The position numbers and the translations under genes are program-made. Below the pieces are notes generated by a model. The model did no database searches and was not told where the DNA came from. It saw nothing but the letters and a program-made list of their open reading frames with translations. Source: a virus. From it: a stretch of DNA of 64,000 nt. The stretch is taken from the IMG/VR virus record IMGVR_UViG_3300025715_000001; one strand, written 5' to 3'. Positions 1 to 64,000 of this stretch are shown piece after piece (position 1 is the first letter of the stretch; each line of letters opens with the position of its first letter).

Positions 1-309
1 CGCGGCGGGACCACTGCCAGCCAGTACGGCGACATTCCACACGGCGGCGTTGTAGCCAAATACGGTCAGCCCCATCAGGCCGGGTTCGCAGATCGGTTCC
101 GGCGTAAGCTTCACCGCTTGCGTGATCACCAACTTGGCCGCCGCAATCTCCGGCCAGTCCAGCCCGGACAGCAGCGGATTGCCTTCCGCAAAACCAGCGC
201 GTGACAGGGCTACGGCGGTCGTGGCGGAATCAGCCAGTTGCCCGTAATCCGCGTGCGCGCAACCGGCCAGACTGCCGATCAGGACGAGTACCGGTCCCCA
301 GCGGCGCAT
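1..309 (-). CDS. putative lipoprotein, N-terminal part only (ORF runs off the left window edge); possible spanin-like lysis-module protein
   Basis: ATG at 309. The N-terminus MRRWGPVLVLIGSLAGC has a signal peptide and an LAGC lipobox. It starts 3 nt after the endolysin stop. It is absent from the ORF track because no stop lies in the window. Confidence 0.5.
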   Translation of the reverse strand, partial: MRRWGPVLVLIGSLAGCAHADYGQLADSATTAVALSRAGFAEGNPLLSGLDWPEIAAAKLVITQAVKLTPEPICEPGLMGLTVFGYNAAVWNVAVLAGSGPAA

Positions 310-311
310 GG

Positions 312-755
312 CTACCTCAGCCCCAACCGATAGAACAAATGACGACCGATTCGCTTGCCGACTTTCTTCTGTGCCCACAACGGCGGCCAGGCCTTGACCC
401 CTTCCGGGCGCAAAATGGTGTGGTAGTGATCAGCCCCGCCCGTCGGATCAGGAATCTGATCGTTCAGCACCGCCTCGGCCAACTCGTACAGCGTCCCCAG
501 TTGCGCGAGGGTACTGCTGCGTACTTGTTTGGCCTGACCGTCCCACCAGCACGAGAATTGATGTGGATCAAGACATACGGCTTCAATCGTATCGTCGGGA
601 ATGCCATCGCCGCGTTGCCGACTCCACCAGCCGGGATTCTCCGCGCGGTTGCGAATCGTCCAGGCCACCGCAATCTGGCCTTCACGCGGTTCGCCCCGAC
701 ACTCACCCCAAAGGGTGCGCGCCATGGCGAGAACATCTTCAGGACGGTAGTTCAT
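312..755 (-). CDS. endolysin, SleB-type cell-wall hydrolase (Hydrolase_2-like)
   Basis: Track ORF 312..770. Sequence ARTLWGECRGEP..GQIAVAWTIRNR..CLDPHQFSCW..HY is typical of the SleB/cell-wall-hydrolase family. The ATG at 755 overlaps the upstream small ORF stop (ATGA), so 755 is preferred over 770. Confidence 0.8.
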   Translation of the reverse strand: MNYRPEDVLAMARTLWGECRGEPREGQIAVAWTIRNRAENPGWWSRQRGDGIPDDTIEAVCLDPHQFSCWWDGQAKQVRSSTLAQLGTLYELAEAVLNDQIPDPTGGADHYHTILRPEGVKAWPPLWAQKKVGKRIGRHLFYRLGLR

Positions 756-905
756 TCCTCGCCCCGCCAAATAGCGTCCAAATAATCAAGATCGTGTTTG
801 TTGGGGATTCCCAGCCCGATGCCGATAGCGGCCCATTGCACGGCGTGTTGCCGTACTCTCCAGCGCAAATAGAAATAACGGAGGCGCCTAATAATCGTTG
901 ACATC
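752..905 (-). pseudogene. 3' fragment of a small membrane-protein ORF apparently split by the IS (candidate holin-like remnant)
   Basis: 50 codons, MSTIIRRLRYFYLRWRVRQHAVQWAAIGIGLGIPNKHDLDYLDAIWRGEE, with one hydrophobic segment. Its stop overlaps the endolysin ATG (ATGA). Its apparent ATG abuts the IS terminal hairpin. Confidence 0.35.
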
Positions 906-908
906 CTC

Positions 909-928
909 CCCGGCCTAAAGACCGGGGA
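909..928 (+). repeat. IS subterminal imperfect palindrome CCCCGG-CCTAAAGA-CCGGGG
   Basis: 6-bp stem read directly. It is a paralog of the hairpin at 2430-2449. Confidence 0.7.
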
Positions 929-936
929 TTCCTAAC

Positions 937-1965
937 TCACTTCAGAGCTAGCGTATGATGCCCCATACGGAGAATATTCAGTGCAGCGTTGACATCACGG
1001 TCATGAACCGTATGGCATTCGCTGCACACCCATTCTCTGACCCCAAGACCCTTTCGACCTTTTGGGCCGCCTATCGAACCGCAACAGGAACAGGCTTGAG
1101 TTGTGAGGTGTTCAGAGACCTCACAGTACACCACCTTCCGCGCAATCGCTTTATATTCAAGAAGGTGGCGAAACATCGACCATCCGGCATCATTCACCGA
1201 TTTGGCCATGTTCGTTTTAGTCAACTTAGAACTACAGACATCCCCGACCACAATCAACTCACACTCTTTCGTGAGTCTATCGGATTCCTTGTGCAGAAAA
1301 TCCTTGCGCCGGTTGGCAATCTTGGCTTGAAGGTTACGCGCTTGCCGGGAACGACGCTTGCGCTGATGTTCCGCAATCCGCCGTTGCTGACTCCGATACC
1401 AGCGAGGCGCTTCAATCTTGCGACCATCCGAACACGTCGCCAGCGTTTTCAAGCCCAAGTCGATACCGACGTGTTGGGTTCCGGTTGTCGCTTCCGCTTC
1501 CGGGACTTCGCAGACGAAATTGACATACCAGCGACCCCGCGCATCCTGGGCAAAATTTCCTACCTTGATCGGGCCGGGGAGATCACGGCTGTTCCAAAAA
1601 CGGAAGGTGTGACCTGCATAGCACACGGTATCGTCCACCACCTTGACCCCGGACGCCTTGAACGGAATCCAGCCCAAAGACCGCTTGCCGCGCCAGCGCA
1701 ACTTACGCTTTTTGGCTTGCTTCCGACGTGTGGCATATTCATCGCACACCGCCTGCACGGTCTGCGAATGCAGGCCCAGTTCCTTGCTGCTACCCGTGGT
1801 CAATTTGCACAGGTCTTGATACGTCGGCCAGCGTTGATTCCAGCGCAGCGCGTGTTCCTGAGATTCATTACAGAAATTCCAGACCTGATTGCACGCGCGC
1901 GCCAAGACCGTGAGTTCGGCGGCGCAGGTGGAATCCTTGATTCGGTACTGAAAAGTCTTTATCAT
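937..1965 (-). CDS. tnpB: TnpB (OrfB) RNA-guided endonuclease of the IS200/IS605 family
   Basis: 342 aa. RuvC-like GIDLGLK, a later E, and DRDVNAALNI, plus zinc finger CSCCG...CSECH. The omega-RNA is expected to overlap its 3' end and the IS end near 900-1000. Confidence 0.9.
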   Translation of the reverse strand: MIKTFQYRIKDSTCAAELTVLARACNQVWNFCNESQEHALRWNQRWPTYQDLCKLTTGSSKELGLHSQTVQAVCDEYATRRKQAKKRKLRWRGKRSLGWIPFKASGVKVVDDTVCYAGHTFRFWNSRDLPGPIKVGNFAQDARGRWYVNFVCEVPEAEATTGTQHVGIDLGLKTLATCSDGRKIEAPRWYRSQQRRIAEHQRKRRSRQARNLQAKIANRRKDFLHKESDRLTKECELIVVGDVCSSKLTKTNMAKSVNDAGWSMFRHLLEYKAIARKVVYCEVSEHLTTQACSCCGSIGGPKGRKGLGVREWVCSECHTVHDRDVNAALNILRMGHHTLALK

Positions 1966-1994
1966 GCGGCTATTATATCAATTGGTCTAAGGCG

Positions 1995-2402
1995 ATGCAA
2001 GACGAGCTTAGGCGCGGTAGACACGTTGTTTATCAGCTTCATGTGCATTTGGTCTTTATCCCTAAGTATCGGCGAAAAATCTTTGATGCCGATGCACTAG
2101 GGCGATTGCGAACGGTCTTTGCGAAAGTTTGTAGCGATTTTGAGGCGACCTTGGATGAATTTAATGGCGAACCAGACCATGTTCATTTGCTGGTTCACTA
2201 CCCGCCAAAGGTCTCCGTATCGGCCTTGGTCAATTCGTTAAAAGGGGTCTCCGCACGGCGGTTGCGCCAAGACCGCCCGGATATTGCCCGCCGCTATTGG
2301 CGTGGCGGATTGTGGTCAGCGAGCTACTTTGCGGCTTCGTGCGGAGGTGCGCCCATTGAAGTATTGCGTCAGTACATTGAGCAACAACGCGCGCCAGAAT
2401 GA
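1995..2402 (+). CDS. tnpA: IS200/IS605 TnpA, Y1 (HUH) transposase
   Basis: 135 aa. HUH motif HVHLLV and catalytic-Tyr region SASYFAAS. Size and sequence are typical of TnpA-IS200. Confidence 0.9.
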   Translation: MQDELRRGRHVVYQLHVHLVFIPKYRRKIFDADALGRLRTVFAKVCSDFEATLDEFNGEPDHVHLLVHYPPKVSVSALVNSLKGVSARRLRQDRPDIARRYWRGGLWSASYFAASCGGAPIEVLRQYIEQQRAPE

Positions 2403-2421
2403 CCGTGCTTCGCCCGGTGCG

Positions 2422-2556
2422 CTATCCATCCCCGCCCTGAAGGACGGGGCCTTTCTCGCAAGCTTGGTAAATATCCGGGTCGTCATCCCGAAACTGGATG
2501 CACTTGGCGCATTGCAGATTGGTGGCGGCAATGCGCTTGGGGAGGGTGCCGGTCAT
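2422..2556 (-). pseudogene. 5' fragment of the small ORF split by the IS
   Basis: MTGTLPKRIAATNLQCAKCIQFRDDDPDIYQACEKG, then read-through into the IS hairpin. Its ATG overlaps the stop of the upstream 145-aa gene (ATGA). Confidence 0.3.
2430..2449 (+). repeat. IS subterminal imperfect palindrome CCCCG-CCCTGAAGGA-CGGGG
   Basis: Read directly. It has the same orientation and a similar loop to 909-928. Confidence 0.7.
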
Positions 2557-2990
2557 AACCGTGCTGCTGTGGCAAACAGCGCGTCCACGTGTGCATTGGT
2601 CAAACCGAGCGCGCTCGCGGCATTGACCACCGGAGGCCAATCCCGGCGAATCTGATTAGCAAATTCCCACTCCACTTGTACGGCACGCGGCTGCGTGGCG
2701 ACATACGCTTCCACCGCATCCAGCAGGCCAGCACTCAGCAGCGCCAACCGGGCTTGCCGGGGGGTGATGGTGGACGCATCGTAATACTGATTGACCGCCA
2801 AAGTTTCCCAGTCGGCGATGAGGGCGTCCAGGGATTCAGGATCAGCCTTCCAGGCGTCATACGCACTGCCGGTCAACCATTGCGCGTAGGGAATAGACGC
2901 GCCGGTGGCGGCATCGGTAAATTGCACCTGCACAAAACACTCGCGCCGATCGGGCACGTCTTCCAAGCGAAGCACGGTATAGCTCATCAT
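2553..2990 (-). CDS. hypothetical protein, possible tail-fibre assembly or chaperone protein
   Basis: Lies immediately downstream of the fibre gene, with overlapping stop and start (TGATG). The C-terminal ITPRQARLALL..GLLD segment resembles segments seen in fibre-associated phage proteins. Assignment is mainly positional. Confidence 0.45.
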   Translation of the reverse strand: MMSYTVLRLEDVPDRRECFVQVQFTDAATGASIPYAQWLTGSAYDAWKADPESLDALIADWETLAVNQYYDASTITPRQARLALLSAGLLDAVEAYVATQPRAVQVEWEFANQIRRDWPPVVNAASALGLTNAHVDALFATAARL

Positions 2991-4513
2991 CAAGTCCAGT
3001 CAGCGGGAATGTCCGCGAAGTTGGAAACAGTTGAAACAGAATGACCCTGCCAGCAATCGGTTTTAATCGGCGTACCGGTGCCAAACGCGCAATTCCACAA
3101 ATCCGGGGCCACACCTTGATTGCCGGTGTACGAGGTCACGCGGAAACAGTTGGTAAAGTCCACGCTCTGATTGAGAAAACGGGTACTCTGCTCGCCATCC
3201 GCATAGAAGATGTTGGCGTTTTGCTGGAGTTTAGGACAAGAATAGAAGGTCGAATTAAAAGATGTGCATTGCGTATTATAGCGAAAGAGATCCGTGGGAA
3301 TCGAACCGGTTAGGCCGGGGCAATTATAGAACGTATAAGCAAACCCACTCGTCGAAACCAGCGTGTTGTAGCGAAAGAGATCAGCGGGAATCCCGGTGAG
3401 ATTGGTGCAGCCGCGAAACGTCTGAAAAAACCCACTCGTCGAAACCAGCGTGTTGTAGCGAAAGAGATCAGCGGGAATCCCGGTGAGATTGGTGCAACTG
3501 AAGAACGTATAACCAAACCCATCCGTTGAAACCTGGGTGTTGTATCTGAAGAGATCGGTCGGGATGGAACCGAAGAGATTGGTGCAACCGTAGAACGTCG
3601 CATTAAACCCACTCGTCGAAACCTGCGTATTGTATCTGAACAAATCAGCCGGAATGGAACCAGTGAGATTGCTGCAACTGTAGAACGTCTGAAAAAACCC
3701 ACTCGTCGAAACCTGCGTATTGTATCTGAACAAATCAGCCGGAATGGAACCGGTAAGATTGGTGCAGCCGCGAAACGTCTGAAAAAACCCACTCGTCGAA
3801 ACCTGGGTGTTGTATCTGAAGAGATCAGTGGGGATGGAACCGAAGAGATTGGTGCAATCGCGAAACGTCTGATTAAACCCATCCGTTGAAACCTGGGTGT
3901 TGTAGCGAAAGAGATCGGTCGGAATGGAACCGGTGAGATTGCTGCAACCGTAGAACGTATAAGCAAACCCACTCACCGAAACCAGCGTGTTGTATCTGAA
4001 GAGATCGGTCGGAATGGAACCAGTGAGATTGCTGCAGCCGCGAAACGTCAGAAAAAACCCATTCGTCGAAACCTGGGTGTTGTATCTGAAGAGATCGGTC
4101 GGAATAGAACGAAGCCCAGTATTCTGAAACGTACTCAGAAAATTCGCCAACCCCGGAATAAACGGGATCACCCCGGTCCCGATCAGCCGCGCCCGATCCG
4201 CTGCATTGCTGCCCAGGCGGATATTCCCGCTACTCCGAAACCGTCCGCTGATCTTGACGGTATGGGTCTTGACGAGTTGATAGGTATGCGTTTTCAGCCC
4301 AATGGTGGTGAAGAACTCCACCACACCATCCCCCCAATCAATGCGAAACTCTGGAGCCGTGCCCGCGTTGATGTCCACGGTATAGGTCTGACCCGGCGCG
4401 GTGATTTGCACTGCGAGATTCCAGGTGGCCGGACTGAGCGGGGCACGGGTGCGAAGTCCCGCGTCATCAATTTCAACAGCGCGGGAACGGGGGGAATAGC
4501 TGGCGGGGTACAT
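2990..4513 (-). CDS. tail fibre / receptor-binding protein with 10 tandem ~30-aa leucine-rich-type repeats
   Basis: Track ORF 2990..4627. The ATG at 4513 (MYPASYSP) follows the upstream stop at 4522. The repeat GSIPxDLFRYNTxVSxxGFxxTFxGCxNLT occurs 10 times. Confidence 0.75.
   Translation of the reverse strand: MYPASYSPRSRAVEIDDAGLRTRAPLSPATWNLAVQITAPGQTYTVDINAGTAPEFRIDWGDGVVEFFTTIGLKTHTYQLVKTHTVKISGRFRSSGNIRLGSNAADRARLIGTGVIPFIPGLANFLSTFQNTGLRSIPTDLFRYNTQVSTNGFFLTFRGCSNLTGSIPTDLFRYNTLVSVSGFAYTFYGCSNLTGSIPTDLFRYNTQVSTDGFNQTFRDCTNLFGSIPTDLFRYNTQVSTSGFFQTFRGCTNLTGSIPADLFRYNTQVSTSGFFQTFYSCSNLTGSIPADLFRYNTQVSTSGFNATFYGCTNLFGSIPTDLFRYNTQVSTDGFGYTFFSCTNLTGIPADLFRYNTLVSTSGFFQTFRGCTNLTGIPADLFRYNTLVSTSGFAYTFYNCPGLTGSIPTDLFRYNTQCTSFNSTFYSCPKLQQNANIFYADGEQSTRFLNQSVDFTNCFRVTSYTGNQGVAPDLWNCAFGTGTPIKTDCWQGHSVSTVSNFADIPADWT
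3230..4110 (-). repeat. about 10 tandem 87-90-nt coding repeats inside the fibre gene
   Basis: DNA units such as gaaacctgggtgttgtatctgaagagatc recur with a 90-nt period. The protein motif DLFRYNT occurs 10 times. Confidence 0.85.
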
Positions 4514-4521
4514 GAGCCGTC

Positions 4522-4941
4522 TCAGGTGTAGGGAATCGCGCGACCGGTGACGTACAGGTATTTCCCGCCCGCCAGCGCCGCATCCAGACTGATTTGCAAC
4601 TTCGCACCTGCCGGAACCCAGATGCACAGCACGCCATCACTCCCAGCCACGCCGAGCGTACTCAACACGTTGATGCGGGCGTCTGTGGCACCGTTAGTAC
4701 CGGACAGATCGGGTACGGCGACCGAACCGTGCAACTGGCTGACTGAGCCGTCATGCAGATAAATCTTTGCCACCCGATCCGCGGAGTTATCGGTCGTGAT
4801 AATCAGCGCCTCGACCTTCAGCGCCACACTGCCGCCGCTGTTGTCAAGGACATCCACGATATTCGTCGAATCAGAATCGGCCAGTCGCTTCGCCACCAAA
4901 GAACGCAAGGAGGTAGCGGGATACGTAGGATTCGAGGCCAT
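4522..4941 (-). CDS. hypothetical virion/tail-associated protein
   Basis: 139-aa ORF packed between fibre-type genes. No recognisable motif. Confidence 0.5.
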   Translation of the reverse strand: MASNPTYPATSLRSLVAKRLADSDSTNIVDVLDNSGGSVALKVEALIITTDNSADRVAKIYLHDGSVSQLHGSVAVPDLSGTNGATDARINVLSTLGVAGSDGVLCIWVPAGAKLQISLDAALAGGKYLYVTGRAIPYT

Positions 4942-5228
4942 TACAGTTCAGCTCCAAAATTGAGGGCAACCAGATATTTCGCGTAGTTATCCGGGGCGAG
5001 GGCGGCAATCGCTTGGGCAATGCGCACCGGGGACAGCGCCCGAACCGCCGTTTCCGTGCCGGCTTCCATTTCCGCTTGCGAGGCAGTCGTGGCAATCGCC
5101 AGCTTCTCAGCATCGAGTTCGTTGATTGCGCCCTGAACCGTAGTGGCAGTAATCGAACCAGCCGGGGTGTTGGGGATAGACGCCGCCGTGGTGGCGGCGG
5201 GTTGCCAGAGGGGTTCAAAAAGGCTCAT
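4941..5228 (-). CDS. small tail-fibre-like protein
   Basis: 95 aa. The segment ASQAEMEAGTETAVRALSPVRIAQAI resembles the conserved A..EA..GT....MTP motif of many phage tail-fibre proteins. Confidence 0.5.
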   Translation of the reverse strand: MSLFEPLWQPAATTAASIPNTPAGSITATTVQGAINELDAEKLAIATTASQAEMEAGTETAVRALSPVRIAQAIAALAPDNYAKYLVALNFGAEL

Positions 5229-5788
5229 CGGAATTCTCTGCGAGAGACCCAGGCCTGAAGACCGGGGAGGTAGAACGAACCGCCCAAAGGGCGGTCAGCC
5301 GTGTTCAGTTCCGCTTGACTTGGATTATCTTTATGAGCTTTAACAACAGATTCATTGCAATTTATAAGATCAATTAAAATATCTACATCTCGTTCACCTA
5401 GCCGTTTATTTCTTCTTTGTTGTTTAACTTCATTTATAGTGTTTATATCCAGGTTTTTATCAATTCCCCAAAGATTTGCACCTATATCTTTTAATAAAGA
5501 TACATCACGAAGACTGTTTATGTCTTCATTATCAAGTGCAAACCATTCTCCGATTACTCTTTTGGTTGAAAATTTATCGTGGATTTTATATTCAAGAATT
5601 TCAGGGCGATAGCATGGAATAATTACTTCATGCGATAATTTAATATCTATTTCAAATGGATGCAGTATAGAAATTAAATAGTTATCTAAATCTAAAACCC
5701 TATTTATTTTCATAGTTGACCCTATCTTAAAAAAGATATTTTCTTTCTGCATTCCTTTTATTACATAGACAAATCCAAAATCACTCAT
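5225..5788 (-). CDS. T5orf172 / GIY-YIG-like domain protein on an AT-rich cassette
   Basis: FVYVIKG...FKIGST...R...L.....H.....GEWF pattern. Sharp GC drop at about 5330-5870. The C-terminal ~30 aa are encoded by flanking GC-rich DNA. Confidence 0.65.
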   Translation of the reverse strand: MSDFGFVYVIKGMQKENIFFKIGSTMKINRVLDLDNYLISILHPFEIDIKLSHEVIIPCYRPEILEYKIHDKFSTKRVIGEWFALDNEDINSLRDVSLLKDIGANLWGIDKNLDINTINEVKQQRRNKRLGERDVDILIDLINCNESVVKAHKDNPSQAELNTADRPLGGSFYLPGLQAWVSRREFR

Positions 5789-6026
5789 TAAAATATCCTA
5801 TCAGATCGTATAAAATTAAGATGTATTTTTAACATATCGACTGACATGTTGCAAACGCGGATAAAAACGCGGCGATCAATATCGCTGCAAGGGCTAATGT
5901 CAATTAGCCTATCGTGGCGCACGATGACGACGAAGGATCGTCCGAGTGCAGCCACAAGCCCCATCCTTTAGGGCGGGGTAATTGACGGGCTTTTTTACCA
6001 TCCGTGGCAAGATTTGTGACAGCCGA

Positions 6027-6458
6027 TCAGCGGCCATCATCGTACAGTTTTTCCAGGTCTTTCAGTGCCCGCAGCAGGTACAGCGTGCGGTCTAAACTCT
6101 CTTCAATCGCATGGCGCATCCAGTCCAGCAACGACAGGTCATTGCGCATCAGCGTCGTGCCGTATTTTGCCTGGCCGAGTTTCGAACGGGCCAGGAGCAT
6201 CTGGATGGTCTCATCCACAATAGCATCGCCGCTGCTGTTTGCTCCTTCCGGGTTGGCCTCCAACTGCGGGACTTCCAGATAGGGATTATCCAACAAATCC
6301 AGGATGGCATAGGCCAAAAGTTTCGCGTCTTCGGGTGTGAAATCCATTGGGACATACCCCAGCACGCGAATCAGCCCGCCGATCTGCGATACCTCGCAGT
6401 CCAGAAACGCGCGGGTGTCGCTGGCGCAGCGGACATACTGCGGATGTACTTCGCTCAT
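6027..6458 (-). CDS. hypothetical protein (C-terminal region faintly MazG/NTP-pyrophosphohydrolase-like)
   Basis: The protein-like part of track ORF 6027..6962 begins at ATG 6458 (MSEVHPQY). The upstream part of the track ORF is Arg/Pro-rich junk. Confidence 0.5.
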   Translation of the reverse strand: MSEVHPQYVRCASDTRAFLDCEVSQIGGLIRVLGYVPMDFTPEDAKLLAYAILDLLDNPYLEVPQLEANPEGANSSGDAIVDETIQMLLARSKLGQAKYGTTLMRNDLSLLDWMRHAIEESLDRTLYLLRALKDLEKLYDDGR

Positions 6459-6513
6459 CGGCCTGTGCTCCCAAACCCATTTGCGCCGCGCTCGGTTTCC
6501 GGCAAAGTCGCTT

Positions 6514-7020
6514 TCATGCGGCGCTCCCCGACAAATGAAACAACACCCGATCCACGTCCTCAAACCCGCGCACCACCGCCGCAATCCCCCCGCCGGCCTG
6601 AACCGCCGCCAGAAACGCCTGCTGTTCCGGGGTCGCTTTTTCGCCGGGCCGTTTGACCTCCAACGCGAAATACCGCCCATCGGGCCGCATTCCGTGCAGG
6701 TCGGCCATGCCTTTGTGCGCCGGCTCGGCGCCGCGCAGATACAGCGCATAGAACCGGGTGAAGCTGCGCCGCCCTTTGTGCATGGACAGCACGGAACCGC
6801 CGTTGCAACGGGCAAACCAGACGATGCGCCCACGGGCTTGTTGCGCCCGCAGGTAGTCCACGATCTGCGTCTGCACTTCGGATTCTTTCGGGCGCCGGGA
6901 CGCCAGCTTAAACGGCTTCTGCGGCGTTTTCGGCGCGGGGAGCGCCTTGGGTAGCCCTGCATCGGGCAGCGTGCCTTGTAGAACTTCCTGGACGGCTTTA
7001 CGCGGCATCAGGGAATCCAT
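6514..7020 (-). CDS. VRR-NUC domain nuclease
   Basis: E.QTQIVDYL..., WFARCNGG, GMADLHG, YFALEVKRPGEKATPEQQAFL..V.AGGGIAAVV match the VRR-NUC pattern. Confidence 0.8.
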   Translation of the reverse strand: MDSLMPRKAVQEVLQGTLPDAGLPKALPAPKTPQKPFKLASRRPKESEVQTQIVDYLRAQQARGRIVWFARCNGGSVLSMHKGRRSFTRFYALYLRGAEPAHKGMADLHGMRPDGRYFALEVKRPGEKATPEQQAFLAAVQAGGGIAAVVRGFEDVDRVLFHLSGSAA

Positions 7021-7105
7021 CCGTTTTCTCGCCCTGGATGCGGGTCAGGCTGTGGCCGTACTCACTGATCAGGCCCAGGAGCGTTTTGCGGATTTCGGGG
7101 GTCAT
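7001..7105 (-). CDS. 35-codon ORF duplicating the N-terminus of the 7496..7771 protein (probable recombination remnant)
   Basis: MTPEIRKTLLGLISEYGHSLTRIQ... is encoded by the 78-nt repeat 7033-7110. Confidence 0.25.
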
Positions 7106-7118
7106 GCGGGGTCTCCAA

Positions 7119-7499
7119 TCAGTCAATGCCGCTAGAACCGCAGGGGAGCGCCTGCAAGGCGACGCCAGCGGCTGGGTGCGGCGTTGCTATAGTTTTGTCC
7201 GCAAAATCGCTCCTAGCGCATTCTAGGGGCCTTCCTGTGGCCTTTGTACGCTCCATCAGCGCGCGCATGGCGGCGTCAACGCCGGGATGCAGAGGAATCG
7301 GCTGTTTTCGCAGGTAGCGATCCACGAAATATTCGTGGGGCACGCCGACCGCTTCGCAGGCCAGCAGCCCACGTCGAATCCATTCTTCCGGGCGGCGGTA
7401 TTGCGTCGCCAACAAGCCCGCCTCAGCCCAAAACCAACGATGCGCGATCTGCCCGGCATCCAAGACCTGGATGTTGGCAGCGGTATAGGTTTCATTCAT
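7119..7499 (-). CDS. hypothetical protein
   Basis: ATG at 7499 (MNETYTAANIQ) overlaps the upstream stop (ATGA). Confidence 0.5.
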   Translation of the reverse strand: MNETYTAANIQVLDAGQIAHRWFWAEAGLLATQYRRPEEWIRRGLLACEAVGVPHEYFVDRYLRKQPIPLHPGVDAAMRALMERTKATGRPLECARSDFADKTIATPHPAAGVALQALPCGSSGID

Positions 7500-7771
7500 G
7501 CGCGTTCTCCAGGAAGCAGGTGTTGCAGGTGGCTGGGCGGTGGAAACGGTTGCAGGTCCAGGTCCTGCCCGCAGGCGTGCTTGAGCATGTGCCTCCACAC
7601 GTAGTTGTACCGGCGCGGGTCTGCGAGGACATCGGCCCAGCCCTCTACGGTCTTGCCGGGCAAGCGGAGATAGTGGGCACGGATCGCGGCGTCTACGGCC
7701 TGGATGCGGGTCAGGCTGTGGCCATACTCGCTAATCAGGCCCAGCAGGGTTGTTCGCGCTTCAGGGGTCAT
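7496..7771 (-). CDS. hypothetical protein
   Basis: Start set at MTPEARTTLLGLISEYGHSLTRIQ by analogy with the paralogous short ORF. Confidence 0.5.
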   Translation of the reverse strand: MTPEARTTLLGLISEYGHSLTRIQAVDAAIRAHYLRLPGKTVEGWADVLADPRRYNYVWRHMLKHACGQDLDLQPFPPPSHLQHLLPGERA

Positions 7772-7804
7772 GCGGGCCTCCGGGGGACTGGCAGAGGACA
7801 TGCC

Positions 7805-9238
7805 TTATGTCACGACAAGGGCTAAAAATTCGCGGGACCGGGTAATGGCCACATACAGCGCCCGGTTAAATTCAAACGGATCGCGCATCCGCGCTAAATC
7901 GGTGAAATCCACCAAAGCGCAATCGAACGTGGACCCCTGAGACTTGTGGCAAGTAATGGCGTAGGCGTGGCGCAACGGGGCGAACGCCCGCGCCAATGCC
8001 CAGCCCTGATTAGACGCCTCATGTGCTGCCTCTTTGAGAGCGAAGCGTTCCTTGGAATCGGCGGCGCGCTCCGATTGCGCTTTCAATGCGCGAAATTCCT
8101 CAAAATACCGGGAAATCCGTCGCTGCCAATCGGTCTCATCCTGAACGGCAAAAACCTCATAGTGCTGGCTGGTTTCGCCGCGCAGCACCAGCCATTCCGC
8201 CGCAATCTGAGGGAAAAACGGATGGGACCGGGGCGCCACTTCCATCACGCGCAGTTCTTCTGAGGTGATCAGCCGGTCTGGCTCAGTCATACCTCCCCCT
8301 ACCCGGCGCTGCGCCTCGCATTGTTTATGCACGATCACTTGCTGGCCGACCACAAAGCGGGTCGGCGCGTGCGGATGCAATGTCTGATGAATCTGCTGGT
8401 TGTACCACTGCACCCGATCATTGGTGTACGCGATGATCCGCACATCGCTGTCTGGGACCTCCTCCCGCTGCGACAACCACCAAGCCACAACCGTTGAGGC
8501 CGGCTCCCGCACCAGTGCCGCTTTTGGCCCGGACGCCAAGGGCGGTAATGCGTCCAGCAGCGTCAATGCCGATGCTTTGACGCCGACCTCAATCAACTGC
8601 CGTAACCGCATCGACAATTGGATGATTGGATTCTCGGCGGCCTGGCGCACCACCTCTGCTAGACGCACCACAAAACTGACCTTCGCAAAAACCGGGCTTA
8701 ACGTTTCTTCTCTAACTGGCGGTAACTGCGCCGGATCACCGACAAAGAGCACCTGAGCCGCGCCGCGCTCCATCACGATCTTTTCAAACAGAAACCGGTT
8801 GAGCATGGAGCATTCATCTACCACCACCACGTCATAGTCCCGTAACGTGGATTCCCGGTCGCTGGTGGTTTCCTGCTGGCCGTTCTCCAACTCCCTGAGC
8901 TTCAGCCCCAGCAGCGAATGGATGGACCGGCACACGCAACCGATGCGGGCGCGCGATAACCGGACACCGCTTTCAGGATCGCCGGTCTCCAGTACCGCGA
9001 CGCCCGCTTCAACCAATTTGTCCCGCAATACCCGAACAGCTTTGTTGGTGGGCGCCGCCACGGCAATTTTCAGGTCCATCAAATCGCGCAGCAGCCGGGC
9101 CACCAGAAAGGTTTTGCCGGTGCCCGCGTACCCTTCCAGCACGGCCAGACGCGCTTCGTGGGACCCTTTCAGAAACGGCAGCAACTGGTTATAGGCCAGC
9201 GCCTGGGCCGGGGTCAGTGTCAGCGTCTCAGTCGCCAT
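7805..9238 (-). CDS. RecD/Dda-like SF1 DNA helicase (AAA_30 + UvrD_C-type)
   Basis: Walker A GYAGTGKT, VVVDECSML, and the C-terminal AITCHKSQGSTFD motif. Confidence 0.85.
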   Translation of the reverse strand: MATETLTLTPAQALAYNQLLPFLKGSHEARLAVLEGYAGTGKTFLVARLLRDLMDLKIAVAAPTNKAVRVLRDKLVEAGVAVLETGDPESGVRLSRARIGCVCRSIHSLLGLKLRELENGQQETTSDRESTLRDYDVVVVDECSMLNRFLFEKIVMERGAAQVLFVGDPAQLPPVREETLSPVFAKVSFVVRLAEVVRQAAENPIIQLSMRLRQLIEVGVKASALTLLDALPPLASGPKAALVREPASTVVAWWLSQREEVPDSDVRIIAYTNDRVQWYNQQIHQTLHPHAPTRFVVGQQVIVHKQCEAQRRVGGGMTEPDRLITSEELRVMEVAPRSHPFFPQIAAEWLVLRGETSQHYEVFAVQDETDWQRRISRYFEEFRALKAQSERAADSKERFALKEAAHEASNQGWALARAFAPLRHAYAITCHKSQGSTFDCALVDFTDLARMRDPFEFNRALYVAITRSREFLALVVT

Positions 9239-9499
9239 ACCGGACCCCCTGAGAAGTGTTGCGGCTGCCAACACTGTCTACCAACATGAAACGCCGCTGG
9301 CTGACTGGCAAAACCGAGAAGTGTAGAAGCGTAGACACTATTGATAGTATTTCTCTTATATAGAAAGCTCTCATCCAGAGCGCGATCAGTCGTGTCTGCG
9401 CGTCAACACTTCCGGGAATCGCCTGTTGGCAAGCGGCCTGAAAGTGTAGACAGGGCGCGTCAACAAACGACAACGATTGAGCTACAGTTTGAGCGACCA

Positions 9500-10357
9500 T
9501 CACGCCATCTCCTTCACAAACTGCCGGGCCACATAGACCACGGCCTTGCGCCGGGCGCCGGGCTTGGAGGGGGGCTGCACTTGAGAGATAACACCTTGAT
9601 CCAACAAAAGATTTAAGACTGCTTCGCGCTCTTGATCGGTAGCGTTGCGATAGGGCTTACAAAATTGTTGTAACGTGCGGTGACCGGCTCCGTTTTGTTT
9701 TTGAGTGATGATAAAGTCCAGTAACGATTCTTCTAGGGGTCCGCGCCGGTAACGTCCATGCTGAATCGGTTGGCGGGGTATCGGCGGCTGTTTTTCCAGC
9801 GCCTCAAGCACCGTAAGGTCGTTTATTAGGTCTTGAATCAATGGCTTGCCGCACTGCTGTTCCAGCTTCAGCGCCAGGGGAATCAGCGGCTCTGCCAGCT
9901 TCTGCACCGTCCAGTGCAGGCGAGTCAGGTTCTCCAGGGTGTCGTAATCCACGACCACCTTTCCTTTAAGCAAATCAGCAAGTTGCTGTGCGAGAACGGC
10001 AACATCGAGCGGCTGGGAGGGGGTGCCGGGCAGGCTGTAGCCGCCGGTTTTGCGGATCGAGGGGAGGACTTCTTCAAACAGCCAGGTTTCAAACCGCGCG
10101 GCTTCCGGGAGGGTGCTGCCCGTGATCAGCCGATAGGCGTCCGGTTCGTTGATGACGCGGACTTCTTGAACGCCGCCGGGCGTCTGAAGGGGGTGGTATT
10201 TCGCCGCCCCCTTGCAATGCTGTTTAAGAGCGCGAAGCGAGTCTTGATAACCGAGGACTTCGGCAACATCCTTGCCGACGAACCACGGATTGCCCTCGAT
10301 GTTGAAGGCGCGAACTTCGTGGGAATCAAACGAGAACGGAATGAGACTGCTAGACAT
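9500..10357 (-). CDS. BRO-N domain antirepressor-like protein with a C-terminal domain shared with the primase
   Basis: FSFDSHEVRAF..GNPWFVGKDVAEVLGY is a BRO-N pattern. ATG at 10357 with GGAG 8 nt upstream. The last ~25 aa are identical to the primase C-terminus. Confidence 0.8.
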   Translation of the reverse strand: MSSSLIPFSFDSHEVRAFNIEGNPWFVGKDVAEVLGYQDSLRALKQHCKGAAKYHPLQTPGGVQEVRVINEPDAYRLITGSTLPEAARFETWLFEEVLPSIRKTGGYSLPGTPSQPLDVAVLAQQLADLLKGKVVVDYDTLENLTRLHWTVQKLAEPLIPLALKLEQQCGKPLIQDLINDLTVLEALEKQPPIPRQPIQHGRYRRGPLEESLLDFIITQKQNGAGHRTLQQFCKPYRNATDQEREAVLNLLLDQGVISQVQPPSKPGARRKAVVYVARQFVKEMA

Positions 10358-10421
10358 GATGACAAACTCCAAGTAGGTAAAAATTTTTGGAGTTCGTCGC
10401 TTCCCTTCCTACGGGGATGGC

Positions 10422-10498
10422 GGCGAACGATACGGGGGTAGGAAATGCCGGTCTACTTGGACACCGGCCAACCCGAAGGTTGCCCCGCATCGTTCGCC
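10422..10498 (-). ncRNA. c4-like antisense RNA, copy 1 (77 nt)
   Basis: Minus-strand fold: a 16-bp closing helix, CAACC-UUCG-GGUUG, GCCGGU-GUCCAAGUAG-ACCGGC, and joining strand AUUUCCUA. Loop and joiner are complementary to boxes at 10551-10558/10569-10576 and 10368-10376/10406-10411. The tetraloop and wobbles only make sense on the minus strand. Confidence 0.6.
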
Positions 10499-10518
10499 AT
10501 CGTAAAGTGTACCGACGT

Positions 10519-10543
10519 AAAAAAAGCGCCGGTACGATGGCGC
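10519..10543 (-). terminator. intrinsic-terminator-like hairpin + U7 between primase and c4-like RNA 1
   Basis: Minus strand GCGCC-AUCGUACC-GGCGC followed by UUUUUUU. An alternative hairpin GGCGC-AUCA-GCGCC uses the same 5' arm. Confidence 0.45.
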
Positions 10544-10642
10544 TGATGCGCCAAGTAGATTCAACGGGTTTTCTACGCCCGGCCCCGGCAGTCGCCAAGG
10601 CCAGACCAGAATACGCCCGTGGATTCTGGCGCGCAAGGGGAG

Positions 10643-12949
10643 TCACGCCATCTCCTTCACAAACTGCCGGGCCACATAGACCACGGCCTTGCGCCGGGCG
10701 CCGGGCTTGGAGGTGGGCTGAATCTCGACCACCGCGTCGTCGGCCAGCAACTGCTTGATCAGGGCCTCACGTTTGTCGTCCGGCAAGTTGCGATAGGGCC
10801 GGCAATACTGCTGCAACGACCGGGTCCCCGCGCCCTTGCCTTTTTCCGTTGTGATGAAATCCAACACCCGCTCATACGCCGACAACTTGCCATCCTCGCT
10901 GGACAGCGCCGCGAATCGCGCCAGCAACCGATTCAGCCGCCGCACTTCGCTGTCTACGCCGGCCTGAATCACTGTTGGGGTAATGGCGGGCGCTGCCTGA
11001 TTGAGGCAAAACGCCAGCGCCGTCGCCTCGCGCCGCGCAATCAGCCGCGCGGTCGAGCGCAGCGTTCGCGCCGAACGCTGGATGGGGATTGCCTCCAGCG
11101 CCGCATAGAACGGCTCAATAGCTTGGGGGAAGGTCGCTCTAATTTGGGTCGGTAATTGGCTGGGCAAATTTACTCCGGCCAGATTGCCGGATCCCATGAC
11201 CGCCGTCGCCAGTGCCCGTAGTCCTGCGATCAGCGCCGCCGGGAATGGACCGGTGATGATCTGCTCTGCGGGCGCTTCGGTGAATTCGTCATTATTCAGA
11301 ATCCAGTACTGAATCTGCTCCAGCGCCCCACGGCCTACTTCCGAAAGTTTAAGCGCGGTCGCTAACTGGTCGTGGGACAGGGCCGCCAGCATCGTGAGGT
11401 GAGGCGCCCGAATGAGGTACTGACCGTCGATGCCGGGGTCCTGTAATTTGATGTCGTCCACGTCCATCGTGATCGGTGTGCCGTCCCAAACTTCGCTCAT
11501 CACTGTAAGCACTTGCTCGATAGCGCCCGCCGGCTGGCGTTTGGCGAATTGCAGAATTACGCCCCACTCGCTGCACAGATAGAGCAGGCTGGGCTGGCGC
11601 CACAGCAATTTATACACCTGTTGCGGGCTGGAAAGCCGTTGCTGGCGCACTGTTTTCTCCAGCCCCAACTGCTCCATGAGTTCGCGCACCACGGTCAGGT
11701 ACGGTCTGATTTCGCCCGTACTAGACGCCGCCAGCGCCAGATACAGCCCGGTGGGATCGCCCGACTGGCTAACGACCTGCCGGCCCGTCAGGTGCGCCAT
11801 GACCGCTTTAGCGGCCACCTGAGCGGCCAGAGGGCAGCGCATCGGCACTCTGGACAAAATCTCTTGTTCCAACTGCGCGAACAGGGGCACCAGCAACGGT
11901 GCAAGCGGCGCTTCGCCGGTTTCATCCACCTGATAGTTCGGTCTCTGTCCGTTGGCGCGCTGAAGTTCATCGGCAAAGCGGTCATGGGGATCCAGTGCTT
12001 TGAGCGTCTCCCAGGTTAACCCGCCCAGCCACGTTTCCGCATCGCCCTCCGCCTCGGTCCAGTCGGCCACATCCCAGCCCGTCGGCAACGTCGCGGGCAA
12101 CACCGCACACTGAAGCTCTGCCGCCCGTGCCATCAGCGCCTGGGCCACCTTGGTCATCGCCTTGAGGCCCGGCGCATCCGCATCCGGCAACAGCCACACG
12201 CTGCGCCCGGTCAGTGGCATCCAGTCGGCATGATCGGCGCTGCCCGCCCCGCCCGGCCACGTGATGACCACAAAATCAGCGAACAGCCGTTGTGCCGCGA
12301 CGGCGGTTTTTTCACCTTCGACCACCAGGACCGGCGCCGCTGGGCGCTGGGTTAAGGCGGGCTGGTTGTACAGCGGGCGCGGTTTAGGCCAGGTTTTGTT
12401 TTGCCAGCCCGAAACCTGCCAGTAGGTCAACGGGTAAAAATCCTTTTTGCCGCCCGGCTGATCCACGCGCCGCACATAGCCCAGCAGCCGGCCCTGCTGA
12501 TCCAGATAGCTCCAGACAGGTTGCCCCGCGTGCAGCGGGGGCGGCGGCGCGTCTTCTGGTATCGGCATCACGCAGACCTCATCCGGCGTTACGTGGATTC
12601 GGTCGCGCGCCTTAGCCAGGAACGGCGCGATGGCCGGGTCCACGCCCGCGCCGGCAAAACCGTTCAGGCCCAGTTGGCGCTCAATGTCGCCGGCGGCTTC
12701 GCCTTGGCTGAGGTTCTGCACATACGCCCACAAGCTAATCAAATCGCCGCCGGCGTCGCCGGTAGCGAAATCCGCCCACTTGCCGGTCAGGATATTGATG
12801 CGGAAATTACCGGGGGTCCGGTCGGCGCGAGTCGGATTGAGTACGTCATACTCGGCCCCGTGCAGCCGCCCGCCCGGCAACCAGGCCAGCAGCAGCCCTG
12901 GACAAGCCTGGAGCGCAGCCCGCGCAATGGCTGGAAAGTCGGCGCTCAT
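10643..12949 (-). CDS. bifunctional primase / DUF3987-type helicase-like replication protein
   Basis: 768 aa. Toprim-like VLVVEGEKTA...LLPDADAPG, a long DUF3987-like middle, and a C-terminal winged-helix-like tail. Confidence 0.8.
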   Translation of the reverse strand: MSADFPAIARAALQACPGLLLAWLPGGRLHGAEYDVLNPTRADRTPGNFRINILTGKWADFATGDAGGDLISLWAYVQNLSQGEAAGDIERQLGLNGFAGAGVDPAIAPFLAKARDRIHVTPDEVCVMPIPEDAPPPPLHAGQPVWSYLDQQGRLLGYVRRVDQPGGKKDFYPLTYWQVSGWQNKTWPKPRPLYNQPALTQRPAAPVLVVEGEKTAVAAQRLFADFVVITWPGGAGSADHADWMPLTGRSVWLLPDADAPGLKAMTKVAQALMARAAELQCAVLPATLPTGWDVADWTEAEGDAETWLGGLTWETLKALDPHDRFADELQRANGQRPNYQVDETGEAPLAPLLVPLFAQLEQEILSRVPMRCPLAAQVAAKAVMAHLTGRQVVSQSGDPTGLYLALAASSTGEIRPYLTVVRELMEQLGLEKTVRQQRLSSPQQVYKLLWRQPSLLYLCSEWGVILQFAKRQPAGAIEQVLTVMSEVWDGTPITMDVDDIKLQDPGIDGQYLIRAPHLTMLAALSHDQLATALKLSEVGRGALEQIQYWILNNDEFTEAPAEQIITGPFPAALIAGLRALATAVMGSGNLAGVNLPSQLPTQIRATFPQAIEPFYAALEAIPIQRSARTLRSTARLIARREATALAFCLNQAAPAITPTVIQAGVDSEVRRLNRLLARFAALSSEDGKLSAYERVLDFITTEKGKGAGTRSLQQYCRPYRNLPDDKREALIKQLLADDAVVEIQPTSKPGARRKAVVYVARQFVKEMA

Positions 12950-13029
12950 GCGGCACGCCCTCGCTGGGATACAGACGGGTCGCCGCCAGAAACCGCGCAG
13001 CGCGATAAAAAAAGAGAAACGACGGTCAC
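12946..13029 (-). CDS. 27-codon leader ORF translationally coupled to the primase
   Basis: GTG start preceded by AGGAGTCTGTC. Sequence MTVVSLFLSRCAVSGGDPSVSQRGRAA. Its TGA overlaps the primase ATG. Confidence 0.3.
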   Translation of the reverse strand: MTVVSLFLSRCAVSGGDPSVSQRGRAA

Positions 13030-13081
13030 GACAGACTCCTAGCTGTGGAGCCTGCCGAATCGTTTGTGATGAGGAAAAGGT

Positions 13082-13834
13082 TCATGACAACCATTCCTTG
13101 ATCCATTCCTTGACCGCATCTGCTCCCCATTCTTGAGCAGTCGCGTTCAGATACTCCATAAAATCTCGTTTTTCCGCTTCCATGCGACGAGATTTTGCTT
13201 CCTGTTCCTTGCGTTGTTTGTCGGCTGCCGCCTCGGCCAGCTTGCGCGCTTTTTCGGATTCTTCTGCTTGTTTTTGGGCATCCAGCCAAGCGAAAAAAGC
13301 GTTTCGGTTTTCGTCACCGGCTTGTTTCGGCGTGATGGATAGCCCGGTTTCTTTGCAAAAGGCCGACCACCAGTTGTAAATGGTTTTAGCTGGCGTATTA
13401 CTGGTTTTTGCCAAATCATCAACCCAATTGCCATTAATTTCATTCTTGCCATTGGCAAAAACATCTGTTTGGCAATTTTCTGATAACTTGGCAATCAACC
13501 GCCCCACTTCCGCCGCGAACGCTTTCCGTTCCGCGCCGGTCAGATCGTTGCGGATGCGGTTTTCTTGAAGTTCAGCCAGCAGGCATTCATCGTCACTGGT
13601 ATCTTCCGGGAAAATGCGCGCCTGAATTTCAGGCCAACCCAGCGCCTTGACCGCTTCTAAACGGTGTGCTCCAAACACGAGCCGATATCCGGCTTTCGTT
13701 TGTTTGACGCCGATGTTTTGCAGCAACCCTTGTTGCTCGATGGATTTTTGCAGGTCAGCCACCACCACAAAATCAATCGGGCGCTTGCGACTTTCAACAA
13801 TAATTTTGGAAAGAGAAATTTTTTCTGAAATCAT
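13082..13834 (-). CDS. ParB-like nuclease (ParB/Srx N-terminal) domain protein
   Basis: GLLQNIGV....YRLVFGAHRLEAVKALGW pattern. Confidence 0.7.
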   Translation of the reverse strand: MISEKISLSKIIVESRKRPIDFVVVADLQKSIEQQGLLQNIGVKQTKAGYRLVFGAHRLEAVKALGWPEIQARIFPEDTSDDECLLAELQENRIRNDLTGAERKAFAAEVGRLIAKLSENCQTDVFANGKNEINGNWVDDLAKTSNTPAKTIYNWWSAFCKETGLSITPKQAGDENRNAFFAWLDAQKQAEESEKARKLAEAAADKQRKEQEAKSRRMEAEKRDFMEYLNATAQEWGADAVKEWIKEWLS

Positions 13835-14304
13835 TACAGCAACTCCCGATTTGCGGCACGGAAAAAGGATTCAAAATCAGCAAAAACCGTTAGAAGAGCG
13901 TCTTGTTGTTGCAAACACCACTCCACTGAACAGCGTTTTGCGCCTTTCCCGATCAGCAAAAGAATTGCTGGAAGCCCAATTTTTCGCAGACAGGCGATAG
14001 TATAGGGGAATTTCTCATCAGCAGACCCGGACGTTTCTTGGTATTTGCATTCAATGATGAGGCCGTCAGGATACTTGACCGAGTTCCAAACATAGAAATC
14101 AACCCGCATCGGCAACCCGTAGATACTCAAGAAATCGCCGCGATGCTGGTAAATAAAAAACGGCTGATCGCGTTCTTCAGGAATCGCGGCGACCTGAATA
14201 TATCCTTTTGATTTTAGGCGCTGAATAATTTGCTCCTCAAACGCCCTGCCGTTTTGATTGGCCTGGCGGCCTTGCTACTGAATCAATTTCGCCAAAGCGT
14301 TCAT
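13834..14304 (-). pseudogene. PD-(D/E)XK restriction-endonuclease-like ORF interrupted by an in-frame TAG at codon 10
   Basis: The ATG at 14304 overlaps the Dam stop. TAG lies at 14277-14275. The same frame continues QGRQANQNGRAFEEQIIQRLKSKGY...MRVDFYVW...LIIECKYQ (D...ExK). The track only reports the TTG-initiated 13834..14130 remainder. Confidence 0.55.
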
Positions 14305-14900
14305 GTCCGCCACCCCATTGTTTTGCTGATGCACCAGCCAAACCGGGAAAACTCGACGACAAACGCTTCAGCGCGGGATTCCGATCCAAAATAGAAAAAG
14401 GTCTGTCCGCGAGTGTTTCCGCTGACTCGCTTGCCATCGGTGGCTTCAAATGAGATGCGATGGTGGGTAAAACAGACGGCGGTGCTGCGTTCGCGTAAAG
14501 CGCGGAACCATTGAGTGTCAGTAGCGTTATTGACTAAAATAACCGCCTGTTCAATATGCCCGGCGCTCAAATTCTCAAGAAACGTCTCAATTGCGCGGGT
14601 AATCAATCCAGAAGAATAAGGGGGGTTCATCCAGACCCGAACGCCGTTGGGGTATTTGCGCTTATCCTTGCGCCACGCATTAACGAATGCTGACCGATCT
14701 TCAGTCAAAATTCGGGTAGCGCGGATGGTCTCATTAGCTTTTTCGGAAGAGAAAGGATCGAGATCAATGCCGTCCATCACAGCGCGGGCGGCTTCGACAT
14801 AAGAAATGGGGGTATACCACGAATCCGCATCGCGGTCGGGAAGAGTGGCGCCAGGCTTGCGACCAATATAGCCAAGCCGATTAACATCAGCGATTAACAT
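14301..14900 (-). CDS. phage Dam-family DNA N6-adenine methyltransferase
   Basis: DSWYTP... and the catalytic WMNPPYS motif. ATG at 14900 with GGAG 8 nt upstream. The longer track ORF start lies inside the structured RNA. Confidence 0.85.
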   Translation of the reverse strand: MLIADVNRLGYIGRKPGATLPDRDADSWYTPISYVEAARAVMDGIDLDPFSSEKANETIRATRILTEDRSAFVNAWRKDKRKYPNGVRVWMNPPYSSGLITRAIETFLENLSAGHIEQAVILVNNATDTQWFRALRERSTAVCFTHHRISFEATDGKRVSGNTRGQTFFYFGSESRAEAFVVEFSRFGWCISKTMGWRT

Positions 14901-14953
14901 GACAGACTCCTTGCAAAATTGGAGTCCGCCACTTCGTTTTCCACGACGAGGGT

Positions 14954-15031
14954 GGCGGACGGTACGGGGCTGTGGAAAAGCCGGTCTGCAAGGACACCGG
15001 CCAGCCTTACGGCTACCCCGCGCCATCCGCC
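14954..15031 (-). ncRNA. c4-like antisense RNA, copy 2 (78 nt)
   Basis: Same architecture as copy 1 with compensatory changes: UAGCC-GUAA-GGCUG, GCCGGU-GUCCUUGCAG-ACCGGC, joiner UUUUCCACAG. Matching boxes lie at 15082-15089/15099-15105 and 14908-14915/14937-14944. Confidence 0.6.
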
Positions 15032-15051
15032 ATTGAGGGAGAATCGGCCAT

Positions 15052-15075
15052 AAAAAAAGCGCCGATTCAAGGCGC
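15052..15075 (-). terminator. intrinsic-terminator-like hairpin + U7 upstream of c4-like RNA 2
   Basis: Minus strand GCGCC-UUGAAUC-GGCGC + UUUUUUU. Alternative hairpin GGCGC-GCA-GCGCC. Confidence 0.45.
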
Positions 15076-15161
15076 TGCGCGCCTTGCAGTTCGACCGGTT
15101 TCCACGCCGGGTTGCCGCTGCTGCGACAACGGTTAAAGCATACCCCGATACCGCGCGCTTT

Positions 15162-15977
15162 TCAACCATGGCCCGCTTCCCCGAACACGCCGGAACTCAA
15201 CCCGTGCTCCCCGCCGACCAGCAGATCCAGCAGCACCTCGATACGGACGCGGCGGTGATCCCAGACGCGCGGATGCTGAACGAGGAACTTCCGCACCGCT
15301 GGCATCGTAATCTGGTACTGCAACCGCCGTGTTTCCAGGTCATCCGCGCACGCTTCGCTGGCAATCCCGACTCCGCGATCTGCCTTTAGCCAGCCTTTCT
15401 CAATCCACTGCGCCACCGATTTACTCGCGATGCCCAGCATTTTTCCGACCTCGCTGGCGCTGTACCAGGGGCGATTCCAGCCGAGTTGCAATTCCCCTAC
15501 CCGATCCGCGACCGCGGATAGCGACCGCTGAAAACCGGCCTGATGCAACCGCCGATGCAGCGTGCTGAGCGCGTAGCCCCGTTCGATGCCGTCGCGCAAA
15601 AGGTCAATTTCAGCGTCCGTCCAGCGGCGCCAGGGCTGTTCTGCCACCCGTCGCACGCCCAGCATCCCCGCCCGCCATTTCAACCAACTGACCTCGCGGT
15701 CTACTTCCCGCGCCAGCCGTTTCAATTCCGGCTTGGGCTGGCGGTAGGCGCGTTTGATCGCCGCGTCAATCCACTCGGAGGATTCCTGCCGGCGATGCGG
15801 CATCCGACCGGCAATCCGCAACCGCAGCGCCCCGGCTTTCCCCTTGATCGAGTTTTTACTACGCTGCGGCAAAGCCGCCTGCGCGGCGGCCAGACCGCCC
15901 TTGGGCCACGCCGCTTTGAGCGCCTCCATCTCCCAGTCCTGCCAGGGAGTTTTCACCGCGCCCGGTTTACCCGCCAT
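15162..15977 (-). CDS. putative DNA-binding protein (Myb/SANT-like W-repeats + HTH)
   Basis: Repeated W..W/E..L segments, and an HTH-like YSASEVGKMLGIASKSVAQWIEKGWL. Confidence 0.5.
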   Translation of the reverse strand: MAGKPGAVKTPWQDWEMEALKAAWPKGGLAAAQAALPQRSKNSIKGKAGALRLRIAGRMPHRRQESSEWIDAAIKRAYRQPKPELKRLAREVDREVSWLKWRAGMLGVRRVAEQPWRRWTDAEIDLLRDGIERGYALSTLHRRLHQAGFQRSLSAVADRVGELQLGWNRPWYSASEVGKMLGIASKSVAQWIEKGWLKADRGVGIASEACADDLETRRLQYQITMPAVRKFLVQHPRVWDHRRVRIEVLLDLLVGGEHGLSSGVFGEAGHG

Positions 15978-16171
15978 TACTCAGTCTCCAGTTCCAGCCG
16001 GTCCATGGCCTGTTGAATACATTCGCACAGCGGCCCGATGTCGCTAAGCGCCACCAAGGCATCCATCGTCAATTTGGCCATGCCGCGGTCAAACGCGCGC
16101 AGCGTGAACAGCGTGCGGTCGTCGTCGTCGCTGTCCACGCCGATCACTTCCATCGTGTAGAGCTTGATCAT
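15977..16171 (-). CDS. hypothetical small acidic protein
   Basis: 64-aa ORF, tightly packed with its neighbours. Confidence 0.4.
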   Translation of the reverse strand: MIKLYTMEVIGVDSDDDDRTLFTLRAFDRGMAKLTMDALVALSDIGPLCECIQQAMDRLELETE

Positions 16172-16368
16172 GCCTCACCCTCAAACTCGCCATCCCAGAC
16201 GTAGCCCAGCCCGGTTTCCGCGTTCGTTTCCGGCAGCGGCGGCGGCTGGTAGAACGCGCAGTCCAGGGCGTGTGGGAAACAGGATTGAGATAACGCGCAA
16301 TCCACTTCCCAGAAGCTCGGCCCCTTCTGGGCGCGGCGGTAGTGACAGCACAGGAAACAGGCAGTCAT
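16168..16368 (-). CDS. hypothetical Cys-rich small protein
   Basis: MTACFLCCHY... The ATG overlaps the upstream stop (ATGA). Confidence 0.4.
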   Translation of the reverse strand: MTACFLCCHYRRAQKGPSFWEVDCALSQSCFPHALDCAFYQPPPLPETNAETGLGYVWDGEFEGEA

Positions 16369-16571
16369 CGCGCCTCCTTTCGGCGTTGCTCTTGTTGGAC
16401 ACACACCCGGCATTTGCGAATCTTCAGGTTGTCCACGGTCAGCGGTACGGTCGTTTCGTTTAAATCCCGCGCGAACAACCGCCCGCAGGCGGTCTGCCAC
16501 AGCCGCCCCGAGATCGGCGCCCACAGATGCGCGGCGCCAGGGCGAACGCGGAAATAGCGCCAGGTGGTCAT
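16365..16571 (-). CDS. hypothetical small protein
   Basis: 68-aa ORF with 4-nt overlaps on both sides. Confidence 0.4.
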   Translation of the reverse strand: MTTWRYFRVRPGAAHLWAPISGRLWQTACGRLFARDLNETTVPLTVDNLKIRKCRVCVQQEQRRKEAR

Positions 16572-17626
16572 GCGGCTTCCCCGCGAATCACCGAAAGGGC
16601 GGGCTTGGTATCGCCGACGAAATGCTCAATCGCCGCCGCGCCCTGCCGCAACATATCGGCCAGCGCGTGCCATTGCCGGAGTTCGTGGTCGCGGTCAATA
16701 ACCTCGCCGAATCCTTCCAGATTGGCTGCCAGCAACGCCATGGACACACGGGCGTTTTCAATGGTGTCCAAATGCACCTTCAATTCCCGCTGTTGCATGG
16801 AGTAGCGATCAATCTGGGTTTGCAATCCAGACAACAGCGTTTCGGATTGCCGCACCTTGCGGTCTATTTCAGCCAGTTCTGATTCACGCTCTTTCAGCTT
16901 GGCGACGACTTGTTGCTGAACCAATTCGCGCTGCTGTTGCTTCAGTTCCGCCAGATCACTGCGTAAATCCCGCTCGGTTTGCTTGAGGTGCTCGTAGTCA
17001 TCCGGGACCACGATGACCTTTTCCGGTTCGGGGACGACGGTCGCAAGATGGTTGATTTCCTGAGTGGCCTGCTCAAGCCGATCTTGCATCATGCGGTCGC
17101 GGATCGTGAGCAGGTCGATTTTCTCTTCGAGTTCCCGCACCTTCTTGCGCTGTTCGTTGGATTCCTCTTTCCATTCGCCGGCGCGTTGAGTCTCGACGCC
17201 AAGCTGTTGCTCGGCAAACTCGCGGGCCTGGCGCTCGGCTTCCGCCTTGGCTTCCGCCGCTTCGCGTGCCTGTCGTTCCGCCTCCACGTCAAGCAGCGTG
17301 CCTTGCTCGGCTTCTGGCTCCTTATCGGACAGCAGTTCGAGGGCGGCGCGGATAGAGGGGGCGACAGTCAAATTAAAATCGCGGTTATAATTTGCCGCGA
17401 GTTTCATGTATTTGCTGGCTGTTGGTTGTGAAAACCCAATCGCCCCTGATTCCTGCTGCTGTTTCAACCACGGCAACCACTCGCCATGATTCAGGCTAGC
17501 CTTGACCTGCAACAACATCAGCCCGCAATTCGTGGCGTGTTGAACGGCTTCGCTGGCCTTGCTATTCGCCAGCCGGTGTTCAAGGTTGATTTGTTCGACG
17601 GTGGGAAGCTGAATCAAATCGTTCAT
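16568..17626 (-). CDS. DUF3102-like coiled-coil protein
   Basis: N-terminal INLEHR...A..A...CG..L..VK..L.HGEWLPWL....S.PTASKYMKLA, followed by a long E/Q/R coiled coil. Confidence 0.65.
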   Translation of the reverse strand: MNDLIQLPTVEQINLEHRLANSKASEAVQHATNCGLMLLQVKASLNHGEWLPWLKQQQESGAIGFSQPTASKYMKLAANYNRDFNLTVAPSIRAALELLSDKEPEAEQGTLLDVEAERQAREAAEAKAEAERQAREFAEQQLGVETQRAGEWKEESNEQRKKVRELEEKIDLLTIRDRMMQDRLEQATQEINHLATVVPEPEKVIVVPDDYEHLKQTERDLRSDLAELKQQQRELVQQQVVAKLKERESELAEIDRKVRQSETLLSGLQTQIDRYSMQQRELKVHLDTIENARVSMALLAANLEGFGEVIDRDHELRQWHALADMLRQGAAAIEHFVGDTKPALSVIRGEAA

Positions 17627-17799
17627 AGCGTTTTCGCCTTCTCGAATTCGGCATAGGTGGCTTGGCGGATTTCGGCGCGCAGCATCAGGCCCGCCACGCC
17701 ATTGCGAATCGCCTTGGCGGCGCGCACATTCGCCAGTGCATAGAGCAGCGAGCGTTCTGGATCACCGTCCAGGTCCTTGACGCTCTTAATACCGAACAT
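17623..17799 (-). CDS. hypothetical 58-aa protein (below the track cutoff)
   Basis: AAGGAA SD, then the ATG at 17799. The stop overlaps the next ATG. Confidence 0.4.
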   Translation of the reverse strand: MFGIKSVKDLDGDPERSLLYALANVRAAKAIRNGVAGLMLRAEIRQATYAEFEKAKTL

Positions 17800-17964
17800 C
17801 CGGTTCCTTGGAATCCGCGAAGTGAGTCATGGATGACGAACGACCCGGCGGGTCGAAGAAGGGATTGCGTAGGGCACGGGACGCGCCAGCCATCCGGCGA
17901 TGCGCGTCCACCCGGAGCGGCCCGTCCCGCCGTTCTTAAAAAGCCGTCGCCGCCGTCTTTTTCG

Positions 17965-19257
17965 TTACGCTGTTGCATAGTCGAATCCATCGTTGCGCTG
18001 AATCAGGGTGAAGTGTTTGTAGCTGGCCCCTACGGTTCCCGCTGCGGTTTTGATGTCCAGCGTTCCCGTGGCGCGAATTCCGGTGAGCCGGGCAACATAA
18101 CTTCCGGCATATTTGCCTTTCGGCATGTGGAGTTTCACGATGTCCCCGGTTGAAAACCCATGGACTCGTTTGATGCGCCCGGCATTACCGCGTGGAAATC
18201 CGAACCGGTCGGTGCGCACTACTTGATGCGTTCCGCGCCCCTTGGCGGTGATAACCAGCGGCTTCATGCCGTCTCGAATCGAAACCATCTCGCCCGATTC
18301 CGCCACGCATACGGCGTCAATCCAGTGGTCTTTTGCGTAGCCTTGCCGAGTCCGGTTGAACTTGGTGCGCCCGCCGCTTCCGGTGGTGACGGGTAGCCAC
18401 GCTTTCAGGCGATTGACCAATGCCCATCGGCTGGCATTCACCGCCGCCGCGTCTTTCAGCGGCGCTTTGGCTTGCGCCTTGATCTTGCGGAGTATCTCCG
18501 GCTTGTCTTTGAGAAATTCATCAATCGGGCGACTGCTCTTGCGCTGATTGCAGGGGTGACAAGCCAGAGCCAGATTGGATATCCGGTTGCTCCCACCCGC
18601 CGCTTTGGGCTGGATATGCTCGACCTGCAACGGCACGTCCTTCTTACCACAATAGGCACAGGTGCGATGCCATTTTTCGAGCAGATATTCCCGAACTTCG
18701 TAGCCGGCCAATTCGCCCTGCTGATACTCGGTTCCGCTGACTTCCGGGTTGACCATCGCCTGCATGTCGAACTTGACCAGTTCAACCGTCGCCTCGGTGA
18801 TGGGGCAACGCGCCGCCAACTTGCGAATGACGGACTCGGTATTGACCACCCGCGATTCAATGGACGGCGGTAGCCAGCCGGTAGTGCGCGTGCGGTTCAA
18901 AAACCGGGCTGGCCGATAGCGAGTCTTGCGCCCGCGCCGTCCTCGGCGTAATGAGCGGCGAGATTCAAGGCTGTTCTTGATCGCCTGTCCGCGATGATTC
19001 AAGTTCGAGCCGAACAGTACCACCGCGCCCTGCTGCTCGAAGTGGCCGACCAGGGCGATGCCGGTCGTTTTGCTGCCCGGATCAATTTTGACTTCAACCG
19101 GCTGTATGTCGCCATCGGCCCGGTCTTTCAGAATGATGGTGAACGGATGCAACCGATAGACGGCGGCTTTGCCCGCCGTCAACAACTTGCGCGCCCGCGC
19201 TGGTCGGCAGGGCATCAAGGGCTTCTTCGTGTTGCTCAAGACAAAAACGGAATTCAT
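17965..19257 (-). CDS. iscB: IscB, OMEGA-family RNA-guided nuclease (PLMP + RuvC + bridge helix + HNH)
   Basis: KKPLMPCRPARARKLL (PLMP), KIDPGSKTTGIAL (RuvC-I), RRSLRRGRRGRKTRYRPARF (Arg-rich helix), CAYCG..LQVEHIQPKAAGGSNRISNLALACHPCNQRK (HNH), DHWIDAVCVA (RuvC-III). ATG at 19257. Confidence 0.85.
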   Translation of the reverse strand: MNSVFVLSNTKKPLMPCRPARARKLLTAGKAAVYRLHPFTIILKDRADGDIQPVEVKIDPGSKTTGIALVGHFEQQGAVVLFGSNLNHRGQAIKNSLESRRSLRRGRRGRKTRYRPARFLNRTRTTGWLPPSIESRVVNTESVIRKLAARCPITEATVELVKFDMQAMVNPEVSGTEYQQGELAGYEVREYLLEKWHRTCAYCGKKDVPLQVEHIQPKAAGGSNRISNLALACHPCNQRKSSRPIDEFLKDKPEILRKIKAQAKAPLKDAAAVNASRWALVNRLKAWLPVTTGSGGRTKFNRTRQGYAKDHWIDAVCVAESGEMVSIRDGMKPLVITAKGRGTHQVVRTDRFGFPRGNAGRIKRVHGFSTGDIVKLHMPKGKYAGSYVARLTGIRATGTLDIKTAAGTVGASYKHFTLIQRNDGFDYATA

Positions 19258-19520
19258 GGGTTTACACCCTCTCGAAAATCGGTAACGGTCATCTCGCAGG
19301 GAGTGCAACGGTCGTTCAGTCGCAGCGTTCGCGCATTCACCACGTCGCGCAGCATCGCTTTTGACGACAGGGCTTGAGACTGATGAAGCATCTCAAGGTG
19401 TCTCGCTTTCGCTTCACGTTGCATCGTCTACTCTCTGATTAGAAAGTCTGCTGGTTGAGTCTCATGCGGATTTGGGGCTGTCAGGGATGACAGTCACAAA
19501 CCCGCACGGCGGCGACTCAA
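19258..19520 (-). ncRNA. candidate IscB omega-RNA (structured 5' region); ends uncertain
   Basis: Minus-strand helices GGUUGAGUC...GACUCAACC enclosing CUGUCA-UCCC-UGACAG, and CUUGAGA-UGCUUCAUCA-GUCUCAAG. The position immediately 5' of iscB is as expected for IscB systems. Confidence 0.5.
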
Positions 19521-19704
19521 CCATTCGGGCAAGGTGCGCCCAGGCACGGAAAACCAGCGCCCGTTACTGATGAAGGCTATGCGGTTCATGAGCGCCAACC
19601 CAGTCGGCGGCGGCGCAGCACGTCGCGGGTGATGTCCGCGACAATCAGGCGGTGCAGGCGCCGGCGCAGGGCGCGCCGATAAAAGTCAGCGAGATCGCCC
19701 ACAG

Positions 19705-19920
19705 TCACGCCGCTCGCTCAACCAATCCGGCGCATTCCGTACCAATTTCATGGGCCGTGACCTGGCCATGGGTCGCCCGTTCGATGGCTACCGCATGGCG
19801 GGCTAACAGTTGCGTCGAGCCAGCTTTCCACAAATGCACCGCCTGCTGGCTCACCCCCACCTGGTCGGCGAGCGCCTTGGCGCCGCCGCAAATTTCAATC
19901 GCGCGTTTGATCGTGTTCAT
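19705..19920 (-). CDS. Cro/YdaS-like HTH regulator
   Basis: 71 aa. AIEICGGAKALADQVGVSQQAVHLWK is a YdaS/Cro-type HTH. It is the first gene of the leftward arm. Confidence 0.7.
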   Translation of the reverse strand: MNTIKRAIEICGGAKALADQVGVSQQAVHLWKAGSTQLLARHAVAIERATHGQVTAHEIGTECAGLVERAA

Positions 19921-19967
19921 AACTAATCAGCATATAAGCTGGCTTGCCGGGGTGCAATCCCCCTTGC

Positions 19968-19996
19968 TTGACACTAAAGCTTGCTTTAGTAGTCTG
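19968..19996 (+). promoter_or_regulatory. sigma70-like promoter (TTGACA, 16-17 nt, TAGTCT) overlapped by an 18-bp palindrome
   Basis: TTGACA at 19968-19973. The palindrome ACTAAAGC-TT-GCTTTAGT at 19973-19990 is a likely operator. Confidence 0.4.
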
Positions 19997-20178
19997 ATTC
20001 ATCAGATGTGAGGGCGCGCGTTGGTTTGCGTCTATTTGCGCAAGAGGTATTGATAATATGCAAGTTGGCTTGTATATTCATCGTGCGGTCGTAAGACCGT
20101 ACCTAAGCCGGATCGTAGAGCATTGCTCGTATCGGTCTTTTTGGGGATGTTCCCCTTAGTAAGTTGGAGCAGTTATTT

Positions 20179-21153
20179 ATGGCTGAAAACCTCGTTGTTT
20201 CTCTTCCCAAAACCAGCCGCCTGGACGATGCGATCAAGGATGTCATTAGCGGCCTGGTGCAGAAAGCTCAGCCTGCCGATCTGGTTGATACTGAGAAGCT
20301 GGTCGCCAATCAGAACATGCGGGTCGAAGTTATTCGCCCAATCGTTGCGGCGCTGATCTTCGAGAAGCACAACCGCATCAATCGCCAGTTGACCCCCTCT
20401 CGCGTTTACGACTACCAGGACGCTATGAAGCGCGGTGAATGGAAGGTTCACCACCAGGGGATTGCGTTCTACTCCGATCATACGTTGGCCGACGGGCAGC
20501 ATCGCATGGCGGCCCTGGCGCTGGCCGGGCTGGAACTGCCCTTCTCCATTTATCCCAACTTTACCAAGGACGCCATTGACGCCATTGACCGCACCGTTCG
20601 CCGGACAGCGGGAGAAGCGTTGCAGATGATGGGGTATGAGGATGCCAAGGTTAAGGCGGCAGTCGCTAAAGGCGCGATGGAATACGCCTCCGAGTTGGAA
20701 TCCGGCAAGAAGCCGCGCTTTACGGACCCACAGATCGAACGCTTCGTGATCGACAACGATCATCGCCTGTCCGAAGCGGTACGGATCGGGCGCGAATCGT
20801 TGAAAAACGTTTCCGATGCGTGTCTGGGCGAGGGCGAGGCGGCGCTGCTGTCCCAGTTGATGATCATGGGCGGCTATCCGGTGTTCCACGTGGTCGGGTT
20901 TATCTCCAGCATCCAACAGGGCGTCGCTACCTACCCTGAGTCACCGACCGTTGACCTGTCGCGGCAGTTCGTCAAGGCCAAATTTTCCGACAACAGCAAA
21001 GATCGCCTGAACAAGAAGGAGAAGATGGCGCTGGCGTTGAAGGGAGCGGCCTTGTGGACTGAGGGTAAGTCGGTCGCGCGGGTCAAGTGGAATCCGGTCA
21101 AGGAGACCCTGCCTACCAATCGCCCGCCGATTGAACTGAAAGCCGCCGCTTAA
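20179..21153 (+). CDS. ParB/Srx-superfamily protein (DGQHR-type)
   Basis: NR.....RV.DY..AM..GEW......I......LADGQHRMAAL. ATG at 20179 with an upstream GGAG. Confidence 0.6.
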   Translation: MAENLVVSLPKTSRLDDAIKDVISGLVQKAQPADLVDTEKLVANQNMRVEVIRPIVAALIFEKHNRINRQLTPSRVYDYQDAMKRGEWKVHHQGIAFYSDHTLADGQHRMAALALAGLELPFSIYPNFTKDAIDAIDRTVRRTAGEALQMMGYEDAKVKAAVAKGAMEYASELESGKKPRFTDPQIERFVIDNDHRLSEAVRIGRESLKNVSDACLGEGEAALLSQLMIMGGYPVFHVVGFISSIQQGVATYPESPTVDLSRQFVKAKFSDNSKDRLNKKEKMALALKGAALWTEGKSVARVKWNPVKETLPTNRPPIELKAAA

Positions 21154-21169
21154 CTTTTACCAGTAATCA

Positions 21170-21191
21170 GGGCCGGGAGACCGGCCCTTTT
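21170..21191 (+). terminator. rho-independent terminator
   Basis: GGGCCGG-GAGA-CCGGCCC + TTTT. Confidence 0.6.
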
Positions 21192-21207
21192 CCCATGGGG
21201 AATCGCA

Positions 21208-22563
21208 ATGAGCAACGTGATTGAAATGCAAGACCAGCGCCGGCGCATCGCGCAAGAAGCGTGGACCCGCATCAATACCCAGTCCAAGCGGTTGCGCGAG
21301 GATTGGCTAGTGGTGGGGGAATACCTGATCGACCTGCGCAAGCAGTATCCCGCCAATCAGGATTTTGGCCGGGAAGCGCGCCTGGTGTTTCGGGATATGG
21401 CTAGAAACGAGCGCGGGGCGGCGGTGTGGTGGGCCGAACTGGCGCCGCGCCATCGGGAGTTTTGCGCAGAGATGTGGCCGACCCTCAACAATCCGCGTGC
21501 CCTCCGCAGTTGGTTTAAGGAAGAGCAGGGGGAAGAGGATGACGGGATGGAGGAACCCATTCAGGAGCCAGAAATCGAGGCAGTGGCGTCGTCACATCAT
21601 GTGACAACGCCCGCAGTAGAGCAGTCGGAACCCGAAACCGTTGAAATCACCGAGAATAGCCCGGAAATCGAGGTGGAACAGGCTTCTGAAAAAGACGAAG
21701 AAGACCGAGAACAAGGGTCCAATCGTAAAAGCCCATTACACGATTACCTAACCGCTAAAGAAATCGAAACCCTCCATCGGTTTTATCCTAAGAGCCGGAC
21801 TCTTGGAACAAGAATGGCGATACGCATTTTGAAAAAAATGGCGGACGCTAAACAGATCAAAACTGTACGAGAACTGATCAAGGTAATTGACGCCAAATTT
21901 AAAGATAAAACCAATCAAATGAATATTGATGGCGATTATAAATCAGTCCTCAACGCCCGCATGATCCATTTTGAATTGCCCATCAAATTCGCCAACGTAT
22001 GGGAATTCGTTCCAGAGAAACCGGGCAAGATTTTTATGAAGATGCTCAACGATGCCGAGGAACTTTATCAAGTTGGCGAGGCGATCAAGCATATTCCGAG
22101 AACCAACATGCCCCAGCGCGAAGTAGAGTCCGCCAAGGTCTGGAATGCTTTGCATCGCGCGCCGATACCCTCCGCCAATTCCGATCATGGGGGAAACGAT
22201 CAACCGACAGAACCCGCCGAGATCGCCCCGCCCAGCCGTGAAGACCAGATCAAGATTTGCGGCGTTTCGTTCTGGCCGCAGACTGAGAACCAACCCAAAG
22301 CACCGTATCACGTAGTATGGGGTGCTGCGCATATCGTCGACGAGGTTTATCGAGAATTTCACTTGGCCTGCAAGATGCCAATAGAGGACGCCATCATGGC
22401 CGCTAAACAGCTTTGCCGGGCGTTGCGCCTGTTTAATCGGGAGGGCGGACAGCTTACCCTCGCCATGCTCACGGCCATGGCAAACCACAAAGAGTTGCTC
22501 AATGATCATACAGCCACTTCATGGCCGACGCATTCAGGCAAGCCGCCCGCGTTTGACGCCTAA
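21208..22563 (+). CDS. hypothetical protein with an acidic central region
   Basis: 451-aa ORF. No motif recognised. Confidence 0.55.
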   Translation: MSNVIEMQDQRRRIAQEAWTRINTQSKRLREDWLVVGEYLIDLRKQYPANQDFGREARLVFRDMARNERGAAVWWAELAPRHREFCAEMWPTLNNPRALRSWFKEEQGEEDDGMEEPIQEPEIEAVASSHHVTTPAVEQSEPETVEITENSPEIEVEQASEKDEEDREQGSNRKSPLHDYLTAKEIETLHRFYPKSRTLGTRMAIRILKKMADAKQIKTVRELIKVIDAKFKDKTNQMNIDGDYKSVLNARMIHFELPIKFANVWEFVPEKPGKIFMKMLNDAEELYQVGEAIKHIPRTNMPQREVESAKVWNALHRAPIPSANSDHGGNDQPTEPAEIAPPSREDQIKICGVSFWPQTENQPKAPYHVVWGAAHIVDEVYREFHLACKMPIEDAIMAAKQLCRALRLFNREGGQLTLAMLTAMANHKELLNDHTATSWPTHSGKPPAFDA

Positions 22564-22587
22564 CCTCACGCCCCCTCCCCGTTCCCA

Positions 22588-22610
22588 CCCGGCCCCGCGC
22601 CGGGTTTTTT
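22588..22610 (+). terminator. rho-independent terminator
   Basis: CCCGGC-CCCGC-GCCGGG + TTTTTT. Confidence 0.65.
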
Positions 22611-22783
22611 GTGTCTGTCGCTGCAATCTAGCTTGCATAAGCTCAAGTATGCTTGTATTATTCTCCTACCCCGTTGCCCTCCGGCCTTGAGTCCCCGGTC
22701 GGCGGCGGGGCACCTCCTTTTCGGCTTGGCGAGGCTTTTGGTGGGGCTGATGACCCAAGCCGTTTTTTCGGCCAGAGGTAGTT

Positions 22784-23191
22784 ATGAATCAAACCAGAGC
22801 GCAAGCCATAGCGGAAGGGGAAAAAACCTACTTTACAGGTAAGCCGTGTCCTCATGGACATATAGCAGAAAGAAGGACAAGGGATTGTTTTTGTGTTGAG
22901 TGTAGAAAAAATCATCAACGAATATATCAAAGAGCATATATAAAAGAATATGAAAGGAAAGATGATAGGAAACAATATTTTAAAGAATACGACAAACAAA
23001 GGGATGTATTAAAAAAATATGCTAGACAAAACACAAATAAGCTTTTATCCAAAGGAATAATCATTAAACAAAAATGCTTGAAATGCGGCGATTCTAATGT
23101 TGAAGCTCATCATCCAGATTACAACAAGCCTTTAGAAGTAATTTGGCTGTGCCGTATTCATCACGCGGAAATCCACCATCCGCTTATCTAA
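22784..23191 (+). CDS. HNH-type endonuclease-like protein on an AT-rich cassette
   Basis: C-terminal CLKCG....VEAHHPDYNKPLEVIWLCRIHHAEIH. The local GC content is far below its surroundings. Confidence 0.65.
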   Translation: MNQTRAQAIAEGEKTYFTGKPCPHGHIAERRTRDCFCVECRKNHQRIYQRAYIKEYERKDDRKQYFKEYDKQRDVLKKYARQNTNKLLSKGIIIKQKCLKCGDSNVEAHHPDYNKPLEVIWLCRIHHAEIHHPLI

Positions 23192-23200
23192 TGGTGGTTT

Positions 23201-23239
23201 CCTCTTCCGGCTTCGCCTTTTGGTCGGAAGGGGCTTTTT
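23201..23239 (+). terminator. rho-independent terminator
   Basis: CCUCUUCCG...CGGAAGGGG stem (one G-U pair), then C + TTTTT. Confidence 0.55.
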
Positions 23240-23252
23240 CAGGAGAGCAGTG

Positions 23253-23459
23253 ATGAACGAATCTCAGGCTCAAACCGGCGCTCTGCGCATCGGGCGCGGC
23301 GCCACCCTTCACCCGGCACGGAAAGACCGCTATGGAGTGACCGCCTTGTGCGGTTGCCCCAACACCCAGAACGGGTTTGGCGTCAACGGCGGGCAGTTTT
23401 TCGCCGGCCAGGCCCCCACCTGCAAACGCAGCCACAGCAAACAGGAGCAAGCGCAATGA
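23253..23459 (+). CDS. hypothetical small protein
   Basis: AGGAGA SD, ATG at 23253, and the stop overlaps the next ATG. Confidence 0.35.
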   Translation: MNESQAQTGALRIGRGATLHPARKDRYGVTALCGCPNTQNGFGVNGGQFFAGQAPTCKRSHSKQEQAQ

Positions 23460-23770
23460 ACGAATTTAAGACCGAACTTGAGTTCGCCGGCGAGACGCGC
23501 CAGGCGCGGGTGTTGTGGGGGGCTGTGTGGGGCGACATCTACCTGGGAAGAATAGAAATTTCCCTGGTCGTGGACGAGACGTACACGACCCTTGGGGTGT
23601 ACGACCCCCGCCCGATCACGATATGGCTGGACGTGACCGAGATCATCAGTGACCGCCAAGCGCTGGCGTTGACGAAGGCCATCAAAGCAGCGGCGGAAAA
23701 GGCGCGCGCCGAGGACTACCACGACTCGGACATGCAGGACTGGGAAGAGCGGTACGCCCGCGCCGCATGA
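23456..23770 (+). CDS. hypothetical protein
   Basis: AGGAG SD. Sequence MNEFKTELEFAGE... Confidence 0.5.
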   Translation: MNEFKTELEFAGETRQARVLWGAVWGDIYLGRIEISLVVDETYTTLGVYDPRPITIWLDVTEIISDRQALALTKAIKAAAEKARAEDYHDSDMQDWEERYARAA

Positions 23771-23989
23771 AAAAAGCCGCCTGGTGGTGACACACCGGGC
23801 GGCCTTGGAGAACGAGATGAAAATTCAGAAGCAGTATGTGTCATCCCGCGCCGCCGCGCAAGCCGCCGCGCTTCTGGCGACTCCAGCCCAGCCCCGGCAA
23901 CAGCGGGAAGCCCGGCGCCTGTTGCGGGCGTGGCAGAACCAGCAATCCCAACCGCGCCCCGTGGCGCGTTAATCCCAGAGGGCAACGAT

Positions 23990-24382
23990 ATGACCATCAT
24001 CAATTTGACCCAGCATCCCGCGACCGCCGAACAGATCGAGGCGGGAGTCCTTGATCTGTCCCCCGCTGACCGCGCGTTGTTGGCCTCGGCGCTCACGTTT
24101 GATGAAGCGCCTGATGAGGCAACGCTCGTGACTCGCGCCATCACCATCGCCCTGATGGCCGCTGGGCATTCCAGCGGTGCGCGCTCGGCCATGATCGGCG
24201 GTGCGCCCTATTTCATGCGCCCCCTGGAACAGGCGTTGTGGGATCAGAACATTCGCCCGCTCTACGCCTTTTCGATCCGGGAAAGTGTCGAACGCCCCCG
24301 CCCCAGCGGGGCTGTGGAGAAGGTTACCGTCTTTAGGCACGCCGGATTTGTCGGCGATGAGTTCATGGAAATCAGCCGTTAA
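23990..24382 (+). CDS. hypothetical protein
   Basis: MTIINLTQHPATAEQIEAGV... Conserved-looking phage protein of unknown function. Confidence 0.5.
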   Translation: MTIINLTQHPATAEQIEAGVLDLSPADRALLASALTFDEAPDEATLVTRAITIALMAAGHSSGARSAMIGGAPYFMRPLEQALWDQNIRPLYAFSIRESVERPRPSGAVEKVTVFRHAGFVGDEFMEISR

Positions 24383-24421
24383 TCACAGAGGCGCCCGCTG
24401 GCAACGGCGGGCGAGAAAATC

Positions 24422-24949
24422 ATGAGCAAGAAGCACACCCAGCCGCGCCCTATTAAAGTGGCCGATCGGTCCGGCGACGAGTTACTGGCCTTTCCCTCCG
24501 CCCGTCACGTCCTGACAGGCCGCCAGCGCGACCTGCCCAACCCAACCGCCGCGCTGGCGGAACTGGGCCAGCCCCAGCCGAGTGAGCGCGCCCGGTTGCG
24601 CGCCGCGAGCGTTCAGCACGAGCAGCGTGAGGCGCGAGCCAGAAGGGAGGCGCAGCAGATTTTGGCGGCGGCGGAACGGCCCGCGCCCACCGTCCATGAT
24701 GACCTCCAGGCCGCCAAGCGCCGGCCCTGGGATGCGCCAATGGCGACATCGGTCAATGATCTGCCCTTGCCGCCTGCGCCGATGATCTGCGGGCTGAGCG
24801 GGCTGCCAGACCCGCTGGCGACGCTGGCGTGGGAGGCGGTAGTCACTGACGCTGCGGCAACGGCGCGGTCGCTATGGACGCGCGTGCGGTTGCCGCTGGC
24901 GTTCACGGCCTGGTCCATCGGCTGCTTCCTGCTGGGGCGGCTGGCATAA
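24422..24949 (+). CDS. hypothetical protein with a C-terminal TM segment (paralog of 25244..25438)
   Basis: The C-terminus SLWTRVRLPLAFTAWSIGCFLLGRLA matches SWWTRVQAPLAFAVWSAACFGLGVLA. Confidence 0.45.
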   Translation: MSKKHTQPRPIKVADRSGDELLAFPSARHVLTGRQRDLPNPTAALAELGQPQPSERARLRAASVQHEQREARARREAQQILAAAERPAPTVHDDLQAAKRRPWDAPMATSVNDLPLPPAPMICGLSGLPDPLATLAWEAVVTDAAATARSLWTRVRLPLAFTAWSIGCFLLGRLA

Positions 24950-25243
24950 CGCCGGCCTGGTTGATTTTGTGGTTCTGCACGGCGGTCGCTGAGTCGGATG
25001 CGCCGCGCACTGTTTACTCATCCCGCATTGACGGGATGTTGTTACCAATCCCATTCGCGCCAGGGACGGCACCTGCTCGGAGAATCAAAATGGCCATCAG
25101 CGCAGAAGCGGAAGAGTCCGAACGCTATCAAAAAGCGAAGGCAGAGGCAGAGAGAATAGCTGCCAGAGAGGCAGAGGCTATCATCCTGAATTTCGTGCGC
25201 CGCCAGCAAGAAATGAAGGAAGAGGCAAAGAGGCAGCTTTAAA

Positions 25244-25438
25244 ATGAACAACGCCGCCTATCAGTCTTTCCCCGCCGTCTCCTCGCACTGGCTGATTGAC
25301 CTGCTCGTCAGCCCGGCGCACTGCTACCGCCGCCACATGGCCCCCGCGCGCTCGTGGTGGACCCGCGTCCAGGCGCCGCTGGCGTTTGCCGTGTGGAGCG
25401 CGGCCTGTTTCGGGCTGGGAGTGCTGGCGCGTGGATAA
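25244..25438 (+). CDS. small membrane protein (paralog)
   Basis: See 24422..24949. Confidence 0.4.
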   Translation: MNNAAYQSFPAVSSHWLIDLLVSPAHCYRRHMAPARSWWTRVQAPLAFAVWSAACFGLGVLARG

Positions 25439-25685
25439 CGAGATGGATTGGTCCGCGTTGGTTGTCCAGTTCTGCATGGCGACGGCGGCGGGTGACAGCT
25501 TCCGCACGGTCTATCACGACCGGATTGATGGGCTGCTGTTTCCGCTGTGTGAAGTTGTACATAGAGGACGAGTGCAATGTTAGCGTCAGAGATTTATCGG
25601 CAGACCACTGGGAAAAAAGGGAGTTGGTATCTACAACTAAGGAAATGGCCCAAACTTTGATACGGATTGAAGCGTTGTGGAGGAC

Positions 25686-26075
25686 ATGAGGATGATCTCG
25701 TTACACGACCTCGCGGCGGAATACGCCGCTGCGAAAGAGGCCGAAAACCAGTGGGCCACTCGGCGCCGTGAACTGGCCGCCGCGATTCAGGCGGCGACCG
25801 GCCATGAGTCAGAGGGCCAGAAAACCTACGACGCCGAGGGCTGGAAGGTCGCGGTCCGGGCGCCGCTGATCCGCTCGATGGACTGGGACCAGTGGGAGGC
25901 GGTGAAAGAGCGCATTCCCGAAACCCTCTGGCCGGTGGTGTACCGGCCTACCGTGGACTCAAAAGGGGTCGAGTGGATCGCCAACAACGACCCACAGACC
26001 TGGGCGGTGCTGGCTCCCTGTCTCACTACGAAACCCGGCGCCGTGCAGGTCACGGTCACGCCGGTGGAGGGATAA
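25686..26075 (+). CDS. hypothetical protein preceding the recombination module
   Basis: ORF packed against the ATPase gene. The exact start is uncertain (GTG 25677, ATG 25686 or ATG 25692). Confidence 0.5.
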   Translation: MRMISLHDLAAEYAAAKEAENQWATRRRELAAAIQAATGHESEGQKTYDAEGWKVAVRAPLIRSMDWDQWEAVKERIPETLWPVVYRPTVDSKGVEWIANNDPQTWAVLAPCLTTKPGAVQVTVTPVEG

Positions 26076-26821
26076 TGATGGCTTTTGACCTGACTTCGAT
26101 TCAGCGCGGCCCGCGCTGTCATCCGCCGCGCCTACTGGTCTACGGCCCGCACGGCGTAGGGAAAACCACGTTTGCCTGCGCCGCCCCCGCGCCCATCGTG
26201 ATCCAGACGGAGGACGGGTTGGGAATGCTGGAGACCCCGGCGTTTCCGTTGGCTACCGAAACCGCCCACGTGTTTGAGGCGCTGGAGACCCTCTACAACC
26301 AGGAGCACGAGTTTACAACCGTGGTACTCGATAGTGCGGACTGGCTGGACAATCTGATCGCCAAAGAAGTTCGCGCCAGTCACACCATTCAGGAATTGGC
26401 CTACGGCAAAGACACGTTGCTGATCGCCGAGCAATGGCGGCTGGTGCTGGACTGGTTCAACGCCCTGCGCGGCAAAGGCATGACCGTCATCCTGATCGGC
26501 CATGCCGAGATCAAGCGGTTCGATAGCCCAGATTCAGACAGTTACGAACGGTATCAGCCCAAGCTGACCGCCCGCGCCTCGGCGTTGGTGCAGGAATGGG
26601 CCGACGCCGTGCTGTTTGCCGGATTTAAGACGTTCGTCAAGAGCGAGAAAGTTACCGAACAGAAATCGGTCAAGAAAGCCGTGTCTGGTGGTGAGCGCCT
26701 GCTGCACACCGGCGAAAAGCCGGCGCATCTTGCCAAGAATCGTTACAGCCTGCCCGAAACCCTCCCGCTGTCTTGGGAGTCGTTTTCCAAGGCGCTGCCG
26801 GCGCTGCCCCTCCCGTTCTAA
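26075..26821 (+). CDS. Sak4-like / AAA_24 RecA-fold ATPase
   Basis: Walker A VYGPHGVGKTT and Walker B-like TVVLDSADWL. Typical phage recombination-module neighbour. Confidence 0.75.
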   Translation: MMAFDLTSIQRGPRCHPPRLLVYGPHGVGKTTFACAAPAPIVIQTEDGLGMLETPAFPLATETAHVFEALETLYNQEHEFTTVVLDSADWLDNLIAKEVRASHTIQELAYGKDTLLIAEQWRLVLDWFNALRGKGMTVILIGHAEIKRFDSPDSDSYERYQPKLTARASALVQEWADAVLFAGFKTFVKSEKVTEQKSVKKAVSGGERLLHTGEKPAHLAKNRYSLPETLPLSWESFSKALPALPLPF

Positions 26822-26889
26822 CCCTCAACCCAACCTAACCCAACCCAACCGATTCGACCTGAACCGACTGAACCAACCGGAGAACATCC

Positions 26890-27561
26890 ATGGCGTACTT
26901 AGGCTCGTTTGATGCAAACACGGTAGAACCTGCCGATTTTTCTGCCCTGCCTGCGGGCGACTACCTTGCGCTGATTTCCAGTAGCGAATGGAAGCCCGCG
27001 AAATCGGGCGGCCAGTATTTGTCTCTCACTTTGCAGGTGCTGGAGGGGCCGCATCAGGGGCGCTTTCTGTGGCACAACCTGAATCTCAACCACCCCACGG
27101 CACAGGCCGCTGAAATTGCGCAGCGCGAACTGTCGGCCATTTGCCGGGCGACCGGTCAGATGGCGATTTCTGACAGTGAGCAACTGCACGACATCCCGAT
27201 CATCGTGAAAGTCGCGTATGTGCCCGCCAAGGACCAGTGGCCGGAGAAAAATCAGATCAAGCAATGGAAGCCGGCAGGCTCCGCCGCTCAGCCGGCGCTG
27301 ACCCCGGCCCCCGCGCCAGCGACCAAGCCCGCGCCGAAGGCCGCCCCCGCCCCCGCCCCCGCCGCCAAGGTCGCGCCCGCGCCGAAAGCGCCGCCTCCCG
27401 TGGCCGGCAAGCCCTGGGCGAAACCGGCGCCGGCGCCCGTGCCGGAAGTGGCGACCGCGCCGAAAGCGCCGCCTCCCGTGGCCGGCAAGCCCTGGGCGAA
27501 ACCGGCGCCGGCGCCCGTGCCGGAAGTGGCGACCGCTGACGACGACGACATCACGTTCTAA
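26890..27561 (+). CDS. DUF669-like single-strand-binding-type protein with Pro/Ala repeats and an acidic tail
   Basis: N-terminal AYLGSFDA..VEP...FSALPAGDY and an SSB-like C-terminal DDDDITF. Confidence 0.65.
   Translation: MAYLGSFDANTVEPADFSALPAGDYLALISSSEWKPAKSGGQYLSLTLQVLEGPHQGRFLWHNLNLNHPTAQAAEIAQRELSAICRATGQMAISDSEQLHDIPIIVKVAYVPAKDQWPEKNQIKQWKPAGSAAQPALTPAPAPATKPAPKAAPAPAPAAKVAPAPKAPPPVAGKPWAKPAPAPVPEVATAPKAPPPVAGKPWAKPAPAPVPEVATADDDDITF
27379..27534 (+). repeat. perfect 78-nt tandem duplication (2 copies) inside the DUF669-like gene
   Basis: Units 27379-27456 and 27457-27534 are identical and encode APKAPPPVAGKPWAKPAPAPVPEVAT twice. Confidence 0.9.
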
Positions 27562-27573
27562 CGCCCTACCGCC

Positions 27574-28872
27574 ATGGCCACGATCAACTACAGCGTTGAC
27601 CCGACCCTGGCGGCGCTGGACGCCCTGCACACACAGGCGTCCAGCCACGACGCGCCTCGGCGCTATCTGGGCGCGTCGCTGATCGGCCAGGAGTGTGCGC
27701 GGCGCATCTGGTTCAGTTTCCGCTGGACCTTGCCCCGGTCGTTCCCGGCCACTTCGTACCGCGCGATCCAGGACGGCCATCGGGGGGAGGCGCAAATGGC
27801 CGGCTGGCTGCGCACGGTGCCGGGGATTGAACTGTGGACGACCGATCCCGATGACCCGCAACGGCCTATTGGGTTTGTCGCCTGTTCCGGGCATTTCCGG
27901 GGGCACCTCGACGGCATTATCAGCGGTTTGTACCAGGCAACCCAGGCTCCGCACGTCTGGGAGCACAAGGTCTGCAACGAGACCAAATGGAACAAGTTGG
28001 TCAAGTTGATTCAGCAGCACGGCGAGAAAGCGGCGCTGGCGCTGTGGGATGCCGTCTACTACGCCCAGGCTCAGGTGTACATGCACCAGATGGACCTGAC
28101 TCGCCATTATCTGACGGTGGGCACGCCGGGCAACCGGCAACTGGTCTCCTGTCGCACGGAGTATCGCGCCCAGGCCGCCAAGGCCCTACTCAAAAAAGCC
28201 GAGCAGATCATCACCGCCGACCGCCCACCGCTCAAAATTAGCGACAACCCGACGTGGTATCAGTGCAAGCTCTGTGACTACCACGCGCTCTGTCACGGCC
28301 CGGCTTTGCCGGCGGTGAACTGCCGCACCTGCGCCCACAGCACGGCCCGGCTCGATGAGTCCCGGCCTTGGACCTGCGAACAGCGCCAGGCCGCGATTGA
28401 CGGCGACCAGGCGGGCTGTGACCACCATGCGTTTCATCCCGACCTGCTGGCCAACACTGCCGAGCCGGTCAACGCCGACCCAAAAACCGGCACGATCACG
28501 TTTCGTAGAAAGAGCGATGGCGCGACTTGGGACAACGGGTTGAACGGATTAAAAAGCGCAGATTGGATAAAAATAAACAAGGAATTTGCAGAAAACTCAC
28601 AAAAAAACGCTGAATTTTCTATTCATGATGAAAATAAAGTGCTGACGGCCCTGGCCGCCGAGTCGGCGATTCCCGCCGATGCCCTGCTGTCTGGCGCTCT
28701 CGACGAGGCCGAATGGAATCAGGTGACCGATGCGTGCATCCGGCTTTGCCATGCCTGGACCGGCGAGGATCGGCGCAAACGGACCCTGGCGGCGCTGATT
28801 GAGCAGATGGACAGCGCCTATTACGCGCTGGCAGAGCGCGTGCAAATCCAAATCAAGGGGGTGGGGGCGTGA
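27574..28872 (+). CDS. PD-(D/E)XK (YqaJ/Cas4-like) exonuclease with a Cys cluster
   Basis: GHLDGII...VWEHKV (D...ExK) and CKLCDYHALC...CRTCAH cysteines. Confidence 0.65.
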   Translation: MATINYSVDPTLAALDALHTQASSHDAPRRYLGASLIGQECARRIWFSFRWTLPRSFPATSYRAIQDGHRGEAQMAGWLRTVPGIELWTTDPDDPQRPIGFVACSGHFRGHLDGIISGLYQATQAPHVWEHKVCNETKWNKLVKLIQQHGEKAALALWDAVYYAQAQVYMHQMDLTRHYLTVGTPGNRQLVSCRTEYRAQAAKALLKKAEQIITADRPPLKISDNPTWYQCKLCDYHALCHGPALPAVNCRTCAHSTARLDESRPWTCEQRQAAIDGDQAGCDHHAFHPDLLANTAEPVNADPKTGTITFRRKSDGATWDNGLNGLKSADWIKINKEFAENSQKNAEFSIHDENKVLTALAAESAIPADALLSGALDEAEWNQVTDACIRLCHAWTGEDRRKRTLAALIEQMDSAYYALAERVQIQIKGVGA

Positions 28873-31682
28873 TTCTCCGCGACTATCAAACCGCCGCCAG
28901 CCACGCCGCCGACCAGGCCATGCGCCAAGGTCAGTCCGGGGTTTGCCTGATAATCCCGACTGGCGGCGGCAAAACGATTGTGATGGCCGACATGATCCAT
29001 CGCTGGCTGACTACCTGGCCGGATACCCGCGTGGCGGTACTGGCCCACACGAAGGAACTGGTCGAACAGAATACCCAGAAATTCAGGATATTTTGGGACG
29101 CGCAAAACCACACCCCGGCCCCGGTTGGCGTGTATTGCGCCGGTCTGAAGCGCCGCGATATGGATGCGTCCGTGCTGTTCGTCAGCATCCAGTCGGTCGC
29201 CCGAAAAGCGATGCAACTGGGGATGTTTGACGTTCTGCTGATTGACGAAGCACACCACATTCCAACGGCCCGCGACGAGGGTATCTGGCGCACGTTTATC
29301 AATGATGCCCGCCGCGCCAATCCGAACCTGCGCATCATTGGCCTGAGCGCAACACCGTGGCGACTCGGTAGCGGGTCTATTATCGGGCCAGACTCCATCC
29401 TGCAAAGCATCGCTTACGAAATCGGCGTTGCGGACCTGATTCAGCAAGGGTATCTCAGTCCTTTGATCTGCAAGGGCAGCGCCGTGCAACCCGATACGTC
29501 CCGCCTGCACATCCGGCAGGGCGAGTATATCGGGGCGGAACTGGCGGAACTGATGGACCAGCAAAACCTGATTGAGGGCGCTGTGCAGGATATGGTGCGG
29601 CTGGGCCACGACCGGAAAAGCTGGCTCCTGTTTTGTTCTGGCGTGGCGCACAGTCAGCACGTCGCCGATACTCTGAATGCGGCGGGTATTCCTGCCGCCA
29701 GCCTGACCGGCGAAACCCCTGGCACAGAACGCGACCGCCTGATCGTTGATTTTAAAGCCGGCAAGATTCGCGCCCTGTGCAATTGCATGGTGCTTTGTCT
29801 CGATGAGAAAACGCAAATCTTAACGGATTCAGGATGGGTAGGTATTGACGACATTAATCCTCAGTCGCGTGTGGCGAATTGGGATAATGGCAATATCTAT
29901 TTTGAAGAGCCGCTAGATATTTTCAAGCGGGATCGGGGTATTGATGAGCGAATGTTTAGCATTCATCACCACAGCGCTAGGGTTACGGAAGGGCACAATA
30001 TCCTGGTCGCGTCTGGTGGCAAGCGTGATGTTTGGAAAAAAAGACCTGTCGAGTCTTTGAATGGAAAACAGTGCATCATGCCTGTTTCTGGGTTGGCCCC
30101 GCCTAAATCCATTGATCTGCCTATGCAGGTTCTTCCAAAATCAAAGCATGGGCGATTGGTTTCTGCGCTTTCTTACCATCTGCGAAAAACACATGGGATG
30201 ACCCCGGCAGGGGCAAAGATCGAGGCAACCCATAGAGTCAATACCCGTTATGCAATGCAATATACCGCAGTTGAAAACCTGACGGATGAGCAATGTGCGT
30301 TTATTGGGCTGTTTCACGCAGACGGGACCAAGACCGCTTTAAACAAAGGCGGCTTTGAGTTTAAGTTTGCTACCGGAAAGCATCAGCCATCTATTGTTGA
30401 GGCGTTCAATAAAGTTTTCGATGGCGTTGATTGTCACCGCATTGAGCGAGAAAAGCAAAGCACGATTGAATGGAGCTTTTCTCGTGGGACCGGAGGCGGG
30501 CATCAAAAACGCAAAGGTGTTTTTGAAATTGAGATTTACCTGAAAAAAGGCAGTCTTGATTTTTTATGGGGACTGGATCAACGCCAGTTTGATGCGTTTA
30601 TTTATGGGTTTTGGCTAGGGGACGGCAATCACGGCAATCACGGGCAGCGCCCTCCTGCGTCCAAAACTATTTCGCTCTATCAAGCCAGCCCTGATGTCCT
30701 TGATATAATTCAGGCTGTGGCTGTTTGTCGAAATTATAAATCCTACCTGTCTTATACCCCAAATGGAGAAAACTTCATTCTTGGTACGTTGTTCCTGTCG
30801 AAAAAAACAACACACAACATTGCTGCCCGTCATTCATGGAAAGAAGAATCTTCTTACACGCCTGAGCGAGTTTGGTGTGTAAAAACCAAAAGCGGAAATA
30901 TTATTACCCGAAGAAACGGGTCAGTGACTGTTATGGGGAATTGCGAGGGCTTCGACCATCCCGGTATTGATCTCGTGGCGCTGTTACGCCCGACCAAAAG
31001 CGCCGGACTGTATTACCAAATGGTCGGGCGCGGGTTTCGTCTGGCCCCGGCCAAAAGCGATTGTCTCGTACTGGACTACGCGGGCGTGATTGCCGAACAC
31101 GGCCCGGTGGACGCCATCACGGTCAAAAAACAAAAGGCTAAAGGCGAAGCCGCCACTACGGGCGCGCCGACTAAAACGTGCCCGGAATGCCAGACCTATC
31201 TCCATCCATCAACCAATCCCTGCCCGGAATGCGGCTATACCTGGGCGCGTGAACTCAAGCACGAGGCTCAGGCGAAAGCGGCAGCAATTTTATCAACCCA
31301 GTTGCCGCCTCCGCCCCCGCCCGTTCGTTACGACGTGTCCCGTGTCGCCTATTCCAAGCATCTCGGTAAGTCCGGTGTCCCCACCTTGCGCGTGGACTAT
31401 TTCAGCGGACTTTTTCGCGTGGCGAGTGAATGGGTGTGCCTGGAACATACCGGGTATGCGCGGCAGAATGCGGAAAAGTGGTGGAAACAGCGCGAACCCC
31501 GCCCGATGAAATTCATCCCGATAACCGTTAATCAGGTCATGGACTGGATTGATGGCGGGTATGAACCCAAACAACCCACCGCCATTCACGTTCGGCCCGC
31601 CCGCGACGCGAAAGGCTGGCCGGAGATCGTGAAATACGAATGGCCGAAATCGGATTCCGTAATGCTCAAATGCGCTGCCTAG
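28869..31682 (+). CDS. SF2 DEAD/DEAH-box DNA helicase interrupted by an intein; C-terminal zinc ribbon
   Basis: PTGGGKT, LLIDEAHH, SATP, EGFD..., QMVGRGFR, CPEC...CPECG. Confidence 0.85.
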   Translation: MILRDYQTAASHAADQAMRQGQSGVCLIIPTGGGKTIVMADMIHRWLTTWPDTRVAVLAHTKELVEQNTQKFRIFWDAQNHTPAPVGVYCAGLKRRDMDASVLFVSIQSVARKAMQLGMFDVLLIDEAHHIPTARDEGIWRTFINDARRANPNLRIIGLSATPWRLGSGSIIGPDSILQSIAYEIGVADLIQQGYLSPLICKGSAVQPDTSRLHIRQGEYIGAELAELMDQQNLIEGAVQDMVRLGHDRKSWLLFCSGVAHSQHVADTLNAAGIPAASLTGETPGTERDRLIVDFKAGKIRALCNCMVLCLDEKTQILTDSGWVGIDDINPQSRVANWDNGNIYFEEPLDIFKRDRGIDERMFSIHHHSARVTEGHNILVASGGKRDVWKKRPVESLNGKQCIMPVSGLAPPKSIDLPMQVLPKSKHGRLVSALSYHLRKTHGMTPAGAKIEATHRVNTRYAMQYTAVENLTDEQCAFIGLFHADGTKTALNKGGFEFKFATGKHQPSIVEAFNKVFDGVDCHRIEREKQSTIEWSFSRGTGGGHQKRKGVFEIEIYLKKGSLDFLWGLDQRQFDAFIYGFWLGDGNHGNHGQRPPASKTISLYQASPDVLDIIQAVAVCRNYKSYLSYTPNGENFILGTLFLSKKTTHNIAARHSWKEESSYTPERVWCVKTKSGNIITRRNGSVTVMGNCEGFDHPGIDLVALLRPTKSAGLYYQMVGRGFRLAPAKSDCLVLDYAGVIAEHGPVDAITVKKQKAKGEAATTGAPTKTCPECQTYLHPSTNPCPECGYTWARELKHEAQAKAAAILSTQLPPPPPPVRYDVSRVAYSKHLGKSGVPTLRVDYFSGLFRVASEWVCLEHTGYARQNAEKWWKQREPRPMKFIPITVNQVMDWIDGGYEPKQPTAIHVRPARDAKGWPEIVKYEWPKSDSVMLKCAA
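29796..30941 (+). mobile_element. intein (382 aa) with a LAGLIDADG homing-endonuclease domain
   Basis: Starts CLDEKTQILT and ends VTVMGN, followed by the +1 Cys (CEGFD). Two LAGLIDADG-type motifs, FIGLFHADGT and FIYGFWLGDGN. AT-rich relative to the host gene. It splits the conserved VL-x-EGFD helicase motif. Confidence 0.75.
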
Positions 31683-32132
31683 AAAGGAACGCCGCGATGA
31701 CTGCTGTAAATCAGGTAGTGGACGCGCTGTACCGGATGTTTACCGCCACGATTTTGTTCCCCGATCCACGGGATGAAGAGTACTGCCGGGTGCTGTGTAG
31801 AGGCCGCTACCGGAACCTCCGCATGAGAACGCTGAGCCATGACCGAAGAAAGTCTAGCCTTGCAGCGCATGAACGCCGCTGAGGATTTCCCGCGCAACAC
31901 CTGCCCAGCCTCCCGGATTACAGCGGGCCTCGCCGAGGCGATGATCACGGGCCGACCCTATCCGCTGCTGACGGAAGAGCGGGAATACTGCGGTGCGATG
32001 CTGGCCGCCACGGTGGCGGCCCTGTGGGAACTGCGAACCGAAATGGCGCGATTGCCGGCGGCGAAAATCAAAAATCTTTAAAAATTTCTCTACCTACTCC
32101 GTTGTAGTAGGTAGGAACCAAGGAGAACTGTC

Positions 32133-32342
32133 ATGTTGTTCAACAATCCCCGTATCACCGCCGCCGCTGACCGATTGGTCGCTGCACTCGAATCTGGTCA
32201 GGAGTTGGACCAGGAGCAAATCGAGTTTTTGGAAACTTACGCTTTGGACAGGGCGCTCGATGTCGCCTTGTCCGGTGGCGATATGGACAACCTGGTGAGC
32301 CGCGTTGACGCGGCTAGAAAGGAGCGCAGTCATGCACGATAG
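32133..32342 (+). CDS. hypothetical small protein
   Basis: AAGGAG SD. 69 aa. Confidence 0.4.
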   Translation: MLFNNPRITAAADRLVAALESGQELDQEQIEFLETYALDRALDVALSGGDMDNLVSRVDAARKERSHAR

Positions 32343-32583
32343 CCCCCGCTCGGTTCTCCGCTACGAGGTCCGTGCAGTTGAATATGCACGGATGGGAGTC
32401 GAAGTTGGTGATCGGCATGTTTCCGACCATGTTTGGCCGGACGAGGCTACAGTAGCCGCCTGGGAGTTCTATAATCGGCACCCTGACGAGGATCATTCGG
32501 TTTACGTTAATCAGTATTCCAATGGGGTGCTGGTTGACACCTATCCGATCCTGCCTAAGCAGTCGGCGGATGCAGTGACTTGA
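32332..32583 (+). CDS. hypothetical small protein
   Basis: AAGGAG SD. Sequence MHDSPRSV... Confidence 0.45.
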   Translation: MHDSPRSVLRYEVRAVEYARMGVEVGDRHVSDHVWPDEATVAAWEFYNRHPDEDHSVYVNQYSNGVLVDTYPILPKQSADAVT

Positions 32584-32706
32584 CCGCTGGCCGGGGACGG
32601 GGTAGGCTATCCGTACCTTGAAGTTTCATAGGCGGACTTCCGCCCCGTCAGCGCGCTTTTTTTATGCCCGGCGTTCGCCCGAACGAGGGGCTACCCCAGC
32701 AGCTTA

Positions 32707-32786
32707 GGCGGGGTAGGATGAGGAACGGTAAATAACCAATAGCCGTCCGAGTTTCCTATGACACTCAAGGTGAGTCCTATCCCGCC
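32707..32786 (+). ncRNA. candidate structured regulatory RNA in the rha leader
   Basis: 12-bp closing helix GGCGGGGUAGGA/UCCUAUCCCGCC (one G-U pair). Contains CCUAUGACACUCAAGGUGA, which is complementary to boxes at 32613-32632 and 32802-32820. Confidence 0.3.
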
Positions 32787-32829
32787 GCTCTTATGAGCGG
32801 TATACCTTGAAGTTATAGGAGTTGTACTC

Positions 32830-33615
32830 ATGAGCAGTAATCCCCTTGTTATTACGCCTATTGACGGCGAACCCCGCATTGATTCCCGCCTTGTTGCTGT
32901 TCAGCTTGACGTAGACCATAAGAACACCCGCGAGCTTATTGAAAAATATTCTTCGCAATTTGAAGAACTTGGAATACTACGGTTTGAAACCGCTAAACCT
33001 CCGCAAGGTTCATTGGGCGGGCGCCCAGAGAAGTTCTACCTGCTCAACGAAGATCAGACCTACTTCCTGATGACGCTGGCGAGGACCACTGATCAGGCGG
33101 TAGAGCTTAAGAAGCGGCTGGTCCAGGCCTTCAGCGAGTGCAGGCGCCAAGTACAGGTCGGACAGTCCATGTCTCCTGCCTCACGCCTGGCCGCGTTCGA
33201 TGCGCTTAAACTCGCCAAGGAGGGCGCGCGGGTCGCGCGCATCTTTGGTTTCACGGGGAACATGGTGGCGCTGTCCGCCGATTGCTTCGCCAAGCGCCTG
33301 ACCGGCATCAGCGTGTTGGAGTACATGGGCACGACGCATTTGCTGGCTGATGAACGTGGACGCACCTATACGCCGACCGAACTGGGTAAGTTGTGTACGC
33401 CACCGCTGACGGCGGTCAAGTTCAATCTGTTGTTGGAAGGTGCCGGTTTGCAAGCCAAGGAGTTTGACCACTGGTTGCCGACCGATGCGGCGAGCGGGCT
33501 GTTTGAGTGGCTGGACACAAACAAGCGCCACAGTGACGGAACTCCGGTCAAACAAATCCGCTGGTTCAAGGCGGTGCTGGAACGGCTTTACCCCAGCCAG
33601 AAGGAGGCCGCATGA
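32830..33615 (+). CDS. Rha-family phage regulatory protein / antirepressor-like
   Basis: PRIDSRLVA..L...HKN.RELIEKY......G.LRFET....QGSLGGRPEK.Y.LNEDQ..FL.T is a Rha pattern. Confidence 0.8.
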   Translation: MSSNPLVITPIDGEPRIDSRLVAVQLDVDHKNTRELIEKYSSQFEELGILRFETAKPPQGSLGGRPEKFYLLNEDQTYFLMTLARTTDQAVELKKRLVQAFSECRRQVQVGQSMSPASRLAAFDALKLAKEGARVARIFGFTGNMVALSADCFAKRLTGISVLEYMGTTHLLADERGRTYTPTELGKLCTPPLTAVKFNLLLEGAGLQAKEFDHWLPTDAASGLFEWLDTNKRHSDGTPVKQIRWFKAVLERLYPSQKEAA

Positions 33616-33750
33616 CCTCCGACCGCACGCTGAACCTGGAAGCCCTGCTCGATCTCCCATCGCCTGCGCGCCCACTGCCCCAGCCTGAACCGGCATTGAC
33701 GTGGGCGGCGCCAGGGCGGCGCTTGGCTGGACCGCCGCGCAGGGTTTTTT

Positions 33751-33867
33751 ATTCCGGCAATAATTCCGGCAACCGAAACTTACCGGAATAAAACAATATA
33801 ACTTATTGACTCGTTAGCAGTTTCTAATCCCGGCAATAGTTCCGGCAACTCTTTATTACCGGAATTC
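33751..33867. repeat. two sets of TTCCGGCAA / TTACCGGAAT sites directly upstream of a promoter-like site
   Basis: ATTCCGGCAAT, AATTCCGGCAAC and TTACCGGAAT lie at 33751-33789 and again at 33826-33865. TGGACA-17-TAAACT lies at 33868-33896. Confidence 0.6.
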
Positions 33868-33929
33868 TGGACAGTACCCGAAACCCCTCGTAAACTGCGG
33901 CGTACCTTAACTAAATTCAGGTACGCTTA

Positions 33930-34208
33930 ATGACTACTAACGATTCTCACATTCCCGCCCGTCCCGGAATCGCGGACTTTTGGGCGGCCCCTCCTGATGC
34001 GCTATTCCCTCGTGTAGCCGTCGCCTCCGTTCTCTCGAAGTCAGTGAGTTGGCTTGAGCGGGCTGCATTGACCGGTGATGGCCCCGCTTTCTGCAAGCTG
34101 GGGCGGCATTCCCTATACCGAAAACGCGACGTTCTCGAATTCATCGAGAAAACCGCCTCGCGCCGGGTCACTTCAACATCGGAATTGCAGGGGGATCCAG
34201 CGGATTAG
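33930..34208 (+). CDS. AlpA/excisionase-type HTH protein
   Basis: 92 aa. The SVSWLERAALTGDGPAFCKLGRHSLYRKRDVLEFIE pattern is typical of the AlpA/MerR-like Xis family. Confidence 0.6.
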   Translation: MTTNDSHIPARPGIADFWAAPPDALFPRVAVASVLSKSVSWLERAALTGDGPAFCKLGRHSLYRKRDVLEFIEKTASRRVTSTSELQGDPAD

Positions 34209-34320
34209 CGGGTTGGTCGCCCCAGCCTGAGCCGGCATTGACCCAGCCCGCGCCAGGGCGGCGCCTAAATTGCGCGCCAAATAACCGGAAACAGAATCAA
34301 TGAGTTAGCTCCGGTTTGTT

Positions 34321-34363
34321 GGCGCGATTTGGCTTGGATTTGGCGCGATTTGGCGCGATTTGA
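34321..34363. repeat. four tandem 10-11-nt repeats GGCGCGATTT / GGCTTGGATTT about 40 bp upstream of a promoter
   Basis: Read directly. The period is about one helical turn. Confidence 0.7.
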
Positions 34364-34400
34364 CGCCATGGTAACTACGAAAAATAATTCACTCCCCCTA

Positions 34401-34429
34401 TTGACACAGTTACGAATCTGGGTTAGTCT
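34401..34429 (+). promoter_or_regulatory. sigma70-like promoter TTGACA-17-TAGTCT
   Basis: Same hexamers as the promoter at 19968. Precedes the 34477 gene cluster. Confidence 0.45.
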
Positions 34430-34476
34430 AGAACCATGAACAGCGGCATGGGGCCGCTGGGAACTGGAGAAAGACG

Positions 34477-34725
34477 ATGAACACCACAGAATATAGAATT
34501 CGCCCAGTCAGATATGCGACCCGGCTTTTCGGGGCCGACCGACCGGTAAAAACGGAATGGGTCGTCGAGCAAAAGAGGGATCGTCTTCCAGATGTAGACG
34601 AGTACCAGCATGACGGCTGGGTACAAATAACTTCTGGTATCACCGAGATCGAGGCAAAAAAATACTTTGCCCGCTGGCTGAACGCTGAAGTTTCAAACGC
34701 CGCAACGGCGGCGGATTTCGGCTAA
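34477..34725 (+). CDS. hypothetical protein
   Basis: GGAGAAAG SD. 82 aa. Confidence 0.5.
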   Translation: MNTTEYRIRPVRYATRLFGADRPVKTEWVVEQKRDRLPDVDEYQHDGWVQITSGITEIEAKKYFARWLNAEVSNAATAADFG

Positions 34726-34777
34726 CCCACCCACCCCCATCCCGCCGCCCTCCGGGGCGGCTCTGAGGAGAATAGAA

Positions 34778-35143
34778 ATGAACGCACACAAACAGATCAA
34801 GGCGGCGCTAAGGGATGTTGATTACCGGCTCCCCATAGGGGAGTACGGGCGCCTGGTGATGTGGATAGACACTGCCGGCGGAATACGCGCCCGGATTGAC
34901 GAGGAATCCCGCCGCGACGCGGCCTATGTGGTCCGGTTGGTCCGGCTGGACAACACGGAAGGCAAGTTGTCGGCGCGCGGCGCGGTGCGCGCGCTGCTGG
35001 AAGCGGAGCCAGAAATCCGCCGCCAACTCGAAGAGGATGCCGCCCGCGACGAGACGGCGGCGGCGATAGTAGCTGTTGACCGCGAGCGGCGCGATGCGAC
35101 GGAGCGCAATCGCCGGCCAATGCCAAGCTGGCAAAAGCGATAA
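34778..35143 (+). CDS. hypothetical protein
   Basis: GAGGAG SD. 121 aa. Confidence 0.5.
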   Translation: MNAHKQIKAALRDVDYRLPIGEYGRLVMWIDTAGGIRARIDEESRRDAAYVVRLVRLDNTEGKLSARGAVRALLEAEPEIRRQLEEDAARDETAAAIVAVDRERRDATERNRRPMPSWQKR

Positions 35144-35190
35144 CCCACCCCCACCCGCCGCCCTCCGGGGCGGCTTTGAAGGAGAAGGAA

Positions 35191-35424
35191 ATGACTGCTT
35201 ACCGTGCTACCCGTTCTGGCGAAAAGCCGGGGGTCCTGTTTGACAGCAGGACCACTAGCGCCGCCAAGGCGCGCGCCAGCCGGGCGTTAGAGGCCGGCGC
35301 ATTTGCCGGCCAGAGCATCACCCTGATCGAGCTGTATGTGGATCAGGATGGCATTCTCGTTCGCACTGATCGCGTATGGAAGAAACAGTACGGGCAATGG
35401 CGTGCCTATGGAGACGCCCAATGA
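35191..35424 (+). CDS. hypothetical protein
   Basis: AAGGAG SD. Sequence MTAYRATRSG... Confidence 0.45.
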   Translation: MTAYRATRSGEKPGVLFDSRTTSAAKARASRALEAGAFAGQSITLIELYVDQDGILVRTDRVWKKQYGQWRAYGDAQ

Positions 35425-35651
35425 AGATCATTGATCGAGACCACGGCGACGTGACCGTCGCCGACGCGGAGATTATTAGCCGCGTCAACCCATACTATGT
35501 GCTAGGGGGCGGTCGCCCGCTCCCGATCGTTTTGCTGGAGGAAAGCGCGGACGGCCAAGTGGCCCGCGCCTGGTTTACCCGCTGGCTCCGCGCCAGCACG
35601 CAGGAACAGATCGAGTTTTGTGGGGCTGGGCTGTTCTGGAGTCCGCCATGA
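35421..35651 (+). CDS. hypothetical protein
   Basis: ATGA overlap with the upstream stop. Confidence 0.45.
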   Translation: MKIIDRDHGDVTVADAEIISRVNPYYVLGGGRPLPIVLLEESADGQVARAWFTRWLRASTQEQIEFCGAGLFWSPP

Positions 35652-35809
35652 CCCCCGCCGCCGCCCTCCGGGCCATGCGCCCGGTTCGCTCCTACAACTG
35701 CGCCCAGTGCGGGCGCGGGTTTACCGCGTCGGATGAAAGGGCGCGGTATTGCAGCAATAGATGCCGCCAGGCCGCGAAGTATCAGCGGGTCAAGGCGGCA
35801 AAAAAGTAA
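35648..35809 (+). CDS. small zinc-ribbon protein
   Basis: CAQCG....YCSNRCRQAAKYQR. ATGA overlap. Confidence 0.45.
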   Translation: MTPAAALRAMRPVRSYNCAQCGRGFTASDERARYCSNRCRQAAKYQRVKAAKK

Positions 35810-35826
35810 AAGCCCACCACCCACAA

Positions 35827-35849
35827 ACCCGCCCCTCGGCGGGTTTTTT
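35827..35849 (+). terminator. rho-independent terminator
   Basis: ACCCGCC-CCTC-GGCGGGT + TTTTT. Confidence 0.7.
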
Positions 35850-35946
35850 GTGTCTGCGTACCTATTTTTTAGGGGAATGCAGCACGGAGTATTGACAGCG
35901 ACGGGGAAATGTGATTATTAGAATATTAGAATATTCTAATATACTG

Positions 35947-36315
35947 ATGGATAGAGCGATGCCGGCAGGCCGACCAACTAAATATCGAGCAGAGATGTGT
36001 GACCGGGCGTATGAGGCGCTCTGTACGGGCGGCACCCTGGCGCATGTCGCTGTGGCGCTGGATGTGGATGAGGAAACGGTAGAAATTTGGCGCGGTAAAC
36101 ACCCTGAATTTTCCGTAGCGATAAAAAGGGGTCTCGCCCACGCAAAAATTCTATGGCTAGAAAAAAAAGAAAACGGAATGAGTCCCGGGTGTTGGGTATT
36201 CAGTATGAAAAATATTTTTCAGTGGCGCGATACCCAAACTACGGAGCATACCGGGGGGATTAACGTGAATGTCCGGTTGAATATGACGGGGAATGATCCT
36301 CGTGGAACAGATTGA
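35947..36315 (+). CDS. terS: terminase small subunit (HTH type)
   Basis: GRPTKY....C......C..G.TL..VA..L.V...T...W...HPEF pattern, and position directly before terL. Confidence 0.65.
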   Translation: MDRAMPAGRPTKYRAEMCDRAYEALCTGGTLAHVAVALDVDEETVEIWRGKHPEFSVAIKRGLAHAKILWLEKKENGMSPGCWVFSMKNIFQWRDTQTTEHTGGINVNVRLNMTGNDPRGTD

Positions 36316-37738
36316 CATTCAGTACACAGCGCCCCCTACAGCGGCCCGAATGCACGCTGATGATTCGTTTGTGCGGGGTATTATGGGGCCAATCGGCAGT
36401 GGAAAATCAGTCGCGTGCGTGATGGAGATTATGGCGCGGGCTATGCGGCAAGCGCCCGGCTCGGACAAAATCCGCAGAACGCGCTGGGCGATCATTCGCA
36501 ACAGCTATCCTGAATTGCGCTCCACCACCATCAAAACCGTTTTGGACTGGTGGCCGCCGGCGCTCTGTATGATGCGCTGGGATGCGCCGATTACCGGGCG
36601 CATTCGGTTTCCGCTCGGTGATGGAACGCAGTTGGATACTGAGTTGTTTTTCCTGGCGCTGGATTTGCCCAAAGACACGAAAAAGCTGTTGTCGCTCGAA
36701 TTGACCGGAGCCTGGGTCAATGAGGCACGCGAAATTGACAAAACGATCATTGATACCGTGACCTCCCGTGTGGGGCGCTATCCGTCCAAACGCGCGGGCG
36801 GGCCTACGTGGTCGGGCGTAGTGATGGACACCAATCCGCCCGACGAAACCCATTGGTGGTATCACCTGGCGGAAGAAAACACCCCTCCCGACTGGAAATT
36901 CTGGCGTCAGCCGCCCGCGCTGTTTTTGCGCGAGGGGCAATACCGCATCAATCTCTCCGCAGAAAATATCCAGCATCAACCGCTCGGCGGCGACTATTGG
37001 CTGCGGCAGGTAGGCGGCAAAACCCCGGAGTGGATTCGGGTCTATCTGATGGGCGAGTACGGAACTGTGCTCGCGGGAAAGGCGATTTTTTCCGACAGTT
37101 GGAACGACCAACTACATGTGGGCGATGTGTTGCCGTTGCCGCGCCATGAAATTATTTGCGGCTGGGATTGGGGATTGACGCCGGCGTGCGTCATCGCGCA
37201 GGTGTCCCCCCAAGGGCAGCTACGGATATTGGATGAGATCATCGGGAATAATATCGGCGTACAGCAGTTCGCGGATGGATTTGTCCGGCCATTGCTGAAA
37301 ACCAAATACCGGGATAGTCCGCAAACCCATATTGGCGATCCAGCAGGCCGCCAACGCAGCCAGACCGATGAGCGTACCGTGTTTGACGAATTGGCGCGGA
37401 TTGGCATTTCAGTGCTGCCGACTAATAATAACAGTCCACTGGCGCGATGGGAGGCGGTTCGTTATTTCCTGACCCGCCTGGTTTCGGGTCAGCCGGGATT
37501 GGTATTGGATCGGTCCTGTAAAACGTTGCGCAAAGGGTTTAGCGGCGGGTATCGGTTTCGCCAGTTGCAGGTTTCCGGTGATACTCGCTACAGCGAACAG
37601 GCCGACAAAAACGAGTACAGCCATTGTCACGATGCACTGGGGTATCTGTGTCAATATCTGCGTGAGCCGACGTTTTATAATACTGAGCCTGCGATTGACG
37701 CCGGCGTCATCGCGTATGACACCGTAGCTGGATATTGA
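36293..37738 (+). CDS. terL: terminase large subunit
   Basis: Walker A GPIGSGKS and the conserved WAIIRNSYPEL segment. A C-terminal nuclease-type region with HCHDALGY. 481 aa. Confidence 0.85.
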   Translation: MILVEQIDIQYTAPPTAARMHADDSFVRGIMGPIGSGKSVACVMEIMARAMRQAPGSDKIRRTRWAIIRNSYPELRSTTIKTVLDWWPPALCMMRWDAPITGRIRFPLGDGTQLDTELFFLALDLPKDTKKLLSLELTGAWVNEAREIDKTIIDTVTSRVGRYPSKRAGGPTWSGVVMDTNPPDETHWWYHLAEENTPPDWKFWRQPPALFLREGQYRINLSAENIQHQPLGGDYWLRQVGGKTPEWIRVYLMGEYGTVLAGKAIFSDSWNDQLHVGDVLPLPRHEIICGWDWGLTPACVIAQVSPQGQLRILDEIIGNNIGVQQFADGFVRPLLKTKYRDSPQTHIGDPAGRQRSQTDERTVFDELARIGISVLPTNNNSPLARWEAVRYFLTRLVSGQPGLVLDRSCKTLRKGFSGGYRFRQLQVSGDTRYSEQADKNEYSHCHDALGYLCQYLREPTFYNTEPAIDAGVIAYDTVAGY

Positions 37739-37739
37739 C

Positions 37740-39752
37740 ATGCCGATTCCCTCCTCCGCGATTCAGGGCAAATTAGACGAACTGGGCGGGATGCTCCGGC
37801 AAAAAGCGGTGGCCCAGGCCGGGGCCAAATACACGATTGAACAGCGCTGGCTAGAAGATACCCGGCAGTATCACGGTCAGTATTCTGAAGAAACCGAGGC
37901 GCGATTGACGGCGGACAAAACCGGCGCCAGCCGGATTTTTATCAACCTCACGCGCCCGAAATGTGAAGCGCTGGAGTCGCGGCTGGCGGAAATGCTGTAT
38001 CCCACGGATGATCGGAACTGGGAAATCATTCCGACGCCGAACCCTGAACTGGCCGCGAATTTGCGTTCGCCGAATCCCGCCGCCGTCGAGTCCGCGCAAT
38101 GGCTGCAACAGTCCGCAAAACGCGCTGCCGAGGCGATGCAGCGGCTGATGGACGACCAACTGACGGAAACGCAGTACAGCGAGAAAGCCAAAGCGGCGAT
38201 CCATGATGCGGTGATGCTGGGGACCGGCGTGCTGAAAGGGCCGGTCATCGCCGCCCGTAGTGAGAAACGTTGGGTGTCCGCTGGCGGGGTGCAGGTGCTG
38301 TCGGTGCAGCAGATCATCGCGCCCGAAATCGAGGTGGTGTCCCCATGGGATTTTTTCCCAGATATGTCCGCCGCGAATCTGGGCGAGTGCGAATTCGTGT
38401 TCGAGCGCCGATTTATCACCCGGCGCACCCTCCGGCAACTGGCGCAGCGGCCCGGCTACCGAGCGGAATCCATCCGGGAGGTGCTGCGGGATGACCCGCG
38501 CGGTTCCCGCATTTCCGACTGGCAGCGGGCGCAACTGCGCGAGGTGCTGGAGGTCGGCCAACCGTGGGACGAGACTCAATATGAGTGGTGGCAGTACCAC
38601 GGGCCGATTGAGCGCGAGGACGCCGAGGCGCTGGGGCTGTCGTTGCCCGATGACCCGCTGATCGGGTTAGAGGTAATGGTCGAGTTCGTCGGGACGCGGG
38701 TCATTCGGGTCGAGCTACACCCGCTGGATACGCAGGATACGGTCTATTCGCTGTTTTCGCTGGTCGAGGACGATAGCACGCCATTTGGCTATGGCGTGCC
38801 CTATTTGTTGAGAAGCGCGCAAACAGCGATCAATGCGGCGTGGCGGATGATGCTGGACAATGCCGCGCTGGCGATTGGCCCCCAGATCGTCATCAATCAG
38901 CACGTGATTAAACCCGCTGACGGGATTTATGCGCTGTCGCCGAGAAAACTCTGGCTGCTGAATGACCCGACGCGCAATGTGCGCGAGGCGTTCGAGGCGT
39001 TTCAGGTCCAATCCAATCAGCCCGAACTGATGGGCATCATCGAATTAGCACGGGCGCTGATCGAAAAAGAATCCAACATTCCTGATTTGATGCAGGGCGA
39101 TTTGGGTTCGATGCCGCAGCAGACCGCCAGCGGGATGAGCATGGCGATGAACGCCGCCAACACGGTACTGCGACGGCTGGTGAAACGCTGGGATGATCAA
39201 ATCACTAAAACGCTGATTCGCCGGTTCTACGACTACAACATGCAGTACAGCGAACTCCAGGATGTGAAGGGCGATTTTGAAATAAATGCGCGCGGCTCGT
39301 CGGCGTTGATGGTGAAAGAGACCCAGGCCCAGTCGCTGATGCAGCTCCTGCAACTCGCACAATCGCCGACGCTGTTGCCGCTGACGAAAATCAGCGCGCT
39401 CTATCGGAAACTGGTGGAAACGCTGCGGTTGTCCGCCGATGAACTGGTCTATTCCGATGACGAGTTGACGGCGATGCAGCAGCAACAAATGGCCATGCAG
39501 CAGCAGGCTCAGCTACCGGCGCCGGACCCGCAGGCGCAAATGGCGCAGCAACAGCAACAACTGGACGCCGAGAAAGCCGCGATGCAGGCCCAACTGAAAC
39601 GCGATGAGATTGCGGCCCGCGAGCGGGTCGAAATGGCAAAACTGGCCGATAAAGAGCAGGACCGGCAGATGGAGTTTGAAAAAGAGGCGTTGCGCGCGGA
39701 ACAACTGGATGCCGAAGCCCGACTGAAAATGACGCTGGGAAGTGGGCTGTAA
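37740..39752 (+). CDS. portal protein
   Basis: 670 aa, directly after terL, with a Q-rich coiled-coil C-terminus. Confidence 0.75.
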   Translation: MPIPSSAIQGKLDELGGMLRQKAVAQAGAKYTIEQRWLEDTRQYHGQYSEETEARLTADKTGASRIFINLTRPKCEALESRLAEMLYPTDDRNWEIIPTPNPELAANLRSPNPAAVESAQWLQQSAKRAAEAMQRLMDDQLTETQYSEKAKAAIHDAVMLGTGVLKGPVIAARSEKRWVSAGGVQVLSVQQIIAPEIEVVSPWDFFPDMSAANLGECEFVFERRFITRRTLRQLAQRPGYRAESIREVLRDDPRGSRISDWQRAQLREVLEVGQPWDETQYEWWQYHGPIEREDAEALGLSLPDDPLIGLEVMVEFVGTRVIRVELHPLDTQDTVYSLFSLVEDDSTPFGYGVPYLLRSAQTAINAAWRMMLDNAALAIGPQIVINQHVIKPADGIYALSPRKLWLLNDPTRNVREAFEAFQVQSNQPELMGIIELARALIEKESNIPDLMQGDLGSMPQQTASGMSMAMNAANTVLRRLVKRWDDQITKTLIRRFYDYNMQYSELQDVKGDFEINARGSSALMVKETQAQSLMQLLQLAQSPTLLPLTKISALYRKLVETLRLSADELVYSDDELTAMQQQQMAMQQQAQLPAPDPQAQMAQQQQQLDAEKAAMQAQLKRDEIAARERVEMAKLADKEQDRQMEFEKEALRAEQLDAEARLKMTLGSGL

Positions 39753-39967
39753 TGGGAAAGGTCGTGCAATTTAACGGCATCACCCGACTGGATTTGCCAC
39801 CAGATCGCATCCTCAGCAACGCGATGGAGCAATTGGAATCGGTGGTGATTATCGGCTATGACACGCAAGGGAACGAGTATTTTGCGACAAATCTGGCAGA
39901 CGGCGGGACTGTGCTGTGGTTGTTAGAGCGGTGCAAAAAAGACCTGCTGGAGTTGATTGATGATTGA
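39752..39967 (+). CDS. hypothetical small head-module protein
   Basis: ORF overlapping the portal stop. Confidence 0.4.
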   Translation: MGKVVQFNGITRLDLPPDRILSNAMEQLESVVIIGYDTQGNEYFATNLADGGTVLWLLERCKKDLLELIDD

Positions 39968-40181
39968 CCGCGACTCGGAGAGCTGGCGCGACGTAGAACT
40001 GTACCTTACTGCCGCGATTCAGCGCGCTCAGGAAGAATTGGCGAGTCCGGCGTTGGATTGGCCGATGACGCAGTATGTACGAGGCCGACTGACCGAACTG
40101 CAACAGATTTTGGATTTGCCTGCGGTTCAACGCGCGCAACAGGAACCTGTTTTTATGCTAAAACCCGGAGAGATTTATTGA
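39957..40181 (+). CDS. hypothetical small head-module protein
   Basis: Overlapping ORF. Confidence 0.4.
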   Translation: MMIDRDSESWRDVELYLTAAIQRAQEELASPALDWPMTQYVRGRLTELQQILDLPAVQRAQQEPVFMLKPGEIY

Positions 40182-40182
40182 T

Positions 40183-40893
40183 ATGAAAATCGAAATCAAA
40201 GCCAAACCAGGCGGCATGGACGACATGAATGAACCGCGCATGGATCAGGACGAGGATATGAGCGGTTATGCGCTGGACGAGAGTGGGTTGTTTGGCGAAA
40301 CCGAATCCCCAGAGCCGCCTACGGCTGAAGCGCCGATTGAGAAGCCGGCGCTGGCGGATGTCGTGCCAGAGGCCAATAGCGAAATCGAAGACCGCATTAA
40401 AGCAGTCGAGAACCAGTTGGCTGCCGCGAAAGAGCGGGCCGTTGAACCCGCGCCCGCGATGCCCGGCGAATCGCCAGGCATGGCCCCGGAAATGAGCGAA
40501 TGGGAGCAATTCAAAGCCGACTACCCCGATATTGCATCGCCGGTCGAGAAAATGCTGACGATGCGGGAACAGACCCGCGATCAGCAGATGGCCGCGATGC
40601 ACGCCCGGATTTTCGAGGAGGCGATGGACGCCGCTCGCCCGACCTGGCGTGATCTGCGCGACGATCCGGGGTTTGGTGCGTGGCTGGAGGCCAACCCGGA
40701 GCAACAGGCGGCGGCGCAAACCCCTGGAGTCCGCGCGGCGCTGAAAGTCCTGGACGCCTACGAGTCCGGCAAGAAAGCCAGCGACGTGACCGCCCAGCGA
40801 CAGGAGCGGCTGGCCGGCGCGGTAGCGACCCCCGCTAAAAGCAGTCGCGCGCCGGCGCTCAGCGATACGCTGGACGGCTGGGCCGCCGATTAG
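40183..40893 (+). CDS. scaffolding protein (inferred)
   Basis: Acidic, helical 236-aa protein between the portal and capsid genes. Confidence 0.55.
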   Translation: MKIEIKAKPGGMDDMNEPRMDQDEDMSGYALDESGLFGETESPEPPTAEAPIEKPALADVVPEANSEIEDRIKAVENQLAAAKERAVEPAPAMPGESPGMAPEMSEWEQFKADYPDIASPVEKMLTMREQTRDQQMAAMHARIFEEAMDAARPTWRDLRDDPGFGAWLEANPEQQAAAQTPGVRAALKVLDAYESGKKASDVTAQRQERLAGAVATPAKSSRAPALSDTLDGWAAD

Positions 40894-40985
40894 ATTTTGA
40901 GTTGAAGTAAAGAGTTGGACTGTCGAGAGACAGACCGTTCGTTTTTACCGCCGTGAGGCGGAATGCAGTGTGAGGTATTTGAGTC

Positions 40986-41984
40986 ATGGCCGTTACGACC
41001 TATGGTGACATTTCCCAGCGGACCGCCAACTGGGCGGTCAAAACCATGCTGGAACACGCGCGCCCGGTGCTGGTGCTGAATCAGTTTGGCCGCACCTACC
41101 CCATCCCCAAGAATAAGGCCGAGCGGGCGAAATTCCGCCGCCCGGTGCCGTTCGCGGCAGCGATGACCCCACTGGTGGAGGGGGTGACGCCGACCAGCCA
41201 CAAGATTTCGTATGAAGATGTCGAGGTGCTGCTCCAGCAGTACGGTGATATTTACGAGATCAGCGACAAAATTCAGGACCTCGCTGAGGACCCGGTGCTG
41301 GCCAATGCGGTCATGCTGGCCGGGGAGCAAGCGGCGGAAACCGAAGAAATGCTGCTGTGGGGCATCATCAAGGCGGGAACCAACAAGTTCTATACCAATG
41401 GCACGCAGCGCACCGATGTGAATACGGTCTGGGCGCTGACCGACCAGCGGGCCGTCGTGCGGTCGCTGCGGACCAATCGCGCCCGCCCGGTCACGCAGAT
41501 GCTGGGCGGTTCGCCGGACAGCAACACGACCCCGGTGGAGGGCGGGTACATTGCGTTTGCCCATACTGATTTTGAACACGATCTCCGCCAGGTGGCCGGG
41601 ACGGCGTTCACTCCGGTGGCGCAGTACGGGAGCCGGAAACCGCTGTGCCCGGAAGAAATTGGTAGCGTTGAAAACGTCCGCTACATCCTGTCCCCGTTAC
41701 TGGAGCCGTACCCCGATGCCGGCGACACCAAGGGCAGCATGAAATCCACCAGTGGCGCAAAAGCCGATGTGTACCCGATCATCTACATCAGCCAGGAGTA
41801 CTACGCGACCTGCCCGCTGGCCGGGAAGGGGATGATCAAACCGACCGTGCTCAACCCTGGCACGCCCAGTAAATCGGACCCGTTGGGTCAGCGCGGGTAC
41901 GTGGGATGGAAGACCTGGTGGGCCGGCTGCATCCTCAATGAGGCATGGGGCGCGTGCTTGGAAGCGGCGGTCACGGCGATCTAA
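40986..41984 (+). CDS. major capsid protein (HK97 fold; resembles the N4 gp56-type family)
   Basis: 332 aa. The position, and the LVEGVTP...QYGD.YEISDK segment typical of this capsid family. Confidence 0.7.
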   Translation: MAVTTYGDISQRTANWAVKTMLEHARPVLVLNQFGRTYPIPKNKAERAKFRRPVPFAAAMTPLVEGVTPTSHKISYEDVEVLLQQYGDIYEISDKIQDLAEDPVLANAVMLAGEQAAETEEMLLWGIIKAGTNKFYTNGTQRTDVNTVWALTDQRAVVRSLRTNRARPVTQMLGGSPDSNTTPVEGGYIAFAHTDFEHDLRQVAGTAFTPVAQYGSRKPLCPEEIGSVENVRYILSPLLEPYPDAGDTKGSMKSTSGAKADVYPIIYISQEYYATCPLAGKGMIKPTVLNPGTPSKSDPLGQRGYVGWKTWWAGCILNEAWGACLEAAVTAI

Positions 41985-42035
41985 TTCGATTCCCTGTTTT
42001 GCGCCGGTGGAGAGCCGGCGCTTGGAGATTTTGTC

Positions 42036-42530
42036 ATGAGTGTGAATTTGTCTGATTCCCCCTACGCTTACCTGCGGTCTCTGCTCGGTACGCGCAGCCA
42101 CGGCAAAGCCGGGCTGGCGATCCACGGCGCAAATCTGGAGAACGTCCAGACCACCGCCGGCATTGATTTTTCGATTGACGGGGTTGTGTATTCGTTTGGG
42201 CTGGCTGGCGAGATTGACCTGTCGGCGCTGACGGTGATTGACCCCGATACCGGCGACACCACTACGATTTCGGCTCAGGCCGATGACACCGACCGCATCT
42301 ATCTGTTGGCGCTGACCAGCGCGGGCGCGGTGCGGATTATTCAGGGCGTCGCGGTAGAGACCGGCGAGACCTGCTATTGCCCGCAGTGCCCGGTGACCCT
42401 GGCGCCGTTTGGGGCGGTCAAGGTCGAGAACAATTCGGGCGCCGCCTTTACGTTTGGCACAACCTCGCTGGGCGCAGCGGGGATTACCGATAGCTATTAC
42501 GACCTCTGTGTCACTCCGGTTTCGCTGTAA
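42036..42530 (+). CDS. 164-aa capsid-module paralog 1 (possible decoration or head-fibre protein)
   Basis: First of three tandem equal-length paralogs. Confidence 0.55.
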   Translation: MSVNLSDSPYAYLRSLLGTRSHGKAGLAIHGANLENVQTTAGIDFSIDGVVYSFGLAGEIDLSALTVIDPDTGDTTTISAQADDTDRIYLLALTSAGAVRIIQGVAVETGETCYCPQCPVTLAPFGAVKVENNSGAAFTFGTTSLGAAGITDSYYDLCVTPVSL

Positions 42531-42541
42531 GGATTATTGCC

Positions 42542-43036
42542 ATGCCCAATTACACCTCTCTGGCGGCTACTAACACCGTCATCCGCAACACCACCGCGAA
42601 CCGCTGTTTCGGCAAGGCCGGGCTGGCGATCCACGGCGCGAACGTCGAAAACGTCCAGACCGTCGCCGCCGTGGATTATTCCATCGCCGGCGTGATGTAC
42701 CAACTGGCCATCACCGCCGAGATTGACCTGTCGGCCCTGAGCTGCATCACCGAAACGGGCGCAGCGGATACGCTCACGGCTCAGGCCAAAAACACCGACC
42801 GGGCGTATTTGTTGGTCCTGAATGCGGCGGGCACCGTCAAAGTCATTCAGGGTACGGCGGTCGCGACGGCGGGGACCTGCGTGGTGCCGGGGTGCCCGGA
42901 TGGCTATGCGCCGTTGGGGGTCATCAAAGTAGTGAACGGGAATACCGCGACGTTTACTCTGGGCACGACCAATTTTACGGCAGCCGCCGTCACGGCGACC
43001 TATTACGACGTGTCGCTGGCCCCGGCGAGCGTTTAA
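42542..43036 (+). CDS. 164-aa capsid-module paralog 2
   Basis: MPNYTSLA..., LAIHGANVENVQT, DLSALSCITETGAADTLTAQA. Confidence 0.55.
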   Translation: MPNYTSLAATNTVIRNTTANRCFGKAGLAIHGANVENVQTVAAVDYSIAGVMYQLAITAEIDLSALSCITETGAADTLTAQAKNTDRAYLLVLNAAGTVKVIQGTAVATAGTCVVPGCPDGYAPLGVIKVVNGNTATFTLGTTNFTAAAVTATYYDVSLAPASV

Positions 43037-43045
43037 GGAGGGCTA

Positions 43046-43540
43046 ATGCCCAACTATACGAGTCTCGCTACCACGACGACCGTGATCCGTCATGCAACGG
43101 CCAATCGCGCCTGGAGTAAGGGCAAGATCGCCAAACATGCCACCAATCACGAAAACGTCAAAACAACGGCGGCGGTTAATTTCTCCATTGCCGGGGTGAC
43201 GTATCAAAAGGGCGCGACCGGCGAGTTTGACCTGTCGGCCCTGAGCTGCATCACCGAAACGGGCGCAGCGGATACGCTCACGGCTCAGGCCACGGCGACC
43301 GACCGGGCGTATTTGTTGGTCCTGAATGCGGCGGGCACCGCCAAAATCATTCAGGGTACGGCGGTGGCGACGGGCGGAACCTGTGTCTGTCCGGGCTGCC
43401 CGGAGAGTTACGCGCCGTTTGCGGCCCTCAAAGTCGCCAACGCCAGCGGTAGTAATTTTACGCTGGGCACCACGGCGCTCAACGCCGCCAACGTCACCAC
43501 GACCTACGTGGATGTGTCGCTGGCCCCGGCCACTCTGTAA
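43046..43540 (+). CDS. 164-aa capsid-module paralog 3
   Basis: Shares identical DNA tracts with paralog 2. Confidence 0.55.
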   Translation: MPNYTSLATTTTVIRHATANRAWSKGKIAKHATNHENVKTTAAVNFSIAGVTYQKGATGEFDLSALSCITETGAADTLTAQATATDRAYLLVLNAAGTAKIIQGTAVATGGTCVCPGCPESYAPFAALKVANASGSNFTLGTTALNAANVTTTYVDVSLAPATL

Positions 43541-43591
43541 TCCCACTCCCGCCCTGCGCCTCATCGCCCAGGGCGGGACGAGGCCCTGCTG

Positions 43592-43897
43592 ATGACGATT
43601 CGGATTGGATTTGACGCGACCGCCACCCATAAGCTGGTGTCCGTGACGGCGGCGGAAGCGGTTGCGCTGTACCCCGGCAACAACGACAAACTGCCCTGGC
43701 CGATCACTATACGGGCTAAACCAGGCGCCGGCGGAACGTTGTTGGTGGAGTATCAGGTTGAGCCGAATGACGACTGGACCGCCTGGCCGGACGGCACCGT
43801 GGCGGTAGCAACTGTGGCGGTCATGGCTGGCCCGATGTACGCATTGCGGTTTACCGCCGCTGCGGCTACGGGCACGATCGCACTAAATCATGACTAA
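43592..43897 (+). CDS. hypothetical structural-module protein
   Basis: 101-aa ORF. Confidence 0.45.
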   Translation: MTIRIGFDATATHKLVSVTAAEAVALYPGNNDKLPWPITIRAKPGAGGTLLVEYQVEPNDDWTAWPDGTVAVATVAVMAGPMYALRFTAAAATGTIALNHD

Positions 43898-43910
43898 TTT
43901 TGGAGGTTCC

Positions 43911-44255
43911 ATGGCAACATCACAAACTGTACCGACTGCGCCCGACAAGGGCGTGCTGCTCAATGCCCGGCCCGACGTGGACGAAAGGGACCCTCATGAG
44001 GTGCTGCGCAAAGCGCCCAAGGTGAAGATCAAGATCCATCGTACCGGGGCGGGGCCGGAAAGCGATGACGTGTATGTCGGCGTGAACGGCGTCGGGTTCC
44101 AGATCAAACGCGGCGTCGAGGTCGAAGTGCCGGAGCCGGTCATGAAAAATCTGGAAGACGCGATTCAGACCGTGTACCACAAGGCCGTTGTGGACGGGAA
44201 AGAAGTGCTGGTGCCCAGTCAGGTCCCGGCCTATCCCTTTACCCGGCTGAATTGA
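43911..44255 (+). CDS. hypothetical structural-module protein
   Basis: GGAGG SD, then the ATG at 43911. Confidence 0.45.
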   Translation: MATSQTVPTAPDKGVLLNARPDVDERDPHEVLRKAPKVKIKIHRTGAGPESDDVYVGVNGVGFQIKRGVEVEVPEPVMKNLEDAIQTVYHKAVVDGKEVLVPSQVPAYPFTRLN

Positions 44256-44264
44256 GCATCCCTC

Positions 44265-45389
44265 ATGGCCGTCTATGCGCTGGAGGTCATCGCTGCGGCT
44301 CGCGACCGGCTGGACGATTACGGCGGTGATACCGGCACGACGCCAGCGGGGTACTATGCCTACTGGCAATACAGCGATGCCGGGTGTTTATGGCGCAATA
44401 CTGAACTCACCCGGTATCTGCACCAGACCCTGCGTGACCTGGGCCAGCGGCAGCCGCTGCTGGACGATACCCGCGCCCGGTATACGATGACGCTGGTGGC
44501 GGGAACGCGCCAGTATGCGGTGCCAGCAGAGATTGTTCGGATTGAATCCGTGATCCGCGCCTCGGACGGTGAACCGCTCGCCAAAGCGACCGTGCCTGAA
44601 ATGCAAGCGGTCGCCAAATGGCATCGCCATCAGCGCGAACTGCTGGCGGATGACTGGCGCTCCAGCGCGGACAACTACCCGACGCATTATCTGCTGGATG
44701 AGAAACACGGGTATTTGACGGTCTACCCGACGCCCTCCGCCGATTACCTGGATACGCTCTATCTGGTGGTCCGGCGCACCTTTTTGACCGAGGTAGACTG
44801 GACGACGCTGGCGCATCAATCCACCACCGGCGCGGAGTTACTCACGTCGGCGGGTTGGACGGTGGGCACGGGCTGGGCGGAGTCGCCCGACGATACGTTC
44901 ACCCACAGCAGCGGCACAGCGGCCCTGAGCCATTCCGCCACGATCACCGCCAGCACGGCCTATCGGTTGACGCTGACCGTGACCGGGTGCACGGCGGGCA
45001 GTTGCACCGTCGCCGTAGGCGGCCAGACCGTGACCGGCATCACTGCCAGCAGTACGTTGACCCTGACCGCGACCACGACCGGCGCGTTCACAGTGACGCC
45101 GACCACGGATTTCAACGGCGTCTGCGCGTTCAGCCTGCTGGCCGTGGCGGCACTGACCGCTCTTGCGGATATTCCCGATCATGCGTTTGACGCGCTGGTT
45201 GCCGGGGTGTGTGCGCGAGCCTATCTCAAGCGCGATGCGGACACTCATTCGCCGCAACTGGCGGCGCAGTGCGAAGCGGAATTCACCCGCTATGCCGGCC
45301 CGCCGCGCAGCTTCCTGAATCAGGAGGCGGACGCCCGCTGGGCGGATAACCCGGAAGCGATCACGCCCCGGACCTGGCTGGCACGGTGA
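44265..45389 (+). CDS. hypothetical structural protein with a Thr/Ala-rich beta-type insert
   Basis: 374-aa ORF. Confidence 0.5.
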   Translation: MAVYALEVIAAARDRLDDYGGDTGTTPAGYYAYWQYSDAGCLWRNTELTRYLHQTLRDLGQRQPLLDDTRARYTMTLVAGTRQYAVPAEIVRIESVIRASDGEPLAKATVPEMQAVAKWHRHQRELLADDWRSSADNYPTHYLLDEKHGYLTVYPTPSADYLDTLYLVVRRTFLTEVDWTTLAHQSTTGAELLTSAGWTVGTGWAESPDDTFTHSSGTAALSHSATITASTAYRLTLTVTGCTAGSCTVAVGGQTVTGITASSTLTLTATTTGAFTVTPTTDFNGVCAFSLLAVAALTALADIPDHAFDALVAGVCARAYLKRDADTHSPQLAAQCEAEFTRYAGPPRSFLNQEADARWADNPEAITPRTWLAR

Positions 45390-45412
45390 GCGTGGCAAAT
45401 GGAGAAATGGAC

Positions 45413-45952
45413 ATGAAAAAGATTATTAGTTTGTTCTGCCGTAACTATGACGGAGACCGTCTGGTTAAAGATGAAATTGCCCATGGAGCGGAATGGGTAA
45501 TTGCTGGAGAAGGTAAGGCAACGCGCAAATGGGACGGAACATGTTGCATGGTACGCAATGGGCGGTTGTTTAAGCGTTATGAAGTACATCCTGGCAAGAC
45601 CCCGCCTGTTTATTTTGAGCCGGCAAATACCGTTGATGAAATCACAGGGAAGCAACAAGGATGGCGTCCTGTTAGCGATGGGCCAGAAGACAAGTATCAC
45701 CGGGAAGCATTTACTGGAACTGAGCCAAATGGTACGTATGAATTATGCGGCCCAAAGATACAAAGCAATGTCGAAAATTTCGACAGGCATGTTTTAATTC
45801 CCCATGGAACGCATCCAGTAGATGCGCCGCGCACATTTGGCGAATTGCGTAAATGGTTGGAGACGGCGGGCATTGAAGGAGTTGTATGGCATCACGATGA
45901 TGGGCGCATGGTGAAAATCAAGGCAAAAGATTTTGGATTGCGCCGTAGTTAA
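45413..45952 (+). CDS. ATP-dependent ligase-like nucleotidyltransferase (RNA/DNA-ligase fold)
   Basis: KATRKWDG (KxDG motif I), ELCGPKIQ, EGVVWHH.DGRMVKIKAKDF (motifs IV/V). Lower GC than its neighbours. Confidence 0.5.
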   Translation: MKKIISLFCRNYDGDRLVKDEIAHGAEWVIAGEGKATRKWDGTCCMVRNGRLFKRYEVHPGKTPPVYFEPANTVDEITGKQQGWRPVSDGPEDKYHREAFTGTEPNGTYELCGPKIQSNVENFDRHVLIPHGTHPVDAPRTFGELRKWLETAGIEGVVWHHDDGRMVKIKAKDFGLRRS

Positions 45953-45997
45953 AGATTGCCACGGAAATTTTAAATTTGCATTTGACGGAGCAGTCCC

Positions 45998-48394
45998 ATG
46001 CAACGATCCCTGCACGACTATCTGACGGGCGGCCCAGTACGCGGCCCTGGCACCCCGACCAGTGACAGCATCCTGGCGCGGCTCTCGAACGGCGAGTACG
46101 TCCTGCCCAAGGTGGCCGTGGATCAGGTCGGTGTCGAGAATCTGGAGGCGATCCGGCGCGCGGCACTGGCGAAGACGCCCAAGCTGGCGCTGGGCGGGCC
46201 GATTTCGGGCGGGCTGAATTTCCAGAGCGAAGAACCCACGTCTACCACGTTTTATCCATCCGGCCTCCCAACAGCATCCGCCCCCTCGTTCGGTGATGCG
46301 ATTGGCGGTACAAATACCGGGATCAAACTGGGCGGTTCTCCAGCCGCAACGCCGCCCGGTTCACTGAACTCGTATGGCAACGACATGTCACTGGCCAACC
46401 GGATGAATGCCGGGGCTGAGGCGATGCGCACGATGCGCGAAGGTTCTGCCGCGCCACCCGCCAAGCCCGCTGATGATTTTGCGACGACCCTGGCCAAGGC
46501 CCTGCAAGCCAACGACCCCGCGAAACAGGCCGATGAGGCGCGAAAGGCCGCGCAAGCCAAGGCCGATCCGCTGGACGTGGCAAGTGGACGGTTTGACCGG
46601 GAGTATGCGCCGGGGATGGCGGCGGGCGGGTTGATCAGTCAAAAACAGTGGGAAGGGTTGCCGAGGTTTGCGGAGGGAACTCCTGCTTCTCCAGACGAAG
46701 AAAGTGACGGAGAATTTGATTGGAATCGGGGATTACTCCCCCAAGCGATTGACGCGATTCAGCGAATCCAAACGATCCCGCCAGCCGAACGTACCAGAGC
46801 GCAAAACCTGTTTACCGGGCGGGGACTTTCCGGAAAAGAACAAGAAGCACTCGTTCCGCCTTCTCCGAAACCTACCCCATTATCGCCAACCGGACAGGTG
46901 GTTTCAACACCAATACCATCTGCGGCCCCGCCTGCGCCATCATCGGTTAGCGCGGATGATAGGCAGCGTTATATCGCGTTAGAGGATCAGCTAAAAAAAT
47001 CGGGAGGAACGCCGCCGCCTAGACCTCCTTCAATGATGGGGCCGACAGCAACCCCTACGCCATCGCCAAAAGCGCAGACTGGAGCTGTGACGACGGGCGT
47101 GGCCACATCGCCAGGTTCGGTAACGCCGCCCGCCGTACCCTCCTTTCCCTCACTCATTCCTGGTGGCAGTTGGCAAGACTTGGCGCAGCCCGGCGAATGG
47201 GAACAGACTAAACAAGCTCTGCAAAATCGCAATCCTACTCCCGCCAAGAGCGTGATGCTGCAACCCGGCGCTCGTGATGCTGGCGTCTACGCGCAGCAAG
47301 TCGGCGGGAAGATTCTAGCCAATGGCCCAGGCCCCGGCATCGGCCCACAAGCTGTAGTCGCGGCCCCCTCCCGCCCCATCGGCACTCAGTCGTACACGAC
47401 CGGCCAGCCCTTTGAGCCGTCGCAAGGAACGGCGCCCCCGCCGCCGCTAATGGGGTCCCAGCGGATTATGTCCGGGAATGGTGTTACCGGACCCGTCACC
47501 ACGGGCGGATCCAATGTCCCAATTTACCAGACCGACTACACCGTGTTCGGCCCCAAAGGCCAACAGGGCACACTGTCGGTCACCGGCCCCGATCAGCGCG
47601 TCGGCGGCGGAACCGTGTCGCAACCCGATCAAGGCAACGGCGGGACCGTCGAGGGCAACGTGGCGGCGCTCAATCGCCAGTACGAAGCCGTGAAATCCCG
47701 CAACGAAGCCTATGGCTGGGGTGGCGCTTCCGGTTCCGCATTGCCCGCCGCGCCCGCCTCAGTGGATATGTGGGCGCGTCCCGGTGATTCGTTTGGGGAC
47801 TCCCAGATGCGCCAGGCGCGGTACGAGGGGCTGCTGAAAGACGCTGCCAACCAGAAAGGATTGGGCGCAAAACGCCGCGCTGCCGCGATGATTGATGCGG
47901 CCACCGGGCTGCTCGCCCCCGGCGCGGCAACCGCCAAGCTCAACGCCGAACAACAGCAGGCCGCGAACAGCCTGACCGGGCAACTGGCTCAGGCGCGCGC
48001 TCAGCAAGAGGCGTCCAAGTATGGCGCGGATGTCGGGCTGGCCGGCCACAAATACACGGCAGATGCGAGCTTGGCCGGAGCGCGGCTCAAGGCCGAGCAA
48101 GAGGCCCAGCAAGCAAGCCGTGCTGCCACGCAAAAAGATAACGAAATTTCGATTAGCGCATATCGGGCAAGAACCGAAGCGGATCGCGTCAAAAAAGAAA
48201 TGGCGGGATTATCAACCGCTGAAAAAAATGAGGCTATTTTGCGTTTAGCGGATCGGTTATCGCAGTTACCCCAAAATTCGCCAGAAGCCATAAATATCCG
48301 GACGGTATTGCAGTACCTGCAACCGTCGAGTAATCAAGACGATGCGCTGGCGGCGACAGAGGCACTGATAAAAGCGCAAGCTGCCGCCAAATAA
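45998..48394 (+). CDS. large low-complexity virion protein (internal or ejection-type, inferred)
   Basis: 798 aa, P/A/G/Q-rich. N-terminal GGPVRGPGTPTSDSILARLSNGEYVLP segment. Confidence 0.5.
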   Translation: MQRSLHDYLTGGPVRGPGTPTSDSILARLSNGEYVLPKVAVDQVGVENLEAIRRAALAKTPKLALGGPISGGLNFQSEEPTSTTFYPSGLPTASAPSFGDAIGGTNTGIKLGGSPAATPPGSLNSYGNDMSLANRMNAGAEAMRTMREGSAAPPAKPADDFATTLAKALQANDPAKQADEARKAAQAKADPLDVASGRFDREYAPGMAAGGLISQKQWEGLPRFAEGTPASPDEESDGEFDWNRGLLPQAIDAIQRIQTIPPAERTRAQNLFTGRGLSGKEQEALVPPSPKPTPLSPTGQVVSTPIPSAAPPAPSSVSADDRQRYIALEDQLKKSGGTPPPRPPSMMGPTATPTPSPKAQTGAVTTGVATSPGSVTPPAVPSFPSLIPGGSWQDLAQPGEWEQTKQALQNRNPTPAKSVMLQPGARDAGVYAQQVGGKILANGPGPGIGPQAVVAAPSRPIGTQSYTTGQPFEPSQGTAPPPPLMGSQRIMSGNGVTGPVTTGGSNVPIYQTDYTVFGPKGQQGTLSVTGPDQRVGGGTVSQPDQGNGGTVEGNVAALNRQYEAVKSRNEAYGWGGASGSALPAAPASVDMWARPGDSFGDSQMRQARYEGLLKDAANQKGLGAKRRAAAMIDAATGLLAPGAATAKLNAEQQQAANSLTGQLAQARAQQEASKYGADVGLAGHKYTADASLAGARLKAEQEAQQASRAATQKDNEISISAYRARTEADRVKKEMAGLSTAEKNEAILRLADRLSQLPQNSPEAINIRTVLQYLQPSSNQDDALAATEALIKAQAAAK

Positions 48395-48451
48395 TCATCA
48401 TCAGGCCTGCGGTGATCGCAGTCCGTTTGACACGATAGACAGGATTTGACC

Positions 48452-51400
48452 ATGGCGAATTGGTGGGATGCCCCGTCCGATGAATCGGCGGTTGCTGAAT
48501 CGGCTCCAACCCTGCTGGATACCGCGACCCTGGAGCGACAAGCCCGCCAGGCCCAACTGGCCGAATTGCTCCGCCCCACGCCCACGTCCGCCGAACCGTC
48601 CATCCTGTCGACGCTGGACAGCTACCGCCAAGCCAAAGCCGCTGCCGCGAATCCGCCCCCTGTCATAGCGGCGCCGGCAGTACCAGAAGATGCCAATCGT
48701 TCGCGCACCTGGGGAGAAGTAGGCGGCGACGTACTGGCCGGGTTGGCGCGCGGCGCGACTGGCATCACGCAGGGCATGGCCAATCTGGCCGATCTGGCCA
48801 CGTTCGGTGGCGTCTCGGCACTGACCAAAGCCGGTGGCAGTTTGGCGGATTCGCTGCTCGGCGGTCGCGGCGAAGGCTATACCCTCCAGGAAGCGAATCG
48901 AGAAATCGGACAAGCCATCGAAGGGATGGAATCGGCCCCGCTGCGCCAACAGCGCCAGCAATTCGCACGCACGCTGCAAGAAACCGGAACGCAGGGCGGC
49001 GTATCGGGGGCGCTGGATAAATTCGTCACCGGCGCCAAGGAAACCCTGACCAATCCGATGTTGTTGGGGCAGTTCGCTACTGAACAAGTCCCGATGATCG
49101 CCACGCTGGGCCTGGGCACGATCGGCACAGCAGCCAAGGCTGAAGCGGCGGCCAAAGCGGCGGGGCTGACCGGCCAGGCGGTTCGTGATGCAGGGATTCG
49201 AGCCGCCGAACGGGCGAACATTCTGGCATCAGGCGTGCTGGGTTCCGGGTTTAGCAGTCAGCAAGCAGCGGATGCGATCCTGAATGCGCCCATCGAGGAC
49301 CTGTTCAAGAACGAGCAATACGTCGAGTTAGCCAAGACCCTGGGTGATCGGGGCGCGCGGGCGGAACTGGCGCGCCAGGCCGGGTATCCCGCAGCGGCCA
49401 TCGCGGGACCTCTGTCGGCGCTGGCGGGCCGGATTACGGCACCGCTGGAAACGCGGGCGTTTCTGGGGCAACTCCCCAAGGGGATTACGCCGGCACTGGT
49501 TGCGGGCGGCAAGGAAGGACTGGAAGAAGCCCTGCAAGAACCCAGTGAACAATTCGGCTCGAATGTGGGCGAGCGGTTCGCGGGCATGGACAAATCCCTG
49601 TGGGAGGGCCTCCCGGAAGCAGCGGGCCAAGCCGGCGCTGCCGGTTTTCTGATGGGCTTGGGGTTAGGCGGCGTCAACGTCCTGCAAAATACCCGGTTGG
49701 AAGGCCAGCAAGCCGGCGCCACCGGCGAATATGCTGCCAAGCGCCTCGACCAGTTATCGCTGGCCGGGTTGACGGATGCGGACCTCGATACCGCGATCCA
49801 GCAAACCCAGCAAGTCATCGCCACGCCCAAGCTCCCGCCCGCCTTGCGCGACCGGCTCACCGCAGCGATGGGGCGGCTTAACGGCGATCAGCAGGCGCGC
49901 GCCAATGGCGATGCGCTGCGGCAAGCGTTCGGCGACTATGCGGCGGCTACGGCCCCCGAAGCCTTGGTCGACCTGCCCGCCGATGAGCAAAGCCGGGTTC
50001 TCCAGGAGGCTGCGTTTGGTACGCTGTTCGCGCCCCGCACCCGCAACACCCTGGTCGGGATGAGTGCGCCCGACAAGCTGAATCAGTTGAACGACGCCGA
50101 AATGGCGCAGGCCGGCCAGGTGGCGGTGGATGCGGCAACCCTGCTAGCGCGCGCCAATCAGCCCGAACTGGAACCGGAAATCCGGTCGCTGCTGGACGCC
50201 GCCCGCACCTACAGCGGCGAATTGCACCAGCGCCGGTCTGCCGCCGATTTAGCGAGTGAAGTCACTGGCCCGGACGGCGCGGATCGGGCACGCGCACTGC
50301 TGGACAGCGTGACCCGGATCAACGGCAACGCGCAACAGTTTCTCAGCCCTGAATATCAGCGGGCGACGCTGGCCGACGACCAGTTGCCCCGGCTGCTGGA
50401 GCGCGGCCAAACCCTGCTGCGCCTGGACGCCGATCCCGCCATACCGTTCAATCTCGCGGCGCCGCAACGGGCGGCGCTGACGACGGCGCTGGGCCATTTG
50501 CGCGCGGAACAGGAAAACCGACAAACCGAGGGCTGGCAACAACGCAACCAGACCCTCAGTCAGATCGAAACCCCCAAGGTCAAGGAAGTCGAGGCGGCGC
50601 TGACGCGCAAGGATGTTTCGACCTGGCTGAATGACAAATCGCGCGGCCCGCAGTGGTTGCCGGCGCTGCAAGGGGCGCTGGATCAGGCGGATGCGCGGAT
50701 CGCGTATCGGCAACAGATTGGCGCTACCGAGGCGGATGACTATCAACGCCTGGTCGCCAATCGGGCGCTGCTGCGCCAGAAGATCGAGACGCTGACCGCG
50801 CAAGCGGAGCAGGCGCGCAAAAAAGCGTTCGATGAGGATTGGCGGTTTGCCCCAGGCCAAGCATCCGCCAATGAAGTCACCGACGATCAGGGGCGGGAGT
50901 GGGTCCGCAATAAGGCCGGGCAGTGGGTCCCCAGATCTGCCGACCAGCAGCGGATTCATGATCTGGCCCTGCAACTGGATGCGCAAAACCGGCAACAGGC
51001 CGCTCAATCCGACGTAGCGCCGGATTGGCAACAGCGCCAGCAAGCGATCCTGGATCGGGAAACCGCCTTCCGGGAACAGCAGCAGCAAGCCAGCGAAGAG
51101 CGCCGATTCCAGCAGGATCAACAGCGACTGGAGCAGCAACGCCAGCAGGGGATTCGGCGGGCACAACTGGCCGCCCAGATGGGGCTGTCGCCCGACGAAC
51201 TCTTGCAACTGTCCGAAGTGAATACCCTCCGCGCCCGTGCTGGCCTGCCGTCCCTAACGGCGGCGGAGTTCAAGGCAGTGCGCTCCACGCTCCAGGGATC
51301 GCACCCCGACGGAACGCCGGCGATGACGCAAGAGGAATGGAACGCCGCGACTCGATTTTACCGTTCAGGAAAGAGCAAAAATGCAGAAACGCCATCAGGC

Positions 51401-51614
51401 GAACGAATCATTCTGACATCGGATGTTACGGAAAAAACGTTTAGAGAAAAATCGGCTGAATTTCTCAGAAAAATTCGGAGAAACTATATTGTCAGCGCCA
51501 TCCGCGACGGCAAGCCTGTCCCTCAAGCTGTTCTCGACGACTACCCCGATTTAGCGCCCAAAGCGATAACGCCGGCTTCGCCCGTAACTCCTTCCCCGAC
51601 CCCGGAATCCCCCA
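48452..51614 (+). CDS. module A of the stop-free frame: large virion-type protein with NO in-frame stop in this assembly
   Basis: ATG at 48452 with an AGGA upstream. Protein-like frame-2 translation up to ...DDYPDLAPKAITPASPVTPSPTPESP. One extra C in the C5 run 51609-51613 would create ...ESPQ-TGA overlapping the ATG at 51615. Confidence 0.5.
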
Positions 51615-54600
51615 ATGAGCCTAACGAAGCAAATCGAGAACCATCTACTGAAGCAGGGAGCGCCCTCGGAGTACGCCCAGGCCAAGGCGCGGGCCGTCGC
51701 CTTGCGCTATCAGCCCCCCGCTCGCCCCGCCGCACCGTCGAAGCCCTCGCCGACGCCGGGCGCATCGTCACTATTGACGAAGACGCCGGGCTGATTGAGG
51801 CGGTCGAAGAACAGGTTGATCCTGAAGACCCCAGCCTGATCTTTACCCGGCTGAGCGTCAACCGCGACCGCGCCCAGCAGTTGCTGGTCGAACGGGATGC
51901 GGCGCTGGGGTTGCGCTTCCCCGGCCTGGAACCGGGCCGGCTGGCCGAAGACCTGCAAATCGTTCCGACCTACCGGGAGGCGGCTGATCCTCAACGCGCG
52001 GCGGACACTGAAACCGACGACACCGCCGATGGCAATTGGCGGGTGTCCCTGGCCGGCGAGCCTGAGCGCGCCCACTCGGTTTTGATCCGCGCTGTGCGCG
52101 TGGACGACATCGAGAGCCAAGACCAGACGCTGTACGCGCCTGCCGGCCCGGTCTATCTGGGTCGCGGCAAAAACGAGCGCGACCTGGAAAGCCTCGTGCT
52201 GTACCGGGTAGGCGAGGACGCTACCCTGTACGACTTCCTGGATGCTATCGAACAGGCCAACGCCCGGCTGGTGGTGCGCGCCAGCGCCGAACGCAATCAG
52301 GCGACGCTGGACCGCTATTTTACCACCGCCGACACCCGCGCTCCGGTCTGGGTAGCGAAGGATGCGGATGGCGTGGTGGTGGACTGGTCCATCAGCCGGG
52401 AAGGGCTGCAACGCCGCCAAAGCGATACCGGCGCGACGCTGGAGCGCATGACCAAGCAGGACTGGCAAAGCCGCCAGCAGGACACGCCGATCTTCGAGGA
52501 CATCGCCCAGGCGCTGGAGCGGTTCGGCGCGGACGACGGAACGCTAGAGACCGCGCGGCAGCAGGTGGCCGGCCTCAAGGCGGAACTGGCCTTGTGGCAA
52601 AAGAGCCGCGCCGAAATCCCGGAGTACATGCCGGGCGGGCGGTATCACGTCGGCGTCCAGAAGGGCATCGTCGAACTGGAAAAGAGACTGGCTGAGGCTC
52701 AAGACACCCTGGCCGAAATCACCCTCCAGACCCCGCTGACAGCCCCGGACGGTTATCAGTTCAAGGCTGAGAAGAAAAAGGGAGGGCGCTGGTACAAGTT
52801 CTACTCGCAAGCGCCCAACGACCGGGAATGGAAGCCCATGGACGGCAGCGTTTCGGGATTGGATCCGCAGAATGCGCTGGCCTACCTGCAAGGCATCATC
52901 CAGCAAGAGCATCAGGCGGCTGAGGTAGGATCGGGGTCTGGGGTCGAATCCGAGCCCGCACCAACACCCGCGCTCACCCTGCTGCAAAAAGCCGCGATCA
53001 AGGTGATCTCCGAACAATACTATGGGGATGCGTGGCGGCTGGCGGGGCCGCACAACAAAGAGTTGCGGCGCGATCTTTACCAGAATCTCCTGGATGGTAC
53101 CGGCCAGAAAGCCACCATCGCCAATTCGGGCGTCGGCGCGATTCGAGATCGGTTGGTTGAACTGGCCGGGATCAGTAAAGAAGGCAAGGCGATTGTCGAG
53201 TGGGAAAACGAACTGACCGACTGGATGAAGAACGTGCTGGCGGCCAAGGGACCCGTGCCGGCGCCTCGTCCTGCCCCCACTCCCGCGCCCGCTGAACCCG
53301 TTGCCCAAGAATCGCCGTTAGGGCCGCTCGATGAGGCGCTGGTGCAACGCTGGGAAGCGACGCTAAAAGGTCAGCGCCGCGAAAAAGACCCACAAGCCGT
53401 CATCGCAGCCGCGCAAAAGCAACTGCAAGAACAAATCACTGGATGGAATACAGTACGCGCCGAATCCGACAAAGCATTACAGGATGCGGGAACGCGCCCG
53501 GACGGCAAACCTCGGCAGGTCGCCAATGCGGCGCTGATGAAGCGGTCGAAGAATTTAGCCGATCAGGCGGATAAGCTATTCCAGGAAATCCAGGACACGC
53601 GCGCGTTTATTGCGGCTACTGAGCGGCGGTATGGATTAACCCAACAGCCCGCTCCCGCCCCGCTCACCGAAGCCCAGCAAATCACCGAAGTCGAAGAATT
53701 GCTGTTTGACCAGTTGTTGAGCCAAGTGCCGATGCGTCACATGCTGGCCAACGACACCAATCAGTTGATGGTTGAAGTTGATTTAGTTCGCAAAGAAATC
53801 GGCACTCTGTTGGCGCAATGGATGGTAGAGCAGCTCGACGAGAATCCCAACGCCGACATCGGGGCGACTGTCAACCGAATTTACGAGGACTGGCAGAACG
53901 CCGACTACGCCGAGCGGATGACACGCCAACTCATCGCCACCGCCAAGACGATGCGGCAGACGGCGGCGACGGTCCCCGCCGCCCCCACTACCGTCGAAAC
54001 GCCCATTGGCCCCGCCCAAGCCAGACCGGCTGGGCCTGGAGTAACGGCGATTGAGCTGCCCGTGGGCGCAGCGACCCCGGCCCCGACGCCTGCGGCTCCA
54101 CCAGCCCGTCCTGCAGACTACGGCAAGGGCAACACCATCTTTACCGAAGACGCTGCCGCCAAGGCGCGCGAGTTGCTCAAGCGCAAGCTGGGGCAACTGA
54201 ACGCGGGGCTGGATCCGGAACTGATTCAGGCCGGCATCACCCTGGCCGGCTATCACATGGAAGCCGGCGCGCGGGCGTTTGCCGATTACGCCAAAGCGAT
54301 GATTAGCGACCTCGGCGAAGCGGCGCGTCCGTTCCTGCGCTCGTTTTATGAAGGCGTCCGCCATTATCCGGGCTTCGACAAGACGGGATTGACGCGGTCG
54401 AATGACTTGGATTACTCCGAGAAGTGGGAGATTTGGCCCGGCGATACGTTCAGGATCAAGGGCCAGAACAAGACGGTAGCCTGGCTGAATGAGCATCGCG
54501 TGTATTTTGAGGACGGCACTGAAGTTTCCGCTATCAATCTGGCGTCGGCCAAGCCCGATTGGGAATTGGTAGCCCGCGTCGGCGCAATGCCGCAGGAAGC

Positions 54601-54653
54601 GGCGCCAATAACCCCGAATTATGGTATACTCTCTACGGAATCTCCTGCATTAA
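51615..54653 (+). CDS. module B: starts in frame 0 (MSLTKQIENHLLKQGAPSEYAQAKARAVALRYQ) and continues in frame 2 after the C6 run; no in-frame stop
   Basis: GC3 and residue composition favour frame 0 for 51615-~51713 and frame 2 from ~51734 (TVEALADAGRIVTIDEDAGL...). The end coordinate is nominal. Confidence 0.4.
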
Positions 54654-54665
54654 AGGAGGAAAGCC

Positions 54666-54995
54666 ATGTTAATCCCACCGTCACGACCGCAACTGCTGCG
54701 GACAATAGACCTGGCGTTGCAGGATCAAGACCCGGAGCGGTATCAGCGCCTGCACCAGAGCCAGGAACTCCCGACCTTTCTTCAGAATCGGGCCGAGGAA
54801 ATGGAGGAGGCGTACTTCGAGGGCAAGGACGCGGTGATCGAGGGAATGCTGCGCTTTCAGCAAACCCAGCCGGAAGGGGACGCGGCGGCCTGGATCCAGA
54901 CCCAGAGCCTGGCGTTGTGGCACCAAATCCTGGCGGACTTCCTGGAATTCCGCCCACTGAGCGAAGCGATTACCGACTCCCCCTGGGAGGATTGA
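54666..54995 (+). CDS. 109-aa ORF in frame 0, nested within the open frame 2
   Basis: AAAGGAGGA SD at 54652-54660 and a TGgTATACT extended -10-like site at 54622-54630. GC3 is roughly 75% in this frame against about 40% in frame 2 (hand count). Confidence 0.65.
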   Translation: MLIPPSRPQLLRTIDLALQDQDPERYQRLHQSQELPTFLQNRAEEMEEAYFEGKDAVIEGMLRFQQTQPEGDAAAWIQTQSLALWHQILADFLEFRPLSEAITDSPWED

Positions 54996-57900
54996 CCCGC
55001 GAAGGCTCGTGGCTGGCGACTGCGCAACGCAACGCCGACATTCTCGAACTGGCGGCCCGCATCGAAAACGAGGGCCGCCCTGCCACCCCCGACGAACAAG
55101 CCCTGCTGGTCAAGTATGTGGGCTTTGGCGCGGGCGAAATCCGCAACAAACTGTTCCCGCCAGCAACGCCGGAAGAACTGACGCAAGACCCGGACGCCAA
55201 TCGCCGCATCCGTCCTGCCATCACCCGCCGCTATCTGCAAACCACCGGCATCAGTGCCGCCGAACAAAAGCGGTGGATCGCCGTCGCCGAACGCCTGGAA
55301 CGCGCCCTGACGCCCGACGATCAGGAAACCCTGCTGCGCTCCACTCAGTACGCCCACTACACCAGCGAATCCATCATCCGCTCGATTTGGCGGGCGATGG
55401 AACAGTTCGGCTTTGGTGGCGGCAAGGTACTGGAGCCGGGCATGGGCATTGGCAGTTTTGCCCTGGCCATGCCGGAAGGGATTTACCGCGCCAGTCAGTA
55501 TGTCGGCGTCGAGATGGACGGTCCTACCGCGCGCATCGCCAAGCTGCTGTCGCCGCGCCAGACCATCAATCAAGCCGATTTCACCAGGCAGTCGCTGCCC
55601 CGCGATTACTTTGACGTGGCGATTGGCAATCCGCCCTTCAGCCGCACCATCATCGAATCCGATCCTGAATACGCCGCGCGGCGGTTCTCGCTGCACGATT
55701 ATTTCTTTGCCAAGTCCATGGACCGGGTACGGCCCGGTGGGCTGGTGGTGTTCATCACCAGCCGGCACACCCTGGACAAGCAGAACGACAAGGCGCGCAC
55801 CTATCTGGCCGAGCGGGCCGATTTTCTGGGCGCGATCCGGTTGCCGCAAACGGCGTTCAGCGCCAATGCCGGCACCGAAGTCGTCACCGATGTGATCTTC
55901 CTGCGCAAGCGCCAACCGCTTGACGCGCCCGCAGGCGCCTCTTGGACCGGGCTGGACACGCTCACGACCGCCGATGGTCCCGTGGCGGTCAACGAATACT
56001 TTGTCGCCCACCCCGAAATGATCCTGGGCCAACCGCGCCTGAGCGGCAACCGGGACGATCTGAACCGGTACATCTCTGGCCTGCATCCGGGCGACTTTAC
56101 CGTGGTGTCCTACGACGACTCACCCGCCGAACTGGAAGCCCAGTTCGCCAAGGCGGTCGAAACGTTGCCGCGCAATCTCTACAGCCCGGTGCTGCAAGAC
56201 CCGGAAACGGTGCGCACCGTGACCGCCCAGCGCGATTTCGCACCCAAGACCAATCGGGAAGGAGCGTTGTACCTGGCCGATAACGGCACGCTGATGCGGG
56301 TCGAGAACGGCGCTGGGCGGCCCCTGAGCGAAGTTGCGCCCTGGCTGAAGCCCAAACAACTGCCGTTCGTCCAGGACTATCTGGGGCTGTTGCAGCAGGT
56401 ACGCGCCACCAAGCTAAGTCAATGGGAAGACGGCGCCTGGGAACAGGAACTGGCCGCCCTCAATGCCCGTTACGATGCGTTCCGCGCCCAGCACGGGCCG
56501 CTGCTGGCCTATACCGTGCAACAGCGGGTCGCGCCCGAAGTCAAGGAGACCTGGGCGGCGTTGACCGTCGAAGAGCGGCGCTGGGTGTTTGATGCGGCCA
56601 AGATTCCCTTCCAAGCCTGGGAGAAGATGACGCCGGAGACCAAACGCGCGATTGCGCAGGCACTGAGTGATCAGGCGGCGTTGCCGGCGGCGATTCGGGA
56701 CAAGCTGGCGGAACGCATCAGCGAAGACAATGACCTGCTCAGCGAAAGCCGAACCTTCCAAAACAAACGACTGTTGGAACTGGACAGCGACAGTTCGGTT
56801 GCCTACGCCCTGGAAAACATCAACGAACAGGGCGACATCGTTAAAGCCCCGTTCCTGAAGGGGCGCACCATTCGCCCGCCCCAAGCCCGGACCGTCGCCA
56901 CCCCTCAAGACGCGCTGGCGGTGTCGCTGGATCGCAAGGGCTATCTGGATTTGGCGGACGTGGCCGGCGAACTGGACCTCGACCGCGACGAGACGCTGGC
57001 CCGGCTGGGCACGCTGGTCTACCAAACGCCAGCGGGCGAATGGCAGTTAGCCGACGAGTACCTGTCCGGCGACGTAGTGACCAAACTGGCCGAGGCTGAA
57101 CTGGCGGCCCGCCTCAACCCAGCGCTGCAACGCAACGTCGAGGCGCTCCGCGATGTACAACCGATGCCCAAAGGAATCGGAAGCATCACGGTCAAGATCG
57201 GCGCGGGCTGGATCGAACCGCGCTACATCGAGCAGTTTGCGCGCGAGGCGCTGGAACTGCCGGCGCGAGTGACGTTTGACCCGCTGACGACCACCTGGCA
57301 AGTCCGGTCGGAAGATACCAGCGGACGCCGCAATGAACGGGCGGTGGCGCATCCCTATGGGGTGCTCAACCAGCTATCGCCCTACGAGGTGTTGCAGGCG
57401 GCGTTGCGCAATACCCGCATCACGATCAGCGACACCGTGCGCAATCCCGACGGCAGCAAAGCCACAGTCACCAACACCGAACTGACGCTGCGGGCGAACG
57501 AACTGGCGAAGCAGATCGGCGAGCAGTTCAAAGCCTGGGTCTGGCGCGACGGCGTGCGGGCGCTGGATTTGGTCAATACCTACAACGACCGGTTCAACCG
57601 GTTGGCGGGACGCAAGTTTGACGGTTCCCATCTGACCCTGCCGGGCTTGTCGCTGCGGTATGTCCTGCACCCCCATCAAAAACGGGCGATCTGGCGCATT
57701 ATCCAAACCGGCAATACTTATTTGGCGCACGCGGTCGGGGCCGGTAAAACCCTGGAACAGATTGTGGCCGGTATGGAGCAACGGCGGTTGGGACTGATTC
57801 GGCGCCCGATGTACGTGGTGCCCAATCACATGCTGGAGCAGTTCGCGTCCGAGTTCATGGACGCCTACCCCACCGCGAACATCATGGTGGCCAGCGGCAA

Positions 57901-60900
57901 AAACTTTACCGGCGACAACCGCAGACGGTTCCTGGCGCAAGCGGCGCTCAACAATCCCGACGCCATCATCCTCACCCACAGTTCGATGAAGCTGATCGGA
58001 ATGCGGGAAGAAACCCTGGCCCCGGTACGCCGCCAAATCCTGAACGACATCCAGGAAGCGATTGCCGAACTGGGGGCCGGGCAGGACACCCGCATTTTGC
58101 GGTCCCGGCTGGAACAGCAATACGAACAGGCCCAGCAGCGGTTTGACAAAATGATCGGCAGTGGCGACCGGAGCGGCACGTCCATTCGCTTTGAAGACCT
58201 GGGCGCCGATTTCGTGTTCTACGACGAAGCCCACGAAGCGCGCAAGCTGGATTTCACCACCGGGCTGCAAATCAAGGGTATTGATCCGAAAGGCTCCTGG
58301 CAGGCGCTGGATTTGTACGTCAAGACCCGCTGGCTGGAAGCGCAGCATCCAGGACGGTCATTTGTGTTCGCCTCCGGGACCCCGGTCACGAATACGATGG
58401 GCGAACTGTTTACCGTGATGCGCTTTTTCGATGAAGCCAGTTTGCGGCAACTGAACGTCCATACCTTCGATGCCTGGGCGGCGATGTTCGGCGAAGAGGT
58501 GATGGAATACGAGCCGGACGCCACGGGGGTATTGAAACCGGTTTCGCGGTTCTCCAAGTTCAACAACGTGCCGGCGCTGATGGCGCAGGTGCGGTCCTTC
58601 ATGGATATTTTGACCGGCACCCAGTTACGGTCGGTGGTCAAGAACATCCCCCAGATCGAAGGCGGCGCCCCGGCGATGCTGGAAGCAGACAAGTCGCCGG
58701 ACCTGAATACCTACATGCAGCAGGTGCTGGCGCCGCGCCTGGAGCAATCGCGGAGATTCAAACCCTCTCGTGAGGAACCGGGTAATCCAGACCCGATCAT
58801 GGCGATCAATAACGATGCTCTGCTGGCGTCCATTGATTTGCGCTTTACCAACCCAGCCTTGCCCAGCGACCCCCATTCCAAGCTCAACCGGATGATTGAC
58901 GAAATCATCACGGACTATCGCGCGGGGGCAGACCAGATTTATCGAGACCGCGACGGGCAGCCGATGGTGTTGCCGGGCAGTACCCAAATCGTGTTTTACA
59001 ACGTGGGCTTCGGCGAAGGGGTGTTAAACCGGCGCGGATTCGATGCGCGCGCCTGGGTGAATCGGCGGCTTAAGCAAGCCGGGATTCCGCTGGATCAAGT
59101 CGCCTGGTTCGATGACGCCAAAACCGCCGCCAATAAAGAGCGGGTCTTCCGCGATGTTCGCGCCGGTAAGGTGCGCATCCTGCTGGGGTCGGCCAAGAAA
59201 ATGGGCACGGGCGTCAACGTACAAAATCGGCTGGAAGTCTTGCACTACCTGGATCCGCCCTGGTATCCGGCGCTGGTCGAGCAGCCGTTCGGGCGCATTC
59301 TGCGGCAAGGCAACCAGAACCCCACGATTCGGATCAAGCTGTACGGCACCAAAGGCACGTATGAGGCGGCGCAATGGGGGCTGCTGGCGCGCAAGATGCG
59401 CTTTATCGAAGCGGCCTTGTCGGGCGACAGCACGATTGACAGCATTGAAGACGTGTCGGCGGCTTCGGTGTACGAACAGGCCACCGCCGCCGTAGCGGGC
59501 GACCCGCGTTTCAAACAACTGGCCGACCTGACCAACACCATTCGCAAGCTGGAAACCCTGCGCGCCGCGCATCAGCAAAATCAGGCGGCGTTGCATGGCC
59601 GGCAGCGGGACCTGGAAAACAGTCTGGACTGGAAAACCCGCTATGCGCGGCATTGGCGCGTGGTGGAAGAGGAATTGGGCGAATACGCTGAACGGGCGGT
59701 CTTCGAGTCCGGCGAACTGAACGGCAAGACCTACACCAAGCGCAACGAATTTGCCGAAGCCCTGTTCCAGGAAGTCAATCGGCGCTTGCCGAAGCTTCAG
59801 GATGAAGGCGCGCTGGCGCAACTGGCGCAGCGCCCCATTCAGTTAGGCAAGCTCAACGGGCGATTCCCAATCGTTCTGCAAGGCAAGGCGGCGGGCCAAT
59901 ACGATACCAAAGAATTGAAATTGGTCGTCACGGTTCCCAGCGAGGAATTTTGGATTCGGAAACACGTGGGTTCGGATGTCGAAACTGAATTCCCTCTCGC
60001 ACAAAGCGGCTACGACCTCGGTAGTGCGCTGAACAAAATGAGCAGTAGCGGTCAAACCCGCCGCAGTTACGAAGACGAAATTCGGATCGCGCAAGAAGAC
60101 TTACGACGCACGATGGCCCAAATCGGCGCTCCATTCCCGCAAGAAGCGGAATTGGGCCGGGCCATTGCCGACCGCGCGGCGCTCGAACAGGAGATGACCG
60201 AAGCCAAGATGCCGATTCCGGCGGATGACCGCTTGGTGGCGGAAGCCGAAGCGCGGCGCATCGAACATCAGGAACAGGCCCAGCGCATCGCGCAAGCAAC
60301 TCCCACCACCCCGCCCCAACGCTTTGCCATTGCCGCCACCCCCGCCTCGGTGCGCGCCTCGCTGGAAGCCATTGCCGGTGACCGGATCGTACAAGACCTG
60401 ATAGACGCCGGCTCGCTGGCGCTGGTCGCTACCCAGCAGGACGCGGTACGCCGGTCGCAAGGCCGGATTCAGATTCCCCCCGGCCAGCGGGTCGGCGGCG
60501 CGGTAGACCCGGAAACCGGGACCGTGTACCTGATCGCCGAGCACATCCGCCCGGAAGACGTGGCCGGACTGCTGCGTCACGAGGTCGCGGTGCATCAGCG
60601 GCGCCTGGGGCTGGATCAACCCAAGCCGCGCGCCCTGCGGCTCGCCATGGCCTTGTTGCGCCTGACGCCGGCACGGCAATGGATGGGCGAGACCACATTC
60701 GCGGGCGTGCTCGACCAGATGGAACGGATGCGGAAGGCCGGTAACGTTCGCGTGGTCGCGGCTTTCGAGCAGGCCCTGAAGGCGATGAAGGCGCTGAACC
60801 AGGACGTGAACAATCCGCAGTTGGTCGCCGAGGAGGCGCTGGCGTACCTGGTCGGCGACCAGGCCAATGCCGACCTGCCGCTGTTCCGCCGCATCCTGGC

Positions 60901-63900
60901 CGCCGTGCGCGCCTTCCTGACCCGCGCCGGGTTCAAGCTGGACTTGACCACCGATGATCTGGTGCTGCTGGCGCAATCGGCGCTGGAAACCGCCGCGCAG
61001 CGGGAAGTGCGGGCGGGGGCGATGACGCGGGGCGTGTTTGGCGCTGAAACCACTGCCAGTTTGATGGATCGGTTCAGGAAGACCGGGTTTATCAGCAATC
61101 GAGACGTGCTGGGGATCCTGGGGGACTACCCGCAATATCTGAATACCGTGGCCGAATACATCCTGAGCCAGCATCAAAAGCTGATCGAGGGGAAGGTCAC
61201 GCCGCGCGATGTCGCCAAAGCCTATCTGCTGACCCTGGCCAGCCAGCGGTCGGATGCCATCAATCCGGCTGTGATTCAGGCGCGCACCGGGTTTGTCGTG
61301 CCCGAACGGTTTATTGACCAGAACGGCAAAGTGCGCCCGGAAGAAGCGACGGCGGCCTGGCTGTTGTCCCCCAATGGCAAACGGGCGCTGGACGCGATTG
61401 AACAAGGCCGCCTGGAACCCGCGTTGTGGGAAGAAGGGTTGCAGATACGGGATGCTTTCGGAGCCAATGTCCCCCGCAACCAAGCGTTTACCGAGCGCAC
61501 CTATCAAAAAAATTATGGCGGAAAGCCGCGCACCGAAACCCGCCAGTACAACAATCTGCACGAAATCCTGGCCGTCACGCAGGCCATCAACGCCGCCAAG
61601 GGCGATACGCAAAAGCTGGATGTCGCGTTGCGCAATATGGCCGGGATTGGCCCCGGCAAGACGGGGTTCATCAAGCATTTTCTGGGACTGGGCGATACCC
61701 CGACCGCGGATGCAGTGGAAATCAATACCTGGCTGACCGGTTTGGGTAGCGTCAAAGGGGTCGAAACCGAAGCAGCGACGCTGGCGCGCGAGTTTTCCGA
61801 CAAGAGTGACAAGCCAAAATTGGCAGAGGGCTTCGTTTCCAGAATTGAGCGCCGATTCAACCAGTTAAAGGATCAAACCAATATCCCGGAAAAATATAAG
61901 GATAATCGGGTTTACCAGCATCTCATGCACCATTGGTTGTGGGAACGCGCCAAAGGGCTGCAAACGACCCATGCCGGGGTCTACGAAGCGATGCTGCGGG
62001 CAGCGATCGCCCAGGAAGACGCCGAAGCGGCCCGGCAGTACGCCGAGGTCGTGGCCCGCTACACCAACCCGGACGGTTCCAAGAAAGCCGGCTGGCTGAA
62101 AGCGCCGAACGGGCAACCGACAAAGCTCAACGAGCGGCAGTGGGTGCAGGTAAGGACTCCCAACACCGGCGCGTTCTCCCCGGTCAACCCCGATATTCGC
62201 TATGCCTATGCCGGCGAGCGGGCGGCGACGGGCCAGTACGGCGTGCCATGGCCTACCGATTTTCCAAACATTACGCCGTTGTCCACCATCGCCAAGCTGA
62301 AAGCGCATCCCGAGTACCTTGCAGCCAAGACCGGCGACCGCGCAGCAGCGGTGCGCGTCATCAGCGCCATCATGCAGCGTGACCAGCAAACCAAGTTGCG
62401 CGCGCTGGCCGCTCGGTATCCTGATGCCATAGTCGTACCAGTTCATGCGGTGGAACGTAATGGGACCAATAAGATTCCAAGAACGTTTGCCGATTTTATC
62501 AGTGAACTGACCGGGCTATCGGTTGATACTTCTATCGTGCAAACCAACAAAGTCGGGCGAACCAGCCAAAATACCTGGCATCGCCTGGCGTTTCGCCCGC
62601 AGTTTGATGGCGACGTGCGCCCTGGCGCCCGCTATCTTTTAGTCGATGATGCGGTTACGGGCGGCGGTACGTTTAGCGAATTGCGCCAGTTCATTGAAGG
62701 GCGCGGCGGGCGAGTCGTACACCTGGCGGCTATCGGCGCGGCGCAATTCAGTGCTAAAATAGCCTTATCCGAATCCACCTATCAAACCCTGGAGGCTCGT
62801 TATGGCGCTGAAAACCTCGAACGGTTCCTCCGCGACCATTCCCTCTACGGCGGCAACCCTCGCGCCCTCACCGAGTCCGAAGCCCGCACCCTCCTGGGCG
62901 CCGGGACCCTTGACGCCGCAGGAGATCGAATCACTGCGGCAATCGAACAAGAGCGACTCAGAAGCCAATCGCCGGGAGTTCAAGGCGCTGTTGCAGAAAC
63001 AACGCCTGACACCGTAACGCCGCCTTCGGGCGGCCCCCAACGCTTCGCCATCGCCATCGCCCCCGGCACCCCGCCGCAGATGACCCTGCCGCCGATGACG
63101 CGGGTCGAGGTGCTGCGCCGGGCGATTCAAGACCGGTTCCTGCGCTTCAAGACCCTGCAAGACTGGCTCAAGAAGACAGGCATCAACCTGACGCCCGACG
63201 CCGACGTGTACGGCGAGGAAGAACGCAGCGTTAAACGCTTCGCCGCGCAGGCGCAAGACTTCCGCGACCAGACCCTGACCCCGCTGGTGCAAGCGGCGGG
63301 CCAGGCCGGCTATGCCGTCACCGGGGGCGACTTCATCGCCGCGCTGATGGACGGCCAGTCTTTGCCGGCGCGTTTCAAGCCCAGCATCCCGGAATACCTG
63401 ATCGCCCAACACGCCGCCGAGCGCAACCGGGCCATCGCCAAGATCAACCCGCGCTATGCGGATCCTGATCAACCGGGGTCCGGGCTGACCGACGCTGAAG
63501 CGGCAACCATTCTGGCCCGCTACCGCGCCCTGCCCAACTTCGCCGCCTTCGAGCGCATGGCCGAGCAGTTCCGGGCCATCGCCGAGGGCACCAAAAACCT
63601 GTTGCTGGACGCCGGCATCCTGAACGCCGAGACGGTCGCCGCCTGGGATGCGGCCTATCAGCACTATGTCCCGCTCAAGGGCGGCCCGGACGACGCGCCC
63701 GCGAAACAGGGTACTGGCCCCGGTAATTCAGTGGTGGCCCGCCAGCGCCGTGCCATGGGCCACGATCTGCGCGCCGAGAACGTACTGGAAAACATCTTCC
63801 GCGACCGGGAACGCGCGCTCTTCAACATCGAGAAAAACAAGGTCGGCCAGGCGCTCAAACAATTCGTGGAGCAGGCCAACAATCCGGCCATCGGCACGGT

Positions 63901-64000
63901 CGGCCAGCCCGAAAAGCACGCTACTTTGATCCAGGGCTGGCTGCACGAGGTCTGGATTGAGGGCCGCCCGCTGGGGGCCTACCAGAGCTACAACGACGCC
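54992..64000 (+). CDS. DarB-like polyvalent protein: N6-adenine MTase + SF2/SNF2-type helicase + further domains including a PRTase-like domain; 3' end outside the window
   Basis: TTG at 54992 overlaps the TGA of the 109-aa ORF. VLEPGMGIGSF at 55427-55459, GNPPF at 55625-55639, GAGKT at 57737-57751, DEAH at 58223-58234, QPFGRILRQGN at 59282-59314, YLLVDDAVTGGGT at 62633-62671. No stop before 64000. Confidence 0.75.
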   Translation, partial: MTREGSWLATAQRNADILELAARIENEGRPATPDEQALLVKYVGFGAGEIRNKLFPPATPEELTQDPDANRRIRPAITRRYLQTTGISAAEQKRWIAVAERLERALTPDDQETLLRSTQYAHYTSESIIRSIWRAMEQFGFGGGKVLEPGMGIGSFALAMPEGIYRASQYVGVEMDGPTARIAKLLSPRQTINQADFTRQSLPRDYFDVAIGNPPFSRTIIESDPEYAARRFSLHDYFFAKSMDRVRPGGLVVFITSRHTLDKQNDKARTYLAERADFLGAIRLPQTAFSANAGTEVVTDVIFLRKRQPLDAPAGASWTGLDTLTTADGPVAVNEYFVAHPEMILGQPRLSGNRDDLNRYISGLHPGDFTVVSYDDSPAELEAQFAKAVETLPRNLYSPVLQDPETVRTVTAQRDFAPKTNREGALYLADNGTLMRVENGAGRPLSEVAPWLKPKQLPFVQDYLGLLQQVRATKLSQWEDGAWEQELAALNARYDAFRAQHGPLLAYTVQQRVAPEVKETWAALTVEERRWVFDAAKIPFQAWEKMTPETKRAIAQALSDQAALPAAIRDKLAERISEDNDLLSESRTFQNKRLLELDSDSSVAYALENINEQGDIVKAPFLKGRTIRPPQARTVATPQDALAVSLDRKGYLDLADVAGELDLDRDETLARLGTLVYQTPAGEWQLADEYLSGDVVTKLAEAELAARLNPALQRNVEALRDVQPMPKGIGSITVKIGAGWIEPRYIEQFAREALELPARVTFDPLTTTWQVRSEDTSGRRNERAVAHPYGVLNQLSPYEVLQAALRNTRITISDTVRNPDGSKATVTNTELTLRANELAKQIGEQFKAWVWRDGVRALDLVNTYNDRFNRLAGRKFDGSHLTLPGLSLRYVLHPHQKRAIWRIIQTGNTYLAHAVGAGKTLEQIVAGMEQRRLGLIRRPMYVVPNHMLEQFASEFMDAYPTANIMVASGKNFTGDNRRRFLAQAALNNPDAIILTHSSMKLIGMREETLAPVRRQILNDIQEAIAELGAGQDTRILRSRLEQQYEQAQQRFDKMIGSGDRSGTSIRFEDLGADFVFYDEAHEARKLDFTTGLQIKGIDPKGSWQALDLYVKTRWLEAQHPGRSFVFASGTPVTNTMGELFTVMRFFDEASLRQLNVHTFDAWAAMFGEEVMEYEPDATGVLKPVSRFSKFNNVPALMAQVRSFMDILTGTQLRSVVKNIPQIEGGAPAMLEADKSPDLNTYMQQVLAPRLEQSRRFKPSREEPGNPDPIMAINNDALLASIDLRFTNPALPSDPHSKLNRMIDEIITDYRAGADQIYRDRDGQPMVLPGSTQIVFYNVGFGEGVLNRRGFDARAWVNRRLKQAGIPLDQVAWFDDAKTAANKERVFRDVRAGKVRILLGSAKKMGTGVNVQNRLEVLHYLDPPWYPALVEQPFGRILRQGNQNPTIRIKLYGTKGTYEAAQWGLLARKMRFIEAALSGDSTIDSIEDVSAASVYEQATAAVAGDPRFKQLADLTNTIRKLETLRAAHQQNQAALHGRQRDLENSLDWKTRYARHWRVVEEELGEYAERAVFESGELNGKTYTKRNEFAEALFQEVNRRLPKLQDEGALAQLAQRPIQLGKLNGRFPIVLQGKAAGQYDTKELKLVVTVPSEEFWIRKHVGSDVETEFPLAQSGYDLGSALNKMSSSGQTRRSYEDEIRIAQEDLRRTMAQIGAPFPQEAELGRAIADRAALEQEMTEAKMPIPADDRLVAEAEARRIEHQEQAQRIAQATPTTPPQRFAIAATPASVRASLEAIAGDRIVQDLIDAGSLALVATQQDAVRRSQGRIQIPPGQRVGGAVDPETGTVYLIAEHIRPEDVAGLLRHEVAVHQRRLGLDQPKPRALRLAMALLRLTPARQWMGETTFAGVLDQMERMRKAGNVRVVAAFEQALKAMKALNQDVNNPQLVAEEALAYLVGDQANADLPLFRRILAAVRAFLTRAGFKLDLTTDDLVLLAQSALETAAQREVRAGAMTRGVFGAETTASLMDRFRKTGFISNRDVLGILGDYPQYLNTVAEYILSQHQKLIEGKVTPRDVAKAYLLTLASQRSDAINPAVIQARTGFVVPERFIDQNGKVRPEEATAAWLLSPNGKRALDAIEQGRLEPALWEEGLQIRDAFGANVPRNQAFTERTYQKNYGGKPRTETRQYNNLHEILAVTQAINAAKGDTQKLDVALRNMAGIGPGKTGFIKHFLGLGDTPTADAVEINTWLTGLGSVKGVETEAATLAREFSDKSDKPKLAEGFVSRIERRFNQLKDQTNIPEKYKDNRVYQHLMHHWLWERAKGLQTTHAGVYEAMLRAAIAQEDAEAARQYAEVVARYTNPDGSKKAGWLKAPNGQPTKLNERQWVQVRTPNTGAFSPVNPDIRYAYAGERAATGQYGVPWPTDFPNITPLSTIAKLKAHPEYLAAKTGDRAAAVRVISAIMQRDQQTKLRALAARYPDAIVVPVHAVERNGTNKIPRTFADFISELTGLSVDTSIVQTNKVGRTSQNTWHRLAFRPQFDGDVRPGARYLLVDDAVTGGGTFSELRQFIEGRGGRVVHLAAIGAAQFSAKIALSESTYQTLEARYGAENLERFLRDHSLYGGNPRALTESEARTLLGAGTLDAAGDRITAAIEQERLRSQSPGVQGAVAETTPDTVTPPSGGPQRFAIAIAPGTPPQMTLPPMTRVEVLRRAIQDRFLRFKTLQDWLKKTGINLTPDADVYGEEERSVKRFAAQAQDFRDQTLTPLVQAAGQAGYAVTGGDFIAALMDGQSLPARFKPSIPEYLIAQHAAERNRAIAKINPRYADPDQPGSGLTDAEAATILARYRALPNFAAFERMAEQFRAIAEGTKNLLLDAGILNAETVAAWDAAYQHYVPLKGGPDDAPAKQGTGPGNSVVARQRRAMGHDLRAENVLENIFRDRERALFNIEKNKVGQALKQFVEQANNPAIGTVGQPEKHATLIQGWLHEVWIEGRPLGAYQSYNDA

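Follow-up and report, generated by a model that had tools for sequence, protein, structure and literature searches.

A predicted conserved gene lies out of frame within a linker of a giant DarB-like phage gene

The window analyzed here, 64,000 nucleotides of the IMG/VR virus record IMGVR_UViG_3300025715_000001, belongs to a Bcep22-like podophage and ends within an exceptionally long plus-strand reading frame. We conclude that this frame is very probably a single giant DarB-like gene whose low-complexity linkers are read through, and that the second of these linkers (connector 2) contains an embedded gene for a 109-aa protein. The giant protein itself is of a known kind; the conserved 109-residue protein in the second reading frame of its linker was annotated in none of the public genome records examined.

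A six-frame stop scan of the window showed that frame 2 was free of stops from 48431 to 64000 (15,570 nt), while the second-longest open stretch over all six frames was 2,877 nt. The first ATG of this frame is at 48452, giving at least 5183 codons that run off the window end, exactly as a previous sequence-only reading had described. The lack of a long plus-strand ORF in the accompanying ORF track is explained by a listing that leaves out ORFs running past the window end. The same reading had divided the frame into three protein-like bodies joined by two connectors and estimated the chance of such an arrangement at below 1 percent. This was about right, as the product of 1/9 (three bodies in the same frame), 0.055-0.115 (a real gene whose -1 frame is free of stops for 110 codons) and about 0.3 (40 codons) is roughly 0.002-0.004. 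The giant ORF and its recognizable parts are as follows.

48452..64000, plus strand: the giant frame-2 ORF, which runs off the window end; it is homologous to the "DarB-like" virion proteins Bcep22 gp75 and Cimandef gp14
48452..51611, plus strand: unit 1, the N-terminal region; aa 236-389 resemble Cimandef gp14 399-557 (BLASTP E=5e-9)
51734..54653, plus strand: unit 2, matching phrog_10089 "DarB-like antirestriction" (E=1e-46) and phrog_938 (E=6e-31)
54056-54394, plus strand: conserved helical domain in unit 2, common with Bcep22 gp75 residues 1319-1433 (BLASTP E=8e-26)
54968..55030, plus strand: start of the DarB core module by alignment, conserved "DYRLPLGGLTREGSW..."; the embedded ORF ends within it (TGA 54993-54995)
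55355..55915, plus strand: N6-adenine DNA methyltransferase domain (Pfam N6_Mtase, Eco57I), with NPPF at 55628 (aa 2393)
57659..59311, plus strand: SF2/SNF2-type helicase domain (Pfam ResIII, DEAD, Helicase_C; P1 DarB alignments)
63029..63988, plus strand: conserved C-terminal module, common with Bcep22 gp75 3677-3964 (BLASTP E=1e-29)

Unit 1 had no Pfam or PHROG match. The methyltransferase domain aligned with residues 91-275 of phage P1 DarB (E=3e-24), and helicase motifs were found at 57737 (GAGKT, aa 3096) and 58223 (DEAH, aa 3258). The combination of N6-adenine methyltransferase and SF2 helicase motifs in one polypeptide identifies a predicted P1 DarB-type core. P1 DarB (2255 aa) is homologous to the window protein over this methyltransferase and helicase core (E=3e-24, 2.5e-14 and 3e-11) and lacks the ~2200-aa N-terminal extension.

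The closest relatives, Bcep22 gp75 (a single annotated protein of 4602 aa), BcepIL02 gp70, JC1 gp69 and Ralstonia phage Cimandef gp14 (likewise single, 4545 aa), are also each encoded by a single ORF, thousands of codons long, that comes last in the virion module. In a tblastn search of 150 phage records, Bcep22 was the best match, with 46% identity over 96% of the 1503-aa methyltransferase-helicase query. BLASTP against the gp75 family returned three to four colinear blocks; the helical domain, linker, methyltransferase, helicase and C-terminal module are colinear with the window protein at 41-48% identity, and the group has the embedded +1-frame gene at the same place. Homologs of window aa 1869-1981, 2173-3919 and 4860-5179 occur in the same order within both Bcep22 gp75 and Cimandef gp14, and the counterpart of aa 236-389 was present in Cimandef only, with none in the Bcep22 gp75 blocks. 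The window protein differs from this group (4515-4667 aa) in its length, at least 5183 aa with ~640 further residues expected past the window end, and in that no counterpart was detected for the greater part of its N-terminal 1860 residues. At more than 4000 uninterrupted codons, the giant ORF has the length expected of the family.

Genes for terminase (36293), portal (37740) and capsid (40986) lie upstream of the giant gene on the same strand. The giant gene is thus the distal member of the virion morphogenesis module, and Bcep22 and Cimandef have this gene order too. The JC1 homolog (gp69) was found in purified virions by mass spectrometry (PMC9144972), and by analogy with Bcep22 and JC1 the window's giant protein is probably packaged as well. 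Because the three bodies map colinearly into single Bcep22-type proteins, we take the fusion to be ancestral and the giant frame to be one genuine predicted gene rather than an assembly artefact. At connector 2, the related genomes did not contain the ordinary stops and separate proteins that independent genes would show; the homologs are single proteins, and the giant frame is open there in every relative examined. The proposal of a giant protein whose linkers derive from former gene boundaries was therefore essentially correct, except that connector 2 appears to be not a relic but a live gene in the +1 frame.

We examined the two connectors separately, and connector 1 gave the weaker signal.

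51612..51733, plus strand: connector 1, whose frame-2 translation is a linker with abundant P, S, G and R
51614-51793, plus strand: 59-aa frame-3 ORF overlapping connector 1, with neither a Shine-Dalgarno site nor homologs

GC3 in connector 1 was 0.57-0.68, and in the codon-usage scan only one 40-codon window favored frame 3 (0.18 vs -0.14). The gene-boundary signals reported for both connectors amount here to an ATGA at 51614-51617 with no Shine-Dalgarno site ahead. Connector 1 is flanked by a C5 run (51609-51613) and a C6 run (51714-51719), and it could be imagined that a real pair of indels in this phage lineage scrambled ~35 residues of a once structured segment, whose original reading, the "MSLTKQIENHLL..." peptide, would survive in frame 3. 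Consistent with such a compensated frameshift, frame 3 is stop-free between 51614 and 51716 and reads as amphipathic and helix-like between the C-runs, where it has the better codon score. However, the stretch is only 34 codons long, its peptide had no homolog among 5.8 billion proteins, and ordinary A/P-rich linkers show similar score flips: those of Bcep22 and Cimandef do so with a junk +1 frame. An HMM of the embedded family described below did not match the frame-3 ORF significantly (E=6.6). We consider a compensated frameshift unlikely; connector 1, for which no relatives cover the region for comparison, is most likely an ordinary low-complexity linker.

Connector 2 carries a complete second gene structure.

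54654..54991, plus strand: dual-coding linker, which in frame 2 gives about aa 2068-2180 of the giant protein; many G, P, A and R residues, with disorder predicted
54622..54630, plus strand: TGGTATACT, resembling an extended -10 element and lying 36 nt ahead of the ATG of the embedded ORF
54653..54659, plus strand: Shine-Dalgarno site AAGGAGG, 6 nt ahead of that ATG
54666..54995, plus strand: embedded gene in frame 3 (+1 to the giant frame), encoding a 109-aa acidic protein (pI 4.3) with four predicted helices

In frame 2, connector 2 had a GC3 of 0.35-0.40, compared to about 0.78 elsewhere, with GC1/GC2 of 0.80/0.70, and frame 3 scored above frame 2 throughout 54632-54932 in the codon-usage scan. 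The low GC3 and G/R/P-rich composition noted earlier for the connectors are thus real at connector 2, but the conclusion that it is non-coding in frame 2 does not hold, as it is predicted to code in two frames. The boundary signals seen here (AAGGAGG, the ATG at 54666 and the TGA at 54993-54995) are all parts of one frame-3 ORF. AlphaFold predicted a confident four-helix fold for the 109-aa protein (pLDDT 86, pTM 0.72) and no secondary structure for the giant-frame reading of the same DNA (pTM 0.12). Upstream of the ORF no -35 element was found and no full sigma-70 site was called; a TATAAT match with at most one mismatch at -50..-13 was present in 41% of 78 related loci and in 2% of control windows. 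TGGTATACT may be an internal promoter.

The embedded protein belongs to an unnamed family (P0001-P0019; the Bcep22 member is L001:13666-13989). A family HMM built without the window's own clade ranked the window ORF first of 1435 six-frame segments, at E=1.5e-28 and 95.8 bits, although this ORF belongs to a divergent branch that shares only 15-24% identity with its Bcep22 and Cimandef counterparts. Of 80 related IMG/VR viral contigs, spanning a GC range of 0.37-0.70, 79 had this embedded gene in the +1 frame shortly before the methyltransferase module, with an ATG start in 78/79 and a Shine-Dalgarno-like motif (at least 4 nt) in 74/79. Its stop lay within about 40 nt of the DarB core start motif ("R..G.L.R.GSW") in most loci. 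All 41 matching GenBank records, from Burkholderia and Ralstonia phages, contained the gene, and none annotated it. Relatives of ~100 aa comprised seventeen cluster representatives among 1.84 billion proteins, and a standalone homolog (Pelobacter) had six stops in the corresponding -1 frame. Searches of PDB and BFVD with the predicted fold found nothing similar, and neither Pfam nor PHROG gave a family above threshold. Four family members gave colinear matches to Pfam TnpV (PF14198), all sub-threshold (best E=1.3e-4, at most about 17 bits against a gathering threshold of 27), and the window's protein gave none; we rejected this assignment.

These data bear on the proposal that unit 1, unit 2, the small gene and the methyltransferase-helicase gene are separate genes whose stops were lost to 1-nt homopolymer errors. 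The C5 and C6 runs, the ATGA and the more protein-like frame 3 between the runs would fit such errors at connector 1. In contrast, the architecture of connector 2 was shared by over 90 genomes and contigs that had been assembled independently, which excludes this explanation there, and the independent assembly L005 was without an indel over 1338 nt. The giant ORF contains 43 homopolymer runs of at least 5, yet the coding frame changes nowhere besides the connectors. At connector 1 assembly error was neither supported nor strictly excluded, but a unit-1-like segment lies within Cimandef's single giant protein, the codon-score flip also occurs in the Bcep22 and Cimandef linkers, and even with an extra C in the first run and a missing C in the second the frame-3 stretch is stop-free and the ORF still single. 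Taken together, this makes separate genes very unlikely.

We then asked whether the giant frame is kept open over the embedded gene. Not one of the 79 loci had a giant-frame stop inside the embedded ORF. The frame was open across the whole of contigs L003-L005, L018 and L020, in 11/12 GenBank loci and in 77/80 IMG/VR loci; in the other three, the nearest giant-frame stop was upstream of the embedded ORF. Close to where the small ORF stops, only 1/79 loci had a giant-frame ATG, GTG or TTG, and the methyltransferase module therefore cannot start on its own. A stop-free -1 frame in a single genome is not rare (5-30% in GC-rich genes, 0.12-0.56 by codon shuffling), so the argument for read-through rests on the comparative data, where the joint chance of the giant frame staying open over the small ORF was 1e-10 to 1e-25 (14-32 sequence clusters).

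Frameshifting is a common means by which phage structural genes produce two proteins at a set ratio, and the two frames here overlap in the +1 register. A programmed +1 frameshift could in principle reach the embedded ORF and yield, beside the full-length protein, a shortened N-terminal one that has the small-protein domain at its end. However, every lineage has +1-frame stops 39-132 nt ahead of the ATG, the ORF's own ATG and Shine-Dalgarno-like motif are conserved, and ~100-aa standalone homologs exist. Since the giant frame has no stops, there is also no 0-frame stop to bypass, nor is there a rare-codon pause site of the +1-shift kind. Judged by stops and initiation signals, the frameshift or read-through suggested earlier thus finds no support at connector 2, and we regard it as highly improbable.

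Substitution patterns showed where the selective constraint lies. dN/dS was 0.21-0.36 in the embedded frame and 1.5-1.9 in the giant frame. Substitutions at embedded codon positions 1/2/3 numbered 141/123/253 over 14 independent pairs (p=3e-13), with the third-position excess found in 13 of these pairs and in three clades. The embedded ORF is thus, as judged from its substitutions, a conserved protein-coding gene under purifying selection in its own frame. The view that the ORF has no function and simply comes with a conserved GC-rich linker, to which we give almost no credence, can point to its missing functional annotation and to the many spurious ORFs of GC-rich DNA (192 of at least 90 aa are listed in the window), but is opposed by a substitution phase that favors the small ORF's third positions and not the giant frame's, by persistence of the ORF at GC 0.37-0.50, by the confident predicted fold and by profile-detectable homologs, one a standalone gene. 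Stop avoidance, the absent methyltransferase start and selection on the small ORF together suggest that both frames are translated, the 109-aa protein probably via internal initiation.

In our preferred reading, a single giant gene with an embedded 109-aa gene, ribosomes would start at ATG 48452 and pass both connectors as flexible low-complexity linkers, joining the N-terminal modules to the P1-DarB-type methyltransferase-helicase core. The 109-aa protein would be made from the giant gene's mRNA by initiation behind its own Shine-Dalgarno site. Amino-acid-level constraint sits on the small gene, with the giant frame constrained there only against stops. As the small gene looks the older frame by codon usage, the linker most likely arose by reading through a formerly separate gene.

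P1 DarB relies on small accessory proteins for its function; its accessory proteins are Ulx, DarA, Hdf, DdrA and DdrB, and ulx adjoins darB. We therefore guess that the small protein may be a partner of the DarB core, such as a chaperone, packaging adaptor or regulator. To our knowledge, published descriptions of the Bcep22-like phages report no DarA or Ulx-type partners. We tentatively propose that the 109-aa protein is the missing accessory factor of giant DarB-like ejection proteins and that the linker came from reading this older gene in the -1 frame. Homology does not support this role: Ulx (146 aa) is encoded downstream of darB without overlap, is unrelated in sequence to the embedded family, and had no significant match to that family or to the window's giant protein (best E=0.34); the first 26 kb of the P1 locus, including darB and ulx, contained no family member. 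If true, this would be a conserved gene inside a linker, with partner and giant protein made from one mRNA, an arrangement long kept across host ranges and GC contents of 37% to 70%.

Short out-of-frame embedded genes are known from phiX174 (B in A, E in D) and Bacillus subtilis (comS in srfA-B). Rz1, annotated inside Rz in these same phages, is likewise short, out of frame, equipped with a ribosome-binding site of its own and completely enclosed by a longer gene, and comS resembles the window's gene further in that its host, the srfA-B synthetase gene, is giant and multidomain. The window differs from Rz1, phiX174 and comS in that the overlapped part of the host protein is a disordered inter-module linker, in which avoiding stops is the only visible constraint, and in that the two genes have stayed paired over GC 37-70% and in at least 14 sequence clusters.

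Plus-strand frame 2 of the window was stop-free from 48431 to the window end, a distance of 15,570 nt, while the next-longest open stretch in all six frames was 2,877 nt. The first ATG of this giant frame, at 48452, gives 5183 codons to the window end, and the frame is missing from the ORF listing because it runs past that end. GC3 was ~0.75-0.85 over most of its length, a typical coding pattern. Codon-position GC was inverted sharply at 54632-54990 (GC3 0.35-0.40, GC1 0.80-0.85) and more weakly at ~51570-51700, and a codon-usage log-odds scan favored frame 3 over frame 2 at three places only (51632, 54632-54932 and, weakly, 62912). The sequence-only reading, in which three gene-like units (unit 1, 48452-51611; unit 2, 51734-54653; unit 3, from 54992) are joined in one frame by two apparently non-coding connectors (connector 1, 51612-51733; connector 2, 54654-54991), was accurate as a description of frame 2.

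The window is a tailed-phage genome, in which the following features accompany the giant frame:
36293, plus strand, upstream of the giant frame: large terminase gene
37740, plus strand, upstream of the giant frame: portal gene
40986, plus strand, upstream of the giant frame: major capsid gene
within 54992-59500, plus strand, in the giant frame: N6-adenine methyltransferase (MTase) domain and SF2/SNF2 helicase domain

The MTase-helicase region had no phage match at the nucleotide level by megablast and therefore required a protein-level search. With tblastn, 54992-59500 matched 150 phage records, the best of them giant "DarB-like antirestriction" proteins (44-46% identity, 96-100% query coverage) from the Burkholderia phages Bcep22, BcepIL02, BcepMigl, DC1, JC1 and CSP3 and from ~30 Ralstonia phages. 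P1 DarB aligned with the MTase and helicase parts of the giant protein. In phage records the DarB-like homologue is one annotated CDS (Bcep22 gp75, 4602 aa; Cimandef gp14, 4545 aa), the gene accounts for >20% of the genome in these phages, and the JC1 homologue was detected by mass spectrometry in CsCl-purified virions (PMC9144972). Giant DarB-like proteins of Bcep22-like phages are thus already described, and the window encodes a longer, divergent member.

We compared the whole window frame with Bcep22 gp75 and Cimandef gp14 by BLASTP, and the matching blocks were colinear:
window aa 236-389, plus strand: Cimandef 399-557
window aa 1869-1981, plus strand: Bcep22 1319-1433
window aa 2173-3919, plus strand: Bcep22 1567-3177
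window aa 4860-5179, plus strand: Bcep22 3677-3964

These alignments place units 2 and 3, and unit 1 at least in part, in a single polypeptide already in distant relatives; the fusion is ancestral. The suggestion that separate genes had been fused by assembly error is contradicted by the presence of these colinear blocks within single Bcep22 and Cimandef proteins. Comparison with related genomes, which had been proposed as a check, showed connector 2 to be open in relatives and found no relatives for connector 1 in the collections searched. For annotation, the 15.5-kb frame is to be treated as a single gene.

Connector 2 contained a second reading frame with its own translation signals:
54666-54995, plus strand, frame 3 (+1 relative to the giant frame): embedded ORF, 109 aa, with AAGGAGG 6 nt before the ATG

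The DarB core opens with a conserved "DYRLPLGGLTREGSW" motif, and the TGA of the embedded ORF falls inside this motif. In Bcep22 and Cimandef the linker holds a +1-frame ORF of ~107 aa at the corresponding position, again with a Shine-Dalgarno site upstream; the peptide sequence MTETQLLELLTK... belongs to the product of the Bcep22 ORF. The Bcep22 version was present in 41/41 matching Burkholderia and Ralstonia phage records, and in all 41 of these GenBank/RefSeq records the annotation under the match was the giant CDS alone. Three close metagenomic relatives of the window embedded ORF (99, 84 and 76% identity) kept the small ORF, with the giant frame open across the entire contig.

Several independent lines of evidence, namely a profile match, selection in three clades, a predicted fold and a wider family, show that the embedded ORF is a real gene. 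A family profile built from clades other than the window's own returned it as the top match among 1435 six-frame segments of the window (E=1.5e-28). Over 54666-54950, substitutions within the window clade fell at third codon positions of the small ORF in 20/34, 31/52 and 28/52 cases, and dN/dS was 0.21-0.36 in the small-ORF frame versus 1.5-1.9 in the giant frame; just downstream the pattern reversed to the giant frame (dN/dS 0.06-0.11). The same substitution phase shift over the embedded ORF was seen in the Burkholderia and Ralstonia clades. Across 14 independent pairs from many lineages, substitutions at small-ORF codon positions 1/2/3 numbered 141/123/253 (p=3e-13), with the small-ORF third position the most variable in 13/14 pairs and the giant-frame third position in 0/14. 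AlphaFold predicted a four-helix structure for the embedded protein (pLDDT 86, pTM 0.72, from only four sequences), whereas no secondary structure was predicted for the giant-frame translation of the same DNA (pTM 0.12). Seventeen proteins, nearly all of ~100 aa, were found when 1.84 billion cluster representatives were searched with a family profile. The protein is acidic, with a pI of 4.3 and a net charge of -12. A second CDS should be annotated at 54666-54995.

We then asked how widely both frames are kept open, using 80 IMG/VR viral loci retrieved with an alignment of the conserved MTase start. In 79 of the 80 loci, which spanned a GC range of 0.37-0.70, the MTase module was immediately preceded by a family member in the +1 frame; this member began with ATG in 78/79, was preceded by a Shine-Dalgarno-like motif in 74/79 and had a median length of 103 aa. 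No giant-frame stop occurred within the small ORF at any of the 79 loci, and the giant frame was open over the whole ~6.8-kb locus in 77/80. Since a stop-free -1 frame is not rare in a single GC-rich genome (5.5% of 110-codon windows in the window phage's genes, and a fraction of 0.12-0.56 when small-ORF codons were shuffled), giant-frame openness alone is weak evidence. When each cluster was represented by its most permissive member only, the joint probability of openness came to 1e-9.8 over 14 clusters and 1e-25 over 32. A natural control is provided by a standalone 157-aa homologue in Pelobacter propionicus DSM 2379 (CP000482; locus L021, 10001-10474; profile E=2e-4), in which six stops interrupt the equivalent -1 frame. 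This homologue has no DarB-like gene nearby and lies at the edge of a genomic island with integrase, AlpA and D5-primase genes that resembles a phage satellite.

Near the small-ORF stop, only 1/79 loci has a giant-frame ATG, GTG or TTG; the MTase-helicase module therefore has no start of its own, and its synthesis must depend on read-through of the linker. Translational coupling or reinitiation, suggested by a TTG that overlaps the TGA in the window, was rejected on the same count. In a low-GC phage (L057, GC 0.37) the giant gene starts no more than ~85 codons ahead of the small ORF yet covers its full length; dual coding is therefore independent of the long N-terminal fusion.

Several further features were observed around connector 2. 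In the window and in L005, a relative with 99% identity, a ~60-aa insert ("DLDYSEKWEIWPGDTFRIKGQNKTVAWLNEHRVYFEDG...", 54380-54600) separates the conserved helical domain (aa 1869-1981) from the embedded gene; this insert is missing from the relatives L003 and L004. A -10-like hexamer (TATAAT, TACAAT or TATACT) occurred at -50 to -13 from the embedded ATG in 41% of related loci (L022-L101), compared with 2% of control windows taken from those loci. At 54622-54630 the window carries TGGTATACT, an extended -10 form without a -35 element. No full sigma-70 promoter was called in connector 2, only the -10-like element, which may serve the small gene as an internal promoter. Two metagenome contigs (L016, 281-610; L017, 171-500) carry an intact 109-aa family member whose open -1 frame begins no earlier than ~120 nt before the ORF and ends shortly after the "GSW" motif. 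The flanking sequence is unrelated, and these look like fragments left by recombination. In Ralstonia phage RPZH6 (L011, MT361768) the giant gene is annotated as two CDS, split ~860 nt upstream of the embedded ORF, and the giant frame has a stop at locus position 324 (locus positions concerned: 324 and 618-639). No other relative is broken at that place, and the break is therefore likely a sequencing error.

We propose that late mRNA would be translated from 48452 into one protein of >5183 aa. Like its Bcep22 and JC1 homologues and P1 DarB, this protein would be packaged and then ejected along with the DNA. Ribosomes would also initiate internally, at the ATG behind the second Shine-Dalgarno site, and so make the acidic 109-aa protein. 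Codon usage in the small-ORF frame is typical of the genome, whereas the giant-frame reading is low in complexity and disordered; the small gene therefore looks to be the older frame, and the giant-protein linker would be a read-through of it. This agrees with the earlier idea that the linkers derive from former gene boundaries.

Searches for the function of the embedded protein returned no Foldseek fold match below E=1 in PDB and BFVD, nothing in a PDB sequence profile search, and only sub-threshold matches of the family in Pfam and PHROGs (TnpV, phrog_6126, IDEAL). Four members (P0007, P0011, P0012 and one more) had weak colinear sub-threshold matches to Pfam TnpV (PF14198; best E=1.3e-4), and the Bcep22 and JC1 embedded ORFs weakly matched positions 53-133 of phrog_6126, "virion structural protein" (E ~1e-3); on sequence, both are possible remote relatives. 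P1 DarB depends on small accessory proteins, among them Ulx, whose gene lies next to darB (PMC12810830, PMC11437467), and the JC1 (PMC9144972) and CSP3 papers state explicitly that no accessory proteins of the kind P1 DarB requires were identified. As the embedded ORF lies immediately before the DarB core in every lineage, we propose by analogy with P1 that its product may be a partner of the DarB core, whether chaperone, packaging adaptor or regulator. Ulx and the embedded protein are unrelated in sequence, so Ulx was rejected as a relative and the comparison is one of analogy, not homology. No family member was found in the examined P1 locus, and tblastn of the family member P0009 against plasmids and phages returned nothing.

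Out-of-frame embedded genes are a known kind: comS lies inside srfA-B, and Rz1 in Rz is annotated in these same phages. The embedded gene within the DarB-like giant gene, and its conservation, appear to be new, since it is absent from the 41/41 matching GenBank/RefSeq annotations and no mention was found in the literature searched, a scope that excludes two key subscription papers. Conserved and under purifying selection, the embedded gene offers itself directly as a candidate accessory partner of the DarB-like protein, and it shows that gene callers barring nested ORFs can overlook real genes. It is also a well-replicated natural case of a disordered linker overprinted on the gene of a structured protein, and it permits a clean experiment because the small-gene start codon can be removed without altering the giant protein.

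Connector 1 gave weaker signals. In frame 3 an ATG at 51614, overlapping a frame-1 TGA as ATGA, opens a 59-aa ORF with no Shine-Dalgarno site before it, whose first 33 residues look helical and whose remainder is proline-rich. No relatives of 50900-52600 or 51734-54650 were found in viral, metagenome and genome contigs or a 5.8-billion-protein index, and the 59-aa ORF had no homologue in that index. In each of the giant genes of Bcep22 and Cimandef, the coding frame scores below the +1 frame at one additional site; both sites are A/P-rich low-complexity linkers in which the +1 frame is plainly junk, and a second embedded gene there was rejected. Because such linkers give the same score flip, the most economical reading of connector 1 is a low-complexity linker of this type. 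Alternatively, it may reflect a compensated frameshift, real or an assembly error, between a C5 run (51609) and a C6 run (51714), which are 2 of the 43 homopolymer runs of >=5 in the giant ORF. A truncated paralog of the embedded family, suggested by a likeness by eye, was unsupported (HMM E=2.1 and 6.6).

Elsewhere in the giant gene, the last ~100 residues of unit 1 (51300-51600) had a GC3 of 0.43-0.53 versus ~0.78 elsewhere, with a clearly protein-like frame-2 translation, and look like a compositionally foreign, recently acquired piece. The weak frame-3 excess in codon usage at 62912-63030 (0.24 versus -0.18 for frame 2) lacks an ATG and is open for only ~40 codons. It sits in a linker that immediately precedes the C-terminal module common to the window and Bcep22, and probably reflects low complexity. 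The giant protein contains two copies of the motif "PQRFAIA", at ~60317 (aa 3956) and ~63038 (aa 4863). Both directly follow a P/T-rich linker and stand shortly ahead of a new module; a single similar motif, "PKFSVA", is present in Bcep22. This motif could be a module-boundary or processing signature.

Follow-up and report, generated by a model that had tools for sequence, protein, structure and literature searches.

The window, by which we mean the whole 64,000-nt stretch of viral DNA that was analysed, ends within a single giant gene of 17.5 kb, which amounts to about a quarter of a genome in this size class and encodes at least three enzymes. Its features are collected in Table 1. Immediately before the giant gene, in the same orientation, come genes for a terminase, a portal, a capsid protein and an SU10-type adaptor, the last accompanied by an RLIG1-like fragment and by a protein of 798 aa for which no Pfam match was found. 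The original prediction called its upstream genes internal-virion-type, a label that is not supported. The nearest relatives of the capsid and portal proteins are those of Xanthomonas phage DES1 and Pseudoalteromonas phage vB_Pun_Y3 (43-45% identity). A 2,156-aa protein of DES1, considered as a 'backbone' homologue of the giant protein, was rejected, as it has no similarity to it. Among phages and plasmids, no relatives of this DNA were found at the nucleotide level.

The original prediction placed the start of the gene at 54992 and its size at over 3,000 aa up to the window edge, and both have to be revised. Frame 2 is open from 48431 through base 64000 without a stop, the start is the ATG at 48452, and 5,183 codons fall within the window. 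The 3' continuation was recovered by a metagenome scan and a search of protein-cluster representatives, while neither the protein scan of viral_contigs nor exact-pattern scans of viral_contigs and genome_contigs returned the rest of the gene. A public protein (P0095), called on 11 contigs, begins at the same ATG and is identical over all 5,183 residues of the window, giving a full-length product of 5,817 residues, with 634 further codons past the window edge before the stop. On a metagenome contig that is 96% identical (L006), the reading frame also closes 634 codons past that edge. The pattern of GC content at the three codon positions is uniform across the frame and the same as in the capsid, portal and terminase genes. 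A chance origin is excluded, because the frame runs for 5,190 stop-free codons, matches phrog_10089 at E=0 and contains a domain, the PRTase discussed below, that matches phrog_22413 at 3.6e-44. Could the frame instead be an assembly artefact, or several fused genes rather than one polypeptide? The size of the gene is extreme, and there are long antisense reading frames, such as that at 60101-61678 on the minus strand. However, the same 5,817-aa product on 11 independent contigs, the relative that stays open to the same stop and the uniform codon-position GC all argue against this, as do the colinear genes of 4,500-4,600 aa in Bcep22-like phages, which are confirmed by proteomics, and we consider an artefact extremely improbable. 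Within the window, no segment of the protein rises above a Kyte-Doolittle mean of 1.6, the threshold used for transmembrane segments.

Table 1. Features of the giant gene, with residue numbers in its product and coordinates in the window.
Feature	Residues (aa)	Coordinates	Strand	Basis or remark
Giant polyvalent-protein gene		48452..64000	+	Stop-free frame, P0095 identity, L006 ORF, positional GC
N-terminal region	1-1868	48452..54055	+	Ala/Gln/Glu-rich, low complexity, probable coiled coil
Module B	1869-1981	54056..54394	+	48% identity to Bcep22 gp75 residues 1319-1433
Pre-MTase helical region and N6-adenine MTase core	2173-2535	54968..56056	+	Pfam, PHROG, PDB, DarB
MTase motif I, VLEPGMGIGSF		55427-55459	+	Frame 2
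MTase motif IV, GNPPF		55625-55639	+	Frame 2
SNF2-type SF2 ATPase/helicase	3024-3725	57521..59626	+	Motifs GAGKT, DEAH, ASGTPVTN, QPFGRILRQGN
HPHQKRAIWRI		57668-57700	+	Frame 2
Walker A, GAGKT		57737-57751	+	Frame 2
DEAH		58223-58234	+	Frame 2
KMGTGVNVQ		59198-59224	+	Frame 2
QPFGRILRQGN		59282-59314	+	Frame 2
Module F1	3949-4197	60296..61042	+	Homologues in polyvalent proteins
First QRFAIA junction motif	3956	60317..60334	+	Recurs where modules meet in other polyvalent proteins
Module F2	4200-4517	61049..62002	+	Mostly helical; module mapping, alignment
Module F3	4518-4582	62003..62197	+	Short; directly after F1 in relatives
ComF-like type I PRTase domain	4583-4850	62198..63001	+	phrog_22413, AlphaFold, Foldseek
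PRPP loop, RYLLVDDAVTGGGTF		62630-62674	+	Frame 2, exactly where originally predicted
Conserved C-terminal block	4860-5183 in window	63029..64000	+	Continues to aa 5817 beyond the edge
Second QRFAIA junction motif	4863	63038..63055	+	With the first, brackets the F1-F2-F3-PRTase cassette

Each of the methyltransferase, helicase and PRTase motifs quoted in the original prediction is found a single time, in frame 2 and at or close to the place noted. For the methyltransferase (MTase), the N6-adenine assignment is upheld by a Pfam Eco57I match above the cut-off (30 bits against 25.3) and by M.TaqI as the top PDB sequence match. The region also matches phrog_11801 ('DNA methyltransferase') at 1.5e-58 and is 33.5% identical to residues 91-275 of P1 DarB (3e-24). 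Helicase motifs I, II, III and VI are all present, among them Walker A, DEAH, SGTP and QxxGRxxRQG, and together with matches to phrog_62 ('DNA helicase', 2.8e-31) and, in the PDB, to the SNF2 protein SsoRad54 (E=0.003) they agree with the predicted SNF2-type helicase. The Pfam models ResIII, Helicase_C, DEAD and SNF2-rel all score slightly under their cut-offs here, and two blocks align to the helicase of P1 DarB at 3e-14 and 4e-11. An EcoKI/TaqI-like N6-adenine MTase is fused to an SNF2-type ATPase, which is the 'methylase-helicase dyad' of DarB.

P1 DarB is a virion protein that shields entering DNA from type I restriction. The suspected likeness to it is borne out by three colinear BLAST blocks, with the N6-adenine MTase and the SNF2-type helicase in the same order, and by 41-45% identity to Bcep22 gp75. 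DarB has 2,255 aa and the dyad only, and its identity to the giant protein is 22-34%. The closer comparison is with Bcep22 gp75 and JC1 gp69, annotated 'DarB-like antirestriction protein' and found in Lessievirus and related Ralstonia phages, whose giant genes of 4,500-4,600 aa likewise end the podovirus virion module. Three blocks are colinear with Bcep22 gp75, namely module B (48% identity), the dyad with the post-helicase region (41%) and the C-terminal ~950 aa (33% over gp75 residues 3677-4592, 2e-121). Module B also matches phrog_938 at 3e-30 and recurs in another giant protein (P0101). The two differ in several respects. The capsid and portal lineage of the window phage is not that of Bcep22-type phages, and the Bcep22-type proteins lack the PRTase, F2 and F3. 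The N-terminal 1,868 aa are unrelated to the Bcep22-type proteins, with no BLAST similarity to the N-terminus of gp75, and lack the lytic transglycosylase annotated there, for which (SLT) neither Pfam nor PHROG gave a match anywhere in the giant frame. This region has no Pfam or PHROG match and no recognisable domain, and the sole similarity found for it is a weak one between aa 236-389 and Ralstonia phage Dimitile.

The C-terminal block matches phrog_616, phrog_14770 and phrog_10691, and 15 other giant proteins have it after their PRTase. Just beyond the window, at about aa 5501-5685, it carries LPD38 (Pfam, 93.5 bits; cut-off 27), which is also present in the precomputed annotation of the full protein. 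With several unrelated enzyme domains in one frame, an LPD, which is a type of domain confined to polyvalent proteins, and a neighbourhood of phage virion genes, the giant protein belongs with the polyvalent class (Iyer et al. 2017).

The PRPP loop of the PRTase domain, YLLVDDAVTGGGT, consists of a hydrophobic strand, two acidic residues and a Gly/Thr-rich turn. We collected 49 homologues, some of them annotated as phosphoribosyltransferase and several with a precomputed PF00156 match. The DD pair, the GGT of the PRPP loop and E, N and Q residues of the loops that surround the active site are invariant in all 49 aligned sequences; as the alignment includes the window copy, all of these residues are present in the window PRTase. 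An arginine, R129 of the domain, is conserved in nearly all of them. Against Pfam Pribosyltran (PF00156) the window copy scores 15.7 bits, under the gathering cut-off of 26.3, while a relative (P0066) passes at 29.8 bits, and a profile search of the PDB returned adenine PRTases at 1e-5. Searched with Foldseek, the AlphaFold model (pLDDT 91.2, pTM 0.87) gives 74 PDB matches at E<=0.001, of which the 50 listed are PRTase-fold proteins without exception. The TM-scores are modest (0.3-0.45), because only the core superposes. Model and matches together confirm what had been called a PRTase-style domain, and support a predicted type I PRTase fold. NAD-salvage (NARP) and Ter-system PRTases were considered as relatives and set aside, being of different folds or clades and absent from the listed matches.

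PRTase folds can be binders rather than enzymes, as in ComFC, PurR and PyrR, and the window domain might be of this kind, binding PRPP, a nucleotide or single-stranded nucleic acid and acting as a metabolic sensor or a DNA holder. The order of the structural matches is consistent with such a role, given that H. pylori ComF (7p0h) is the top match and PurR chains are third and fourth. H. pylori ComF is a DNA-uptake protein reported to bind ssDNA (PMC9005727). On the other hand, the full set of invariant residues in 49 of 49 sequences, from the DD pair to the E, N and Q around the active site, speaks for catalysis, and inorganic pyrophosphatase (InPase), carried by three of 16 giant PRTase bearers, suggests turnover and fits a reaction that releases PPi. 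We regard a binding role as possible, albeit the less probable view. ComFC and ShosT both tie a type I PRTase fold to incoming DNA, and both are structural matches of the window PRTase, at 9-12% sequence identity. ComFC, however, has a zinc finger and the partners ComFA and DprA in DNA uptake, and ShosT carries an additional domain at its N-terminus and is paired with a DprA-like antitoxin; none of these is found in the window protein.

The presence of PRPP-bound ShosT (8zvc) among the matches brings up a further explanation, that of a toxic effector: the PRTase would deplete or redirect the PRPP of the host, as proposed for ShosT, and would serve the phage for host shut-off or for the exclusion of rival elements. 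ShosT is a defence toxin whose toxicity requires PRPP binding (PMC12961424), and the MuF-fused relatives of the window PRTase resemble MuF polymorphic toxins. Yet a phage needs nucleotides and would seem to harm itself by draining PRPP at entry. Beside solo PRTase copies no immunity gene was seen, and the mechanism of ShosT is itself unsettled. We think a toxin improbable.

The original prediction did not recognise a PRTase module in such a context, but the domain has a section of its own in Iyer et al. 2017 (PMC5512222). There, a PRTase clade is described from phage polyvalent proteins, with MuF-fused and solo members and a conserved arginine after strand 2 that is common to ComFC. The window PRTase shares the DD catalytic motif and the affinity to ComFC, and from its sequence it appears to belong to the same invasive-element clade. 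What differs is the partnership, given that PRTases of this family are usually joined to LPD38, ART-PolyVal, LPD1/5 or InPase, while here the PRTase is fused to a DarB dyad. The family comprises about 3,098 protein clusters, many of them giants. In the 148 best representatives, of about 3,100 clusters, the PRTase is joined to the DarB dyad once only, namely in the window protein, and a Pfam helicase is present in one of 16 sampled giant bearers; the combination is rare. Since the dyad and the PRTase are each of a described kind, the giant protein adds a large example to what is known rather than a new type of system.

Between helicase and PRTase, the original prediction saw a gap without a nameable motif. 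This holds in so far as everything there is uncharacterised, but the stretch is not featureless, since three modules, F1, F2 and F3, fill about 2 kb of it. The three are common to other polyvalent proteins, with homologues in those bearing ART-PolyVal, LPD3 or LPD37. The invariant residues of F1 are a His...His pair (HEVAVH, that is HExxxH) and EE, and F1 aligns to the HEAFH region of Bcep22 gp75, an F1-like HExxH region. We considered a zincin metallopeptidase and rejected it, since the motif is HExxxH and not HExxH, one relative has HGVGVH, and F1 has no Pfam or PDB match; the HExxxH is a possible candidate metal site. F2 sits between F1 and F3, which adjoin each other in other proteins. Its AlphaFold model (pLDDT 82.7) gave no significant Foldseek match in the PDB, where a profile search likewise found nothing, and in BFVD it matches two uncharacterised phage proteins at about 1e-10. 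The string GIGPGKTGF...DAVE had prompted the idea of an HhH-GPD DNA glycosylase, which we rejected as unproven; the Foldseek matches to Ogg (3knt, probability 0.44; 3i0x) are non-significant. F3 is 66-96% identical by BLAST to segments of three other proteins (P0053, P0054 and P0056). A copy of F1, 92% identical, lies on an integrase-bearing contig of 80 kb.

Mass spectrometry of purified virions detected the JC1 and Bcep22 homologues of the giant protein (PMC9144972), and by analogy the predicted packaging is plausible. Our reading, to which we give a probability of roughly three in four, is that a podovirus virion module has its largest gene here, one that encodes a 5,817-aa polyvalent protein of the Bcep22 gp75 / P1 DarB type. 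Going by its homologues and by published work, the protein would be loaded into the capsid and leave it together with the DNA. The dyad would translocate on the entering DNA and protect this DNA in cis from type I restriction, by methylating or shielding it. More tentatively, the PRTase might be an active, PRPP-using enzyme in the first minutes of infection, making or destroying a nucleotide-type molecule or acting on the entering DNA in the manner of ComFC.

In DNA, the two QRFAIA sites share 21 of 23 bases. The repeated motif hints that QRFA(I/A)A junctions may be cut sites releasing modules of a polyprotein. In a bolder version, which we judge unlikely, the injected ComF-like PRTase, carried here on one polypeptide with the DNA-translocating dyad, is an active enzyme on a non-metabolic substrate and the junctions are the sites at which it is cut free; its target for phosphoribosylation might be a host defence protein or the DNA itself, or it might consume a nucleobase-derived immune signal. 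If true, this would make of some 3,100 protein clusters a widespread class of counter-defence enzymes.

By itself, the giant gene leaves current understanding unchanged. It illustrates the extent of module shuffling in injected phage proteins, and it draws attention to a PRTase family, first described in 2017, that is very common in phages. The window protein offers a natural context for the study of that family, because its PRTase adjoins a putative DNA-tracking anti-restriction motor. The domain also occurs in simpler settings: solo PRTase copies are found in phage contigs, and in Moraxella phage Mcat8 a 579-aa protein that combines Phage_Mu_F with Pribosyltran is encoded directly after the portal gene.

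Translation of 54992-64000 in the frame of the original prediction yields 3,003 stop-free codons that contain every motif quoted there, and the PRPP-type loop, RYLLVDDAVTGGGTF, lies at 62630-62674, exactly where it had been placed. The size and coordinates of the gene, by contrast, were underestimated: the same frame is open upstream from 48431, with a start ATG at 48452, so that the window holds 5,183 codons rather than about 3,000, and the gene is 6.5 kb longer than predicted. Codon-position GC (high, low, high) is alike in all 1.5-kb tiles of this ORF, and the pattern is that of the capsid, portal and terminase genes. The public protein P0095 (5,817 aa), found by profile among 1.8 billion representative proteins, is identical to the window ORF over its residues 1-5,183; 11 contigs, drawn from several samples, encode it. 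L006, a contig from another metagenome (ERZ1649853 NODE-7153, 4,082 bases) representing a second variant of the phage, shows 96% identity over the window's last 950 bases, and its giant ORF stops at the same position, 634 codons further on. Given the identity to P0095, its recurrence on 11 contigs and the position of the L006 stop, we conclude that the giant gene is real and comprises 17,454 bases plus a stop codon.

The predicted N6-adenine methyltransferase, SF2/SNF2-type helicase and likeness to DarB were all borne out. For the methylase, Pfam Eco57I scores above its cut-off (30 bits, aa 2382-2456), M.TaqI is the best PDB sequence match, and motifs I (VLEPGMGIGSF) and IV (NPPF) are present. 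The ATPase carries GAGKT, DEAH, ASGTPVTN and QPFGRILRQGN, with a Sulfolobus SNF2/Rad54 protein the best PDB sequence match to its second lobe; Pfam ResIII, Helicase_C, DEAD and SNF2-rel score just under their cut-offs. PHROGs returned phrog_10089 'DarB-like antirestriction' (E=0, 1,393 bits), together with phrog_11801 'DNA methyltransferase' and phrog_62 'DNA helicase', and P1 DarB aligns in three colinear blocks (3e-24, 3e-14 and 4e-11). By tblastn, 150 phage records matched; the best, with 43-45% over ~1,600 aa, encode 'DarB-like antirestriction' proteins and come from Burkholderia phages Bcep22, BcepIL02, BcepMigl, DC1, JC1 and CSP3 and from many Ralstonia phages. Together, the methylase and ATPase make up what Iyer et al. 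2017 (PMC5512222) call the 'DNA methylase-helicase dyad'. Three newer Pfam families, PF28553 (WH_1), PF28554 (DUF8437) and PF28555 (Helicase_dom), appear in the precomputed annotation of P0095.

The call of a phosphoribosyltransferase (PRTase)-like domain also holds, with Pfam Pribosyltran below threshold (15.7 bits, cut-off 26.3). The domain matches phrog_22413, a 242-aa family of unassigned function, at 3.6e-44. A search of 5.8 billion proteins gave 49 relatives, most of them solo proteins of ~240 aa and some either named phosphoribosyltransferase by NCBI or carrying PF00156; in their alignment the DD and GG of the PRPP loop are invariant, as are further Glu, Asn and Gln residues, and the window domain keeps all of these. 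A profile compared with the PDB found adenine PRTases at 1e-5. AlphaFold modelled the domain with high confidence (pLDDT 91.2, pTM 0.87), and Foldseek gave 74 PDB matches at E<=0.001, all of those listed being PRTase-fold proteins. On this evidence the fold assignment is sound.

The original prediction regarded a PRTase in this setting as unrecognised. It is already in the literature: Iyer et al. 2017 (PMC5512222) devote a section to the PRTase domain of polyvalent proteins, describing a MuF fusion as its simplest form, related solo genes, and a distinct group with a DD motif and an arginine shared with ComFC-like PRTases, and they term its role 'enigmatic'. The present family likewise has the DD motif and occurs as MuF fusions and solo genes. 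In Moraxella phage Mcat8 the PRTase forms the C-terminus of a 579-aa protein with Phage_Mu_F, encoded directly after the portal gene, and solo copies occur in phage tail or integrase neighbourhoods. The family is very widespread: 3,098 clusters pass a threshold of E<=0.001, and 1,332 pass one of E<=1e-30; the best 148 of the 3,098 include 80 proteins of at least 1,000 aa, 53 of them at least 2,000 aa. Partners in 16 sampled PRTase giants are LPD38 (10), ART-PolyVal (7), LPD1 (5), LPD5 (5), inorganic pyrophosphatase (3), LPD39 (3) and ddrB-ParB (2), with ResIII plus Helicase_C in one. A phmmer-detectable DarB-type dyad accompanies the PRTase only in the window's own protein among the best 148 representatives, and no record of the phage collection has the PRTase within a giant protein. 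The combination is therefore uncommon, yet it is reshuffling within a class defined by reshuffling, and the protein is an unusually large new example of that class.

The giant protein, a single polypeptide encoded in the virion module, has a DarB-type dyad and a ComF-like PRTase together with class-specific domains. Mass spectrometry of purified virions detected its homologues JC1 gp69 (4,515 aa) and Bcep22 gp75 (PMC9144972), and by homology the giant protein would be packaged and ejected with the DNA. The dyad, again judging from homologues, would track the entering DNA and shield it from type I restriction, like P1 DarB. The PRTase would act at DNA entry and might be catalytically active, since it keeps the invariant active-site residues and some relatives occur with a pyrophosphatase. 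H. pylori ComF is the first Foldseek match listed and has the lowest rmsd, and one alternative is that the domain is a non-catalytic binder of PRPP or DNA, like ComFC or PurR. The defence toxin ShosT is also among the matches, and the domain could instead be a PRPP-draining effector of that kind, although the mechanism of ShosT itself is unsettled. A literature search found no paper with a functional test of this PRTase clade.

Bcep22 gp75 and the giant protein are colinear in three blocks, departing from one another in a middle cassette (aa 3920-4859) composed of the uncharacterised modules F1, F2 and F3, then the PRTase. F1 and F3 adjoin in several relatives, and F2 therefore looks like an insertion between them. 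Relatives of F1 and F3 are polyvalent proteins with ART-PolyVal, LPD3, LPD37, RadC-JAB, NlpC/P60 or M48 domains. At the protein level F1 is 92% identical to the N-terminal part of a 998-aa protein (F1, LPD37, ART-PolyVal, LPD3) that is encoded at 2984-5980, next to an integrase, on an 80-kb metagenome contig (L005); this suggests that the phage lineage and an integrated element exchanged modules recently. Its invariant residues are His, His and Glu-Glu (HEVAVH, aligned with HEAFH of Bcep22); a zincin assignment was not borne out, F1 having neither a Pfam nor a PDB match. F2 is modelled with confidence as a mostly helical structure (pLDDT 82.7), with two uncharacterised phage proteins as its only BFVD matches; no significant PDB neighbour was found, and an HhH-GPD glycosylase was not borne out. 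The hexapeptide QRFAIA occurs at both ends of the cassette, at aa 3956 (60317-60334) and aa 4863 (63038-63055), with 21 of 23 bases identical between the two sites, and seven other polyvalent proteins (P0050-P0053, P0056, P0059 and P0060) have QRFA(I/A)A where modules meet. The motif may mark either a point of protease cleavage or a recombination joint. Fifteen further giants have the same C-terminal block after the PRTase, and Pfam LPD38, a marker of the polyvalent class, scores 93.5 bits on the full protein just past the window edge.

Features of the giant protein and its genomic surroundings
Feature	Position	Strand	Remark
342-aa ORF	937-1965	-	phage 'transposase' families, phrog_506, 3.8e-73
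Terminase	36293-37738	+	
Portal	37740-39752	+	
Major capsid protein	40986-41984	+	
SU10-type adaptor	44265-45389	+	
RLIG1-like ORF, 188 aa	45386-45952	+	between adaptor gene and 798-aa protein gene
798-aa protein	45998-48394	+	directly upstream of giant gene; no Pfam domain
Module B	aa 1869-1981		48% identical to Bcep22 gp75
Dyad and post-helicase region	aa 2173-3919		41% to Bcep22 gp75
F1	aa 3949-4197		window 60296-61042
F2	aa 4200-4517		
F3	aa 4518-4582		
C-terminal block	aa 4860-5805		33% to Bcep22 gp75, 2e-121
H-NS-like (Histone_HNS) gene, 148 aa	L010 (full contig) 23711-24157		~1 kb downstream of giant gene, outside window

The window is a tailed-phage genome, in which the giant gene lies downstream of the terminase, portal, capsid, adaptor, RLIG1-like and 798-aa protein genes. 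The capsid protein is closest (40-45%) to those of Pseudoalteromonas phage vB_Pun_Y3, Xanthomonas phage DES1, Stenotrophomonas phage StenR_269 and Pseudomonas phage Rollin; no nucleotide-level relatives were found among 50,697 phage and 72,556 plasmid records. The 798-aa protein resembles tape-measure/injection proteins in its first ~70 residues only (motif GEYVLP), and may be a second ejection protein. The RLIG1-like ORF is unusual company for virion genes: its match to phrog_14301 'RNA ligase' is at 3e-67, but of the Pfam RLIG1 model it matches the C-terminal quarter only. Replication genes (Dda-like helicase, primase, Sak4 and Cas4-type exonuclease) are present, as are an HNH endonuclease and a transposase; since the 342-aa ORF matches phage 'transposase' families, the early region may contain an insertion-sequence-like element. 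On the full contig, the Histone_HNS gene is followed by three minus-strand genes of 627-669 aa.
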